Origin: Prorocentrum cordatum
Taxonomy: Eukaryota
Length of the DNA: 64,000 nucleotides
Assembly (NCBI GenBank): GCA_963575745.1
Contig: CAUYUJ010000002.1
Location: forward strand, 2,294,001-2,358,000
Direction of reading: 5' to 3'
The position numbers were made by a program, and so were the translations under genes. Positions 1-64,000 of this stretch are shown piece after piece. The notes under the pieces were generated by a model, which saw only the letters and a program-made list of their open reading frames with translations, was not told where the DNA came from and did not search any database. Numbering within the stretch: the first letter of the stretch is position 1; every line of letters begins with the position of its first letter.

Positions 1-109
1 CTTGGATCGTGCCAACACGCCATTTTTATGATTCCAACACAGAATCCATGGAACAGTTGCACCCGCATAATCTTGAATATTTCTACAACGCCATTTTTGG
101 TACGTTGAT

Positions 110-468
110 GATGGGAATCCGTCAAACTCGTGCAAATTTTGGAAACGAGTGTGCGCGGCGCTGAAGCGAGAGCCACATTTTGAAAAGGAGCAGCCCTCAA
201 TCCGCGAATTTCTTGCAACTTTAAAAAGCGAGTGTGCGCCGCGCAATGGCGAGAACCACAGTTTGAAAGGGAACCGCCCTCAATCCGTGAAACTCTTGCA
301 ATTTTCTAGAACGAATGTGCGCCGCGCTAAGGCGAGAGCCACATTTCGATAACTACTCGCCCTCAATCCGTGATTTATTGTAAGTTTTTTAAAAGCGAGT
401 GTGCGCCGCGCTAAGGCGAGAGCCACATCTCGAAAACGACCTGCCCTCAATATGTAAAGCTTTTGCAA
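110..468. repeat. ~83-84 bp tandem repeat (about 4 copies; a further copy resumes at ~1905-1965)
   Basis: Unit core cgagtgtgcgccgcgctaaggcgagagccaca...ccctcaatccgtga recurs at ~147, ~229, ~312, ~396 and again at ~1909. Confidence 0.85.
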
Positions 469-1904
469 TTTTTCCCAACCATCCTGTGGTGTTGGGTCTT
501 CGTTTTGAAGAGACGGTGCCCCGCGTTCCTCTCCTCTACTTCTCCTCCCTCCCCCTCCTCCCCCTCCTCCTTCCTCCATGCGTTTCACGTGGCCCCATAG
601 GGAGCCCCACCGAAGGTCCCACTGACACCGTCCGCATGCGTCCCGCACACCCAATACAGCATTTCGTGGCCCCCTCCTCCCTCGTCCCTGCGCTTCACCG
701 ACCCAGTACAGCGCTTCGTGGCCCCATAGGGAGCCCCACCGAGGGTCCCAGTGCTACCGTCCGCATGCGTCCCGCACACCCAGTACAGTGTTTCGTGGCC
801 CCCACCTCCCTCTTCCTTGCCTTTCACCCACCCAGTACAGCGCTTCGTGGCCCAATCGGGAGCCCCACCGAAGGTCCAACTGCTACCGTCCGCATGCGTC
901 CCGCACACCCAGTACAGCGCTTCGTGGCCCCATAGGGAGCCCCACCGAAAGTCTCACTGCTACCGTCCGCATGCGTCCCGCACACCCACTACAGCTCTGC
1001 GTGCCCGATAGGGAACTTTACCGAACCCCCCAGTGGGACAAGCCCGCATGCGTCCCGGAAACCCAGTACACCGCTTCGTGGCCCCATAGGGAGCTCCACC
1101 GAAGCCCCCAGGGGGACCGCCCGCATGCGCCCCGGAAACCCAATTCGGCAGTTTCACCCGCAGAGGACAGCGCTTCGTGGCCCCATATGGGAGCTCCACC
1201 GAAGCCCCCAGGGAGACCGCCCGCATGCGTCCCAGAAACCCAATTTGGGATTTCCACCTACCCAGTAAAGCGCTTCGTGGCCCTATCGCGTGCGTCCCGG
1301 AAGCCCAATTTGACTTTTTCAGCCACCCAGTACACCGCTTCGTGGCCCCATAGGGAGCTCCACCGAAGCCCCCAGGGGGACCGCCCGCATGCGCCCCGGA
1401 AACCCAATTTGGCAGTCTCACCCGCACAGTAGTGCGCTTCGTGGCCCCATCGGGAGCTCCACCGAAGCCTCCAGTGGGACCGCCCGCATGCGTCCCCGAA
1501 AACCAGTATGGCGTTTTCAGACACCCAGTACACCGTTTCGTGGCCCCAGAGGGAGCTCCACCGAAGCCCCCAGTGGGACCGTCCGCATGCGCCCCAGGAG
1601 CCCAATTTGGCGTTTTCGGCCACCCAATACAGCGCTTCGTGACCCGCTAGGGATCTCCACAGAAGCCCCCAGTGGGACCGCCCGCAGTTGTCCTGGACAC
1701 CAAATTTGGCATTTTCACCCACCCAGCACAGCGCTTCGCGGCCCCATAGGGAGCTCCACCGACGGCTCCAATGCTACCGCCCGCATGGGTCCCCAACACC
1801 CAGCGCAGCGCTTCGTGGTCCCATTGGGGAGCTTCACCGAAGAAGAGATTCACAATCGTGGTACCCACAATTGCATATGGTTGGATCCTTCGCCAGGATA
1901 ATTT
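469..1904 (+). mobile_element. Non-autonomous Helentron/DINE-1-like element, family A, with internal satellite
   Basis: Order: T-run, sub-terminal cccaaccat, partial inverted gttggg, CT-rich tract, tandem repeats, atggttgga, short stem-loop tcct-tcgcc-agga, T-run. It interrupts the 83-bp array, which resumes after 1904. Both termini match the reverse complement of the copies at 22081, 25133 and 28499. Confidence 0.7.
585..1840 (+). repeat. Irregular satellite (units ~75-130 bp) inside the family A element
   Basis: Repeated gcttcgtggccccatagggagctccaccgaag...ccgcatgcgtccc; related to the reverse complement of the 90-bp satellite at 22-30 kb. Confidence 0.9.
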
Positions 1905-2203
1905 GAAACGAGTGTGCGCCGCGCCAAGGCGAGAGCCACATGTTGAAAACGACCCGCCCTCCATCTTTGATACATTGCCAAGTTTCAAGGTTCAGAGTCA
2001 CAAGTGGTAAAGAAATATCAGGTGGAACTCCCGGCGCGCCCTGAGAATTGGCCCCAGATGCGACAGAGACCAGTTTTTATATGGAAAAGGAATGGAGGAG
2101 GAGGAGGAGGAGGAGGAGGAGGAGGAGGAGGGTGAGGGTGAGGGCAGTAGGGAACGCGCCAGTCGCGCCGACGCGCCCCGCCCGCGGCGCCCGCGCCCCC
2201 CGC

Positions 2204-5200
2204 TCAGCGGTCGCCGCCCTCGGCGGCCCGCGGAGCTCGGGGCAGGCTCAGCGCGGCGGCGTCGGCCCGCGCCCGCTTGGCTGGCGGACCGCCAGCGGGC
2301 GCCCAGCGGGTGGCCGACGGCGGCCAGCTGCAGGGGCGGGGGCCACGGCCCGCGGGCGCAGCAGCCGCCGCACGGCGCTGCCGCTTCGCCTCCTGGCCGA
2401 ACTCGTCCTCCATGACGGCGCCGCTGCGGCCGCGAGCAGCTCGAAGAAGGATGGCGACCTTGTCGCTGAGGCTCGCATCCGCAGGAAGACCACGGGGAGG
2501 CGAGGGCGGCTCCGCGCCCGTGGCGCTCCTCGCCTCCCTTTCACACTCTCCTGCCCCGCAATTTATCACAGGGCGCGGGCAACTGTCTGACCCAGCCGAA
2601 GGACCTGCGGGCGCCGCTCCCAGCGGGACTGGCTCCCCCAGGTCTGCCGCCCCGAGGACCGAGTCGCCCAGCGCGTCCCCGATCGCGTCGTCCCGTGCGG
2701 AGTGGGCCTCAACACAGGTGGCGTCGCCCAGCACCTCGCACCCCATCACAGTGTCGGCGAGGGCCTTTGGCGAGAGCCGCTTCGGGATCAGCGGTTCGCA
2801 CGGAGCTAGGCCGTTCTCCCTCACGGATCGACCCGCAGCACCAGCGCCTTCACGCATCTCCTCCCCGATCGTGTCGTCCAGCTCGTGGTGACCCACCTCG
2901 CCCAGCGCACCTTCGGCCCCAGTGCCCCGCGCACGGGGGGCAGCTGACCCCTCCAGGTCTGCCGTCACGACCGAGTCGCTCTTCACAACAACGCCCTGCT
3001 CGACGTCGGTGGCGCGGGGCCTTGGCGAGAGCCGCTTTGGGATCAGCGGTTCGCACGAGGTTAGGCCGATCTCCCGCACGGATCGACCCGCAGCACCCAC
3101 GCCTCCACGGACAGCATCACCACTCATGGCGTCGTCCAGCAGGTGGTGGACCACCCCGTCCAGCATGTCATCGGCATCCATGTTCATCGCATGAGGAGCG
3201 GCTGGCCCCTCCATGACTGCTGCCTCGAAGACCGAGTCGCTCGTCACAACAACCTCCTGCTCTGCGTCGACGGCGTGGGGCCTTGGCGAGAGCCGCTCTG
3301 GGATCAGCGCTTCGCACGAGGTTAGGCCGATCTCCCGCACGGATCGACCCGCAGCGCCCACGCCTCCACGAAGAGCATCTCCATCCGCGTCGTCCGTCAC
3401 GTAGCGGGCCACCTCGTCTGGCTCGCGGTAGGCCTCCGCGACCAGCGCAGGGGGGGCCAGGCCTCGTCGTTCTGCGGCCCGTGCAGCAGCTCGTGCAGCA
3501 CGGCGTCGACGAGCCAGCAGCCCCGGGCCTATCACCAGCTCGGCCTCCTTCCTCACGAACCTGCGCTGTCCACTGACCTTCGGCCACAGGCCACGCGCCA
3601 GCCGCTGGAGGTAATCGCGACCAGCCCGCGAGGGGCGACCCAGGCATCTGGCCCGCAGGCCTAGGCCCACCATGCGACCCGCAGCGGCCACGAAGCACCC
3701 GCAGCAGACGCAGAACCACACGTCCAGGCGCTCGTGGAGTCGTAGAAAATGGGAAGCATGCGGCCGACCTCCTCCGATATGCGGGGGGGGGGCCCTCCCG
3801 CAGCATGAGTGCGGAGGGCCCATCGCGCAGCAACCCTGGACAGCGAGATGCCATCCACTGCGATCGCACGGAGCGGGAGGCCGAACACCTGCATCTCAAG
3901 CAGCTGCCTCGGCTGTCCAACGCGTGCGACGAGCCGAAGGCCTCCACCATGCTGGGCGCAGGAGGGGCCTGCCGCCGTCGCCTCGCACGTCGCACCGATG
4001 GCGTGAACTCGGCCTCGGCGCTCAGCGCGTCCAAGGTGGCCCGCAGCAGGCGCCGTCTGACCACCAGCGCCATCTGCTCGGCCTGGAGCACCCGCCCTCT
4101 CTCGGTGGCAGGGAGACGGGCCAGCTCAGCGGCTTCACCTGCGAGGACGTCGGCGACCGCATTGCCCATGATCAGCCATGGCGGGAGGCCACGCCGCGCG
4201 GCCTCGTCCATGTCCAGGTGCGATTTCACGTCCCCCACGACGAACTCCGACCTGTCCCTCGCCAGGAAGAGCTGGCCCAGCAGGGCCCACAGGTCGCAGT
4301 CAACACCCTGCGGCCGCTGATCGCGTCTGCTCCACCAGCCCATGCAGACTGCCAGGTTGTCGGAGACGTAGACCGTCGGCCCCAGGGAACCCTGCGCAGC
4401 AAGTACCAGCGCACGTAGCTCCCCGCGGTGCACGGTCTGCACGGGGCCGCTGAGGCTGCCCCAGACGGCCTTCTCCAACGTGCCGTTGAGCAGCTGGATC
4501 TTGGCCACGGCGAGCCCGACCCGCCGAAGATGTGGCACCTGCCCTTCACGTCCCCCGCTGGCGTCGCCGAACAGGATGAGGGGGTCGAGCTCGGAGCCAC
4601 GACCAAACTCACCAGGGGCAACACCATCTGCACGATGGCCCTGCAAGAAGATCCACGAGTCGCCGTCGGGTGGGGCGCTGACCTCCGTCCATCTGGCAGG
4701 GAGGAGGCCACTGAGCCAGAAGGCGGCGTGCGCCTCATGGTCGGTGGCCGCTCGGCCGCTGAACCCGTCGCTGTCGTCATACGCTTTGCTGCCCGTATTG
4801 CCCGGGCAGCCCCAGTACCTTGGGTAGGCAGTCTCCTCAGCTTCTCCACAGCGCGGGCACGTCAAGAGCTCAGTGTCACCGAAGACCTCCCTCTTTCTGG
4901 CTCGCGGCCACGCGCCTCCGACAGCGATGGCGGCGAGCAGCTCCTCAAGCGCAGGCCCTCCAGGGAGCCGCCTGAGCCTCTGAAGGAGGCTCTGCAGGGA
5001 ACGCGGGTCAGCTCCTCCTTCCAAGCCAGCTCCGCACCAGTGACTTGCCGCGCGCTGCCACAGGTCCTCCTGGACTGAGGCGTCGAAGGCGTCGAGGATG
5101 GCCTGACAGGAGCCCTCGGTGATGCTGACTGCGACGGGAAAAGCCCACCTTTCACGAGAACCAGCCTGAAGGTGTCGCCCCCAACCTCGAGGACCCACAG

Positions 5201-5420
5201 GACACCAGCCGCGCTGCAGCAGCATGGCCTGCAGGGCGGAGATGGGGCCACGCACCAGCCTCGACCTCTCCTCGGGAGGGGCTTCGCGCAGCCTGGCATG
5301 GATGGGGATCCAGGCGCGCTCAGCCCGCTGACGTACCTCCTGGCTGCCTCTCCACGCCTCGAACCAGTTCTTGAGGGGCGCCCGAGGGAGGCGCCGTGCA
5401 GGGTCAAGGGCCCCCGCGCG
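2204..5420 (-). mobile_element. 5'-truncated LINE: Zn-binding motif, RNase H, Cys/His-rich C-terminus and repeated tail
   Basis: ORF 3168..5489 contains CPRCGEAEETAYPRYWGC, then RNase H motifs LFGDASGG / QTVHRGELRAL / YVSDN / VKSH / GNAVADVLA (~4130-4580), then CLRCRC. A frameshift leads into ORF 2204..3823 with HASHFL..WFCVCCGC. Confidence 0.8.
2760..3400 (-). repeat. In-frame 255/261 bp tandem repeat (3 copies; 85-87 aa)
   Basis: ggcgagagccgc..gggatcagcg at 2769, 3024 and 3285; the peptide GAAGRSVREIGLTSCEPLIPKRLSP occurs three times in ORF 2204..3823. Confidence 0.85.
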
Positions 5421-5468
5421 GAGGAGGAGGAGGAGGAGGAGAAGGGGGCGGAGGGAGGAGGGGGGAGT

Positions 5469-5490
5469 TCCGTTGCCAATTTGGCGCAAG
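5469..5490 (+). other. Full-length relic of the dinoflagellate spliced leader
   Basis: tccgttgccaatttggcgcaag matches DCCGTAGCCATTTTGGCTCAAG at 19/22 positions without gaps, at the 5' end of a LINE. Confidence 0.8.
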
Positions 5491-5634
5491 TCCGCAGCAT
5501 CGGCCCAGGAATTTGAGATTCTGGCAGGGGGGATCTTGCGGCCCCCACCGCGTCACTGGCGGTTCCCGCCAGTGTTCTCACACCACGTTCAGTTTATTGT
5601 ACCCGCCTGTCCCCTGCGTTACGGTTCTTCGCAA

Positions 5635-6900
5635 ATGGTGCCTCATCCCTCCTTCGCTCTCGCGCCTTGGGCTCGCCACTCGGAGGAAGAGGAACTGTGG
5701 AAGTACTGAGGTGCAGGTAAGAAAGGCAAGCAGTTCAAGGGCCTCGTGTGTTCAGGCTGTGGCAAGAAGAAGAACCAGTTGGGTGCGCAGTGGTGCTATC
5801 ATTGCCATGCCCCGCTGCCGCAGCTGTCTCCTGCTCGTTCTCCTGTGGCTCAAGGTGTTTGGGCTCCTCGGCGCCGTGGGCCCCCGGGCTGGTTCATGCT
5901 CGGGGGAGGAAACGCAGGCCGCGGGGGCAAACCTTCGGAAGGTGTTGGCGGAGGCGCAGGTGGCGGTGCGTCCATGTCCAACGGCAAGGGCAGGGGCGAC
6001 GGGCAGCCTGTGCTTGGCGGTGCGCCGCAGGGCTTGGGAATTGATGGAGGATCTGGCGTTCGTCTCCCCGCGGGTCCCGTCCCCAACATCACAGTCGCGG
6101 AAGCCCAGGAGTTGGCTCGCCTTTGTGAGAAGGCAGGAGACTCCCGAGGTTCGCACTGGTACAACCATGTCGCGAAGGGCATGGCTGCTGCTGAAAGTAT
6201 GTCCAAGCACGTGACTTCGCTTCACCAAGCGGCCCAGCAGCAGCATAGTCAGGTGCGCAAGCTGGAGAAGCAGCTCGAGACGGACGTGGCTCGCTTGCTG
6301 CGCCTTCAGACCGAACTCTCGGAGCAGGCTGCGAAGGTTCAGAGTGCGAAGTTGGATTTCGAGAGGGCCGACAAGGAGTGCAAAGATGCTGTGCAGAAAC
6401 TGGCCGAGGATTCGAAGGTCAGCACTCAGCCCGAGCAGTCTCCCACGATTCGGCTCGAGGATCTCCTCGCAGGGAAGGCGGATGTGCCGTCGCTCATCAA
6501 CTGCGACGTCCTCGGGGACTTGGACGAGGAGCTGGAGCTGTCGGCCGAGGAGAAAGCAGAAGTGGCCTCTCGTTCAGCGGCCCCCTCTCAGGGGCTCTCG
6601 GACATGGCTAGGAAGCTCTTCGCACAGGCGGTCGAGCATGCCAAGCCGGCGCAGGCGGCGCACGAGGCGCAGAAGGCCAAGTTGGCTGGCAAGAGGCGCA
6701 AGCGCAATGACGGAGAGGTTGTTGCTGGCGTTGCCGATCAGAGCCAGAGCGGAGCAGCTGGCAGTCCACCCCCTTCCCCAGGGGCGGCCTCGGCGTCTTC
6801 ATTTTCGCCAGGGGCCTCTGGCGAGGCTGTCGCCGCGGGAGAAGATTTTCGCGAGCGAGCGGCGGCCGCGCTGCAAGCCTCGTCGGCTTCGCCAGGCGAC
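5635..6900 (+). pseudogene. LINE ORF1-like protein (Cys4 finger, Gly-rich stretch, coiled coil)
   Basis: CSGCGKKKNQLGAQWCYHCH; heptad-like QVRKLEKQLETDVARLLRLQTELSEQ; in-frame stop at 5707-5709; disrupted by a C/A/(CA)n tract after 6900. Confidence 0.6.
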
Positions 6901-6920
6901 GCCCCCCCCCAAAAAAAAAA

Positions 6921-7162
<242 letters not shown>

Positions 7163-7469
7163 CTCTCAGCTGCGCGTGTGGGGGGGGGGGGGGGGCATTC
7201 TTGCGAGAGCGGCAGCTATTTGCGCCCCTGCCGCGCCCCGTTAGATTTGTTTGTGCCCCGAGCCTCGGCGATCGATTCGAAGGCCAAGCTCTCGGGAATC
7301 AGGTTGTTCAAGCGTTTTTTGCATGAGGTTCCAGGGGCCGCCACCCCCAGTCAACAGTCTTGGCCAGCCCCCCCCCCCCCCCCCCCCCCTTGAGCCACCT
7401 GAAGTGCTTGCCCGCGCCCCTGAGCCTGAACCCGAGGAGCCCCCTCTTCCTTGCGAAGGGTCCTTTGAG

Positions 7470-10400
7470 TTTCAGTTGCGGGTTGTCACTGTCAATGCCA
7501 GCTTCTGGGGCGTGGCTAGCAAGTTTCTGCAAGAGACCTCTGCCCATGTGGTCTTGGTTCAAGAACATCGCCTTAGGGATCTGGATGCTTTGGCGAGCAA
7601 GTCTCAGATTTGTAAAGCTCTGGGATTTCGGATCATTTCGGCCCCATGACTTCTTGGAGAGGGAGGAGGTGCTAGCTCTGAAGTTCCCCTGGCGGTGCGA
7701 GAAAGGGCCCGGGCCCTCCACGGCCGAGCAAGTGGTCCTGGCCGAGGGCAGAGCTGCCGCAGGCTTGCTGCATGCGCCTGGACGCTCGCCCTTCGCCCTC
7801 GCCTCCATCTACCCGCACCGCCCCCAGGGGCATTCGGATTGCAATATGGAGGCTCTTCGCAGCATAGGTTGTTGTTTTTTCCAGGGGCAATGTTGTGATT
7901 TCGCTGCGGGGGGAGACTTCAATTTCGGCCCCCGTACCCTGGGCCAAACGAATTTTGCCGTGCTCTTGAGAGGCGCGACCGCGGCGGCCTCGGGCCACGC
8001 GCACTTCCCTTCGGGGGGTGCCCGCCCTGACACGTCTGATGTTCTTGTTTGCTCGGCGGCGCCCAGCCACTGCACGCAGGAGGTCCGCGTCGCCGCAGAG
8101 TCGGACCTCGGCCCTCGCAAGCCGGTGGAGATCACATTTTTCACAGATCCCTGGCTGCCCTTAAGGCCCCCGCCTTCCGCCGCCCCCCTGATCTCCCGTC
8201 GCGGCCCCCTGTTGGGCCTCGGCCTTGTCCTGGGGGCTGGCCTGCGGCGTTGGAGTGTTCTAGGGGGGCGCAACGAGCGGCCCTTGAGGGTGACTTGGAA
8301 GCTGCGCGCAGCCCCCTCACCCCTGGTTACCGCCTTTGGGCCAAACGGGCCGAAAGAGATTTGAGTCGGATTTGCGACCCCCCCCCCCCGCCCTTGGCAC
8401 GAGTGGCAAGCGCCCCCCGCTCGTCTGGAAGTCGGTTCTCAAACCTTGGGGGCATGGTCAAAGATCCCCGCCTCAGATCCATCAGCTGGCCGGCGTCGCA
8501 GCTTCGCGCCCTGAGTTGGTGTTTCGCGGAAGAAGGAGCAGATATTCTATGTGAGAGTTGCGGCGTTGCCCGCTGCCTTCAGCGAGCCGCCCGACGTCGC
8601 AGCGGCACCGCTGTTTCCAGGCGAGTGCGAGCTTAGCTTCTCGGTTCCTCGCCTCTTCGCCCCCATGCTTTGTCCCGCGCGGTGTTGAAGAATATGGGTT
8701 TAGACCGCTCGGGCTGGATGTCGACCAGGAGCTCGATCGCGCTGAACGCTCGCCCCTGCGCTCGGAGATTGTTTCGCTCCTGGAGGAGGTCGATCAGCCC
8801 CGCGAGCAGGCTAAGGTGGATGCGACTGCTAAGGCCGGAGCTAAGTGGAAGGAGTGGATCACGGAGGGTCTGAATGGAGGAGCTCGGAACGCTCAGGTGG
8901 CCATCCGTGACCCCCCGCAGTGGACTTCCACCACCACGCTTCCGGCTGGGGGAGTTGCGCTGGTTGATCCTCTTTCCCCGCCCAAGGAAGAGGCTGGCAA
9001 GTTTGTTTCTACCTGGGGGGGGGCAAGGATTAGCATGGACGACTCGTCGGTGCAGCCCCTTCCTGTGCTGAACCCTGACCAGATCAGGGCTGCGTCCAAG
9101 AAGTACCGTCCTTCCAGTGTTGTGAGTGTGGATGGCTTCCACTGCAGGCACTTTGCGCTGTTGTGTGACGACGCCTTGGAGTGCCTGGGTTTGTGGTTCG
9201 GAGTTATGGGAATCACGGGATCGCTGCCGAGGCAGTTTTCCCGGGTCCTGATGGCGCTCCTCGGGAAGGCCCAGGGCGGGTTTCGGCCGATTGGCGTTTT
9301 TTTCGAGCTGGCACCGCCTCTGGGAACGGGCCAGACGTCACTTTGCGCAGACATGGGAGGCGGACCAACCTCGTGAATACTGGGCTGCGGGCGCTTACCG
9401 AGGAGCGTCTGACGCCGTGTGGCGCCAGGCCTTTCGGGCCGAAGCTGGCACATCGAGGGGCGATGTGAGTGCGTCTATAGTTTGGGATCATCGGAAGTAC
9501 TATGAGCACATTGATTTAGGCTACCTTTTCGGCATATGAAAGCAGCGCGGTTTTCCCTTCGGTATCGCGCGTCTTGCGATCAGTGCCTATTCCGGGGCCG
9601 GGTATGTTTCGTTTGGAGGTATTGTGCAGGGCCCGTTGCTTGCCGCGCGCGGGCCTGTGGCGGGCTGTCCTTTCGCCACGGGCCTCATCAGAGTCTTCGC
9701 CATGGATTGTTTTGATCAGCGGCCTCGTCCTCCACGCTTGGACTTCGATGCCAATGTGGACGACGTGAGTCTCAGCTGCCATGGCACAGCCAGTTGCGTG
9801 CTCCGATCCCTGGTGGATGGAGCCCGTGCCTTGTGCAAGGGGACCACGACAGTTCTTTAATGTAAGCTGGTCATGGAAAAGATAGGCACGGCGTCTTCGT
9901 CCAAGGTTGTCGCCCCCCAGCTCGCCCAGAAACTTGGCCCCCTCGTGGGCGCGCAAGGGGGCGCTGGGAGAGTAACCAATTTGGGCGCTGATCACGCTGC
10001 GGGCAGAGCGCCTCGAGCGCCAGGCAGAGGCCGAGCGGCCAAGCTGAAGTCCAGGACCGCCGCCGCTCTTCGCAAGTCTAAGCGCCTGGGCAAAATCAAG
10101 GAGGCTCCAGGCAGGAAGTCGCTGAAAGTGCCCGCCGCGGGCCCTCCTGGCGGGGGGCGCCCACGGCTCGAACATTATTGGCGTATCTGACCGAGAGCCC
10201 CCGACGTTGCGCAGAGCCGCCATGTCTAGTATGAGGCCAAGGGCCCAAGGCAGATCTCTTGCTGTGCTCAGCCTGCTCGAGAAGGACCCGTGCTGGAGAG
10301 TCAGTGCCGCACCGATTCTGAGGTATGCGAGGGAAGTCTGGCTGCGCCGCACGAGGGCCTTCCGTTGGAGTCTGTCGTGGGCGGAGCTTCGCGAGGGATG

Positions 10401-11960
10401 GGCCCCGGTTTTTCACCGCGATGACCTCTCCTGGCCAAGGTCGGGGGGGCCCTGTCGGCCCTCCGAATGCGTTCGTATAGGTTAGGCTGGACCATGCCCG
10501 ACTCCACACGTCGTTCAAAGACGATTTCGGCAGGGATATCTTTATGACGCTCATATCTCCGTCTCTCAAGGTCCTCTGTAGGGAAGCGGTTTTCAGAAAC
10601 CTTGAGCTGGAGTCAGGTGAACGCTATGGGGTGGGGCATAGATTGTGCTGGGATGTTGTGAAGCAGCAGTTTGGATCTTCGAATATCTAGGGCAAGTCCA
10701 AAGCTTGCATGCGCGCGCTTGCCACCGACGCTTTCTGGACTGGTGGTGATGCAGTGCGAGCAGGCTATGCAGTCTCGGACCGCTGCCCGCTATGTCAAGA
10801 TGTGCTGGGCACTCTGCATCACCGCCTGTATGCGCGCCCTGCAGCTGCGAAGGAGCGCAAAGAAGTTTTGCCAGACTGGCTAGTCTCTGCCGCATGTGAA
10901 GTGGATGACCCTGATTACGACAGAGTTCTCTTTCGGCATGGGGCGTTTCGTCATCATGGTGACCGTCTGCCTCCCCCTCTGAGCGATGGTGGTGTCTCTC
11001 TCGCGTGGGAAGCTCAGGGCCTGCCTCCTCCTCCTCCTCCTGCCTGTGGCTCTGAAAGAGTAGCTCCAGAGGACTCCATGTGGGGCTATATATATTTTTA
11101 TGGGTGGTTCTTGTCATCGGGACGATGTCAAGGAGTTGTCTCGGGCAGGCTGGGCCGTAGTTTCGATGGGGAAAGGTGGCGAGCCCCTGGGCACCCTCGA
11201 AGGCCCCCTTTGGGTTCCGTATCCCCAGACCCCGCAAGCTGCTGAATTTGCGGTTTTCGCATGGTCGGGGGCCTGCGCTTCAGCGCCGTCCATTGGGTTT
11301 TCTGATTGTCAGAATGTTGTGGAGCGTGTCGCTCTGGGTGCGAAGAGGCAGTGCAGTGGTCTCGTCCTGCAGGGCTCTTTCGAATACGGCCCCCACCTCC
11401 GTGCCCTGTTTTTCGTGTCGGCCCACCGTCGTTTGGACGAGGATGGGATTTCCGCCGAAGAAAGGTTTCGCAGGTTGGGGAACTGTCACGCGGATCTGGC
11501 GGCGAAGGAGGCCTCCTGCCGCTTTGGCCTAAATTGGAGTCCCGAGGTTTGCCCAGATCCTTCCCGTCACTTCCTGAAGCTCCCCCCTCCTTGGAAGTCG
11601 GGCACCTCTGGGGCAAGGTCGGTGGTCTCTGGCAGTGTAGCGTTTGTCTGAGAGGCTCTCGGAGCAAGGCCCCTCCTTTTGGGAATTGCCTAGGGCGTTC
11701 GAGGCTGGATCAGGGTGTGTTGCTCCGTCTTGGGCACAAGGTCGTGGCGTTTCCCTGTTCGGACCAGTATCCGTATCATATATGTGTGTGTCTGTCCTGC
11801 AAGGTTTACAGTTCTGGCTCGCAGGTCATCAAATTTGGGCAAGGCGCGTGGCAAGGTTTCTGTCACGTCTGGTCGTAACATGAAGCGGCTGAAAGCTGGC
11901 CGCCACCCCGACAAAGATCATGTTTCAGTCGACCTGGACGATTTTGTCTCCTTGCTCTAG
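7470..11960 (+). pseudogene. LINE ORF2: APE endonuclease, reverse transcriptase, RNase H (frameshifted)
   Basis: APE: LRVVTVNAS..VVLVQEHRL, AGGDFNF. RT: LLGKAQGGFRPIG, DHRKYYEHID, GPVAGCPFAT, ANVDD. RNase H: GGSC..RAGWAVV, QTPQAAEF, SDCQNVV, VSAH, GNCHADLAAK. Confidence 0.85.
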
Positions 11961-13924
11961 CCTCCCCGGGGTGTTATGTAAGGTGTTTTGTAGGACGCCA
12001 CGCCCCAGCGGAGGTTTCAGGCCGACCGAGCCTCAGTCGGCCCAGAGGTTTCTCGAGGCATTGGTGTTGCTGCCCCCCTCCCAAAAAAAATTGAGGAAGG
12101 AGGAGGAGGAGGAGGAGGAAGGAGTGGGGGAGGAAGGGAAGAGGGGAGGAGGGGAGCCTCGCGGCGCAGCGGAGAGACAACGAGGACCCAACAACACAGT
12201 TGTCGCCGCGGTTGTCATTTACTGTTTCGCCGATCGGCGCGGGTCCCTGCCCCGACCCCCCTCCCCCTCCCCATCTAGCAGATGTTGGTTGCTTTGGGCA
12301 GCTGCTTTCTGGCGGCTGGCAAGGATCCCTCACCCCAGTCTGCTGGCGCGACTGGCAGAATCGGCCGGCTGAGCATTGGCCCAGACCCAGATCCCCCCCC
12401 CTCTCCCCAACTCTTCGGCCAAATGCCGAAATTCCGAATACCAAAAACGCCTACGCTGGGTTGGTAGCAACTTGGCAACAAGTTGTTGTTCAATGGTTTT
12501 GGCTTTGCAGGTATCAATGATCTTCTCGGACCCCAAGGTGGTAGGGCGGCAGGCCCCGTGACAGTCCCAAGAAGCTTCAGAATTGCCCACGACGGTCCCC
12601 CAGAGACCATTGAGAGTTCTTCAAGATGCTCCAGACAGTCATCGAAGAGGATGTAACGACGTAAGCCTGTATAGTTGCAATGACAGTTGCCTTCTATGAT
12701 ACGTCTTATGCGCGGAACGTGTCCCGTGGAGTGTTGCCCCCAACATGCATAGCGAATATCTCTTTCCCATGCGAGCCTCACGAACTAACGCACAGGCGGT
12801 TGGCAGCAATGATAGAAGATAGGTCGGCGGAGTTCCCGCGGCAGCCAAGTTTAAACAGTTGCAGCACGGCAAGCCCATCATGATCATACAAGTCACATGT
12901 TCGCTTACCCGAGGCCTGGCCCCAATCACAGTTCTCTGTCGAGCACGGTGTGCAGCAGCTTGCGGAAGGGGTCGCCACAGCTCGCTCATGCCTTATTCTG
13001 GTACTTGGAAGCTGGATATACGTGACGCGGCCAACCTGGGCGAGAGTCGGATATGTTTGTTGTCCAGCTCTCGGCCCTCCTATGGCCGGGCACGTCGGGC
13101 TTCCGCATGCTTATCCGGGAGGTGGCCTCCGAATGTTCCACGTGTTTCCAAGAAACGTTTTTGCCCGCACGCTTGCCATACAGTTCTTGATGCCAATGGA
13201 CAATGCAGTCCGCGCGCAGACCGCGTAGCATTGATTGCTTGCACGCGCCTGCTCACACCACTACGGATCCGATCCCAGCTGCAGCCCCAATGCGGGCGTT
13301 CGCAGCTGTAGGCGACCGCCGCACCAGCGACATGGCTGATGAAGTGACAGCAAATTCTGCCTGCTCACTGAACAGCACGGCTGGGCGATGGGCAGGACGA
13401 CCACATTTACACATTCGCGGAATGGGTGAAGCAGCGGCCTCCCATTTGGTGCCCTACAGGGGGGGGGGGAGGATTCGCAGTAGAGAGGTTTAGAGAATTG
13501 CAAAGAGTGAGCGGGGACAGGCACTTGTAAGGCGGACGATGTGGTCGGCCACTCCTTGGTCCGCACCTCTTGATCCCCACTTTGCATGGATGGCTTGGGG
13601 AAACGAGCGTAATCAACCATGTGCGATTCGGGATCAGAGGATGAGAGACGTGAAGCGGAGTGACCTCCCCCACCAGGAAGCCAGTTTCGGTTCGGTTAGT
13701 ATTGCGCGTGCCGCGTACGGGCGAGGCGATTACGCGATACGTGTACTGGCGAGAGAGGGGTAGCCGCCCGCAGCTAGGGGCAAGATCGACAACAACGCGT
13801 CGGCCTTTTCAAAGGATTGGGACCTTCGGGTTGTCCCAGGGGTGTCCTGCGCCGTTGCCCCGCAGTTGCTCTACAGTTGTTTCGTGGTTTTCCCGTGTGG
13901 AACAAGCGCGGTCATGTTTCGAGG

Positions 13925-16035
13925 GGGACCCAGGAGGCCGCAGAGATGGCTCCAGACGCCTTTCAGGACGACTCCCATGACGCCAAGAAGGCCCCCGCCC
14001 AAGAGGCACCCAGAGAGTGCTCCGATAAGCCAAAATTGTATATTCCCGATGGGGAAAGAACTATTTTTGGCGTGTTCGCCTTTGGGGCTTCCACTGCGTC
14101 CAAGAGACGGCCCAAGGGGCCCCCAAGACTGCCCCACAGGCTCCCTCCCAAGAGGGCTCCAAGACGACCCCAAGAGGGTCCCAATACGGTCCGAGAGGCT
14201 CCCTAGACAGCCCAAGAGAGCCCCAGGACGAGCCCCAGAGGGGTCCCAGAGGTACACAACCATATTCAAATTCCGAGCTTTCGGCCCCAGAGGCTCCCAG
14301 AAGGCCCCAAGAGGTCCCCAGGAGGCCCCAAGAGGCCCCCCAGAGGCCCCAAGAGGCCCCCAAGAGACCCCCAGGAGGCTCCAGCATTGGTGTTCTATGC
14401 TTTCTATGCCTGCCGCGTTGCGCCGTTTGAGTTTCTTTGCCTGCCACCAGTCCCTTGGTCAGAGGACCAGGTGCTGATGTGCGAACCTCCCGCCAGAGGG
14501 TTGTATGTTCCCCATGTGACGTCTATGGGTGCGCATGCGCGCGGGCCAACCACGCGGTTGGCCTTGTGATAGTTCGCAGGACTTCTTTATTATCGATTTC
14601 CTATGGGGAAACTGGTATTTTTGGCGTGTTCGCCTTTTGGACTTCCACTGCGTCCAAGACGGCCCAAGAGGCACCCAAGACGGTCGAGGATGCCCCCAAG
14701 AGGGCTCCAAGACGGCCCACGAGAGGGCCAAGACGGCCCACGAGACGCCTAAACCGCTCAACAACGCCCCAAGTCGGCGCCCAAGACGGGCACGAGGAAC
14801 CGAAAATGCGAGCCATTTGGCCCAAGAGGCCTCCAGGAGACCCCGAGAGGCTCCAAGAAGCGCCCAAGAAGCCCCAAGAGGCCCCCATGAGACCAGAAAA
14901 AAACACCAAAAGAGGCACCGAAGACGCCCCAAGAGGCACCCCAATAGAAGCCCAAATAAGCAAACATTGTCGATTCCCTATGGGGAAACTGCTATTTTTG
15001 GCGTGTTCGCCTTTGGGACTTCCACTGCGTCCAAGACGGCCCAAGAGGCCCACGAGGGGGCCAAGACGGCCCACGAGACGCCTACCGCTCAACAACGCCC
15101 CAAGTCGGCGCCCAAGACGGGGACGAGGAACCGAAAATGCGAGTCATTTGGCCCAAGAGGCAAGCGCCCAAGAAGCCCCAAGAGGCCCCCACGAGACCCG
15201 CGAAAACACAAAAAGAGCTCCCGAACACGTCCCCCAATAAGCAAAAATCGTCGATTTCCTATGGGGAAACTGCTATTTTTGGCGTGTTCGCCTTTTGGGC
15301 TTCCACTGCGTCCAAGACGGCCCAAGAGGCCCCCAAGACTGCTCCACAGGTTCCCAAGAGGGCTCCAAGACGACTCCAAGAGAGTCCCATGACGGCCCGA
15401 GAGGCTCCCTAGACAGCCCAAGAGAGCCCCAGGACGAGCCCCAGAGGGGTCCCAGGGTACACAACCATATTCAAATTCCGAGCTTTCGGCCCCAGAGGCT
15501 CACAGAAGGCCCCCAGGAGGCCCTAAGAGGCCCCCCAGAGGCCCCAAGAGGCCCCTGGTCAGGGGGCCGGGGGCCGGCGCCACGACGACAAATGTGGGGC
15601 CCGGCGCGCTGGAAGCCTTGCCGGAGCGCCGGGGGCCATCCAAGATCGCCCGAAGATGGCTTCGGAAAGCTCGAAAACGCGCTCCGATGGCTCTGGATGC
15701 CTTTCAAGACGACTCCCATGACGCCAAGAAGGCCCCCGAAGGCCCCGAAGACGCCCCAAGAGGCACCCCGAGAGAGCTCCAATAAGCAAAAATCGTCGAT
15801 TTCCTATGGGGAAGCTGCTATTTTTGACTGCGTCCAAGACGGCCTATGAGGCGCCCAAGCCCGTCGGGGATGCCCCCAAGAGGGCCCCAAGACAGCCCAC
15901 GAGGGAGCCAAGACTGCCCACGAGGCGCCCAAACCGCTCAAGAACGCCCCAAGGCGGCGCACAAGACGGGGACGAGGAACTGGAAATTCGCGCCTTTTGG
16001 CCCAAGAGACCCCCAGGAGACCCCAAGAGGCTCCA
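13925..16035 (+). repeat. Complex ccaaga/ggcccc-rich repeat array with higher-order internal duplications
   Basis: Block tcgatttcctatggggaaactgctatttttggcgtgttcgcc recurs at ~14045, 14594, 14970, 15252 and 15797; reverse-complement composition resembles the tcttgg repeats at 35-48 kb. Confidence 0.85.
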
Positions 16036-16039
16036 AGAA

Positions 16040-16382
16040 GCGCCCCGGAAGCCCCAAAGTTTTCAGGTGCTCCAAATGCCTCACGGCCCCGTCTGGGGCA
16101 GCGGAGGCCTGGCTCCGCTCGGAGTGCCCTGGCTTCCCTGCTAGGATCCACCCTTCCCACCGTCACCTCCAGAGATTCCGTGGCGTCTTCTGGTGCCGCG
16201 ATTGTGGTAGTTATGCAGCTACCACCTCTGACAAGTTCCCTAAGCCCTATCTCGAGAAGACCTCGGCGCACGGGGAGAGAGTCCTCAAAGCACTGGAGGC
16301 AGGGAGACTCCCGAGGGACGTCAAGGCCTGGCCCGAGCCTGAACCCCACCTGGAGCTCCCACCCCCAGTTGCCTTTTTCTGA
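16040..16382 (+). mobile_element. 3'-terminal LINE fragment (Cys/His-rich domain)
   Basis: FRCSKC..ECPG..IHPSHRHL..FWCRDCGSY..LKALEAGRLP parallels the C-termini of the LINEs at ~3570-3900 (minus) and ~11630-11910 (plus). Confidence 0.65.
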
Positions 16383-16521
16383 TTCGGGGAGGGGGCCCTG
16401 CCGCGGCTCATTGGCTGGGTGGATCGCAGCCCAGTCGGCGAGTGACAAACCAAGATGGGCCCCCTCCGATTTTTTATATAGGAGCTCCGCCATCATGTGG
16501 ACACTGCCCTACAGGTAGGCA

Positions 16522-16955
16522 AGAGGCAAGAGGAGTAGGAGGAGGAGGAGGAGGAGGAGGAGGAGGAGGGAGGAGGAGGAGGAGGAGGAGGGAGAGGGAG
16601 GAGGGAGGAGGGAGGAGGGAGGAGGGAGGGGAGGAGGAGGAGGAGGAGAGGAGGAGGGGGAGGAGGAGGAGGAGGAGGGAGGAGGAGGGAGGAGGAGGAG
16701 AGGGAGGAGGAGGGAGGATGAGGAGGAGGATGAGGAGGAGGAAGAGGAGGAGGAGGGAGAAGGAGGAGGAGAGGGGAGGAGGAGGAGGGAGGAGGAGGAG
16801 GAGAGGAGGAGGAGAGGGAGGAGGGGGAGGAGGGAGGAGGAGGGAGGGAGGAGGAGGGAGGAGGGGAGGAGGAAGGAGGAGGAGGAGGAGGAGGAGGAGG
16901 AAGAGGAGGAGGAGGGAGCTGGAAGAGGAGGAGGAGGAGGAGGAGGAGGAGGAGG
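16522..16955. repeat. (GAG/GGA)n purine microsatellite
   Basis: Direct reading. Confidence 0.95.
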
Positions 16956-19242
16956 ACAAGTCGAGACCGTTGGTGCTTGCCGTCGCCTGGCGTTCTGAAG
17001 GTCCCCGTGCTTGTAGAAGGCCCCTTGTTTGGACGTCATGGGCGCTGTTCGGGCCCCACTTCGCAGCGGGTCCGAGTCCGATCCCGAGACGACGTCGGCT
17101 TCGACGTCGTCTTGGACACCAACGTGGGGCCGCCCTGCGCCCCGAGGTAGGGACAGAGACCGCCAGAGGAGCGGAGACTTTCAGGGGTGAGGAAGCGATA
17201 AAGGGTGGCTATAGCAAGACGATATGTTCTCCTTCGTCTTCCGGTGCACCCCATCGCTTACTTGACCTGCGCCTGACTGTTTTGGACCACTCGGCGCCCG
17301 CGGACTTCTAAAAGTGTCCTAGCAAGACCAGGGAGATGCAACCTGCGCACCTCGGGTGTCTGTCGGATTTCGAGCGTGCTGAAGAAGTGCACGTGGTTTC
17401 GAACAGCTAGGCATACACAGGAAGAAGGAGTCGTCAAAGACGTCGGAGGCGCATCACTAGTTCGTTCCGTAGCTAGAGGTGAGGAACAGCGATACAATGG
17501 TGTTGCGTTGCCTCTTGAGGTCCTGGAGGGGGGATGTGGATGGGTTCTTGGAGTCCAACTGGGGGTTTGTTAGGCATCTTGGGGCCATCTTGCGGAGGCT
17601 CGCTGGATGACTTCCGAGCCGCGCTCATGGAGTCCAGTCGTGTATTGTCTTTCGGGGCCTTCTTGGAACCTTGTCGGGCTCTCTGGGAGCGCTTGTTGGA
17701 GCTCTTTGTGGTGCTCTGTTGAGGCTCTCTTGGAGCCGAGAGCGGTCCTCTTAGACCCTTGTTAAGGCCTTCTGGTGACATCCTACGCTGAATGGAGAAA
17801 TCATCGAACAGCAAGTTTTTGTTCTACTGATGTGGGCATCTCGGCGGCATCCTTCGGAGGAACTGAAGCCACCTTGGAATCAGCCTGGGACGATATTGGA
17901 GCATCTTGGTTCCATCATGAAGGTCAGAATGGGCCAAGGTGGGGACGCTTGGTTTCGTGCTAGCGGTAACGCCCGTCATGGTGACGCCATAGCAGGTTTT
18001 CGGCTCTCTTGCTTGCGATCGTAGAAGTGAAGGCAGGTTGAGTCCGTGGGGATATTGCGTTCGAGCTCGAGGCTGGTAGGTCGCAGTCGACTCACATCCC
18101 ACCGCTAGCTGCAGAATCGGGGGGGGCCTCCTCTCGCGGCCGACCGAGTCGGCACTCAGAAGATTGCACGCGCAGGGTACTGTTTGAAGGACGTGCGGCG
18201 GCCACGATTCGCGGGCCATCTCGGAGCGACCTGGGAGAGAGGAGGAGACAGGTCGCCCGCAGCGGCGCGAGGGGCATCGCACGGCGTGCTCCGCAGGCGG
18301 GGCGGGACAGTCGTCTTTCTTCAGGGGGCGGCGAGAGAGAGCGACGGCAGCAACGTTCCACGCCTCGGCGCGGCTCGAGGCGCGAGGCGCGAGGGCCAGG
18401 GCTGGACTTACACGTTGTGTTGCTGGATCTCGGGTTTCGTTCTGCCTGTCGTTGTGGCAGAGAGGCCCAGGGGAAGAGGCAGGGCAGCTCGAAAAACAAG
18501 TCGGGCAGCGACACGAAGAGCACCGTTGAGGTCCAGCCCTGGCGAGGGTCGGGTGGCGCGAGCAAGCAGCAGCAGAGGGACGCAGTGGGGAGAGGAGCAG
18601 GGGCAACGGGGGGGGAAGACGACGGGGACGTGGAGTGGGGGCATCGCCCCAGGAAGAGCAGGAGCAGCAGGAGGCGGTCGGAGCACGCCTGCCCCCGCCG
18701 AGGCGCTGGGAGGCCGCCGGCCAGGGCCTCGGCTGGGATTTCCCTCCGACGAAGGCCCGCGGCCGCTCCCGCGGGCCCGGGCCACTCCAGGGCCCAGGAT
18801 GGGTGCATGTCCTCCTCCTCCTCCTCCTCCTCCTCTTCCTGCTCCCCCTCCTTCCTCCTCTTCCTCCTCCTCCTTCTCTTCCTCCTCCTCTTCCTCCTCC
18901 CCCTCCTCTTCCTTTTCGACGTTAGTCTAACATCAGCGGCGGGGTTGTTGCGTTCATGTCATCCCCCTCTTCGTTGACGCTGGGCAAACATCAGCGGAGG
19001 GGCTGTTGCATTCCTGTCCTCCCCCTCCACTTTGACGTTTGGCAAGCATCAGCGGCGGGGCTGAGGCGTTCTGCCCTCCTCTTCCTCCTCCTCCTCCTCC
19101 TCCTCCTCCTCCTCCTCCTCTTCCTCCTTCTTCCAGCACCGACTGGTGCCTGAAGCTGCACTGATGATACATGCATTGCAAGCAATCAAGGGCAAGCGGC
19201 CTGTCCTCACCCAGTTCGCTGAACATCGGGAGCGACATTGCC

Positions 19243-20110
19243 CTATCCGTGAGCATTGCAATACGGATCAAACTGCACCTGAAATTTACGCACAACAGCG
19301 TCTATCTCTGGGTCACCAACAATAGGTACAAGGCCAGAGACGCACAACATCAACGCTTGTGCCAACGTCATGGACATCCTGGGTGGATACTGCTTGGCCG
19401 CAGCCGTCTTAAAGGCCCCGTATGCATGAGTGCCTACTAATTCCAAACAGTGTGAACTGCACCTGCACTTGCCCTGGCCATGGAGAGCACGGATTAGGTC
19501 GAGCAGCGCCAAAGCATTAATGGCCATCAACGTCGTCGGTTTCCGAGACGGGGCACCACAACAACACTGGTCAAAATTCACAAACACTTGACGGACGCAC
19601 GGGGTCGAAATCCCAAGAGGGCCTTTACTTCTGGAAGCTTCCAAATCGAGGGCGATTGGGCACATTCGGGTTCGGCAGGGCGCTCAACAATACAGGCCGC
19701 CCCCACCGCGCAACAAACGTAAGCCGCCTGCAAAATTGTCTGTAGCAAGCGGTTGCCTAACATCACCTCCCTCCACTCTTTGGGGGACCTACACGCTATA
19801 CCCCAGAGGTGCTGTGCTGAACGCAATACGCGGGGCTTACAACTTCCGTGCGGGGGGGGATTGGCACGGCCTTTGCTTCACGTGTTACACGGCGGCCCTC
19901 CAATCACCCCCAGGGCTTGTCTAGTCCAAAGCATCAAAAGGATCAAACTATCAGAACTCTGCTTTGTTAAATCCCCAGCCTCTGGATGATTAGCGACGTC
20001 AACTGACAACATCACGACTGGCCAAGATATGCTCCTCTGGAGCGCCTCAAAATGCATTTGCACGTCACTTTCGCGCCCCTGCCCGCTGGAAAAATGTAAA
20101 AACTAGTTGG
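19243..20110 (-). pseudogene. C5 DNA cytosine methyltransferase domain at the C-terminus of LINE ORF2
   Basis: Decayed motif I (LVFTFF..G), LSVDVA..GDLT, GVIGGPPCNT (catalytic PC), IVERP (motif VI-like), SIWKLP, FDQC.CGAPSRKPT, TAAAKQYPP; several frameshifts. Confidence 0.75.
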
Positions 20111-20119
20111 TTCATGCAG

Positions 20120-21397
20120 GAGTTCGAGGGACCACAGGCTTCAACCCCAGGACCATCATGTCTCTCAACTCCTACAGTCGAAGCTCGCACAACTGCCTGT
20201 GGCACCACTCCGCCAAGAGTCGGACCCACAAAACGCTCGGGTGGTGCATCTGCAGACAGCTGCGCGCCACTTCGGGAGCGCACGCTCTTGGCAACCTTTG
20301 AATCTTCCTCGCGCAGCGCCACAATCTCGGGCTCGATGAGGGGCTGCAAAAAAAGCATGAGCAAGGTCAGACACTTGCGAGATCCAAATCTCAAGTGCCT
20401 CAGCAAACGTCCTCGAGTGCGCCAGTCGTACCCACAAGCTTGGCAACGCGACCCGACGGCAACAGATCCAGCAACATCAAGTTGCGGATGAGCAAGAGTC
20501 CGATGACGCGACCAAGCCACCTGACTAGTAAAAACTTGATCGCAATCGCGGCACGGGAAACGAGCTCAGCTTTAGGAGGCCTGATGGCTGGTGGCACGGG
20601 CAAGCCCCCCTTCTCGCAGACCTGTTGTAGCTCGGACCTCCACACCGCTACTTCGGCCAGCGCAACATGCTGCGCCAGTGCACTTCTTTTGGCCTCCCTG
20701 CGCCAAGAGACCCGCTGCTTCCCATCTTGCCCGGCGACCCAGAGCCACCGCGCGAGCCCACCAACGGGGCCCCACTCACGGCGGACCGCAACGCGGTCCT
20801 GCATCCAGAGAACATCATGATGGATCAGTTCGGCATAAGCCCCCTTTACTAAGCAATCGAGCACGCACGACAACCTCTGTGAAGCAAAGCGCAGCATACG
20901 CCGCAAAAACCGCAACCGACGAAGGCGTAGCACATCCATAGGCGGAAGACGCTGACTAACAACATAGAGCTCGGCATTCGACCACCCTAAATATTAGCCC
21001 CCTTGCTGTTTGTGCCCCGCGGCGGCCCGAAGGGACGTCGAGTGCGCCCCTTCCAAGGACGTCGCATTGCCCGAGGAAAGCGAACCCCAAACAGCACCGT
21101 GGAAAGAAAGGAACAACATCCTGCTGTGACAGAAGGCCATAGCGAACTTAATGCGAGATGGCAACTCCGAATCATTGCCACGCTTAAAAAACAGCTCCTC
21201 GCAACCCACCTGGCACGCTCAATTGCGACCGATTGCGATGGGCCAACTCGGCGTTCATGCTACCGCTGTCATGGATCATAGAACCAAAATGCTTGCACAC
21301 GCGCGCCACATGCACACTCTTGCAAATATTGGGCACATACAAGTTACCTTTAAGGGCGTCAATGCTACCACGCACACGCCCCCCCCCCCCTCCCCCC

Positions 21398-21431
<34 letters not shown>

Positions 21432-21912
21432 GACGGGATTTAAGAGGAGGGTGGACTTGCCTTTCCCGAAATTCACTCTGAAACCCCGCACGCTCATTTC
21501 ATTGTTGACGATAGCCACGACAACGCGAGCAAGCTGCAATCTATCGCATGCACTAGCACAGGCCTGCAACAAGATCGTCCACATATGTGGGCGAGCCAAT
21601 CGGAGCATCAAGGTCTGCTCTCGACCCGCCGAGAAAAAAAAACAGCTCGCACCAGGCGCTACCTCCTGAGCGTACAGCGTTAAACCCCCTCAAACATCCG
21701 CTCTCGAATCCGTTCATGGACGGGTGAAAAGGACAAGGTAAACAGTAGGTCAGCAGGCGGCAAAACCGGACGGGACCCCGTAGGGGCTTTCGCAACTTCT
21801 TTACACACTTTGACTTGAAACCAAGACGAAGAATTACGATCCGTGACCATGTCGTGCAAGCGCCTGCTGCCGACCAACTCAAACAAAGATAGCCGTGCCC
21901 CCCCCCCCACCC

Positions 21913-21952
<40 letters not shown>

Positions 21953-24130
21953 ATCGCCCCTTTCCAGCGCGAGGGGCAGCTGCAACGCATCGATCACACT
22001 TTCCAAATCATCCTCCCCTTCGGGTACCTTAACTAAAACATCACGCATTAACTGTGTGAAACGCGGCCCGAAGGTCGGTGAAAAAATATCGAGGCGAAGG
22101 ACCCAACCATATGCAATTGTGAATAACGCTTTGCGGGTGCCGCTTTCGGTGGGGCCCCTTATGGGGCCACGAAAGGCGCGCCACGAACGCTGTCCTGGGC
22201 GTGCGGGGCGCATGAGGGCGGTAGCACTGGTGCCTTCGGTGGAGCTCCTTATGGGGCCACGAAACGTGTGAGGGGTGTGCCAAATTGGGCGCGGCGCCGC
22301 CATGCCAACGCAGCCACTGGGGCCTTCGGTGGGGCTCCCTCTGGGGCCACGAAGCGTGTGAGGGGTGCGCCAAATTGTGTGCGGCGCCGCCATGCGAACG
22401 CAGCCACTGGGGCCTTCGGTGGAGCTCCTTATGGGGCCACGAAACGTGTGAGGGGTGTGCCAACTTGGGTGCGGCGCCGCCATGCGAACGCAGCCATTGG
22501 GGCCTTCGGTGGAGCTCCCTATGGAGCCACGAAACGTGTGAGGGGTGTGCCAAATGGGTGCGGCGCGCCATGCGAACGCAGCACTGAGGCCTTCGGTGGA
22601 GCTTATGGGGCCACGAAACGTGTGAGGGGTGTGCCAAATTGGGCGCGGCGCCGCCATGCCAACGCAGCCACTGGGGCCTTCGGTGGAGCTCCCTATGGGG
22701 CCACGAAACGTGTGATGGGGTGTGCCACATTGGGTGCGGCGCCGCCATGCCAACGCAGCCATTGGGGGCCTTCGGTGGAGCTCCCTATGGGGCCACGAAG
22801 CGTGTGAGAGGTGTGCCAAATTGGGTGCGGCGCCGCCATGCGAACGCAGCCGCTGGGGCCTTCGGTGGAGCTCCCTATGGGGCCACGAAGCGTGTGAGGG
22901 GTGTGCCAAATTGGGTGCGGCGCCGCATGCGAACGCAGCCACTGGCCTTCGGTGGGGTGGGGCCACGAACGTGTGAGGGGTGTGCCAAATTGGGTGCGGC
23001 GCCGCCATGCCAACGCAGCCACTGGGGCCTTCGGTGGAGCTCCCTATGGGGCCACGAAACGTGTGAGGGGTGTGCCAAATTGGGTGCGGCGCCGCCATGC
23101 GACCACTGGGGCCTTCGGTGGAGTTCCCTTATGGGGCCACGAAACGTGTGAGGGGTGTACCAAAGTGGGTGCGGCGCCGCCATGCGAACGCAGCCACTGG
23201 GGCCTTCGGTGGAGGCCCCCATTGAAGCCACGAAGCGTGTGAGGGGTGTGCCGAAATGGGTGCGGCGCCGCCATGCGAACGCAGCCACTGGGGCCTTCGG
23301 TTGAGCTCCCTATGGGGCCACGAAACGCGTGAGGGGTGTGCCGTGATAGTGGGAGGAGGGAGGAGGGAGGGGGGAGGAGGCGGAGGAGGAGGAAGGAAGG
23401 AGAGGAGAGGTGAGGAGACGCGGGGCACCGTCTCTTCAAAACGAGGACCCAACACCACAGGATGGTTGGGAAAAAAACTGTGAACCGTCCCTGACGTTTC
23501 ATGAAGTCTTGGAACACGCGAACCTGCAAGGAAGCCCCGGCCGTGCCCCTCCCTGGTCTGCCCCCATGTTGGACGACATCCATGAGCACCGAAGCTACCT
23601 CAAGTATTTTGCGACGTAAGAACTTGCGATGATGCATGCACACATGCACGCCCAAAGAAAATCTCCCTAAAATTTGATAAGAAACGCGGGTCGCCCTTCT
23701 TGTAGAGATCATGCGCCGCTCCACCTTTCCAAGCTAGAGGCCCCCAACACATGAGTTGAACTTTAACATCAAGGGCAACAGCAATTGTGCACTAACATCA
23801 GGGGCCGCTTTGTACATGTCATTGATGGTCAAGTCAGGCCCCGCAGCGCGCCTACTCGATGCACTCAGGATGGCCATTCGCAAGGAATCAAGCCCCATGA
23901 TATCGGCTATCTCACGCAACCCTCTCGAACTAAACGCCCTCTGCGTGTTATATGCTTGGCCATGCTGGCCAACTGAGCATGCTGTGGCTTTCTCAGCCTT
24001 CGCAAAGTGCTGCAGCAAACCTAACGCCGACGCTTCTTGGGAGCCAGGCCCACCGTGCTCATCCATTCCTAAAGGCAATACCCCGCTGTCCCCCTTTTGT
24101 CCTGACCCCTCCACATGCGAGCAAGCACCT
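20120..24130 (-). pseudogene. LINE reverse transcriptase, thumb and C-terminal Zn finger (split by 22081-23477)
   Basis: RAAGPD, YKKGDPR..NFREI, QHGGRPGRGT, FTDLRAAFHTV, GSRPG-like, PTYVDDL, VNFGKGKS, LRLRRLRFLRRM, CQACGYDWRTRGRLLRHL. Confidence 0.85.
22081..23477 (-). mobile_element. Family A Helentron/DINE-like element with 90-bp satellite (~13 units)
   Basis: A-run + gcgaaggacccaaccatatgca ... 90-bp array ... purine tract + gagacgcggggcaccgtctcttcaaaacgaggacccaacaccacaggatggttggg + A-run; inserted in an A-run inside the RT coding region. Confidence 0.75.
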
Positions 24131-25052
24131 TACTGGCCTCCACTCCTCCCTGCCGTGCCCCGACTCCGCTGCCTCTTTGACACCTGCGGCTGTGTCACGC
24201 AATACTTCGGTCCCGAAGGTTCCTTCTGGGGGCGCCCTGCGGTCTCCTCAAGAAGGCAAGCATAGCCTCAGCAATATCAGGCATGGTCAAGTCACCTGCC
24301 TTCCACAACCTGCACGAAAAGGCCAAGATACCCAAGGCCTCACTAAACCCGGTGAAACTCTAGAGGATTGCTCTAACTTCGCGGTCAGTACTGCCAGCAG
24401 TGCCCAAAACAGAATCAATCAGGCAATACAACGACCAAGTGTTACAGTCCCTGTACCTCCTGAGGGCCCCCCGAACGCCGCGACGGAACCGAATGGCCCA
24501 CGCGGTATCATGTTGCACATAATTCTTGAGGGAACCTCGCTGCTTTCTGGCGAAATGCTTGGCAGCACAACGGTGCAACCATTCAGTAAACATCCTAAAA
24601 TGGTCGCACATATCTACAGACCAATGAATTTTTGGACACTGCACCAACTCAGCCGCGAACGCCTCTTGCTTGGCTAAGTCCCTGGCACCGCGCACGTCTA
24701 ACGCTGGTAAATTGCCCTTGGGCACTACAGAGTCCGCCCATTCGAGCCGCACAAAAACTGGATAGTGATCCTGATGCCTACGATCCACATCTATGTCGTG
24801 GCCAACTCCATGCTCACTGATGTGCTCGCGCCAGCACAACGGCACGCAAACGTAATCGATGCGATGCCGCGTACTCTGCTTAGACTGATACGTGCATGGA
24901 GGGGTGGAGGAGGGGGTCCAGGTATCAGCCGCACACAACTGCGCGCGACACAACGACCCATGGAACATGGCACCGTTATCGCCCTCGATATCGGCATGCC
25001 CCCCCCCCACCCCACCCCCCCACCCACCCCCCCCCCCCCCCAACCCCCCACC

Positions 25053-25111
<59 letters not shown>

Positions 25112-28100
25112 CACACACACCACCCACGCAACAAAAAAAAATAGCCTGGCGAAGGACCCAACCATATGCAGCTGTGAATACCGTAATAGTGAACATCTTC
25201 TTCGGTGCGGCGCCGCCATGCCAACGCAGCCACTGGGAGCTTCGGTGGAGCTCCCTATGGGGCCACGAAGCGTGTAAGGGGTGTGCCGGCATGGGTGCGG
25301 CGCCGCCATGCGAACGCAGCCACTGGGGCCTTCGGTTGAGCTCCCTATGGGGCCACGAAGCGTGTGAGGGGTGTGCCAAATTGGGTGCGGCCCCACCATG
25401 CGAACGCAGCCACTAGGGCCTTCGGTGGAGCTCCCTATGGGGCCACGAAACGAGGGGTGTGCCAAATTGGGTGCGGCGCCGCCATGCGAACGCAGCCACT
25501 GGGGCCTTCGGTGGAGCTCACCATGGAGCCACGAAACGTGTGAGGGGTGTGCCAAATTTCATGCGGCGCCGCCATGCGAACGCAGCCACTGGGGCCTTCG
25601 GTGGAGCTCCCTATGGGGCCACGAACCTTGAGGGGGTGCTGAAATGGATTGGCCTGCGCCGCCATTGCGAACGCAGCCACTTGGCTTTTTTCGGTGGTCC
25701 CTATGGGGCCACGAAACGTGTGAGGTGTGCCGATTGGGGTGCGGCGCCGGCCATGCCAACGCAGCCCCTGGGGCCTCGGTGGAGCTTCCCTTATGGGGCC
25801 CACGAAACGTGTGAGGGGTGTGCCAATTGGGTGCGGCGCCGCCAATGACGAATGTCGCCACTGGGCCTTCTTTGGATCTCCCTATGCGGCAACGAAACGT
25901 TTGAAGGGTGTGGCCAAATTGGGTGCGGCGCCGCCATGCACGCAGCCACTGGGCATTCGGTGGGGCTCCCTATGGGGCCCACGAAACGTGTGAGGGTTGT
26001 CCAAACCAAGCACGGCGCCGCCATAGCCAACGCCGCCGTGCCACTGGGAGCCTTCGTTGGAGCTCCTCATTGGGCGAGCTCCTCATTGGCCACGAAACGT
26101 GTGAGGGGTGTGCCAGAATGGGGGGTGGAACCGCATGCGGGCGCAGCCACTGGGGCCTTCGGTGGAGCTCCCTATGGGGCCACGATACGTGTGAGGGGTG
26201 TACGGTGTGACAAATTGGTGCGGCGCCGCCATGCTGAACGCAGCGCTGGGGCCTTCGGTGGAGCTCCCTATGGGGCCCACTAAACGTGTGAGGGTGTGCC
26301 AAATTGGTGCGGCGCCGCCCATGCGAACGCGGCCACGGGGGCCTTCGGTTGGAGCTCCCTATGGGCCCGAAACACGCGTGAGGGGTGTGTCAAAATTGTG
26401 GTGCGGCGCCCGCCATGGGCGAACGCAAGCACTGGGCCTTCGGTGGGAGCTCGCCTATGGGGGCCACGACACGTGTGAGGGTGTGCCAATTTGGATGCGG
26501 CGCCGCCAGCGAACGCAGCCACTGGGGCCTTCGGTGGAGCTCCCTATGGGGCCACGAAACGCTTGAGGGGTGTGCCAAATTTGGTGCGGCGCCGCCATGC
26601 GAACGCAGCCACTGGGGCCTTCGGTGGAGCTCCCTATGGGGCCACGAAACGTGTGAGGGGTGTGCCGAAATGTGTGCGGCGCCGCCATGCGAACGCAGCC
26701 ACTGGGGCCTTCGGTGGAGCTCCCTATGGGGCCACGAAACGCGTGAGGGGTGTGCCGTGATAGTGGGAGGAGGTAGGAGGGAGGGGGGAGGAGGCGGAGG
26801 AGGAGGAAGGAAGGAGAGGAGAGGAGAGGAGACGCGGGGCACCGTCTCTTCAAAACGAGGACCCAACACCACAGGATGGTTGGGGAAAAAACGGTGGAAC
26901 GTCCCTGACGTTTCATGAAGTCTTGGAACACGCGAACCTGCAAGGAAGCCCCGGCCGTGCCCCTCCTTGGTCTGCCCCCACGTTGGACGACATCCATGAG
27001 CACCGAAGCTACCTCAAGTATTTTGCGACGTAAGAACTTGCGATGATGCATGCACACATGCACGCCAAATAAGATCTCCCTAAAATTTGATAAGAAACGC
27101 GGGTCGCCCTTCTTGTAGAGATCATGCGCCGCTCCACCTTCCCAAGCTAGAGGCCCCCAACACATGAGTTGAACTTTAACATCAAGGGCAACAGCAATTG
27201 TGCACTAACATCAGGGGCCGCTTTGTAAATGTCATTGGTGGTCAAGTCAGGCCCCGCAGCACGCCTACTCGATGCACTCAGGATGGCCATTCGCAAGGAA
27301 TCAAGCCCCATGATATCGGTTATCTCACGCAACCCTCTCGAACTAAACGCCCTCTGTTGCTTGTTATATGCTTGCCCAAGCTGGCCAACTGAGCATGCTG
27401 TGGCTTTCTCAGCCTTCGCAAAGTGCTGCAGCAAACCTAACGCCGACGCTTCTTGGGAGCCAGGCCCACCGTGCTCATCCATTCCTAAAGGCAATACCCC
27501 GTTGTCCCCCTTTTTCCTGACCCCTCCAAATGCGAGCAAGCACCTTACTGGCCTCCACTCCTCCCTGCCGTACCCCGACTCCGCTGCTTCTTTGACACCT
27601 GCGGCTGTGTCACGCAATACTTCGGTCCAGTCGGCCCGAAGGTTCCTTCTGGGGGCGCCCTGCGATCTCCTCAAGAAGGCAAGCATAGCCTCAGCAATAT
27701 CAGGCATGGTCAAGTCACCTGCCTTCCACAACCTGCACGAAAAGGCCAAGATACCCAAGGCCTCACTAAACCCAGTGAAACTCTCGAGGATTGCTCTAAC
27801 TTCGCGGTCAGTACTGCCAGCAGTGCCCAAAACAGAATCAATCAGGCAATACAACGACCAAGTGTTACAGTCCCTGTACCTCCTGAGGGCCCCCCGAACG
27901 CCGCGACGGAACCGAATGACCCACGCGGTATCATGTTGCACATAATTCTTGAGGGGACCTCGCTGCTTTCTGGCGAAATGCTTGGCAGCACAACGGTGCA
28001 ACCATTCAGTAAACATCCTAAAATGGTCGTACATATCTACAGACCAATGAATTTTTGGACACTGCACCAACTCAGCCGCGAACGCCTCTTGCTTGGCTAA

Positions 28101-28441
28101 GTCCCTGGCACCGCGCACTTCTAACGCTGGTAAATTGCCCTTGGGCACTACAGAGTCCGCCCATTCGAGCCGCACAAAAACTGGATAGTGATCCTGATGC
28201 CTACGATCCACATCTATGTCGTGGCCAACTCCATGCTCACTGATGTGCTCGCGCCAGCACAACGGCACGCAAACGTAATCGATGCGATGCCGCGTACTCT
28301 GCTTAGACTGATACGTGCATGGAGGGGTGGAGGAGGGGGTCCAGGTATCAGCCGCACACAACTGCGCGCGACACAACGGCCCATGGAACATGGCACCGTT
28401 ATCGCCCTCGATATCGGCATGCCCCCCCCCACACACCCACA

Positions 28442-28487
<46 letters not shown>

Positions 28488-28498
28488 ACCCACGCAAC
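23478..28498. repeat. Tandem segmental duplication: 23478-25132 repeated at 26892-28498
   Basis: Near-identical LINE segments differing by scattered substitutions and small indels; both carry the same stop after NSCVGGL (23734 and 27147). Confidence 0.9.
25133..26891 (-). mobile_element. Family A element, hybrid copy (~17 satellite units, indel-rich centre)
   Basis: Left end is near-identical to the 28499 copy; right end (ccgtgatagtgggagg...) is near-identical to the 22081 copy. Confidence 0.75.
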
Positions 28499-29921
28499 AA
28501 AAAAAAATAGCCTGGCGAAGGACCCAACCATATGCAGCTGCGAATACCGTAATAGTGAACATCTTCTTCGGTGCGGCGCCGCCATGCCAACGCAGCCACT
28601 GGGAGCTTCGGTGGAGCTCCCTATGGGGCCACGGAACGTGTAAGGGGTGTGCCGAAATGGGTGCGGCGCCGCCATGCGAACGCAGCCACTGGGGCCTTCG
28701 GTTGAGCTCCCTATGGGGCCACGAAACGTGTGAGGGGTGTGCCGAAATGGGTGCGGCGCCGCCATGCCAACGCAGCCACTGGGGCCTTCGGTGGAGCTCC
28801 CTATGGGGCCACGAAACGTGTGAGGGGTGTGCCAAATTGGGCGCGGCGCCGCCATGCCAACGCAGCCACTGGGGCCTTCGGTGGAGCTCCCTATGGGGCC
28901 ACGAAACGTGTGAGGGGTGTGCCAAATTGGGTGCGGCGCCGCCATGCGAACGCAGCCACTGGGGCCTTCGGTGGAGCTCCCTATGGGGCCACGAAACGTG
29001 TGAGGGGTGTGCAAATTGGGTGCGGCGCCGCCATGCGAACGCAGCCACTGGGCCTTCGGTGGATATGGCCACGAAACTTGTGAGGGGTGTAAATTGGGTG
29101 CGGGCCGCATGCGAAAGCCACGGGGGCCTTGCTCCCTATGGGGCCACGAAACGTGTGAGGGGTGTGCCAAATTGGGTGCGGCGCCGCCATGCGAACGCAG
29201 CCATTGGGGCCTTCGGTGGAGCTCCCTATGGGGCCACGAAACGTGTGAGGGGTGTGCCAAATTGGGTGTGGCGCCGCCATGCGAACGCAGCCACTGGGGC
29301 CTTCGGTGGAGCTCCCTATGGGGCCACGAAACGTGTGAGGGGTGTGCCGAGATGGGGTGCGGCGCCGCCATGCGAACGCAGCCACTGGGGCCTTCGGTGG
29401 AGTTCCCTATGGGGCCACGAAACGTGTGAGGGGTGTGCCGAATTGGGTGCGGCGCCGCCATGCGAACGCAGCCACTGGGGCCTTCGGTGGAGCTCCTATG
29501 GGCCACGAAACGTGTGAGGGGTGTGCCAAATTGGGTGCGGCGCCGCCATGCGAACGCAGCCACTGGGGCCTTCGGTGGAGCTCCCTATGGGGCCACGAAA
29601 CGTGTGAGGGGTGTGCCAAATTGGGTGCGGCGCCGCCATGCGAACGCAGCCACTGGGGCCTTCGGTGGAGCTCCCTATGGGGCCACGAAACGTATGAGGG
29701 TGTGCCAAATTGGGTGCGGCGCCGCCATGCGAACGCAGCCACTGGGGCCTTCGGTGGAGCTCCCTATGGGGCCACGAAACGTGTGAGGGGTGTGCCAAAT
29801 TGGGTGCGGTGACGAGGGAGGGGGCAGCGGGAGGAAGGAAGGAAGGAGAGGAGAGGAGAGGAGACGCGGGGCACCGTCTCTTCAAAACGAGGACCCAACA
29901 CCACAGGATGGTCGGGAAAAA
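28499..29921 (-). mobile_element. Family A element with 90-bp satellite (~14 units)
   Basis: Same termini; period 90 bp (ctatggggcc at 28801, 28891, 28981); inserted in the APE domain between DANSRLG and EGDNG. Confidence 0.75.
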
Positions 29922-30420
29922 TTGCCTAAACGAGAGTTCGCATCAGCAGGAACGATATCTACGCCATATCTTGTCATAACTTCCTCTGCCGCTTGCCACC
30001 ACTCCTTGCGGTTACGGCGGGGGGCCTCGGGACAGGGGGCATGGCAGACCATCGCAACAACCTGCCGAAACGGCGCGCTGATCCTCGCTACGAGCCACCT
30101 TGGGCACGCATCGACAGCATGGCAAAAGCGGGCTTAAGCAATACATCTTCCCCATTTCGCCTAGCATACGGAATGTGGCAACTAACCCATAACTCACACC
30201 CCAAGTTATCCCCCTTCTCTGCGCCTGAAGCTAAGCAATAATAGTTATCAGCCATGCGACCACTGCGAGGGGTCCGAGCTTCCTGCGCGCCTATCATCAA
30301 AGCCCCTGCCTCCGAGAACCTTTGCCGATGCTGTTGCCCCCTCAGGATTGCTTTATCACCTTTAACAAAGTCCTGATCAGTCTCTGCGTTGTACGAAACG
30401 AGTAACAATTTGCGCAGCAC
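29922..30420 (-). pseudogene. APE endonuclease, N-terminal part (C-terminal part at ~28150-28420, duplicated at ~24730-25000)
   Basis: LLVSYNAET, IGAQEART, GCELWVS, DANSRLG; then GDNG, HRIDYVCVP, QDHYPV. Confidence 0.85.
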
Positions 30421-30674
30421 CACCGTTGCAGGACGCTCTTGGTCAAGCTCTTGTTGCCCAAAGGTCCCCGGGGCCGACAGCAAAAAAAATCCAGTTGCCG
30501 TCCTCTGGGCAATGCTGGGCCTGATCAGGGAGCCTAAACGAATGATCATCGTCAAAGGGAAACTGCTACCTTTCACATGGTTTAAGCTCTGCAACCCATT
30601 GCCATGCCAACTCAGGCGAGTAAAACAGCTCTCTGGCGATGCCACGGCGTGCACAATCGCATTCGAATGCGAGG

Positions 30675-31135
30675 GTTGATTTGGCCACTCCATCTGCCAT
30701 CTCGTTCCAACAAGTACGATAGTGCCCATCTACATGCATGATGTGCAACCTCACACTTGCCCTGGCAAGCTCGTACAAATGTCGAGCCAACGCTGCCAGC
30801 CCAGGCTCAGCATCTGCCACTGCCAATCCTAAAGTCAAACTGATGGCGACCTCAGAGTCAGACATGATATACACTTCTGCGGGGGGAGCAGCAACGTCAC
30901 ACGAGGGGGCACACTTCCCTATGACCCACACCAAAGCCCAAGTAATGCATACACGTTCGGCTGTCGCACTGCTGATTCGCTTCTTGAGCTGAAAACCCAT
31001 GGTGATATGAACACGCCCTGCAATAAACTCCATGACACAAACTTCCCCTTCCCCATTGATGCATATGCCGATCAAAGCCCAACCACTCTGGTCCTTTTCT
31101 TCGGGGACCGAGCCGTCCGTGCACAAGACGACGCG
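30675..31135 (-). pseudogene. RNase H domain located upstream of the APE domain
   Basis: VVLCTDGS..SGWA, SSATAE, YIMSDSE, HVDGH..WNEMADGVAK in ORF 30566..31393. Confidence 0.85.
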
Positions 31136-31389
31136 CTGTGGCGGTTGCTCCACCTGGGGAGACACCTGCAGCGCGAACCTGGCCACATCCTCAAGCTCGA
31201 CGTCCCCTACATCGGTCAAGAATGCCAGCTGTGAGCCAAACCGATCCAGGCATCTGATGACACGGGCGGCCCCAGGAAACTCACACCCGACGTGGCCTTC
31301 GGTTGGAGCAATCAGGGTATTCAAACTTATGGTCATGTTTGGTGCAGGTTGGGCCTGAGAGCTGGATGTGCTGGAGGCCCCGTCAAGTG

Positions 31390-33543
31390 TCAAACAAGCA
31401 TCGGGCTGGAACTCCCGGACCCCCCCCCAGTGACCCGCCGCTCCCCCCGATTGGTATGCTGATGCAGAGTGGCTACAGTGAGAGCTGATGCACCAAGATC
31501 CGTCGGCGCACCCTCAGACTGCTGCAATCGAGTGAAAGAGCGAACGTCCTCCTCCCAGGCGCCCGAACCCCAACCCGCGTCGTCGACGGCCGCCTGTTGC
31601 CGATGCCCAGGTCCAGACGCGGCATTCTGAACTAATGTGCTTGCTGCAGTGCTGCCTGCAGCTGGCGAGACGTTAAAAGTGGAGCGACACATGTCGCCTG
31701 AGCGGGTGAGGGAGTCCCCAACAGCCAGCCTCTGCAGCAAACTCGTATCTGCAAGCTCATCAGGCACTACGGCCTCCGTGGCCGCTTGATCGCCCTCTGG
31801 CTCATGCTGCTCCACTTGAGCAACTGCTGGCGGCGGTTCGACTCCTTCCGTCGCTCCCCCAAAACCCAGGGCCCCATCATTAGCACTCCCGCTTGACGGT
31901 GCCTCTGGCCCCACAGATGGTGCCGCGGGATCGTGAGAGTGCAGTTCGGATGCCCAAAAAGCGTCTGACCCACGCTTGGCACGCACGAAATCTTCGTTAC
32001 TCAAATATGGCCGCCCTCGGGAGCTCATTCGCAACATGTGGCGTGCACGGCATACTGCGCCAAAAGCATCGCGCACGTGCGAACTCCAGGCGGCAACTTT
32101 CATGCGCAACAATATTTTGACACGACGAACATACGCACGACGCTCATCATTAGCAAGCGCCCATACATCTGCACAAATCTCACGTGCCAAATCGTATCGC
32201 GCCTGCCAAGATGGGGCAAGCGGCGCCAAAACACGGCTGGTAGCTATCTGCACCCCGACCTTCTCTACACAGAAACGCAACCAATCGGCACACGCAAATT
32301 CGGCATCCCACGCGGCCGTCACACCTGACCACGGGCAGCATCGCCTAGACAAGACCCTGGCTAGCACATGTGCGGCGTGGTTGGCCTGCTGTGCGCCTGG
32401 CCTCTCAGGCGGCCTATTGTACGGACCCATCCCCAACCCAGTACCGAACGAGCTCCCCCCCTCCTTCAATAGACTGTGCAAGCTGGCACCATTGGCGCTC
32501 GCTGATGGCACTGCAACCTACCTGGGGCCACTCATGGTCAAGCAGGCCTGCAAACGCAACAGCATGAGCGGGCCTATCGCAACTAGAACGCTGAGACAAG
32601 ATACTGCTGCTGGCTGCTTCGTGCATATCGTGAAACGACCCACATACGCTACTCACAACATGCAACGACTGAACACTCACTACTACTTGCTGCCGTGCGT
32701 CTTGGTGGGGGCCCCAGGCTTTGCAATCAACCTGGGCTCCTTGCGAGGCGGCGACTTCACCTCGGCGTCCTCTAATTTGGCGGCACCAAACTCCTCTTTC
32801 ACTGGCATGCCAATCGCCTCGGCCTGCTTCACTGGCCTGGGCATGGCCACTGGCGAAGTAGCGCTGATTCCCATATCCACTGGCTGAACATACTCCTGCT
32901 GCGTGTCGATCATCTGCGTAGGTGAGCACACTGGTGTTGGAGGCGGCAAAGGCACCTCCTCCTTCGGCTCCATGAATGCTGGACTCGTAGGCGCGGGAAC
33001 CTCTGCTGGCACCTGTTCGCTCTGCGTGCCCGCGAACGGCCTCCCTGGCGTAGGGCACCCTGTGACCAATGATGGCGTATTCGGCGCCTGTAACGGCGAC
33101 CTTGCTGCTGGCGTCGGTGTCCACTGCCTTGGAGGAATCGTCGAGCCCGGCGCAGCAGGTGCTGGCACTGCTGCTGGCGTCGCTGGTGCTGGAAGCCCTG
33201 TCCCCCCAGGCGGCGGCGGTGGAAACTCTGGCGGCGCCAACGGTGGGGCATGAAACCCCACACTCGCACTGGCTGCCGCGCCCGCTGGTGGCATGAGGCT
33301 CGGCCTTCCACCCTGCGGCGCAGCTGCCGCCCCAGCGCTTTGCCCTGCTGCTATCTGCGCCGGCATCCCGATCATGGAGTCGCACTGCTGCTGGCTCTGC
33401 GCCATCTGGTACATGATACACTTCATCTCGTGGAGCTCCTGATTGATCAGCTGCTGCTGCTGAGGCTGGCCCACGCGCGGCTCCTCCTCCTCCTCCTCCT
33501 CCTCCTCCTCCTCCTCCTCCTCCTCCAACCGCAGCCCCCGCAC
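31390..33543 (-). pseudogene. ORF1-like or N-terminal region of the methyltransferase LINE
   Basis: Two long same-strand ORFs (32683..33543, Gln/Pro-rich; 31390..32511) directly upstream of RNase H; no recognised domain. Confidence 0.45.
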
Positions 33544-34204
33544 GCGTCTGGCTCAGAGTCGCGTGACCACCGGGGCTGCGGAACGTTGGGCACGGGCCAC
33601 CGGCCGTCTGCTGAGAGCCCCGGCTTGCCCAGCTCCTCTCGGACTTGTCCAGCTCGCGGCCCTCTGCGGCTGGCTCTGTTGCCGCGGCATCTGCCCCTGT
33701 GCGCCCTCCCGTGGCTGACCCCACCCAGCGTCGTGATGTCTCGCGTTGCTTTCGGAGCAGCTCCCGCGCGCTCTCTCCGCCTCGGCCTTGGGCGTGCCGC
33801 GGCTCGCCGCTCCGCCTCCTCCTCCTCGATCTCTGCTCCCCAGAGGATCGACCTCCATGGCCGCCGGGGCCTCCTCGGGGGCCAGACTCGCCGGCGCTGC
33901 CGAAAGTGCTTGGCTGGGGCCTGGCCACTGGCCCCTCCGGCTGCATGGGCCGTCTGTGCACTGCAGGGTATCCGACAAGCTTGCCGGCGGTGCGGGAAGG
34001 GGAGGGGGCGGTCTCGCCGTATCTGAGTTAGGAATACGAGTTGAGTCAGATCAATAATGAGTCCAGGGGCCACAGTCCAAAATACAGGTTTCGTATGGGA
34101 CTTCCTGAAAGACGGACGGTTTCCGGCGCGGTTTCTTCAGATTTCTTGGGGGGCGGCTTCCGCTTAGTTCACGCTGCGTGTCTCCTTCTGTGGTTGGGTC
34201 CTGG

Positions 34205-34930
34205 TTCCGAATCCTCCTGTGTGTTGGGTTTTTGTTTTGAATAGGGCATTGTTGACCCCACATCCTCTCTCCTCTCCTCCCCCTCCTTCTCCCCCCCCTC
34301 TTCCTGCCTCCTCCTCCTCCTCCTGCGCTGCCCCCTGCGTGGCTGCGAACTGCGCAATTGTCGTCACGTTCGTGGGCTCCTGGCAGGTCCAGCGGAGTCG
34401 AGGGCCATCGAGACTTTGCAGCTCCCTGGGTGGCTGCGATCTGTTCAACTGTCGCCACTTTCGTGGGCTCCTGGAAGGCACGGCGGAACAGAGGAGTACC
34501 CGAGACCTCGCTGTTCCCTGGGCGGCTACGAAGTATGCAATTGTCTCCACCTCTTGTGGGCTCCTGGGAGGCGCGGCGGAGTAGTGGAGTACCTGAGACC
34601 TTGCAGCTCCTAGGGTGGTTGCGAACTGCGCAATTGTCGCCATGTCCGTGGGCTCCTAGGAGGCGCGGCAGAGTAGCGGAGCACCCGAGACCTCGCAGTT
34701 CCTTGGGTGGTTGCGCATTGCGAAATTGTCTCATTTTCGTGGGCTCCTGGGAGGCGCGGCGGAGTTGCGGAGTATTCGAGACCTCGCAGCTCCTAGGGTG
34801 GTTGCGAACTGCGCAATTGTCGCCACTTCCGTGGGCTCGTGGGAGGTCCAGCGGAGTCGGGGGGCCATGCGCACCGAGACGGGACCTCAGCTGCGAACTG
34901 CTCAGCTGTCACCACGTTTGTGGTTTCGTG
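34205..34930 (+). mobile_element. Family A-related terminus with CT tract and ~91-bp satellite (~7 units)
   Basis: tcctcctgtgtgttgggtttttgttttgaa resembles the family A end; tgcgaactgcgcaattgtcg recurs every ~91 bp from 34345 to 34892; distal end not identified. Confidence 0.55.
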
Positions 34931-35319
34931 GGCGCCTGGGGGGCACGGCGGCGACGACGGCAACCTTGATCGTGCATGTTTGGCGATGTGTTCTCTTGAA
35001 GTTAACTCCCCCGTTTGCCGCATGCCTTAACGGAGAACCCGCCCGAGCTGCGGGCCCATGAAGCGCTCGTCGTTCAAGGGAGACGCTCCGCACAATGAAA
35101 AGGTATGACTTCTAGGCGCTAGTGAGGAGGGAATTACATCCTCGTTGATACATCTCAGGTTTATCCGTACGGGCTTCGCCTCCTGCCGCTGGCCCCCTCC
35201 CTGTCAGAATGGGATATATCAGAGTCGAGTCGGTGCGTCTCGGCGCTGCCTTGGCGCATCTGGGAACATCATGCGGGGGCAGATAGGAATCATCAGAGCA
35301 TGTTGAGACGTTGGCGTTA

Positions 35320-36223
35320 TCGAAGACGCCTACGGCGAATCACCGCCGCCCCCTGCCTTTGTCGAAGCGCCTATGTGGCCGAACGTTGAGGCCAGACCTG
35401 CCAAGCTATTGGACCATGTGTTCCCCGAATCGGTTTGGAAAGCCTTCGGGGAACACGTGGGCATCTTGAAGGTCATCTTGGCCGCTTGGAGGCCATTTTG
35501 ACTCTTTCGTGCCTTCTTGGAGGACGTCTTGGAGGGCTCGTGGGCTGCCTTGTGGACCATCTTGAGCGTCTTGGAGGCCTCTTGGGCCGTCTTGGGGGCC
35601 TCTTGGGGCCGTCTTGGGCACTTCTTGGGCCGTTCTGGGGCCATCTTGGAGGCCTCTTGGGCGATCCTTGGGCGATCTCTGGGAACTCTTGGGCCGTATC
35701 GGGCCGTCGGAAGGCCGAAACGAAGCAAATGTCAAAATCCTTCAAACACCTTAGGAACATCACTCTTTTTGGCCTTTTTCTGGCCTTCTTTTCGGCCCTC
35801 TTGGAGGCCTCTTGGGCCGTCTGGGGCCAGCTGCGAGCCACCTTCGGCCATCTTGGTGGGCTCCTGGCCCGTCTGACGCCGTCGGAAGCCGTTTCGGGGG
35901 CCTTTCTGGGCCGACTTGGGGCACTCTTGGGGTGCTCCAGGGCCGTCTTAGAGGCCATCTTGGGCGTCTTCGAGGCCTCTTGGGCCGTCTTGGCGCCGTC
36001 TTGGATGCATCTCGGGGCCATCTTAGCCGTCTTGGAGGCATCTTGCAGGCCATCTTGGGCCATCTTCGCGATTTTGTGAGAATGTCCCGAGCGAAACGGC
36101 CGTTTCTGGCGATGGCAACCGGGTCTTCCGGGTACCCGTCGGGACGGGCCGAAGCCCCAGGGGGAGTTCTTTTGGAAAAATAACCAAAACCAAAACCATA
36201 TAGCTTGGCACGCCGGGCACCCC
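35320..36223 (-). mobile_element. Family B Helentron/DINE-like unit, cut by a LINE insertion
   Basis: Begins tcgaagacgcctacggcgaatcaccgccgccccctg like the units at 42191-47250; stops at gggcaccc, the left arm of the terminal hairpin. Confidence 0.7.
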
Positions 36224-36249
36224 TTTGGCTCAAGCGATTTTGGCTCAAG
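36224..36249 (+). other. Two tandem spliced-leader relics
   Basis: tttggctcaag + cgattttggctcaag versus SL 3' part CCATTTTGGCTCAAG (11/11 and 14/15). Confidence 0.9.
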
Positions 36250-36341
36250 CAAGTGATCTGGCGCGAGTGATAGCTCTATCAGTGGGTAATCCACGGTGCG
36301 AGCCCCGTGCCCCCAGGCAGTACGCCTACACCCCACCCAAC

Positions 36342-37268
36342 ATGTCGCAATGGGCTGGGCAGCAAAGCTCGTCGCAGTCGTGGCAGGATTCGTGGTGGCA
36401 GTGCGGTGCATGCAGCGGTTGGAACCAATACGCCGTCAAGAAATGCAAACGTTGCGGACTCGAGAAGAGTTGGGCGCAGTCGGTCGCCCCACAGGACAGC
36501 CCGGATTTGGACACCACCCAGGCCACCTACAACAAGGGGAAGGAGAAGGCCATCGAGCGGGCCACGCACGTCGGCAAGATCAAGCAGCTCGAGGCCGCAC
36601 TGGCAGCACTGCCAGAGACCGACCCCTCCTTCGCGCAGGCCCAGGGGGTGCTCGCAGCGCAGCTCACGGCCGAATAGAAGGCAGTGACCGCGACGAAACC
36701 CATCGCCACCCACATCGAAGGCTGCCAGCAGGCCCTCGAACGTGCGCATGCCCGGGTTGCACGACATCAGCAGGCCCTTGTGGAGGCCACCGCCGGTATC
36801 CAGAAGGAGCAGACGAGCATCTAGGAGATGGAGGCCGAGCTCGCGAAGCTGCAGTGCCAGGTCGCCTCCCCGGAGGCTGCGTCACCAGTCGACTCGATTC
36901 AGGCGGCCTCAACGGCGTTGTCTGCGCTGATCGGCGACATGAAGTCGTCCTCCGCCGTGCCGGATGTCCACGTCCAGCAGGCGCAGCAGCAGATCAGCGT
37001 CCTCCTCGACGGGATCCAGAAGAGTGCGGCCGCTGCGCAGACCGCCGTGCCCAAGCCAGCCCCGGCGGAGCCCCCCGACTCCGTGATGGTTGTCCCGCCG
37101 CTGAAGCCTGCGACGCGCCCTCTGGAGCACGCCGGGCAGCCTCAGCAGCCGGCGCGCCGACCACCGTTGAAGCAGAAGACCGCGGCATCCGAGGCGCCAC
37201 AGTACCCCCTCGGAGCCGAACCCCAACCGGTGTTCCCTCAGGCAGCAGCGGCCTCAGGAGGGGGGTAG
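36342..37268 (+). pseudogene. LINE ORF1 with RanBP2-type zinc finger and coiled coil; two in-frame TAG stops
   Basis: WQCGACSGWNQYAVKKCKRCG fits W-x-C-x2-C-x3-N-x6-C-x2-C; stops at 36675 and 36822 in one continuous frame. Confidence 0.75.
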
Positions 37269-37329
37269 CACCGCCCTCGGGATGCACAGGTGGTGGCGTA
37301 CCCTGGAAGCGTGGACATAGCCGCGGCGT

Positions 37330-40300
37330 CCAGATCCGCGCAGCCATTGCCAACGTGAGAACTCTGAATTCATCAAGGTACGAGGATGAATGCATCACAC
37401 TCGCTGGGGTCAGTGCGCTGGGACGCGCGCAGCTCCTCGAGCGGCAGTTCAATGACATCGACATCGATGTGGTATGCATCCATGAGGGCCGGGCTTCCAG
37501 GGACCAGGTGAAGTCTGGAGCCTTCTACAAGATGACCGTCGCAGCCGGAACACCTCAGGGACAATATATATGGTGTACAAATCTGGCTCCGGCATTCTTT
37601 CACATCGTATGAACTCTTCTCCCACGTTGTCTCCCCACGGCTCATTCTCACAGTGTGCCGAGTGCACAACGGTGGGATCCTCGCAATCGTAAGTGGGCAC
37701 GCCCCTACTGAAGTGGCAGCTGAAACCGACAAGCAGGATTTCTGGAACAGCCTCCAGTCATGGACGGCTTGGATATTACAAACATGGCCTCGAGCACAAC
37801 TTGTACTTGGGCTGGACGCGAACGCCCGCGTCGGCGAGATTCAGACCCCATCGATACATCCGGACATGCCGGCGAGGGAAAATGAAAACGGCACCTACTT
37901 CAGGACATTTCTGGAAGGTCACGAGCACAGTCTTCGTGCGTTGAACGCTTTCGCTGGCGAACAGTACACATGGAGGTCCGCAGGAAGAACCACAGCGCGA
38001 ATCGATTACATCTGCTCCAACATGGAGCCGTGCTGGGAGCATGATCCTCCCAGAGTGTTCGAGGGCATCGAGCTCGCCACAAGCGCACAGGAATATCACC
38101 GTGTAGTTGGAGGCGACTTGTGGCTTAAGCCTGGGGGCGCTCCAGCAGCCTCGGTCGAACTCAAGCTCAACGTAAACAGTGCGCGCCTCAACGACCTTAG
38201 CTGCCAGAGCGTGTTCCAGTACAGCCTCTGGGAGCACGTGCCGAAGGTCGCGCAGACCTTTAATGTTGACGCCAAGCTGGATTTGATCATCGATGCCACA
38301 AAGTCTGCGGCTGCGGCCGCTTTCGGCCCCTTGGAGAAGGTGCCCAGGCGGCCATGGATCTCGGAGCGGACTTGGAACCTTCTGCGCCCTCTTCCAAGAG
38401 TGCGGCGGTTCATGCACGCGATCTTTGACGCTGCCAAGGCGCGCCGCCTCGCTCAGGCGTGGCACGCATGGAGGTCCCTGACCCCCGAGCCTTTCACACA
38501 GGGGGCGCCTCGCGATCCAAGCCGGCCAGCAAAGGGCTGGCTTGCCCTTGCGAGAGGAGAGGAGGCGATGCGGGCCAAACGGAATATGAGTTTGCTAGCC
38601 ACCAGGTGCGAGCAAACACTCGGGTTTGCCCACGGGGTCATCCGCCGTCTCGTCGATGACGACAAGAGACATTTCTACCATGACATGGCGCGGCGCGCCG
38701 CCTGTGCCGACGATCGTGGTGACAGCAAGGAGGCATACAAGCTTGCGAGACTCATGGGCGGCTTCAGACCACGATCCGTGGAAGCAATTGCAGAAAAGAT
38801 GGCACCTTGGCACGCGCACCAGAGGAGCGCGGTCGCCGATGGGTGGAACATTTCGTCGAGCTTTTCGCGGGCACCACCCTGCCCTCTTGGCGGGGGGCGC
38901 GCGTGGACTTCCAGGGCTACGCACCCCGCGGTTCTTTTACTGCAACAGTCACTGACGTCGACCAGAAGGTTCAGGCGCTGAGTGGCGCAAAAGCGGCTGG
39001 GCCTGACGGCCTCCCGCCTGGAGTCGTGCAAGCAGGCGGATGCCCTATGGCCGTCGTGATCCACGACGTCATCCAGACCACTATCAATGCTCTCACGTGG
39101 CCGGCCAGATGGAAAGGTGGCCGGATGGTGACCCCGTGGAAGGGGAAGGGATCCACCACTGAGCGCAACGACCACCGTGGGACACTGGCCGCAGATGCCA
39201 TGTCCAAGGTACCCACCGGCCTGCTGAAGGACGCCGTTCAGCCCTCAGCCGGCCATTTCTTGCCAGAAACCAATTCTGCGGCAGGCCAGGTGGAGGCACA
39301 GACTTCCCCTCGCACACACTGCGCGCGATGATGGAGTGCGCGACGTGTGCCGCGGTGTCATTCGCCATCATCTCCTTTGACCTCGCGCAAGCATTCGACC
39401 GTGTAGTCAGAGAAATCGCACACGGATGGGAAGCCGCAGCCGGCCCACAGCATGCTGTTGATACCTCCCGAGTGGGCTACCTTCGGAAGCTCGGGCTCCC
39501 CGTGCGCACGGCGAGGACGATTGTTGAGCACGTCCGGGACAGCGGTTGCGTCTTCGACCGCTGGTCCGTTGATCCAGTTGTGAAGGCATTGATCCAGAAT
39601 CTCCACACCACGGCGTGGTTCGCTGTGACATGGGCGTCTGACGTTGTCGTCACGGCTACTGGGGGGGCGCCAGGGACGCAAGCTCGGCGGTTTCATTTTC
39701 TGCTGCGCATATGAGGAGGCACTCGGTAAGATACGGCGCACCCTCCACGAACACAATATCCACGTTGTCTTCAAGTCTGACACCAACGTCCCCTTTTGGC
39801 AGTCCGCCGAAGAAGCCAAACACGAAGACGAACTCGTGGAGGTGACCTACGTCGACGACGAAGCAATGTCGATTGTGTCATCGTCCCCGAAAGGTTTAAA
39901 ACTGTAATATCTGTGCTGCTCGACACATACAGCATTGTTTTTTCACTCTTCTGGGCTGAACATTAATTGGAAGAAGGGGAAGAGCGAGGCCATCGTCCAT
40001 TGTCGTGGAAGGAGCGCCGCAGCCATGTTGCCAACTTCGATCGGAGCACGGCCTACGGCTGGCCCGTGCTGATGGGAATACATTCATGCACGCGGTTGGT
40101 CCGCACAAACATCTTGGGAGCACTCTTGCTTCTAATGGAAGCGTTGTGCCGGAGGCCCGGCAGAGAGTTTCGTCGGCAATGGCGGCATACGCGCCGATGT
40201 CGGTGAAGGTATTCGCCTCCCCAGCCCTCCCCCCGACGCTCAAAATCCACCTCGTGGTGAGCCTTGCGCTGCGCAGGCCACTGCACAACGTAGCCGCAAT

Positions 40301-41135
40301 CAAGACGACCGCGCCGGCACTCCGCGAGTTGAATGCACCGCGCATGAAAGTCTCGAGGAGGACGGTGCGGGACACGGTCCACTTGTGGGCCCCAGAACTG
40401 AACGACAGGAAGGTCCGGGAGAAAGCTATGCAACCTTCCATCGATCGCTCTGCGCTGCGAAAGAGGCTCCGCTACCACGTCAGGCTGGCGCGGTGGAGGC
40501 CCCGACTGCGATGGTCAATCCTCCTATCACGTCCACAAGGCAAGCCACTCCCATACATTGTCCAGATGACTGCGGACGTCGAGGAGATGAGGAGGAGGAG
40601 CCACGACATGGTCAGTTTGCCACCGCTCGCGGACGCCCCGCACGCGTGGCTCGCGACCATGGCAGACGAGGGGTGGACTTCGTGGGCGCAGAATATTTGT
40701 TTTTATGAGTCCATCCTCGATCGGACTGTCGCGCCGCAGGCCCCAGAAGTGGGTCTAGCGGCGAACTCCCCACGTTGCCGGCGCGGCCTCGCATGGGCGA
40801 CGGAAAAGGCTTATCTTGCGCGTCGCCGCAAGGTCCACAATGAAACAGCGCCAATTAAACATTGGATTGACGATAGCGGCGTCTGCCCTGAATGTCTCAC
40901 AGATCTCAAAGAGCGGTTCCGCGTTGTTCGCCACCTCGCGGACAAGAGGCGGCCGAAGTGCCGCCATGCTGTCTTCCAGATGCGCCCAAGACTGCCAGCA
41001 GGCCATGTGCAGACGTGGGAGGCGCGGGACTGCGAGCGTAAGCGGCGCGCCCGGCAGCAGGGCTCCACGCACATAATTGCGACGGGCTCTGCCATTACAG
41101 CCGAAGGCAAGCGAGTGGGCCATGTCCAAAAGTGA
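37330..41135 (+). pseudogene. LINE ORF2: APE endonuclease, reverse transcriptase, C-terminal Zn finger
   Basis: IANVRTL, VVCIHEGR, GHAP, GLDANARVG, ENENG, RIDYI; KAAGPDGLP, WKGKG, FDLAQAFDRV, GGRQG, VTYVDD, INWKKGKSE; CPEC..VVRHL. Confidence 0.9.
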
Positions 41136-41215
41136 CGCCCCCTTTGTGCCATTTAGCATACACATCACAGCTTGAGACACCTCTGGGCACCCTTGCCACA
41201 AAAAAAAGCCGATTG

Positions 41216-44200
41216 CGAATCACCGCCGCCCCCTGCTTTTTTGGAAGCGACTATGCGGCCGAACGTCGAGGCTAGACCTGCCAAGCCATCGGACCATGTG
41301 TTCCCCGAATCGGTTTGGAAAGCCTTCGGGAAACACGCGGGCATCTTGAAGGTCATCTTGGCCGTCTCGGAGGCCTCCTGGGCGATCTTTCGGCGATCTT
41401 TGGGGGCTCGTGGGCCGTCTCGGGCCGTCGGAAGGCAGAAAAGAAGGAAATGCCAAAATCCGCCCACTAAAATTCAGGAGCATATATGTTGTTGGCCTCT
41501 TCTGGCCTTCCTGGAGGCCCTCTTGGGGGCCTCTTGGGCCGTCTTGGGCCAGCTTCGAGCCAACTTCGGCCATCTTGGTGGTTTCCTGGCACGTCTGGCG
41601 CCGTCGGGAGCCGTCTTGGGGGCCTTTTCTGGGCCAACGGGGGACCCTCTTGGGGCGCTTCGGGGCCGTCTTGGAGGCCATCTTGGGCGTCTTGGAGGCC
41701 ATCTTGGGCGTGTTGGAGGCCTCTTGGGCCCTCTTGGGGGCCTTTGGCGATCTTGGGTGCCTCTTGGGCCGTCTTGACCCGTCGGAATGCCGAGAAGAAG
41801 CAAATTCCAAAATCTTTCAAACACCTAATCAATGATTTTGGCATTCGGGCCCTCCTCTTGGAGGCCCCCTGGGCCGTCTGGGTGGCCTCTGGGGGGCCTC
41901 TTGGGCCGTCTTGGGCTCTCTTGGGCAGTCTTGGAGGCCGTCTTGGACCATCTTGGGCGGACTTGGAGGCCATCTTGGGCCATCTTCGCAATGTCGTTGA
42001 GGATCTCCCGAGCGAAACGGCTGTTCCAGGGGGGATTTGTCGTGGAGTTTGCGCCCCTGGAAGAGCCCCCCGGGACCCCGGCGGGACGCACCGAAGCGCC
42101 AGGGGGAGTTCTTGAAAAAGAACCAAAACCAAAACCGAAAGGATCCAGCACGCCAGGCACCCCTGCGATGAATCGACAGGGGGCGGTGGATCGAAGACGC
42201 CCACGGCGAATCACCGCCGCCCCCTGCCTTTGTCGAAGCGCCTATGCGGCCGAACGTTGAGGCCAGACCTGCCAAGCTATCGGACCACGTGTTCCCCGAG
42301 TCGGTTTGGAATGCCTTCGGGGAACACGTGGGCATCTTGAAGGTCATCTTGGCCGTCTGGAGGCCACTTTGACCTTTTCGAGCCTTTTTGGAGGACGTCT
42401 TGGAGGGCTCTTGGACCGTCTTGGAGGCCATCTTGAGCGTCTTGGAGACCTCTTGGGCCGTCTTGGGGCCCTGCTGGGGCCGCGTCTTGGGCCTCTTGGG
42501 CGATCTTTGGGGGCACTTGGGCCGTCTCGGGCCGTCGGAAGGCAGAACAAAAAGCAAATGCCGCAATCCTTCAAAAACCAATGAAAATAAATGATTGTGG
42601 CCGTTTCGGGCCTTCCTGGGGGCCCTCTTGGAGGCCTCTTGGGCCGTCCTGGGCCATCTTAGGGCCATGTTCGGCCGTCTTGGTGGGCCCCTGGTCCGTC
42701 TGGCGCCGTCGGAAGCAGTTTGGGGTGCCTCTCTGGGCCGACTTGGGGCCCTCTTGGACTGTTCCAGGGCCGTTTTGGAGGCCATCTTGGGCGTCTGAAA
42801 GGCATCCTGTGGCGTCTTGGGGGCGTCTTGGGGCCGTCTTCGGGCCCTCCTGGGCCGTTCTGGGGCCATCTTGAGGCCTATTGGGCGGTCTGTGGGGGTG
42901 CTCTTGGGCCGTCTCGGGCCGTCGGTCGAGAGCCGTTTGGGATGCTTGTCTGGGCCGACTGGGGGCCCTCTTGGGGCGCTTCGGGGCCGTCTTGGAGGCC
43001 ATCTTGGGCGTCTTGGAGGCCATCTTGGGCGCGCTGGAAGTCTCTTGGGCCCTCTTGGGGCAGTCTTGGAGGCCACTTGGGCCGTCATGGGGCCCTCCTG
43101 GGGGCCTTTGGCGATCTTGGGTGCCTCTTGGGCCGTCTTGACCCGTCGGAAGGCCGAGAAGAAGCAAATTCCAGAATCCTTTAACAACCTAAGAAAAAGG
43201 TTTAAGATTTCGGCCTCTGCGGGCCCTCATGGAGGACCTCTTGGAGGCCTCTTGGGCCGTCCTGGAGGCCTCTGGGGGGCCTCTTGGGCCGTCTTGGACT
43301 TTTTTGGGCCGTCTTGGAGGCCGTTTTGGACCATCTTGGGCGGATTTGGAGGCCATCTTGGACCATCCTCGCGATTTTGTTGAGGATCTCCCGAGCGAAA
43401 CGGCTGTTTCAGGGAGGATTTGTCTTGGAAGAGCCCCCCGGGGCCCCCGCGGGACGGGCCGAAGCGCCAGGGGGGGTTCTTGAAAAAAAAAAATCGAAAG
43501 GATCCAGCATGCCAGGCACCCCTGCGATGAATCGACAGGGGGCGGCGGATCTAAGACGCCCACGGCGAATCACCGCCGCCCCCTGCCTTTTGGGAAGCGC
43601 CTATGTGGCCGAACGTTGAGGCCAGACCTGCCAAGCCATCGGACCACGTGTTCCCCGAATCGGTTTGGAAAGCCTTCGGGGAACACGTGGGCATCTTGAA
43701 GGTCATCTTGGCCGTCTTGGAGGCCTCTTGGGCGATCATTCGGCGATCTTTGGGGGCTCTTGGGCCGTTCGGGCCGTCGGAAGGCCGAAAAGAAGGAAAT
43801 GCCAAAATCCGTCAAAAACCTCAGGAAAATATATGTCTTTGGCCTCTTCTGGCCTTCCTGGAGGCCCTCTTGGGGGCCTCTTGGGCCGCCTTGGGCCAGC
43901 TTCGAGCCAACTTCGGCCATCTTGGCGGTTTCCTGGCACGTCTGACGCCGTCGGGAGCCGTCTTGGGGGCCTTTCTGGGCCAACGGGGGACCCTCTTGGG
44001 GCGCTTCAGGGCCGTCTTGGAGGCCATCTTGGGCGTTTTGGAGGCCATCCTGGGCGTGTTGGAGGCATCTTGGGCCGTCTTGGAGGCCATCTTGGGGCCA
44101 TCTTGGAGGCCACTTGGGCCGTCATGGGGCCCTTTTGGGGGCCTCTTGGGCGATCTTGGGGGCCTCTTGGGCCGTCTTGACCCGTCGGAATGCCGAGAAG

Positions 44201-47200
44201 AAGCAAATTCCAAAATCCTTGAAAAAACTTAAGGAAAATCAATGATTTGGGCCTCTTCGGGCCATCCTGGAAGACCTCTTGGAGGGCTCTTGGGCTGTCC
44301 TTGAGGCCTCTTAGGGGCCTCTTGAGCCGCCTTGGGCCATCTTGAGGCTATCTTAGGCCGTCTTGGGTACATCTTGGGCCGTCTTGGAGGCATCTTCAAG
44401 CCATCTTAGCCGTCTTGGAGGCCATCCTGGCCGTCTTGGAGGCGTCTGGGAGGCCATCTCGAGCCATCTTGGAGGATTTTTTGCGGTCGTGGAGCTCGTT
44501 TCCGGGCCTTCCGCGGCCCCGACGGGACGCGCCGGAGCCCACTGGGAGAGTTCTTTTGGAAAAAGAACCAAAACCAAAACCGACAGGATCCAGCACGCCA
44601 GGAACCCCTGCGATGAATCGACAGGGGGCGGCGGATCTAAGACGCCTACGGCGAATCACCGCCGCCCCCTGCCTTTTTGGAAGCGCCTATGTGGCCGAAC
44701 GTTGAGGCCAGACCTGCCAAGCCATCGGACCATGTGATCCCCGAATCGGTTTGGAAAGCCTTCGGGGAACACGTGGGCATCTTGAAGGTCATCTTGGCCG
44801 TCTTGGAGGCCTCTTGGGCGATCTTTCGGCGATCTGTGGGGGCTCTTGGGCCGTCTCGGGCCGTCGGAAGGCCGAAAAGAAGGAAATGCCAAAATCCGTC
44901 AAAAACCTCAGGAAAATATATGTCTTTGGCCTCTTCTGGCCTTCCTGGAGGCCCTCTTGGGGGCCTTTTGGGCCGTCTTGGGCCAGCTTCGAGCCAACTT
45001 CGGCCATCTTGGTGGGTTCCTGGCACGTCTGACGCCGTCGGGAGCCGTCCTGGGGGCCTTTTCTGGGCCAGCGCGGGACCCTCTTGGGGCGCTTCGGGCC
45101 GTCTTGGAGGCCATCTTGGGCGTCTTGGAGGCCATCTTGGGCGTGTTGGAGGCCCCTTGGGCCGTCTTGGGGCCCTCTTGGGGCCATCTTGGAGGCCACT
45201 TGGGCCGTCATGGGGCCCTCTTGGGGGCCTCTTGGGCGATCTTGGGGGCCTCTTGGGCCGTCTTGACCCGTCGGAATGCCGAGAAGAAGCACATTCCAAA
45301 ATCATTCAAAAACCTAAGAAAAATGATTTTGGCCTCTTCGGGCCCTCCTGGAGAACATCTTGGAGGGCTCTTGGGCTGTCCTTGAGGCCTCTTAGGGGCC
45401 TCTTGAGCCGCCTTGGGCCATCTTGAGGCTATCTCAGGCCGTCTTAAGTACATCTTGGGCCGTCTTGGAGGCATCTTCAAGCCATCTTAGCCGTCTTGGA
45501 GGCCATCTTGGCCGTCTTGGAGGCGTTTGGGAGGCCATCTCGAGCCATCTTGGAGGATTTTTTGCGGTCGTTGAGCTCGTTTCCGGGCCTTCCGCGGCCC
45601 CAGCGGGACGGGCCGGAACCCATTGGGAGAGTTCTTTTAGAAAAAGAACCAAAACCAAAACCGACAGGATCCAGCACGCCGGGCACCCCTTTGCTGAAGC
45701 AGAAGGGAGCGGCGGATCGAAGACGCCTACGGCGAATCACCGCCGCCCCCTGCCTTTTTGGAAGCGCCTATGTGGCCGAACGTTGAGGCCAGACCTGCCA
45801 AGCCATCAGACCATGTGATCCCCGAATCGGTTTGGAAAGCCTTCGGGGAACACGTGGGCATCTTGAAGGTCATCTTGGCCGTCTTGGAGGCCTCTTGGGC
45901 GATCTTTCGGCGATTTTGGGGGCTCTTGGGCCGTCTCGGGCCGTCGGAAGGCCGAAAAGAAGGAAATGTCAAAATCCGTCAAAAACCTGAGGAACATCCA
46001 TGTTTTTGGCCTCTTCTGGCCTTCCTGGAGGCCCTCTTGGGGGCCTCTTGGGCCGTCTTGGGCCAGCTTCGAGCCAACTTCGGCCATCTTGGTGGGTTAC
46101 TGGCACGTCTGACGCCGTCGGAAGCCGTCTTGGGGGCCTCTTTGGGCCAACGGGGGACCCTCTTGGGGCGCTTCGGGGCCGTCTTGGAGGCCATCTTGGA
46201 CGTCTTGGAGGCCATCTTGGGCGTGTTGGAGGCCTCTTGGGCCATCTTGGGGCCCTCTTGGGGCCATCTTGGGGGCCACTTGGGCCGTCATGGGGCCCTC
46301 TTGGGGGCCTCTTGGGTGCTGTTGGGGCGATGTTGGGGACCTCATGGGCCGTCTGGGGCCGTCGGAGAGCTGAAAAGAAGAACATGCCAAAATCTGCCAA
46401 AAACCTTAGGAAAATCAATGATTTTAACCTATCCGGGCCTTCCTGGAGGGCGTCTTGGAGGGCTCTTGGGCCGTCTTGGAGGCCTTTTGCCGGCCTTTTG
46501 GGCCGTCTGAGACCATCTTGAGGCCATCTTGGACCGTCTTGGGTGCATCTTGGAGCCATCTTACCCGTCTTGGAGGCCATCTTGGCCGTCTTGGAGGCAT
46601 CTTGGAGGCCATCTTGGGCCATCTTGGCCGTCTTGGAGGCCATCTTGGGCGTCTTGGAGGCCTCTTGGGCCGTCTTGAGGCCCTCTTGGGGCCTTCTTGG
46701 GGGCCTCTTGGGCCGTCATGGGGCCATCTTGGAGGCCTCTTGGGTGCTGTTGGGGCGATGTTGGGGACCTCTTGGGCCGTCTTGGGCCGTCGGAGAGCTG
46801 AAAAGAAGAACATGCCAAAATCCTTGAAAAACCTAAGGAAAATCAATGATTTTAACCTATTCGGGCCTTCCTGGAGGGCGTCTTGGAGGGCTCTTGGGCC
46901 GTCTTGGAGGCCTTTTGCGGGCCTTTTGGGCCGTCTTAGACCATCTTGAGGCCATCTTGGGCCGTCTTGGGTGCATCTTGGAGCCATCTTACCCGTCTTG
47001 GAGGCCATCTTGGCCGTCTTGGAAGCATCTTGGAGGCCATCTTGGGCCATCTTGGCCGTCTTGGAGGCCATCTTGGGCCAAGTTGGGGCAACAAAGGCAT
47101 TGACAGATGGATTTTCGGAAACTTGCGGGTGGCCGGCGGGACGGGCCGAAGCCCACTGGGGAGTTCTTTTTAGAAAAAGAACCAAAACCAAAACCTGAAA

Positions 47201-47250
47201 CATCCAGCACGCCGTGCACCCCTGTGGCAAGACCACAGGGGGCGGCGAAT
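41216..47250 (-). mobile_element. Head-to-tail array of five family B Helentron/DINE-like units (~1.0-1.5 kb each)
   Basis: Junctions cagggggcggcgga|tc(g/t)aagacgcc(t/c)acggcgaatcaccgccgccccctg at 42191, 43550, 44636 and 45717; variable-length internal tcttgg/gaggcc repeats. Confidence 0.75.
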
Positions 47251-47850
47251 CCTAGCGGCCTTCGGCCCAATCCGCCACCGTGCCTGGGTTGTGGGTCTGA
47301 GGCCTCTTGTATATGTGTTGGGGTGTCGTGGGGACCCTCTCGGGGGCCTCTTGGAGGCGGTTTGGGCGCCTCTAGGGGGCCTCTTGGGGCCTCGTGGGGT
47401 ATCCTTTGGGCCTCTTGGAGGCCTCTGGGCGCGCCTTCGGCGCCTCTAGGGGCCTCCCGGCGGCCTCTTGGAGCCTCCTGTGGGTTTCTCGGGGCGCAAA
47501 TATCGAATGTTCGGTTCGTGGGCCCCTGCTTGGGCCTCTCTTGGAGCCGTCTTGGGACCCTCTTGGGCCGTCTTGAGCGCTTCTTGGGCCATCTTGGAGC
47601 CCTCTTAGGCCGTCTTGGGGCCCTGTTGCAGGCGTCTTGGGCTGTCTTGGGGCGGCCTGGGGAGCTTCTTGAGCCGCCTTGGAGCGTCGGAAAGCCGAAA
47701 ATGCGAGACGGCCAAAATCCTTCAAAGACCATCGTAAAACCCACGATTTGGCTTCTTGGGGCTCTCTCCGGAAGCCTCTTGGAGCGCTTTTGTGGCCTAT
47801 TTGGACCCTCTTGGGCCGTCTTGGAACCATCTTCGGGCGCCTTGGAGCAC
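47251..47850 (-). mobile_element. Related tcttgg-rich element abutting the array, with ggcc-ttc-ggcc terminal stem-loop
   Basis: Starts cctagcggccttcggcccaatccgccaccgtg immediately after the last family B end; far boundary unclear. Confidence 0.4.
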
Positions 47851-48424
47851 TCTTGGCATCGGCAGTGTGAACACGGCGCAATGTGCGAAGGTTTATTTCG
47901 GGGACGCGAGTATTGTGCAATTTACGAGGGTGTGTTGCCTTGGGGATGCAAATATTGTATAATTTGCCAGGGTTTGTGGCCTCGGGGACGCGAATACGAT
48001 GGATTATCGACTCAAAGGGGCGAACCTCATGTATGTTTACGTGTCCCACGCTCTCCCCTGAATTCAGGCAACGCGATCCGGGTGGGGTAAATCTGATCTT
48101 TTTGAGTTCCCCCCCCTCGCACGGACTTCAACAATTTACAGTAGAAAGCAGAAAGCAGGATTGTAACATTGGAGACTTGCAATTGCAACTGGCGCAGAGA
48201 GCAGCACACTTCGGCCTACAGCCTGGTGGCCCCACAAGGGGGCTGGCGGGCTCTGGTTCCCCTCCTCCTATTCCCCTTCCCCCTCTTCCTTCTCCCCCTC
48301 CCACGCCTCTCTCCCCCCCTCAACCTCCCTTCCTCCTCTCTCCCTTCTCATCCCCATCCCTACTTTCTCCACGGTCCCCTCCGCATGCCCCCCCGTGCCC
48401 CTCTTCCTATTCCGACTCTTACTC

Positions 48425-48491
48425 AACATCATCACCATTGGCACCATCATCATTATCAGAATTACCATTGATATTGCTATCATCAGCATCG

Positions 48492-48541
<50 letters not shown>

Positions 48542-48561
48542 AGCAGCATCATCATCACCAC

Positions 48562-48602
<41 letters not shown>

Positions 48603-48634
48603 GCATCAGCATCAGCATCAGCATCATCATCATT

Positions 48635-48675
<41 letters not shown>

Positions 48676-48697
48676 TATACTCGTCATCATCATCATC

Positions 48698-48756
<59 letters not shown>

Positions 48757-49125
48757 TATACTCGTCATCATCATCATCACCATCATCATCATCGTCATCA
48801 TCATCACCATAATCATCGTCATCCTCATCCTCCTCATCCTCATCTTCATCCTCATCCTCATCACCACCGTCATGATCATCACCACCACCATCATCACCAC
48901 CATCATCATCGTTAAGTATCAGCATCACCACCATCATCGTCATCCTCATCGTCATCATCACCACCATCATCATCCTCGTCGCTTATTCTCCTTCATCCAG
49001 GCGGAGACGCGGGAGCTGCTCCTGCTGGGCTTCCTCGCGGAGGACCGCGGCCAACGCATGGCTGAGGAGGGATCGAAGGTGGGCGGAGGTCGTCGTCGTC
49101 GTCGTCATCCCCCTCCTCCTCCACG

Positions 49126-49179
<54 letters not shown>

Positions 49180-49236
49180 CCATTATCATCATCAGCATCA
49201 TCATCATCATCGTCATCATCGTCGTCATCATCATGC

Positions 49237-49282
<46 letters not shown>

Positions 49283-49890
49283 GATCCTCGTCATCAGCAT
49301 CATGGTCATCATCATCGTCGTCATCATCATCATCATCATGATCCTCATCATCGGCGGCTGTTGCCCCGCGCCGCCCTCCTGCGGCGTCGCAGGCTCCCTC
49401 TTCGACAGGCGCGCCGCAGCCCGCTGTGCATGGTCTTGACCCCCCGCGCACCCTTTTCGGCATCGCGGCGGCGCGGCGCAGACAGTCGAGCAGAGGCAGC
49501 GCGTGGCCGGGCCAGCTCACGCGGCAGGGGGACCAGGGATCCGCCTACATGGGATCAACCAGGTTACTCGCGCGGGCCCCCCGCTCCCGCACCCACACAC
49601 TGTTCGCCTCCCCCATTTCTCCGCTGCTGCCCGTCGGGAGCGCTGCCGCTGCCAGTCCACTCCACCAGCCTGCCCATCGAGCTTATGCACCTCGGTGAGG
49701 CCACACAGGATGAAAACGAACGCATCTTACACGCTGCGCTCCTTATCCTCGTCCTCCCTCCTCCTCCTCCTCCTCCTCCTCATCATCATCATCATCAACA
49801 TCATCATCATCATCATCATCACCATCATCATCATCATGATCACCATCATCATCAGCAGCAGCATCATCATCACCATCATCATCATCACAG
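48425..49890. repeat. Three (CAT)n microsatellite blocks (~48425-48975, ~49125-49350, ~49780-49890)
   Basis: Direct reading. Confidence 0.95.
49001..49078 (+). CDS. Candidate isolated host exon (AETRELLLLGFLAEDRGQRMAEEGSK)
   Basis: Pyrimidine tract and CAG|G acceptor, AAG|GT donor, G/C-ending codons, between microsatellites. Confidence 0.3.
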
Positions 49891-50063
49891 TCCTTTGACG
49901 TTAAGAAGACTATAGACGAGCTCCAGAAGGATGTGTTGGGTGACAAGGTCGAGAAGGAAGTGATTCCTCTGTGCACGCTACCCCCACGTGCTGTCGACAT
50001 CGGAGTACGACTGGTCTACCACCATGGAGCGCAGCATGAGGTGGTAGGCTCCCGCACGCAAGT

Positions 50064-52804
50064 CTAAATTACCCTGTGACGTACCCAACCCACTTGTATC
50101 ATGGGAAACGAGGAGTTGGCCGAAACTTGCACGGACCATCAAATTGCAGGATCCGTTGTTTGATATGTAAGCTACTTGGGACACGCGCCATGGCATGATG
50201 CGCAGGAGAACCATACAAGAACGAGGGGCGACAGCTACAGGCTCGAAGAAGACATGGGGAGTCGGGAACGAAGAGCAGGAGAAAGACGCGCGGGAAACCC
50301 ACTGTGCTGGGCCCCTCAGCAGCCCTCGAAAGTGGCGACAGTTTCACAGATCGCAGCCCCCCAAGGATGGCGAGGTCTAATCTGAGTCTGCTGTGAATAC
50401 CCACTGTGCTGGGCCCCTCAGCAGCCCTCGAAAGGGGCGGCAGTTTCACAGATCGCAGCCCCCCAGGGATGGCGAGGTCTAATATGAGTCTGCGGTGGGT
50501 TCCCATTGTGCTGGGCCCCTCAGCAGCCCTCGAAAGTGGCGACAGTTTCACAGACCGCAGCCCCCCAGGGACGGCGAGGTTCCATTTGAGTTTGCGGTGA
50601 GTACACACTGTGCTGGGACCCCCAGCAGCCCTCGAAAGTGGCGACAGCTTCACAGATCGCAGCCCCCCAGGGATGGCGAGGTCACATTTGAATCTGCGGT
50701 GAGTACCCAATGTGCTGGGCCCCTCAGCAGCCCCCGAAAGCGGCGAGAGCTTCACATATCGCAGCCCCCCAGGGATGGCGAGGTCCCATTTGAGTAAGAG
50801 AGTGGCGACAGTTTCGCAGATCGCAGCCTTCCAGGGATGGCGAGGTCTAATTTGAAGCCGCCGTGGGTACCCACTGTGCTGGGCCCCCCCAGCAGCCCTC
50901 GAAAGTGGCGACAGTTTCACAGATCGCAGCCCCCCAGGGATGGCGAGGTATCATTTGAATCCGCCGTGGGTGCCCGCTGCGCTGGGCCCCTCAGCAGCCC
51001 TCGAAAGTGGCGACAGTTTCACAGATCGCAGCCCCCCAGGGACGGCGAGGTCTCATTTGAACCCGCCGTGGGTACCCGCTGCGCGGGCCCCCCCAGCAGC
51101 CCTCGAAAGTGGCGACAGTTTCGCAGATCGCAGCCCCCCCAGGGATGGCGAGGTCACATTTGAATCTGCCGTGGGTGCCCACTGTGCTGGGCCCCCCAGC
51201 AGCCCTCGAAAGTGGTGACAGTTTCGCAGATCGCAGCCCCCCCAGGGATGGCGAGGTCACATTTGTCGCTGTGGGTACCCGCTGCGCTGGGCCCCCCAGC
51301 AGCCCTCGAAAGTGGCGCGAGTTTCACAGATCGCAGCCCCCCAGGGACGGCGAGGTCTCATTTGAACCCGCCGTGGGTACCCGCTGCGCTGGCCCCCCCA
51401 GCAGCCCTCGAAAGTGGCGACAGTTTCACATATCGCAGCCCCCCAGTGATGGCGAGGTCACATTTGAATCCGCCGTGGGTACCCACTGTGCTGGGCCCCC
51501 CAGCAGCCCTCGAAAGTGGCGACAGTTTCACAGATCGCAGCCCCCCAGGGATGGCGAGGTCTCATTTGAATCCGCCGTGGGTACCCACTGTGCTGGGCCC
51601 CCCAGCAGCCCTCGAAAGTGGCGACAGTTTCACAGATCGCAGCCCCCCAGGGATGGCGAGGTCTCATTTGAATCCGCCGTGGGTACCCGCTGCGCTGGGC
51701 CCCTCAGCAGCCCTCGAAAATGGCGACAGTTTCACAGATCGCAGCCCCCCAGGGACGGCGAGGTCTCATTTGAATCCGCCGTGGGTACCCGCTGCGCGGG
51801 GCCCCCCAGCAGCCCTCGAAAGTGGCGACAGTTTCACAGATCGCAGCCCCCCCAGGGATGGCGAGGTCACATTTGAATCTGCCGTGGGTGCCCACTGTGC
51901 CACTGTGCTGGGCCCCCCAGCAGCCATCGAAAGTGGCGACAGTCTCGCAGATCGCAGCCCCCCCAGGGATGGCGAGGTCACATTTGTCGCTGTGGGTACC
52001 CGCTGCGCTGGGCCCCCCAGCAGCCCTCGAAAGTGGCGACAGTTTCACAGATCGCAGCCCCCCAGGGACGGCGAGGTCTCATTTGAATCCGCCGTGGGTA
52101 CCCGCTGCGCTGGCCCCCCCAGCAGCCCTCGAAAGTGGCGACAGTTTCACAGATCGCAGCCCCCCAGGGATGGCGAGGTCACATTTGAATCCGCCGTGGG
52201 TACCCGCTGCGCTGGCCCCCCCAGCAGCCCTCGAAAGTGGCGACAGTTTCACAGATCGCAGCCCCCCAGGGACGGCGAGGTCTCATTTGAATCCGCCGTG
52301 GGTACCCACTGTGCTGGGCCCCCCAGGAGCCCTTGAAAGTGGCGACAGTTTCACAGATCGCAGCCCCCCAAGGATGGCGAGGTCTCATTTGAATCCGCCG
52401 TGGGTACCCATTGTGCTGGGCCCCCCAGCAGCCCTCGAAAGTGGCGACAGTTTCACATATCGCAGCCCCCCCAGGGATGGCGAGGTCCCAGTTGGGTCCG
52501 CCGTGGGTACCCATTGTGCTGGGCCCCCCAGCAGCCCTCGAAAGTGGCGACAGTTTCACAGATCGCAGCCCCCCAGCGATGGCGAGGTCCCATTTGAATC
52601 CGCCGTGGGTACCCACTGTGCTGGGCCCCCCAGCAGCCCTCGAAAGTGGCGACAGTTTCACTGATCGCAGCCCCCCAGCTGGCACGCAGCGACGAGCGAG
52701 GCGAAAGGCAGGGGGGAAGAGAGGGACGGGAGGCGGGAAGGAAGGTTCGCGCGAGCAGTGCTGTATTCAAAACGAGAACCCAACGCAGGAGGGTTGGGAA
52801 AAAA
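50064..52804 (-). mobile_element. Family A-related element carrying a 102-bp satellite
   Basis: Right end: purine tract + ttcaaaacgagaacccaacgcaggagggttggg + A-run. Candidate partner cccaaccc at 50084-50091; left boundary tentative. Confidence 0.55.
50298..52678 (+). repeat. 102-bp satellite, ~23 copies
   Basis: cccactgtgctgggccccccagcagccctcgaaagtggcgacagtttcacagatcgcagcc..., e.g. at 51482 and 51584. Confidence 0.95.
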
Positions 52805-53149
52805 CCCGACCTGGTGCCCAAGCAGACCCTAGATGCAAACCCGACCGCGCAGCGGCTGAGATCTCCATGTCCGTGTTTGGGCTCGCGCTTGCCCCAGACG
52901 AGCCACGATCGAGTGTCAACCCTGCCCTTCCCAGTGCGCTTTTCGAATCCGAGGACTCCAGGCCCAACCGATCCGAACTGCAGGCTTGTTCGACACAGTG
53001 AATGACAGGCTTTGTTGGGCGTGCACAGCCCGTCTTAGCAACAGCTCTTGTTCATCATGTTATCTGTGGCTCCAGCTCAGTGCGCGAAACGGGTATTCGC
53101 TAGGGCATCGGCGCCCAGCTCGGCCCCGACATTATCAAGATCGCCCAAC

Positions 53150-53500
53150 ACCCCGTGTACTGGGCCCCGAGCGAACACATCGGGAGCGCAAGCTCTCAGC
53201 GACGGGTTTCTTTCGAATCGTGGACGCCGCGCGCGGACGAGACGCGCTTCTTGGAAGAGTGCTCAGAACGGCATGTTGCGACGTGCATGCGGCATTCGAC
53301 GTGGTCCTGAGGAGCCATGGCACGAGTGGATTCGACGGGCCACGAGACGTGCGAGGGCCGAGGATCACGCAGTGGCCGTCGGGGACTGGCCGACGGCGCA
53401 CCCTGCGAGGAAGTGGCCCTGGGCCGGGCACGTCTGCAGATCAAGTGCGCGCACTTGGGTCTGGAGAGTGATGTCCTGGCGCGACTCCCCCGCTCTGAGC
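53150..53500 (+). pseudogene. 3' remnant of an RTE-like LINE ORF2
   Basis: AQNGMLRR..WIRRATRRAR..RKWPWAGHVCR..W, the typical post-RT WAGH motif. Confidence 0.6.
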
Positions 53501-54589
53501 GGGCCCGGCTTCAGTCTCCCTCCTACCACCGCCGGGCGCCACGTCCTCTCCCCGTCGCGCATCGCTGCTTAATTCGCGCTGATATGCCCTGCCAATGCTT
53601 TTCCGCCAGCGCAGTCATTCTGCCTGGCCGCCGACCCAACAAGTTCCGGCGCGACTCCGCGTGAACGAAGGATGCAAGGCGCGAGGGCCCCGGGAGGCTC
53701 ATGAGGCCATCGCGCGGCAGACACATGAAACGGGAAGACCAATTGCGCCGATGTGCTGCTCATACCTGCGGGCGACGCTGGGCATCGATGGCCGCCGACA
53801 GGGCCGGGTGGCTAGCCAGCACGCAAGATTTTGCGACGCGGTCGACGTCGTAGCTGGCCTGAGTGCCCAGCCCGAATATTATCGCTGTTCTAGTTCCTGC
53901 ATGCGCGCCCGCGCGTCTGGCCTCTTCGGAGACGCACACAATTGCCACTTGCCACTTGCAAAGCTTATTACAACACTTGGCCCTCACACATCTGGATGTC
54001 GAGGCAGAATACTTGTTTTCTCGTTATGATCATCCTCATCCTGCTCATCCTCCTCTTCCTCCACTTGCTCCTTCAGGGAGGCTTCAGAAAGGGTGAAGGG
54101 GAAGAGGGAGGGGAAGGACGTTCGAGAAGATGTTTCGAAACCGCATGTTATCAGGGGGAGGAGGAAGACGACGAATTTTAAGGGAGCAAGGCTTAGCATG
54201 CAGAGCACTTGTGTTCCGTAGCCTTCTGTGCTCGAGGAAGGGGAGGGGGCGGGGGTGCTCGCTGCCCCCTTGCGAGCGCAGGATGATCCCGTCGATGCCT
54301 TGGGAACGGGGCGTCTTGGGAGCCATGGTGAGCGGCACTGGATTCCCAGGCGAGGTGATGCGGGAACCATGGCCAGCTCGCCTGCTGCTTCCGTTGTCCC
54401 CGCCTGCAGCCGAGGCCCTGGAGGTGCCCTCGGCGGCGCCTGAACCGCGCGCGCCGGCAGCCCCAGCGCCCAAGCGACAAATCTCGCACGGGCCGGCCAG
54501 GAAAACGGACGGAGCAGCGCCAATGCTTGACGATCAACAAGCGGAGAGGCTGCAGTCGAGGAATGGGTCGCGATCGTCCTCGCAGCGTG

Positions 54590-55370
54590 CGGGCATAGTC
54601 AGCTACGAGCCGCCAGCAGAAGTCCGCCAAGCGGTCACCGACATCCTCGAGGTGAAGCAGGCTACAACCATGAGCAAGCGGGCCGGGGTGATCGGCTTGT
54701 ACCCACGCCGCTGCGGCTGCAACCCGCTTCCCCCCACCGAGAAGAAGGCCGTATATTACCTCACGGAGGCGATCCAAGAGCCTCCATCGAGGGGCACATC
54801 CTTCCTGGAAGCAATGGCCTTTTTAGGAGGCTAGAGGGAGCGGATGATGCTCTGACTTTGAGGACAAGAGGCTTGGCGGCGCGGGGACTCAAGAGGAAGA
54901 GGCCGAAGAGACAGCGAGCGCCTTTCAAAGCTGCGCAGTTGTCCCAAGCGGAAGATGTCCTCGTCGACGGGAACCCAGCGTTGTCGGAAGTGGAGATCGT
55001 GGTGCTCGGCTTCTTTGTCTTTGCGGTCCACGTCAGGGGGCGCTTTGGAGATTGCGCCCGGGTCTCCCGCGAGCCTCATTGGACCCCCCGTCAGGGAACA
55101 GGGGTTTCATCGAAGCTGCAGCTGGGTTCGGCGACCACACGACGGGGCACGCGGCGCGGAAGGCTTCGGAGCTCTTCCCGTTGGTCGGACTCGCGCTGGG
55201 GGTGTCTGGCAGACCCTGGGCGGCGGCCTGGCTCCGGCGACGTTCCGAGGTGGGCCTGAATGCGTGGAGGGACCGCTGCCTGTTCCCTCTCCTGCTGAGT
55301 GACGGCCGGTTCGGCGACGCCAGGATGGGCGCTGCGGAGGGAGGCTACTGGCTGCAGTACATCGCACGCG
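54590..55370 (+). pseudogene. Truncated tyrosine recombinase of DIRS-like type
   Basis: PLPPTE..VYYL..PSRGTSFLEAMAF, then KRQRAPF, GFFVFAVHVRGRFGD (candidate catalytic Arg box), GVSGRPWAAAW; stops and frameshifts; no HxxR/Y part. Confidence 0.55.
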
Positions 55371-55428
55371 ATCTCCCCCGGGGCCGCGCCGCCCTCGGCG
55401 CTGGGCTCGCACGAGGAGGGCACTGTCC

Positions 55429-55716
55429 ATGTTGCACCCGTCCTACCGGGGCGTCATCCTCGGGGCCCACGACGCGGTTGGGGCCGAGGAGCGGGACACG
55501 CGCCTGGAGGAGTACCTCGCGAGCCTCACGGCCAACCCAGAGGACGAGCAGGCGCGGGCACGCGTCATCAACACCTCAACCTACAACAACCCAATTACGA
55601 GCACCCAGATGGGCCGTTGGTGGTGGGCGCACGCTGGCGCGCCTTACACGACAGGTGGAAGGGGGGAACCAACGGGGCTCCCCCGTCGACTGGATGGAGG
55701 GCGTGCCGTCAAATAA
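55429..55716 (+). CDS. Coding-like fragment of unknown product
   Basis: Strong G/C third-position bias over HPSYRGVILG..TSTYNNPITSTQMG. Confidence 0.3.
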   Translation: MLHPSYRGVILGAHDAVGAEERDTRLEEYLASLTANPEDEQARARVINTSTYNNPITSTQMGRWWWAHAGAPYTTGGRGEPTGLPRRLDGGRAVK

Positions 55717-56423
55717 AGTGCCAGACCCTTCGGCCGCGCACTCCCAGGGCTCGGCGGGCTGGCGGAGGGTCCCGCGGGGCAACGGCGCGTCGAGCGGCCA
55801 CCCGCAGGCGCCGCCCCCGCCGCCGCGGCCGCAGCAGCAGCGGCAGCCGCACCAGGCGGGCAGCAGGGCGAGGCCTGGCTCGCACGTCAACACGTCAACG
55901 GTCGGGGAAGCGTCAGATTCGAGTAAGCTTGAATTCGGGTTTGCCGAAGTTTTTCGACGAGCGCGTCCTGGATTTTGACGGTCCAATGTTCGTAGGATGT
56001 TTGCAGCGGGAGCCCGCGTCAAATTTCGGATTGGGTCTCATCGCTTTTACGATGGCCCCCGTCAGGCCAACCCGAGTCCCACGTACCTGAGCGTTACGTC
56101 TCCCATGAACGGACGCGTTGCCCCCGCGTGCGGCATGGCCTCCGAGGCGCGCAACATCCGCAACAACGCGCCCCACGGCTGCAAGACCTCGTGCGCGTGG
56201 GGCCGCCAGCACGTCCGCCGCGTCTGCGGCGGCCCGCGCCCGCCTGATCCGCCGCCCTCCCGCACGTTAGGGTCCGCCCGCCGCCCGACCCACCCGCCCG
56301 CCCGCTAAGCCCCGCCCGCCCGACCCGACCCGCCCGCCGGGGTGTGCGTGTGATATTCCGATTGCGAGGCATACTTCAACGTCCCGCCCGCCCGATTTGC
56401 CGCCCGCCCGTTAGGGACCGCCC

Positions 56424-57046
56424 GTCGTCGTCGTCGTCGTCGTCTTCGTCGTAGTCGTCGTCCTCGTCATCGTCGTCGTCGTCGTCGTTGCCGTCGCTGC
56501 ATTCGCTGATGCCCTCGTCGTCGGCGGCGTCGTCGTCGTGGCCGTCCTTGTTGCCCTGTTCGTCGGCGTCGGCGTTGTCGTTGTTTTGTTTTCGCCGTCG
56601 TCGTTGTCGACGTAGTGGTCGTCGTCGTTGTCGGCGGCGTCGGCATCGGCGTCGTCGTCGTCGTTTTCGACGTCGTCGTCGTCATCGTCGTCGTCCTTGT
56701 TGTCGTCGTTGTCGTTGTCATCCCCGTCGTCGTCGTCGTTGTCGTCCGCGGCGGCGTCGTCGTCGCCTGGTCCGCCGCCCTCCCGCCCGCCCGCCAGTTA
56801 GGGCCCCGCCAGCCGCCAGGCCCACCCGCCGGGCGAACGGGAATCCAGGCGAACGGGGACCGGCGAACAGGGATTCCAGCGATCAAGGACCGGCGAACAG
56901 GAACCGACGAGCAGGGACCAGCGAACGGGGATTGGCGAAAGGGGACTAGCGAACGGGGACTTTGGCGAACGGGGCCCCACCGAACGGGGAGTTGGCGAAC
57001 GGGAGCTGGCGAACATGGACCGGCAAACAGGGATTCTGGCGAACAG
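56424..57046. repeat. (GTC)n microsatellite (56424-56765) followed by degenerate ggcgaacggg repeats (56830-57046)
   Basis: Direct reading. Confidence 0.85.
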
Positions 57047-57716
57047 GTCTTGTATCGTGATGTTGTTTGAGCGTCCATTGCGTTTTCGGAAGGGGGACAG
57101 GAGGAGGAGGAGGAGGAGGAGGACGAGGAGGAGGATGCCTGAGGGAGCAGGGGGGAGGAAGGAGGGAGGGCGCAGAAGCCAGGAGGCAGGAGGGGAGGAC
57201 ATGTGGGGAACATCCTGCCTCCAACCCAGACGCCCCCCAATCCCATGCCCGAGGAATCAATGAACGCTTCGAGTGTCTGGGGCCATTCTCGAACGCCGCA
57301 GATGTTGGTCCAGTTCCGATGTGTGTGCTCTGCGGGGACACATTCCCGGGCCTTTCTCGTCGTGGGATTTCCTCAAAGGGAGAAGTTCGAGACGCCGTGA
57401 AGATTGAGAGAGTGGGGGATTGCACGGAGACTCGTGTGCTATCCTGGTTCTTTGCGAATGCACAGGGCTGTGTCAGAGGAGGTCAGGACGCCCAGCGCAG
57501 AGCCGTGTGTCGCAATGGTTGATCAAGCCCTGGTGCGTGTGTGACAGATGCCGCACCTCGCAGACATCTCAGGATGGTGTTACTCGCGGGACTGAGCTTG
57601 GTATTCCATTGATGTTCTGCCGTGGTTGGGTGTCGCCGTGAAGACAGAACCGTGGTGGCGGTTGTTTTTAGTTCTCTCTCTCTTTCTCTCTTTGTCTCTC
57701 TCTCCCCCTGTCGTTG

Positions 57717-57747
<31 letters not shown>

Positions 57748-59117
57748 GTATTACGTATGTTCACGCTTTGCTTGAACAGCAAAAATAAATCAGAGGAAGC
57801 TGCGGGTGAGGAGGTGCGTCAGCGACGGCAGATGGTCGGACGTTCCCACGCGGGCGGTGCATGAATTAATGATGTAGGAGCTATTCGATTTTCTGTGTGT
57901 CCGTCTTGCGAGAGCGCAACATGGCAATTAATGCACCGAGCGTATAAGATCGTAGTCCAATTCGTTGCCGTAGCAGCCAGACTGTACACGCAGGCGGCGG
58001 GACATGATAAAAATTGCTGTGCTTACGCTGTGTTACCACCTCCCCAATCTTTCTTTCTTGCGCAGTGTAATCCACACTCGCGCGCGTGGTCGAGGGTGTG
58101 CACAGAAGAGACAAATTTGTAGTATAAAAGTAGGCCGGTTTCAGTGGGCATCTGTTTAGTAGGGTGGCAGTCGTTCGCACGATTGCGGCAGATGTTACCC
58201 GACGTCCTGACCATGGCATGAAGTTGCCAGCAATATGACGAGAAGACGTGTGATTGGATGCAGGAAGAAGTTAGATGGTTCAAAAGCAGCAGCAATAGGC
58301 CACGGTTTTATATTCACGGCGCCACTAATTCTTAATAATATTATCTTTTCGTACACGTAGAAATTCGACTACGGATGCGAAAATTCAGAGTTTGAGTGGT
58401 ACTACTACCAGGGATACGGACACGACCCCCCGCCTTCGGCTTCTGAGGAATATATGCTAAGATCCTTCCAGCGATGCAAAAATGCACGATTCAGGTCGGA
58501 GCCCCCATGCCGGCGCCGCGCAAGAGCCCGTCCCGTGTGACACTTCTCATCCCTACCCGGGGAGCGCTGCAAAACGTAGCATGCTCTGCCGCGTCGTTTT
58601 GGTGTGCCTTTCTCGTCGTCGTCATCGTCGTCCGCGTCTCCCCCTACAATGATCTCCTCGTTGCCTCCTTTTGTTGTCTGGAAATGGAACGGCCACCCAG
58701 AAGGCAGCAACATGTGACGGCTCTCGTCTCTATTGGTGGTGGGGTTCTCCAGGGGGCCACCAGGGCCGTCTTGGGGCTTTGGCCTCTTGTGGACCATCTT
58801 GGGATCCCCTTGGCCCGAGAGAGGACTGTGGCAGGTTTGGGTGGCCCAGAGATTGCCAAGTTAGTCCCAAAATCGCCCAGGATATTCGAGGAACGGGGCG
58901 GGCGGGCGGGTGATCAAAGAGAAAGAGTTTCGTTTCAATTTGGATACAACTTGAACCGATTCACAGTTCGGTTTGGCGACTGTGGATGGCCCCAGGGTTG
59001 CCACAGGGACAAGAGAGTTTCGAATGTGAAAACCCTTTGCGCACGCCGACAAGGGCCGGCGAACTATGAGGGCTACGCGCATTTGCCATTGATTTTCCAC
59101 GCAACGGCACAGATGTG

Positions 59118-59590
59118 CGCGCTCCCAGGCGCTCCCAGGCGCTTCCAAATGCTCCCAGGCGCTCACAGGCGCTCCCAGGCGCCCCCAGGCTCTCCCAGGC
59201 GTTCCCAGGCGCTTCCAGGCACTTCCAGGCGTTCCCAGCCGCTTCCGAGCGCTCCCAAGCGTTCACAGGCGCTCCCAAGCGCTTCCAGGCGTTCCCAAGC
59301 GCTCCCAGGCGCTCCCAAGCGCTCCCAGGCGCTCCCAGGCGTTCCCAGGCGCACCCAGGCGCACCCAAGCGCTCCCAGACGTTCCCAGGCGTTCCCAGGT
59401 GTTTCCAAGCGCTCCCTAACGCTCCCAGGCGCTCCCAGGCGCCCCCAGGCATTCCCAAGCGCTCCCAGGCGCTTCCAAGTGCTGCCAGGCGCTCCCAGGC
59501 CCTCCAGGCGCTGCCAGGCGCTCCCAGGCGTTCCCAGGCACTCCCAGGCGCTCCCGCGCTCCCAAGCGCCCCCGAGCGCTCCAGGCGCTC
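59118..59590. repeat. 10-bp minisatellite (gctcccaggc)n, ~47 units
   Basis: Direct reading. Confidence 0.95.
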
Positions 59591-60029
59591 ATGAAGGAGG
59601 TGAACCACAGCGGGTGGTACATCACGAAGAGCATGTCGCTCGAGAAGAAGGAGTTCGAGTCGGAGGGGAACATCTGCGCGTGGTGCCCGTCGCGCCCACG
59701 TGCGCCGCAGACGTTCCCCGAGGTGGCTCACATCCCGCACTGGTGGGTGCAAGAAGCAGCACCAAGCGGTTTCCATCAAGAGCGGGGTCGTCTTGCTCCA
59801 CGAGCTCGCGGCGGCCGCGAAGGAGGGCGCCCAGACGCACAAGTGGCTCATCGGGCAGCTCGCGTGCTCGGGCTGGCAGACTTCGTCTGATGGGAAGGCG
59901 TTCGCGGAGGAGATCATGATGGCGACGGAGATGTCAGTCGACTTAAACATCTCCGACGAGCAGCTGAATTGGTGGATTATAAATGCCAGCGAGGCAGCGG
60001 CGCTGATGGAGACTGGGGCAGGCCTCTGA
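59591..60029 (+). pseudogene. Coding-like segment (terminal exon or frameshifted ORF), unknown product
   Basis: MKEVNHSGWYITKS.. continues after a frameshift as ..KKQHQAVSIKSGVVLL..LMETGAGL*; coding-like codon bias. Confidence 0.4.
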
Positions 60030-61054
60030 TGAGCCCACCGCCCATCGCAGCCAGCGATAGGTTGGCCAATGCGTGTTGCGGCCAGTCGTTCGCGCTCGCG
60101 GCCAGCGTCAGGTTGGCCAATGCGAGCGGCTGCTGATGCAATGCCATCGCACTTTGCGGTAGTGATGTAATAGGTCGGCCGAGGCGCGTGGGAACGCGCG
60201 CGCGACCCACCCATGCACGCAAGGTGTGCGGCCCATTGGACGAACAGTTGCGGGCCCAGTTGGCGCGAGAGCAACTGCTCCAGATGCAGCCCCAGTTGCG
60301 GGCCCCAGTTGCGGGCCCACGCCCGAGCGACCCTGGCAAACACGCATCAACAAAACCATAATGGCACCACTGGCCCCTTGCACTAGTCAAGCACATATTG
60401 TTTTTTCTGCTATGTGGGGTAAGTGCACCATCACGCAGCTCTCGAGCCAGCCGTGCATGCTATATGTTTTGTTTGCGGCTGATGGCCCACAGGATGAGCA
60501 TCGCAGGGGGGGGGGGGGGGGTCACACAGGGGTAGCAGCAGTGCAAATGTTCATCCAATGGGCAGCCCCGCAGCGCGCAGTGACATAGGGACTGTAAAAT
60601 ACGTTCTTTTCCTAGCTCGCTCGTGTCGCGGCGGCATCGGCGACGACCCGCAGCGCGGCTGTGGATGCGACGGCTCGCAGCGCGGTTGCCGTGCCACCAT
60701 CTAGGGCGCGCCAGCATCATAATGCCGCGCGCGTTCGCAGCTGGGAGCGAAAAAACGTCCTCATCCTCTCCACCTCGCCCCATGCTATCCTGACGTCTCC
60801 AGCCCGCCTCCGATCGTCTAGATCACGTACCCTGTCGTACTATCTATGTCTGCATAGACTCCTTAGTATAGTTCGCTCCGTCTTGTATTGAGCCGAGCTG
60901 CCTCGTGAACATGTGTCAGTAAAGACGTTTCGGATGTTCCTGAATGAACCTTGAGATTGTTTCGGAAGGTACGTGGTACTTCGGCTGAGCACCAACATTG
61001 TAGATTTCATAGTGATGCCAGTTCGGATCAGCCATACCCGACGCAATCTCAGTT

Positions 61055-61088
61055 TGCACTCGATTTTGGAATTCTAAAATCGAGTGCA
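61055..61088. other. Near-perfect 34-bp palindrome
   Basis: tgcactcgatttt g gaattc t aaaatcgagtgca; one G/T mismatch pair. Confidence 0.9.
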
Positions 61089-61366
61089 GGATGATTGACG
61101 CAGCACCATTTGCGAAGTTCAGCGTGTAAGATCCGCAGGATATGATGTGCAGTCGGGGCGCCGAGGTCTGCCTTGGGTCTGGAAATCATGTCGTCTTGGG
61201 GCGCATTGGGGACAGCGTCTCGGCCGATTTGGGTTGCATTGTAGCATATATCTGGCCTATGATAGCAACGACTCGGTGAGCGCGAGCCCCGCGAACGTGA
61301 GTTCCAGCAAGAGCGTGAGCTCGACGAGGCGGCCCTCGATGCTATAGGCGTTGCGGTTCAAGGGCC

Positions 61367-62054
61367 ATGTCGGCAGAGCCACCGCCCCCTGGGCACCCGC
61401 CTCCCGAGCGCGGGCCTCCAGCCTGCCCGCGTCCGATGAGCTCGACCTCGGATGGGATTCCTGTCAAGAGCCCGCCTCCGAAGGCGAAGCCGCCGCCGCC
61501 GAGTGCGCCCAACGGATGCCCGCAGCATCCGCCTGAGCCTCATAGCCAGGAGGCAGAGAACCGCGTTCACATGGTAGCCCTCCACAACAATGTGAAGACG
61601 TTGCACACGACGGTGTGCGGTCTGTGCGAGCATGCGAACTACTTGCAGAAGAAGGTCGAGACTCTGGAACAGGAGCTTCGCGCTCGAGACCAAGAGCGGG
61701 ATCAAGAGATCACATCCGCCATCAAGAAGTTCGACGAGGAAGCGACGGCGAGGGCAAAAAAAAGCGATGCAGGAAGCTAAAGTTCCGGAGATTTCGGCGA
61801 AGAAGCAGCCGCAGATGTTCAGCATCGGCCTCACAACGGCAGACACATCAACAGTCAAGAAGGGCGAGCCGACGCCAGAGAGCGACCTCAGCGAGAGTTG
61901 GGCGGTACCAAACGGAATCACGAATGAGCACGTCGGGGGCAGCTGCAGCTCTCGCGGGGGGCAAGTCGGCGTCAAGGACAAGTCGAATACAACGCGCGTC
62001 GGGGATTGCACCGTCGGCTCCAAGGAGAAGTCGAAGAAGAAAGGCGGCAAGTGA
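61367..62054 (+). CDS. Intronless Pro-rich/coiled-coil protein (~229 aa) with one frameshift in an A8 run
   Basis: ORF 61367..61780 joins ORF 61632..62054 at aaaaaaaa (~61756-61763); coding-like codon use; basic C-terminus. Confidence 0.5.
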
Positions 62055-62515
62055 GGGCGTGGCTGCTGGCCTTCGCTGCATCGTGCGTTACAGAGCACCA
62101 CGGCTGATGCAGCGCATAAGCGAATCCGCCTGCCTGCAGGCGCAGAAAAATCCAGCCCTCTACTCCTCATCCTCGAGCGAACCGCTCTACGTGTCGATGG
62201 CACTCTTCCGGTTTCTCGTAACGCGGTGTTCAGCTTTGCAGTGCCGCATGTTACCCTCGCATGTTAAGTGCTACATGCACAGTCGTGCCACGCGCACTGG
62301 CGTCGTATACTTCATCCAGTGCTACGTGCACATATTACGTTACGTAAGCAAGCAAGAGGAGCGACATTGTGGACCATGTGGTCAATGATACATGCCTGTA
62401 TCTCCGCATCTTTTTTCTGCTCAAGCGCGCGGGCTGGGGTTGCCCCGCGCGCTGAGGCCATCCCGCGCGCGCCCTCCCCGCGCGCTGAGCCCCCGCCCCT
62501 CGGCGGGGATTCGCC

Positions 62516-64000
62516 ATGGCGTCCATCGCGGGAATTGTTCAGGAGATCCAGGACGTATCGCGTCTGATAGAAGTTCGAGGCCGCGGCGAAAAGGCACTCA
62601 ACGTCTGCGCGAACATGTGCAACAGCATCTGCTTGAAGATCGCTGGCCTGCAGTGGCAGGCAGGATTTGCGCTTCACCTCACCGAGGTGACAAGGTGTCA
62701 AAACATGTTGAGGCTCTCTGCATGAGGCTTTGCACGGAGCCTCGTGCAGTGTCGATTGGAAGGGAAAAAGGGGGGATGCAACAGCCGATACGATCGCATA
62801 TAAGATCACAATACCATAGGTGATCCAGAACAGCGTTCTGACGGACGCCATGAAGGATGCCCTTCAGGACGCCTGTGACCAACGGTCTACATCCCTCGCG
62901 GCGGCGGCTGCGGCGGGGGCCCTCATGCAAGTGCGCGGCGCTGGTGCGCCCACGCGCGATCAGCTCCTGCGGTGCCCCAACAACTACCTCACGAACAAGG
63001 GCTGCATTGCGCTCGAGATTCCTCGAGCCACCTGCGAGGAGCGCGACGAGATCGTCGTGATCAGGCTCGGCTCGGTTGGCCTTCGCCACGCGAACGAGGA
63101 CGGGCTGATCAAGTGGGTCATGTGCCTCCTCATTGACATCGAGCAGCGGCTCCACGGACACTGGCAGTCGTCCAGCGACATCTACAAGAGGGTAACCTGT
63201 GGGGAAATTCGACGTCCCCCCCCCCCCTCCCTCGGACGCCCAGGCCGCAAGAGCTACCAAGAGGCTACCAAGAGGCTACCAAGAAACACAGGATGACAGC
63301 CAAGAAGCCACAACCAAGAGCCCCGAGAGAGGATATAGATAGACCCAACCATGTCTTACAATGCCCCAGAACTGCCATCAAGATGCATCGCATGACGTGG
63401 TTTATGGGGTACCTGGTGGGTACTGTTTGAAGCAACGGAGGGACGATACACGATATCCCAGAAGACATCCCATAGCTTTGGGACCCATTGATATATATAT
63501 ATATGTGTGTGTGTGTGAATCTGCCACAGTACGCGTGCGATGTGTGCCGACATGCGCGTGGCGGGCGCATGAGGTGGTCTTCGGTGGAGTTCAGATGAAA
63601 CGTGTTCGTTGCGAACGATATGAGCGAAGGATTTGGGACGACATACCTTGCACCCCCAACGGAACACGTGGCGATGACGACCATGACGACGGAAGGGGTG
63701 ACGAGGTGGATGAGGAAACGGCTACCGAACGCCACGACCCAACAGTCCTGGATGGTTTGCACAGCTTTCTGCTAAATTCGCATTGGGTCGACCTTTATGA
63801 TCTCTTACCTCGCCCAACGAGGTGAAGCGCGTGAAGTCGTTGTTCACCAACCAGCAGCCCTGGGTGGGCACGTGCACCGATAGGTTCCCCGACGACCCCG
63901 TCGGCACGCACTTGATGAGTTTCTACTCGGCGGCAGATCCTCCGATCGCGCGGGCCAACCACTCGTGCGCGTACATCAGCCAGCACGTGCCGTTGCGTAG
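62516..64000 (+). CDS. Three-exon gene of unknown function, 3'-partial (exons 62516-62686, 62820-63191, 63822->64000)
   Basis: Introns 62687-62819 and 63192-63821 are GT-AG and phase 0; the spliced frame stays open: ..ALHLTE/VIQNSV..DIYKR/VKRVKSLF..HVPLR. Confidence 0.7.

Follow-up and report, generated by a model that had tools for sequence, protein, structure and literature searches.

Positions 31231 to 19243 of the minus strand of the window analysed here, a 64,000-nt stretch of Prorocentrum cordatum contig CAUYUJ010000002.1, hold a dead LINE of the APE type, one copy of a dinoflagellate family that has named members in Fugacium kawagutii and Cladocopium sp. (Symbiodiniaceae). This copy is collinear with intact relatives and runs from RNase H through APE endonuclease, RT (YVDD) and a C2H2 zinc-finger region to a tail domain of ~300 aa. 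Our overall reading, that of a LINE family whose tail domain descends from a methyltransferase and is still enzymatic, is reasonably likely. Descent of the domain from C5-cytosine methyltransferases (C5-MTases) is in itself very probable; SAM-dependent cytosine methylation by the present-day domain is a tentative and somewhat doubtful proposal.

The independent intact open reading frame P0350 mapped collinearly by tblastn onto 31231 to 19303, and P0012, P0014, P0121, P0099, P0076 and P0145 were likewise collinear with the window element. A search of 1.84 billion representatives with a 146-aa piece of the tail (19243-19683) gave 181 proteins at E ≤ 1e-3; given these proteins and the collinear P0350, the feature matches within 31231-19243 lie far above chance. 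The observation made in a preliminary description of this DNA was largely confirmed, with the whole minus-strand order of domains and tail motifs recovered at or near the places proposed. Its extent of 19243 to 34030 stood for 19243-31231, where relatives are collinear, but not for 31232-34030, which matched no relative and which nothing links to the element. The two ORFs of that segment (31390-32517 and 32414-34027) had no Pfam match, and a search of proteins of 206-657 aa gave no homologue of the first.

In the window, the broken tail domain (19243-20102, minus strand) was delimited by alignment and by the family MT HMM, which matched its three pieces at E 2.6e-27, 5.5e-30 and 2.9e-39. Its fold was predicted on the domain of the relative P0012, using 22 sequences, and not on the broken window copy. 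The AlphaFold model (pLDDT 86.7, pTM 0.86) shows the catalytic-domain fold of C5-MTases. Foldseek against the PDB gave 29 matches at E ≤ 1e-3, with C5-MTases alone among the matches listed; the best was DNMT1 (4da4_A, E 7.1e-5, probability 1.00), with low TM-scores of ~0.3. VIA-align against 48,161 chains placed C5-MTases at all of ranks 1-17, with Z from 11.0 (rmsd 4.7, 209 aligned) down to 8.8, and generic Rossmann folds lay only about 2 Z units lower. In BFVD, the best match was an unnamed 210-aa protein (E 4.8e-8), followed by a putative cytosine DNA methyltransferase of Tetraselmis virus 1 (218 aa, E 5.1e-7, TMt 0.67), and a putative DNA methylase of Lactococcus phage P087 (212 aa, E 1.1e-5) was also found. 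The ancestor may have been a small methyltransferase without a target-recognition domain, as in phages and algal giant viruses.

The window copy retains the motifs GGPPC (19887-19901), ERP (19677-19685), FDQC (19564-19575), RKPT (19534-19545) and AKQYP (19384-19398). In the model, the conserved motifs of the family occupy the topological places of MTase motifs I, II, IV, VI, VIII and X: FSGxRR follows strand 1, an Asp ends strand 2, GPPCETW follows strand 4, EHP ends strand 5, DQC...KPT sits within the hairpin of strands 6 and 7, and KxYP precedes the last helix. Conservation was counted over 229 family sequences, with denominators that vary by site. The Cys of Pro-Cys was conserved in 127/128, the next Glu in 125/129 and Arg in 128/130; for EHP the values were 173/174 (E) and 170/174 (H), followed by Gln (198/208), the K and T of KPT (195/211 and 205/212) and Tyr (202/205). 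The Asp ending strand 2, the site at which MTases bind the SAM ribose, was kept in 109/112. The two arginines of QxRxR were not evident in the tail domain, and KPT and KxYP are separated by ~45 residues. The SAM loop has arginines (100/105 and 105/105) in place of the FxGxGG glycines, whereas G95 and G97 of LFAGIGG are invariant in the 11 true MTases compared; methyl transfer by the tail domain is therefore putative only.

It is possible, although unlikely, that the tail domain derives from a methyltransferase but is catalytically inert, having lost SAM binding and working instead as a clamp that binds nucleic acid or flips bases, to help target recognition or second-strand integration steps. 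The Arg-Arg pair of the SAM loop and the absence of a large target-recognition domain are consistent with such a role, and inactive proteins of MTase fold are known, with DNMT3L (Z 7.3) being among the structural matches. CpG was also not depleted: observed/expected was 0.77-0.97 in parts of the element, 0.84 over the whole window and 0.97 in the intact ORF of a metagenome contig (L009). However, conservation in the domain peaks at the would-be catalytic Cys, Glu and Gln, which would be unexpected were binding its sole role, and the strand-2 Asp is retained. On our main reading the domain would still be an enzyme, its Pro-Cys nucleophile attacking a pyrimidine of the nucleic acids that pass through target-primed reverse transcription. 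In the simplest case it would methylate cytosines of the new cDNA copy or of the target site, much as the preliminary description had conjectured for new copies or flanks, and the N-terminal RNase H would clear the RNA template.

On sequence evidence, membership of the tail domain in the C5-MTase family is not recognisable. The C5-methyltransferase profile search, on which the preliminary description had staked its claim, returned no significant match: PF00145 matched 0/28 long relatives at E ≤ 0.01, 2/22 sequences at E ≤ 10 (best 0.11), one of 48 sequences at E ≤ 1 (E 0.2, motif IV only) and not P0350 (0/1). The tail-domain family profile found none of the PDB sequences at E ≤ 10. With hhalign, the family aligned to E. 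coli Dcm at E 0.012 (probability 3.5%) and to 11 true C5-MTases at E 0.04 (probability 1.3%) over 27 columns around motif IV, and a forced global alignment was meaningless. No relative with the GPPCETW pattern was found in IMG/VR. In the ESM Atlas, the closest named clusters were cytosine methyltransferases, which at a score of 0.85 is no more than a lead; the closest clusters contain proteins of 216-236 aa, a size class shared with the small viral proteins, with PF00145 in 17% and 73% of the members of two clusters and no common family in the third. The claim of an own cytosine methyltransferase is thus partly supported: the predicted fold and the Pro-Cys favour it, and the PF00145 result and the FSGxRR loop do not.

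This lack of significant sequence or profile similarity would fit an unrelated Rossmann-like domain whose likeness to C5-MTases, Pro-Cys included, arose by convergence or chance, as would the Foldseek TM-scores and the Z of 8.8 for SDR dehydrogenases, the first non-MTase fold, against 11.0 for the best MTase. We regard this as improbable, since C5-MTases stand alone on top in three structure libraries, the weak Pfam and hhalign alignments set GPPC in register with the GFPC of motif IV, the six conserved motifs fall on six topological MTase motif sites, and language-model features also favour cytosine MTase clusters.

We are close to certain that RNase H, APE, RT, C2H2 fingers and the tail domain of the family are encoded by one long ORF. 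The L009 contig carries all five in a single uninterrupted frame of 2124 aa and 6375 bp (RNase H at aa 278-427, APE at 496-769, RT at 1060-1473, tail domain at 1819-2122), so none of them is an adjacent insertion. P0012 (2258 aa) and P0014 (1772 aa), encoded on contigs of 9268 and 5597 bp respectively, are single proteins too. Among the 28 long relatives, Pfam detected RVT_1 in 16, C2H2 families in 15 and RNase_H in two (P0014, E 2.5e-12). Against PDB sequences, the full-length family profile matched human LINE-1 ORF2p (E 1.9e-14), R2 (1e-10) and RNase HI (3e-4). A mosaic locus, in which RNase H and/or the tail domain came from separate neighbouring insertions, a point the preliminary description had wished to see checked in other copies, is barely credible: the window copy is too broken by insertions, duplication and frameshifts for continuity to be read from it alone, but the single frames of L009, P0012 and P0014 and an RNase H-to-RT spacing of about 780-800 aa in most relatives speak against it.

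The window RNase H (30665-31141, minus strand) is of type 1 and keeps its D-E-D-D residues in TDGS (31109-31120), TAER (30953-30964), MSDSE (30851-30865) and NEMAD (30692-30706). A family RNase H HMM made from 11 relatives, with the window sequence left out, matched it at E 1.1e-15 (positions 3-151), and P0350 aa 244-455 matched 31231-30587 by tblastn (E 1.2e-14); with Pfam PF00075 it scored E 3.7e-4 and 21.1 bits, under the cutoff of 25.8. The HMM matched all 11 relatives of at least 1700 aa, each time upstream of RT, and RNase H preceded RVT_1 in 9/9 relatives with both coordinates. RNase H ahead of APE in the same element, as previously proposed, is therefore a family trait and not an accident of this locus. 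The preliminary description had proposed that this RNase H was acquired separately from that of two RT-RNase H LINEs in the window. One other LINE-like element was identified (37.5-41.1 kb, plus strand), and no RNase H was found in it (Pfam E ≤ 0.01 on 12 of its ORFs, and the family HMM) or in 112 other window ORFs of at least 170 aa (Pfam E ≤ 0.001).

The remaining parts, all on the minus strand, are interrupted by a 3.4-kb duplication and by two insertions that carry satellites. The N-terminal two thirds of APE (29894-30420) lie in two frames, 30420-30181 and 30133-29894, which match family APE HMM positions 32-112 and 121-197 and P0350 aa 498-579 and 596-675; the C-terminal third (28157-28424, HRIDYVCVP ... 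DHYPV) matches positions 198-288. The first insertion (28425-29893) comprises a conserved flank, an array of a 90-bp satellite detected by TRF (28570-29809) and, at 28430-28486, a stretch of (CA)n, and across it HMM positions 197/198 abut, as do P0350 aa 675/678. A model of the family APE, not of the window copy (pLDDT 74.6), had TRAS1, L1 and R1Bm endonucleases and ExoIII/APE1 as its top Foldseek matches (best E 3.5e-8; 254 at E ≤ 1e-3). A linker and the N-terminal RT, to about RT HMM position 146, occupy 26869-28156, where P0350 aa 678-1107 match 28418-27171 (E 1.9e-39) and aa 1103-1209 match 27186-26869. The second insertion and the tandem duplication (22101-26868) contain satellite arrays at 25204-26756 and 22225-23342, (CA)n at 25049-25120, and, at 25007-23455, the C-terminal third of APE and the N-terminal RT once more; 22225-25073 and 25587-28499 are 91% identical over 2944 columns. 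The RT core (21432-22100), supported by tblastn to nine relatives, the RT HMM and translation, includes motif A (22100-22050), motif B (21859-21695), YVDD (21574-21585) and motifs D/E (21545-21432), with several frameshifts and a T-run at ~21920-21950. The weakly conserved, frameshifted thumb and linker (20566-21431) align to P0350 aa 1427-1666 at 21318-20577 with 25-36% identity. The C2H2 region (20401-20565) aligns to fingers of relatives and matches zf-C2H2_11 (E 2.9e-6, 27.3 bits; cutoff 27) and, slightly below the same cutoff, zf-C2H2_4 (E 9.2e-6, 26.4 bits). The tail domain has in-frame stops at 20112-20114, 20103-20105 and 19878-19880, a frameshift near 19590-19610 and its ORF stop codon at 19243-19245. 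The copy, previously called inactive, cannot encode any of the element's proteins.

M.HhaI, DNMT1 and DNMT3 have a fold in common with the modelled tail domain (Z 10-11), with Pro-Cys after strand 4 and Glu ending strand 5; canonical C5-MTases, however, have FxGxGG, ENV and QxRxR in place of FSGxRR, EHP and DQC...KPT, a large target-recognition domain and significant profile matches. The C5-MTase-like proteins of Tetraselmis virus 1 and phage P087, among the best structural matches, are small and also lack a large target-recognition domain, although they are free-standing genes not fused to RT, and the likeness is structural. As in LINE-1 and other APE-type LINEs, APE precedes RT in one protein, LINE-1 ORF2p being the family's best PDB sequence match and LINE endonucleases the nearest to its APE fold; unlike LINE-1, the family has an N-terminal RNase H, C2H2 fingers and a tail domain. 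The L1 finger is of the CCHC type.

According to Kojima and Jurka (2015; PMC4640811), oomycete Utopia elements also have RNase H upstream of RT, an order that these authors described at the time as unique to them among non-LTR elements. In Utopia the endonuclease is restriction-like and lies downstream of RT, and the RNase H is 'archaeal', with Arg for His, whereas the window family has an APE between RNase H and RT and a bacterial/eukaryotic type 1 RNase H (E 3e-4 to E. coli RNase HI) that keeps the His before the last Asp. The precedent cited in the preliminary description, SymbioLINE-Dnmt (de Mendoza et al. 2018; PMC5890265), is a Symbiodiniaceae LINE with APE, RT and a cytosine-methyltransferase-type domain, and a similar role is proposed for it, that of methylating RNA, cDNA or new copies. 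It gave no DNA methylation in yeast, a result graded by its authors as inconclusive. Its arrangement is different: a canonical DNMT, detectable with PF00145, is encoded by ORF1, which precedes the RT ORF. The window family differs from it in having a non-canonical, PF00145-invisible MTase-like domain at the C-terminus of the RT protein, together with an N-terminal RNase H.

The window has a GC content of 61%, is rich in repeats and appears eukaryotic. Three-frame translation of the minus strand, read together with family HMMs, revealed the domain order that the preliminary description had reported for a LINE in this stretch: RNase H, APE endonuclease, RT, zinc finger and a C-terminal tail domain. 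All features lie on the minus strand. RNase H occupies 31141-30665 (family HMM) and is followed by the endonuclease, whose three pieces match the family APE HMM (30420-30181, 30133-29894 and 28424-28157), by a linker with the RT N-terminus (28156-26869; translation and family HMMs), and by the RT core at 22100-21432, with its YVDD box at 21574-21585. The RT thumb and a further linker extend down to 20566 (translation and family HMMs), a C2H2 finger lies at 20565-20401 (translation and a Pfam zinc-finger match), and the tail domain spans 20102-19246, ending at the stop codon 19243-19245. The tail motifs named in the same description are all present: GGPPC (19887-19901), ERP (19677-19685), FDQC (19564-19575), RKPT (19534-19545) and AKQYP (19384-19398). 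Pfam, run on the ORF pieces of this copy, returned only a sub-threshold RNase H and a zinc finger. Directly 3' of the stop codon, 18905-19071 consists of 2.5-2.8 copies of a 58-bp tandem repeat, and 18810-18913 is a (TCC)n run.

This copy is dead, as had been proposed. Its tail domain carries three in-frame stops, two at the N-terminal edge (20112-20114 and 20103-20105) and one at 19878-19880, as well as a frameshift near 19600, and it is substituted at positions that are near-invariant in the family: in motif I the F of FSG became S and the first Arg became G, the E after PC became N, and the H of EHP became R. Insertions have also broken the frame. Block 1 interrupts the APE domain at 28425-29893 and combines a 90-bp satellite array with a conserved flank and a (CA)n run; block 2, of the same make-up, interrupts RT. 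When compared with P0350, the intact 2124-aa ORF of metagenome contig L009, the breakpoints are clean, with aa 675/678 flanking block 1 and aa 1209/1212 flanking block 2. In addition, 22225-25073 repeats 25587-28499 at 91% identity. The simplest reading would be that one satellite-bearing sequence inserted twice and that the arrays then recombined by unequal crossing-over, which would have duplicated the C-terminal third of APE and the N-terminal part of RT.

The 90-bp satellite forms arrays of 9-14 units with 81-92% matches at 22225-23342, 25204-26756 and 28570-29809. Each array has a common flank of ~130 bp on its high-coordinate side (23343-23475, 26757-26890 and 29810-29921), and two of the three have a (CA)n run on the other side. 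An array at 1332-1818, on the opposite strand, is 72-73% similar. The satellite behaves like a satellite-carrying insertion by which the LINE was struck twice.

An upper boundary at 34030 had been claimed for the element; the stretch 31232-34030 was not confirmed as part of it, as nothing in Pfam, in the relatives or in the mapping of P0350 connects this stretch to the LINE. Its ORFs at 31390-32517, 32414-34027 and 32683-33552 matched none of ~225 family proteins, and the first of them had no homologue among proteins of 206-657 aa. Just past the claimed boundary, at 34339-34857, lies a 92-bp tandem repeat of 5.7 copies with 78% matches. At bases 1-831 of L009 the frame is open for 277 residues ahead of RNase H, up to the contig end; these residues are Arg-rich and poorly conserved, and they have no match in the window. 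Given this leader, some upstream sequence may belong to the element, and it is possible that the family has a long N-terminal extension of low conservation instead of a separate ORF1.

Elsewhere in the window, a second degraded LINE-like element, the only other one found, lies on the plus strand at 37536-41132. It is related to the family in APE (E 5e-12) and RT (3.7e-16) by family HMMs and shows 21-29% identity by tblastn; Pfam gave no match at E<=0.01 on 12 of its ORFs, and the family HMMs found neither RNase H nor the tail domain in it. Near the window end, a short stretch of the minus strand (63725-63922) resembles the C-terminal portion of the family RNase H HMM (E 0.002) and may be the edge of another element. 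At 5470-5490 on the plus strand we found one match, with 3 mismatches, to the dinoflagellate spliced-leader sequence (0 of 100 shuffles matched); it may derive from a retroposed transcript and hint at the host group. Outside the element, none of the 112 stop-to-stop ORFs of at least 170 aa gave a Pfam match at E<=0.001; Pfam sees almost nothing in this part of the genome.

Of 1.84 billion representatives searched with a 146-aa query from the tail domain (19243-19683), 181 proteins matched at E<=1e-3 and 11 at E<=1e-10, even though the query is degraded; many of the matched proteins are 1000-3700 aa long and carry the match at their C-terminus. Where family members have a named source, it is Fugacium kawagutii or Cladocopium sp., and S. 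kawagutii Skav214673 is also among them. Of 28 long relatives analysed with Pfam (E<=0.01), 16 contain RVT_1, 15 a C2H2 family and two RNase_H; DNA_methylase (PF00145) and Exo_endo_phos (PF03372) were detected in none. A profile of five full-length members, searched against PDB sequences, matched human LINE-1 ORF2p (1.9e-14), R2 proteins (1e-10) and E. coli RNase HI (E 3e-4). Together with the YVDD box, the RVT_1 and ORF2p matches identify the polymerase as a LINE-type RT.

The preliminary description had allowed that RNase H or the methyltransferase-like domain might belong to separate adjacent insertions. Metagenome contigs scanned with the closer alignment A5 yielded L009, a 6750-bp contig in which bases 1 to 6375 form one open frame; the relative P0012 alone, used as query, found nothing in these contigs. 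Family HMMs, from whose training sets the L009 sequence was absent, placed RNase H at aa 278-427 (E 2e-26), APE at aa 496-769 (E 1e-54), RT at aa 1060-1473 (E 2.6e-93) and the tail domain at aa 1819-2122 (E 5e-106), and tblastn showed the ORF to be collinear with the window from 31231 to 19303. Because all domains share this one frame, a mosaic of neighbouring insertions is ruled out. The A5 scan also gave contig L010, with a weak 32-aa match.

A shorter relative, P0130 (1081 aa), has RNase H at aa 57-202, a partial APE at 272-412, a zinc finger at 590-612 and tail motifs at ~860-964, with no match to RT anywhere; an internal deletion or a faulty gene model may account for this. Among IMG/VR viral contigs, 23 pattern matches were obtained and none was confirmed. 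In prokaryote genomes, two of 11 pattern matches, both on Anaerolineales MAG contigs, passed tblastn over 43 residues only; we regard them as chance matches, since a real gene on the minus strand runs opposite to them and they lack an open frame.

RNase H was examined with both general and family-specific profiles. PF00075 scored 47.6 bits against a cutoff of 25.8 for the relative P0014 (aa 42-163, E 2.5e-12) and 21.1 bits, under that cutoff, for the window copy, whose ORF matched the family HMM, built without the window sequence, at E 1.1e-15. All four D-E-D-D acidic residues are in place in the window, and the domain is assigned to RNase H type 1 on profile and D-E-D-D residues, with the profile above cutoff for P0014 and not for the window copy. 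The family HMM matched all 11 relatives of at least 1700 aa. RNase H lies upstream of RVT_1 in all nine relatives with coordinates for both, mostly ~780-800 aa ahead, and, with the L009 frame, this bears out the placement of RNase H in front of APE and RT within one element.

The endonuclease escaped PF03372 in the five full-length members even at E<=1, and since the full-length profile gave no APE match among PDB sequences, we used 10 members to build a model of the stretch that separates RNase H from RT (pLDDT 74.6, pTM 0.80). Foldseek gave 254 matches at E<=1e-3 with a best E of 3.5e-8, headed by the endonuclease domains of TRAS1, L1 and R1Bm and by ExoIII/APE1. Based on this predicted fold, the endonuclease is real but has diverged too far to be seen by Pfam, and, with the HMM matches of the window pieces, the model places an APE-fold domain N-terminal to RT.

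The tail domain had been described as the element's own cytosine methyltransferase, with a C5-methyltransferase profile match as the proposed check. No significant match to PF00145 was obtained: beyond the 28 long relatives, two of 22 sequences gave hits with a best E of 0.11, P0350 gave none, and one of 48 reached E 0.2, at 11.5 bits against a cutoff of 22, over profile positions 56-80 only, around motif IV. Searched with the tail-family profile, the PDB sequences gave no match at E<=10. By hhalign, the family aligned with E. coli Dcm at E 0.012 (probability 3.5%) and with an alignment of 11 true C5-MTases (A3: seven phage genes, Dcm and three orthologues) at E 0.04 (probability 1.3%); a search with Dcm had given only close orthologues, of at least 74% identity. 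Both runs aligned only the GPPCETWS stretch with GFPCQxFS, and a forced global alignment was meaningless. Judged by sequence, the tail domain is like nothing known.

Structure prediction gave a different result. The fold was predicted for the relative P0012 from 22 sequences, not for the broken window copy (pLDDT 86.7, pTM 0.86). In Foldseek searches of the PDB all matches listed were C5-MTases, namely DNMT1, DNMT2, DNMT3A/B, DIM-2, MET1, M.HaeIII and a prophage enzyme, with a best E of 7.1e-5 and probability 1.00, at TM-scores of only ~0.3. A VIA all-against-representatives comparison ranked C5-MTases in places 1-17 (Z 11.0 to 8.8), led by DNMT3B (Z 11.0, rmsd 4.7, 209 aligned) with M.HhaI at Z 10.8; short-chain dehydrogenases followed from Z 8.8. 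The best matches among BFVD predicted viral structures were small (210-220 aa) and included a putative cytosine DNA methyltransferase of Tetraselmis virus 1 (E 5.1e-7, TMt 0.67), and the nearest named ESM Atlas clusters, a lead only, were small cytosine-methyltransferase clusters (score 0.85). Taken from the model, the tail domain is thus predicted to have the C5-MTase catalytic-domain fold. The earlier claim stands for this fold and for the Pro-Cys pair, but not for a PF00145 match or the glycines of the SAM loop.

C5-MTases carry motifs I-X at characteristic places of a common topology. The conserved blocks of the family were mapped on the secondary structure of the P0012 model, a correspondence of topology. 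HLFSGxRRxxD follows strand 1, at the place of motif I; LSxD ends strand 2, at that of motif II; GPPCETW follows strand 4 (strand 95-100 of the model), at that of motif IV; EHP ends strand 5 (strand 168-174), at that of motif VI; DQCxxG...KPT lies in the strand 6/7 hairpin, at that of motif VIII; and KxYP precedes the last helix, at that of motif X. Conservation was counted over 229 family sequences, with denominators that vary by position. The Pro-Cys of motif IV is nearly invariant (P 124/128, C 127/128), as is the next Glu (125/129), and the GGPPC of the window is this motif, which hhalign aligned, for the family, with GFPCQ of Dcm. At the place of motif VI, Glu (173/174) is followed by His (170/174) and Pro (174/176), where the true MTases have an invariant ENV. 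At the place of motif VIII, assigned by topology only, Gln (198/208) and Cys (190/208) precede Lys-Pro-Thr by 8-9 residues, and the Arg-x-Arg of QxRxR is absent in the family; the Lys of KPT (195/211) and the Tyr of KxYP (202/205) are also conserved. At the place of motif I, FSGxRR stands in the family instead of FxGxGG, with its Gly kept in 103/104 sequences and its two Arg in 100/105 and 105/105; in the 11 true MTases the SAM-loop glycines at these two places, G95 and G97, are invariant. Based on these counts, the modelled tail domain retains the presumptive nucleophile and general acid, but its cofactor loop is systematically different. Only ~45 residues occupy the place where MTases have their target-recognition domain.

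The architecture, the likeness of fold and the conservation pattern are established; the mechanism is inferred from them. That polar residues are so conserved in sequences sharing only 30-40% identity would point to an enzyme, and the retained residues would be those of pyrimidine C6 attack. In the most economical reading, the APE domain of the LINE protein would nick the target, RT would copy its RNA, the element's own RNase H would then remove the RNA template, and the tail domain would modify cytosines in or around the new copy. Whether the Pro-Cys, Glu and Arg-Arg pattern marks a methyltransferase, another pyrimidine-modifying enzyme or a dead fold is the question that it frames. Plain SAM-dependent cytosine methylation is a tentative answer, somewhat short of an even chance. 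The observed/expected CpG ratio is 0.77-0.97 in parts of the element versus 0.84 in the window, and 0.97 in the intact frame of L009; this lack of depletion argues against germ-line CpG self-methylation. An inert binding module is rather unlikely. We give a small chance to a new enzyme class derived from C5-MTases, with a different chemistry or cofactor. The invariant Arg-Arg pair might, with similarly low probability, fit the pocket to something other than plain SAM, for example a carboxylated SAM analogue or a nucleotide; an equally improbable variant is that it adapts the cleft to an RNA:DNA hybrid. If true, the LINE would put a non-canonical mark on cDNA or template during target-primed reverse transcription, a dinoflagellate self-marking system distinct from host DNMTs and from SymbioLINE-Dnmt. 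A domain with no true relation to MTases is very unlikely; in the model the margin of C5-MTases over short-chain dehydrogenases is real but modest. The matter has wider interest: retrotransposons with their own DNA-modifying enzymes are rare, and they are relevant to the ways in which mobile elements deal with silencing by the host.

The closest known system is SymbioLINE-Dnmt, a published DNMT-bearing LINE of Symbiodiniaceae, the hosts to be set beside the Fugacium, Cladocopium and S. kawagutii sources of our named relatives. In that study (PMC5890265), ORF1 encodes a DNMT of PF00145 type and precedes the APE-RT ORF2, whereas in the present family the tail domain comes after RT and the fingers, within one frame; the element is also reported there as CpG-depleted, unlike the window copy and L009. 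That study searched with PF00145 and so could not have seen the tail domain. In a 2025 paper and a May 2026 preprint, only SymbioLINE-Dnmt and the DNMT3-bearing DIRS element SymbioDIRS-Dnmt3, both found with PF00145, are named for dinoflagellates. As the tail family is invisible to this profile, surveys of methyltransferases borne by transposable elements will have missed it, abundant as it is with 181 representative clusters at E<=1e-3. Literature searches, with a scope outside Repbase and subscription journals, returned no description of this LINE architecture. For RNase H, Kojima and Jurka (2015, PMC4640811) place the domain upstream of RT in Utopia of oomycetes and call that position unique; Utopia has a restriction-like endonuclease, in contrast to the APE of the present family, which provides a second, independent case in a non-LTR element, here with RNase H before APE. 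We file the family as a LINE with a DNA-modification-type domain of a divergent lineage in a new position, and with RNase H placed at the front.
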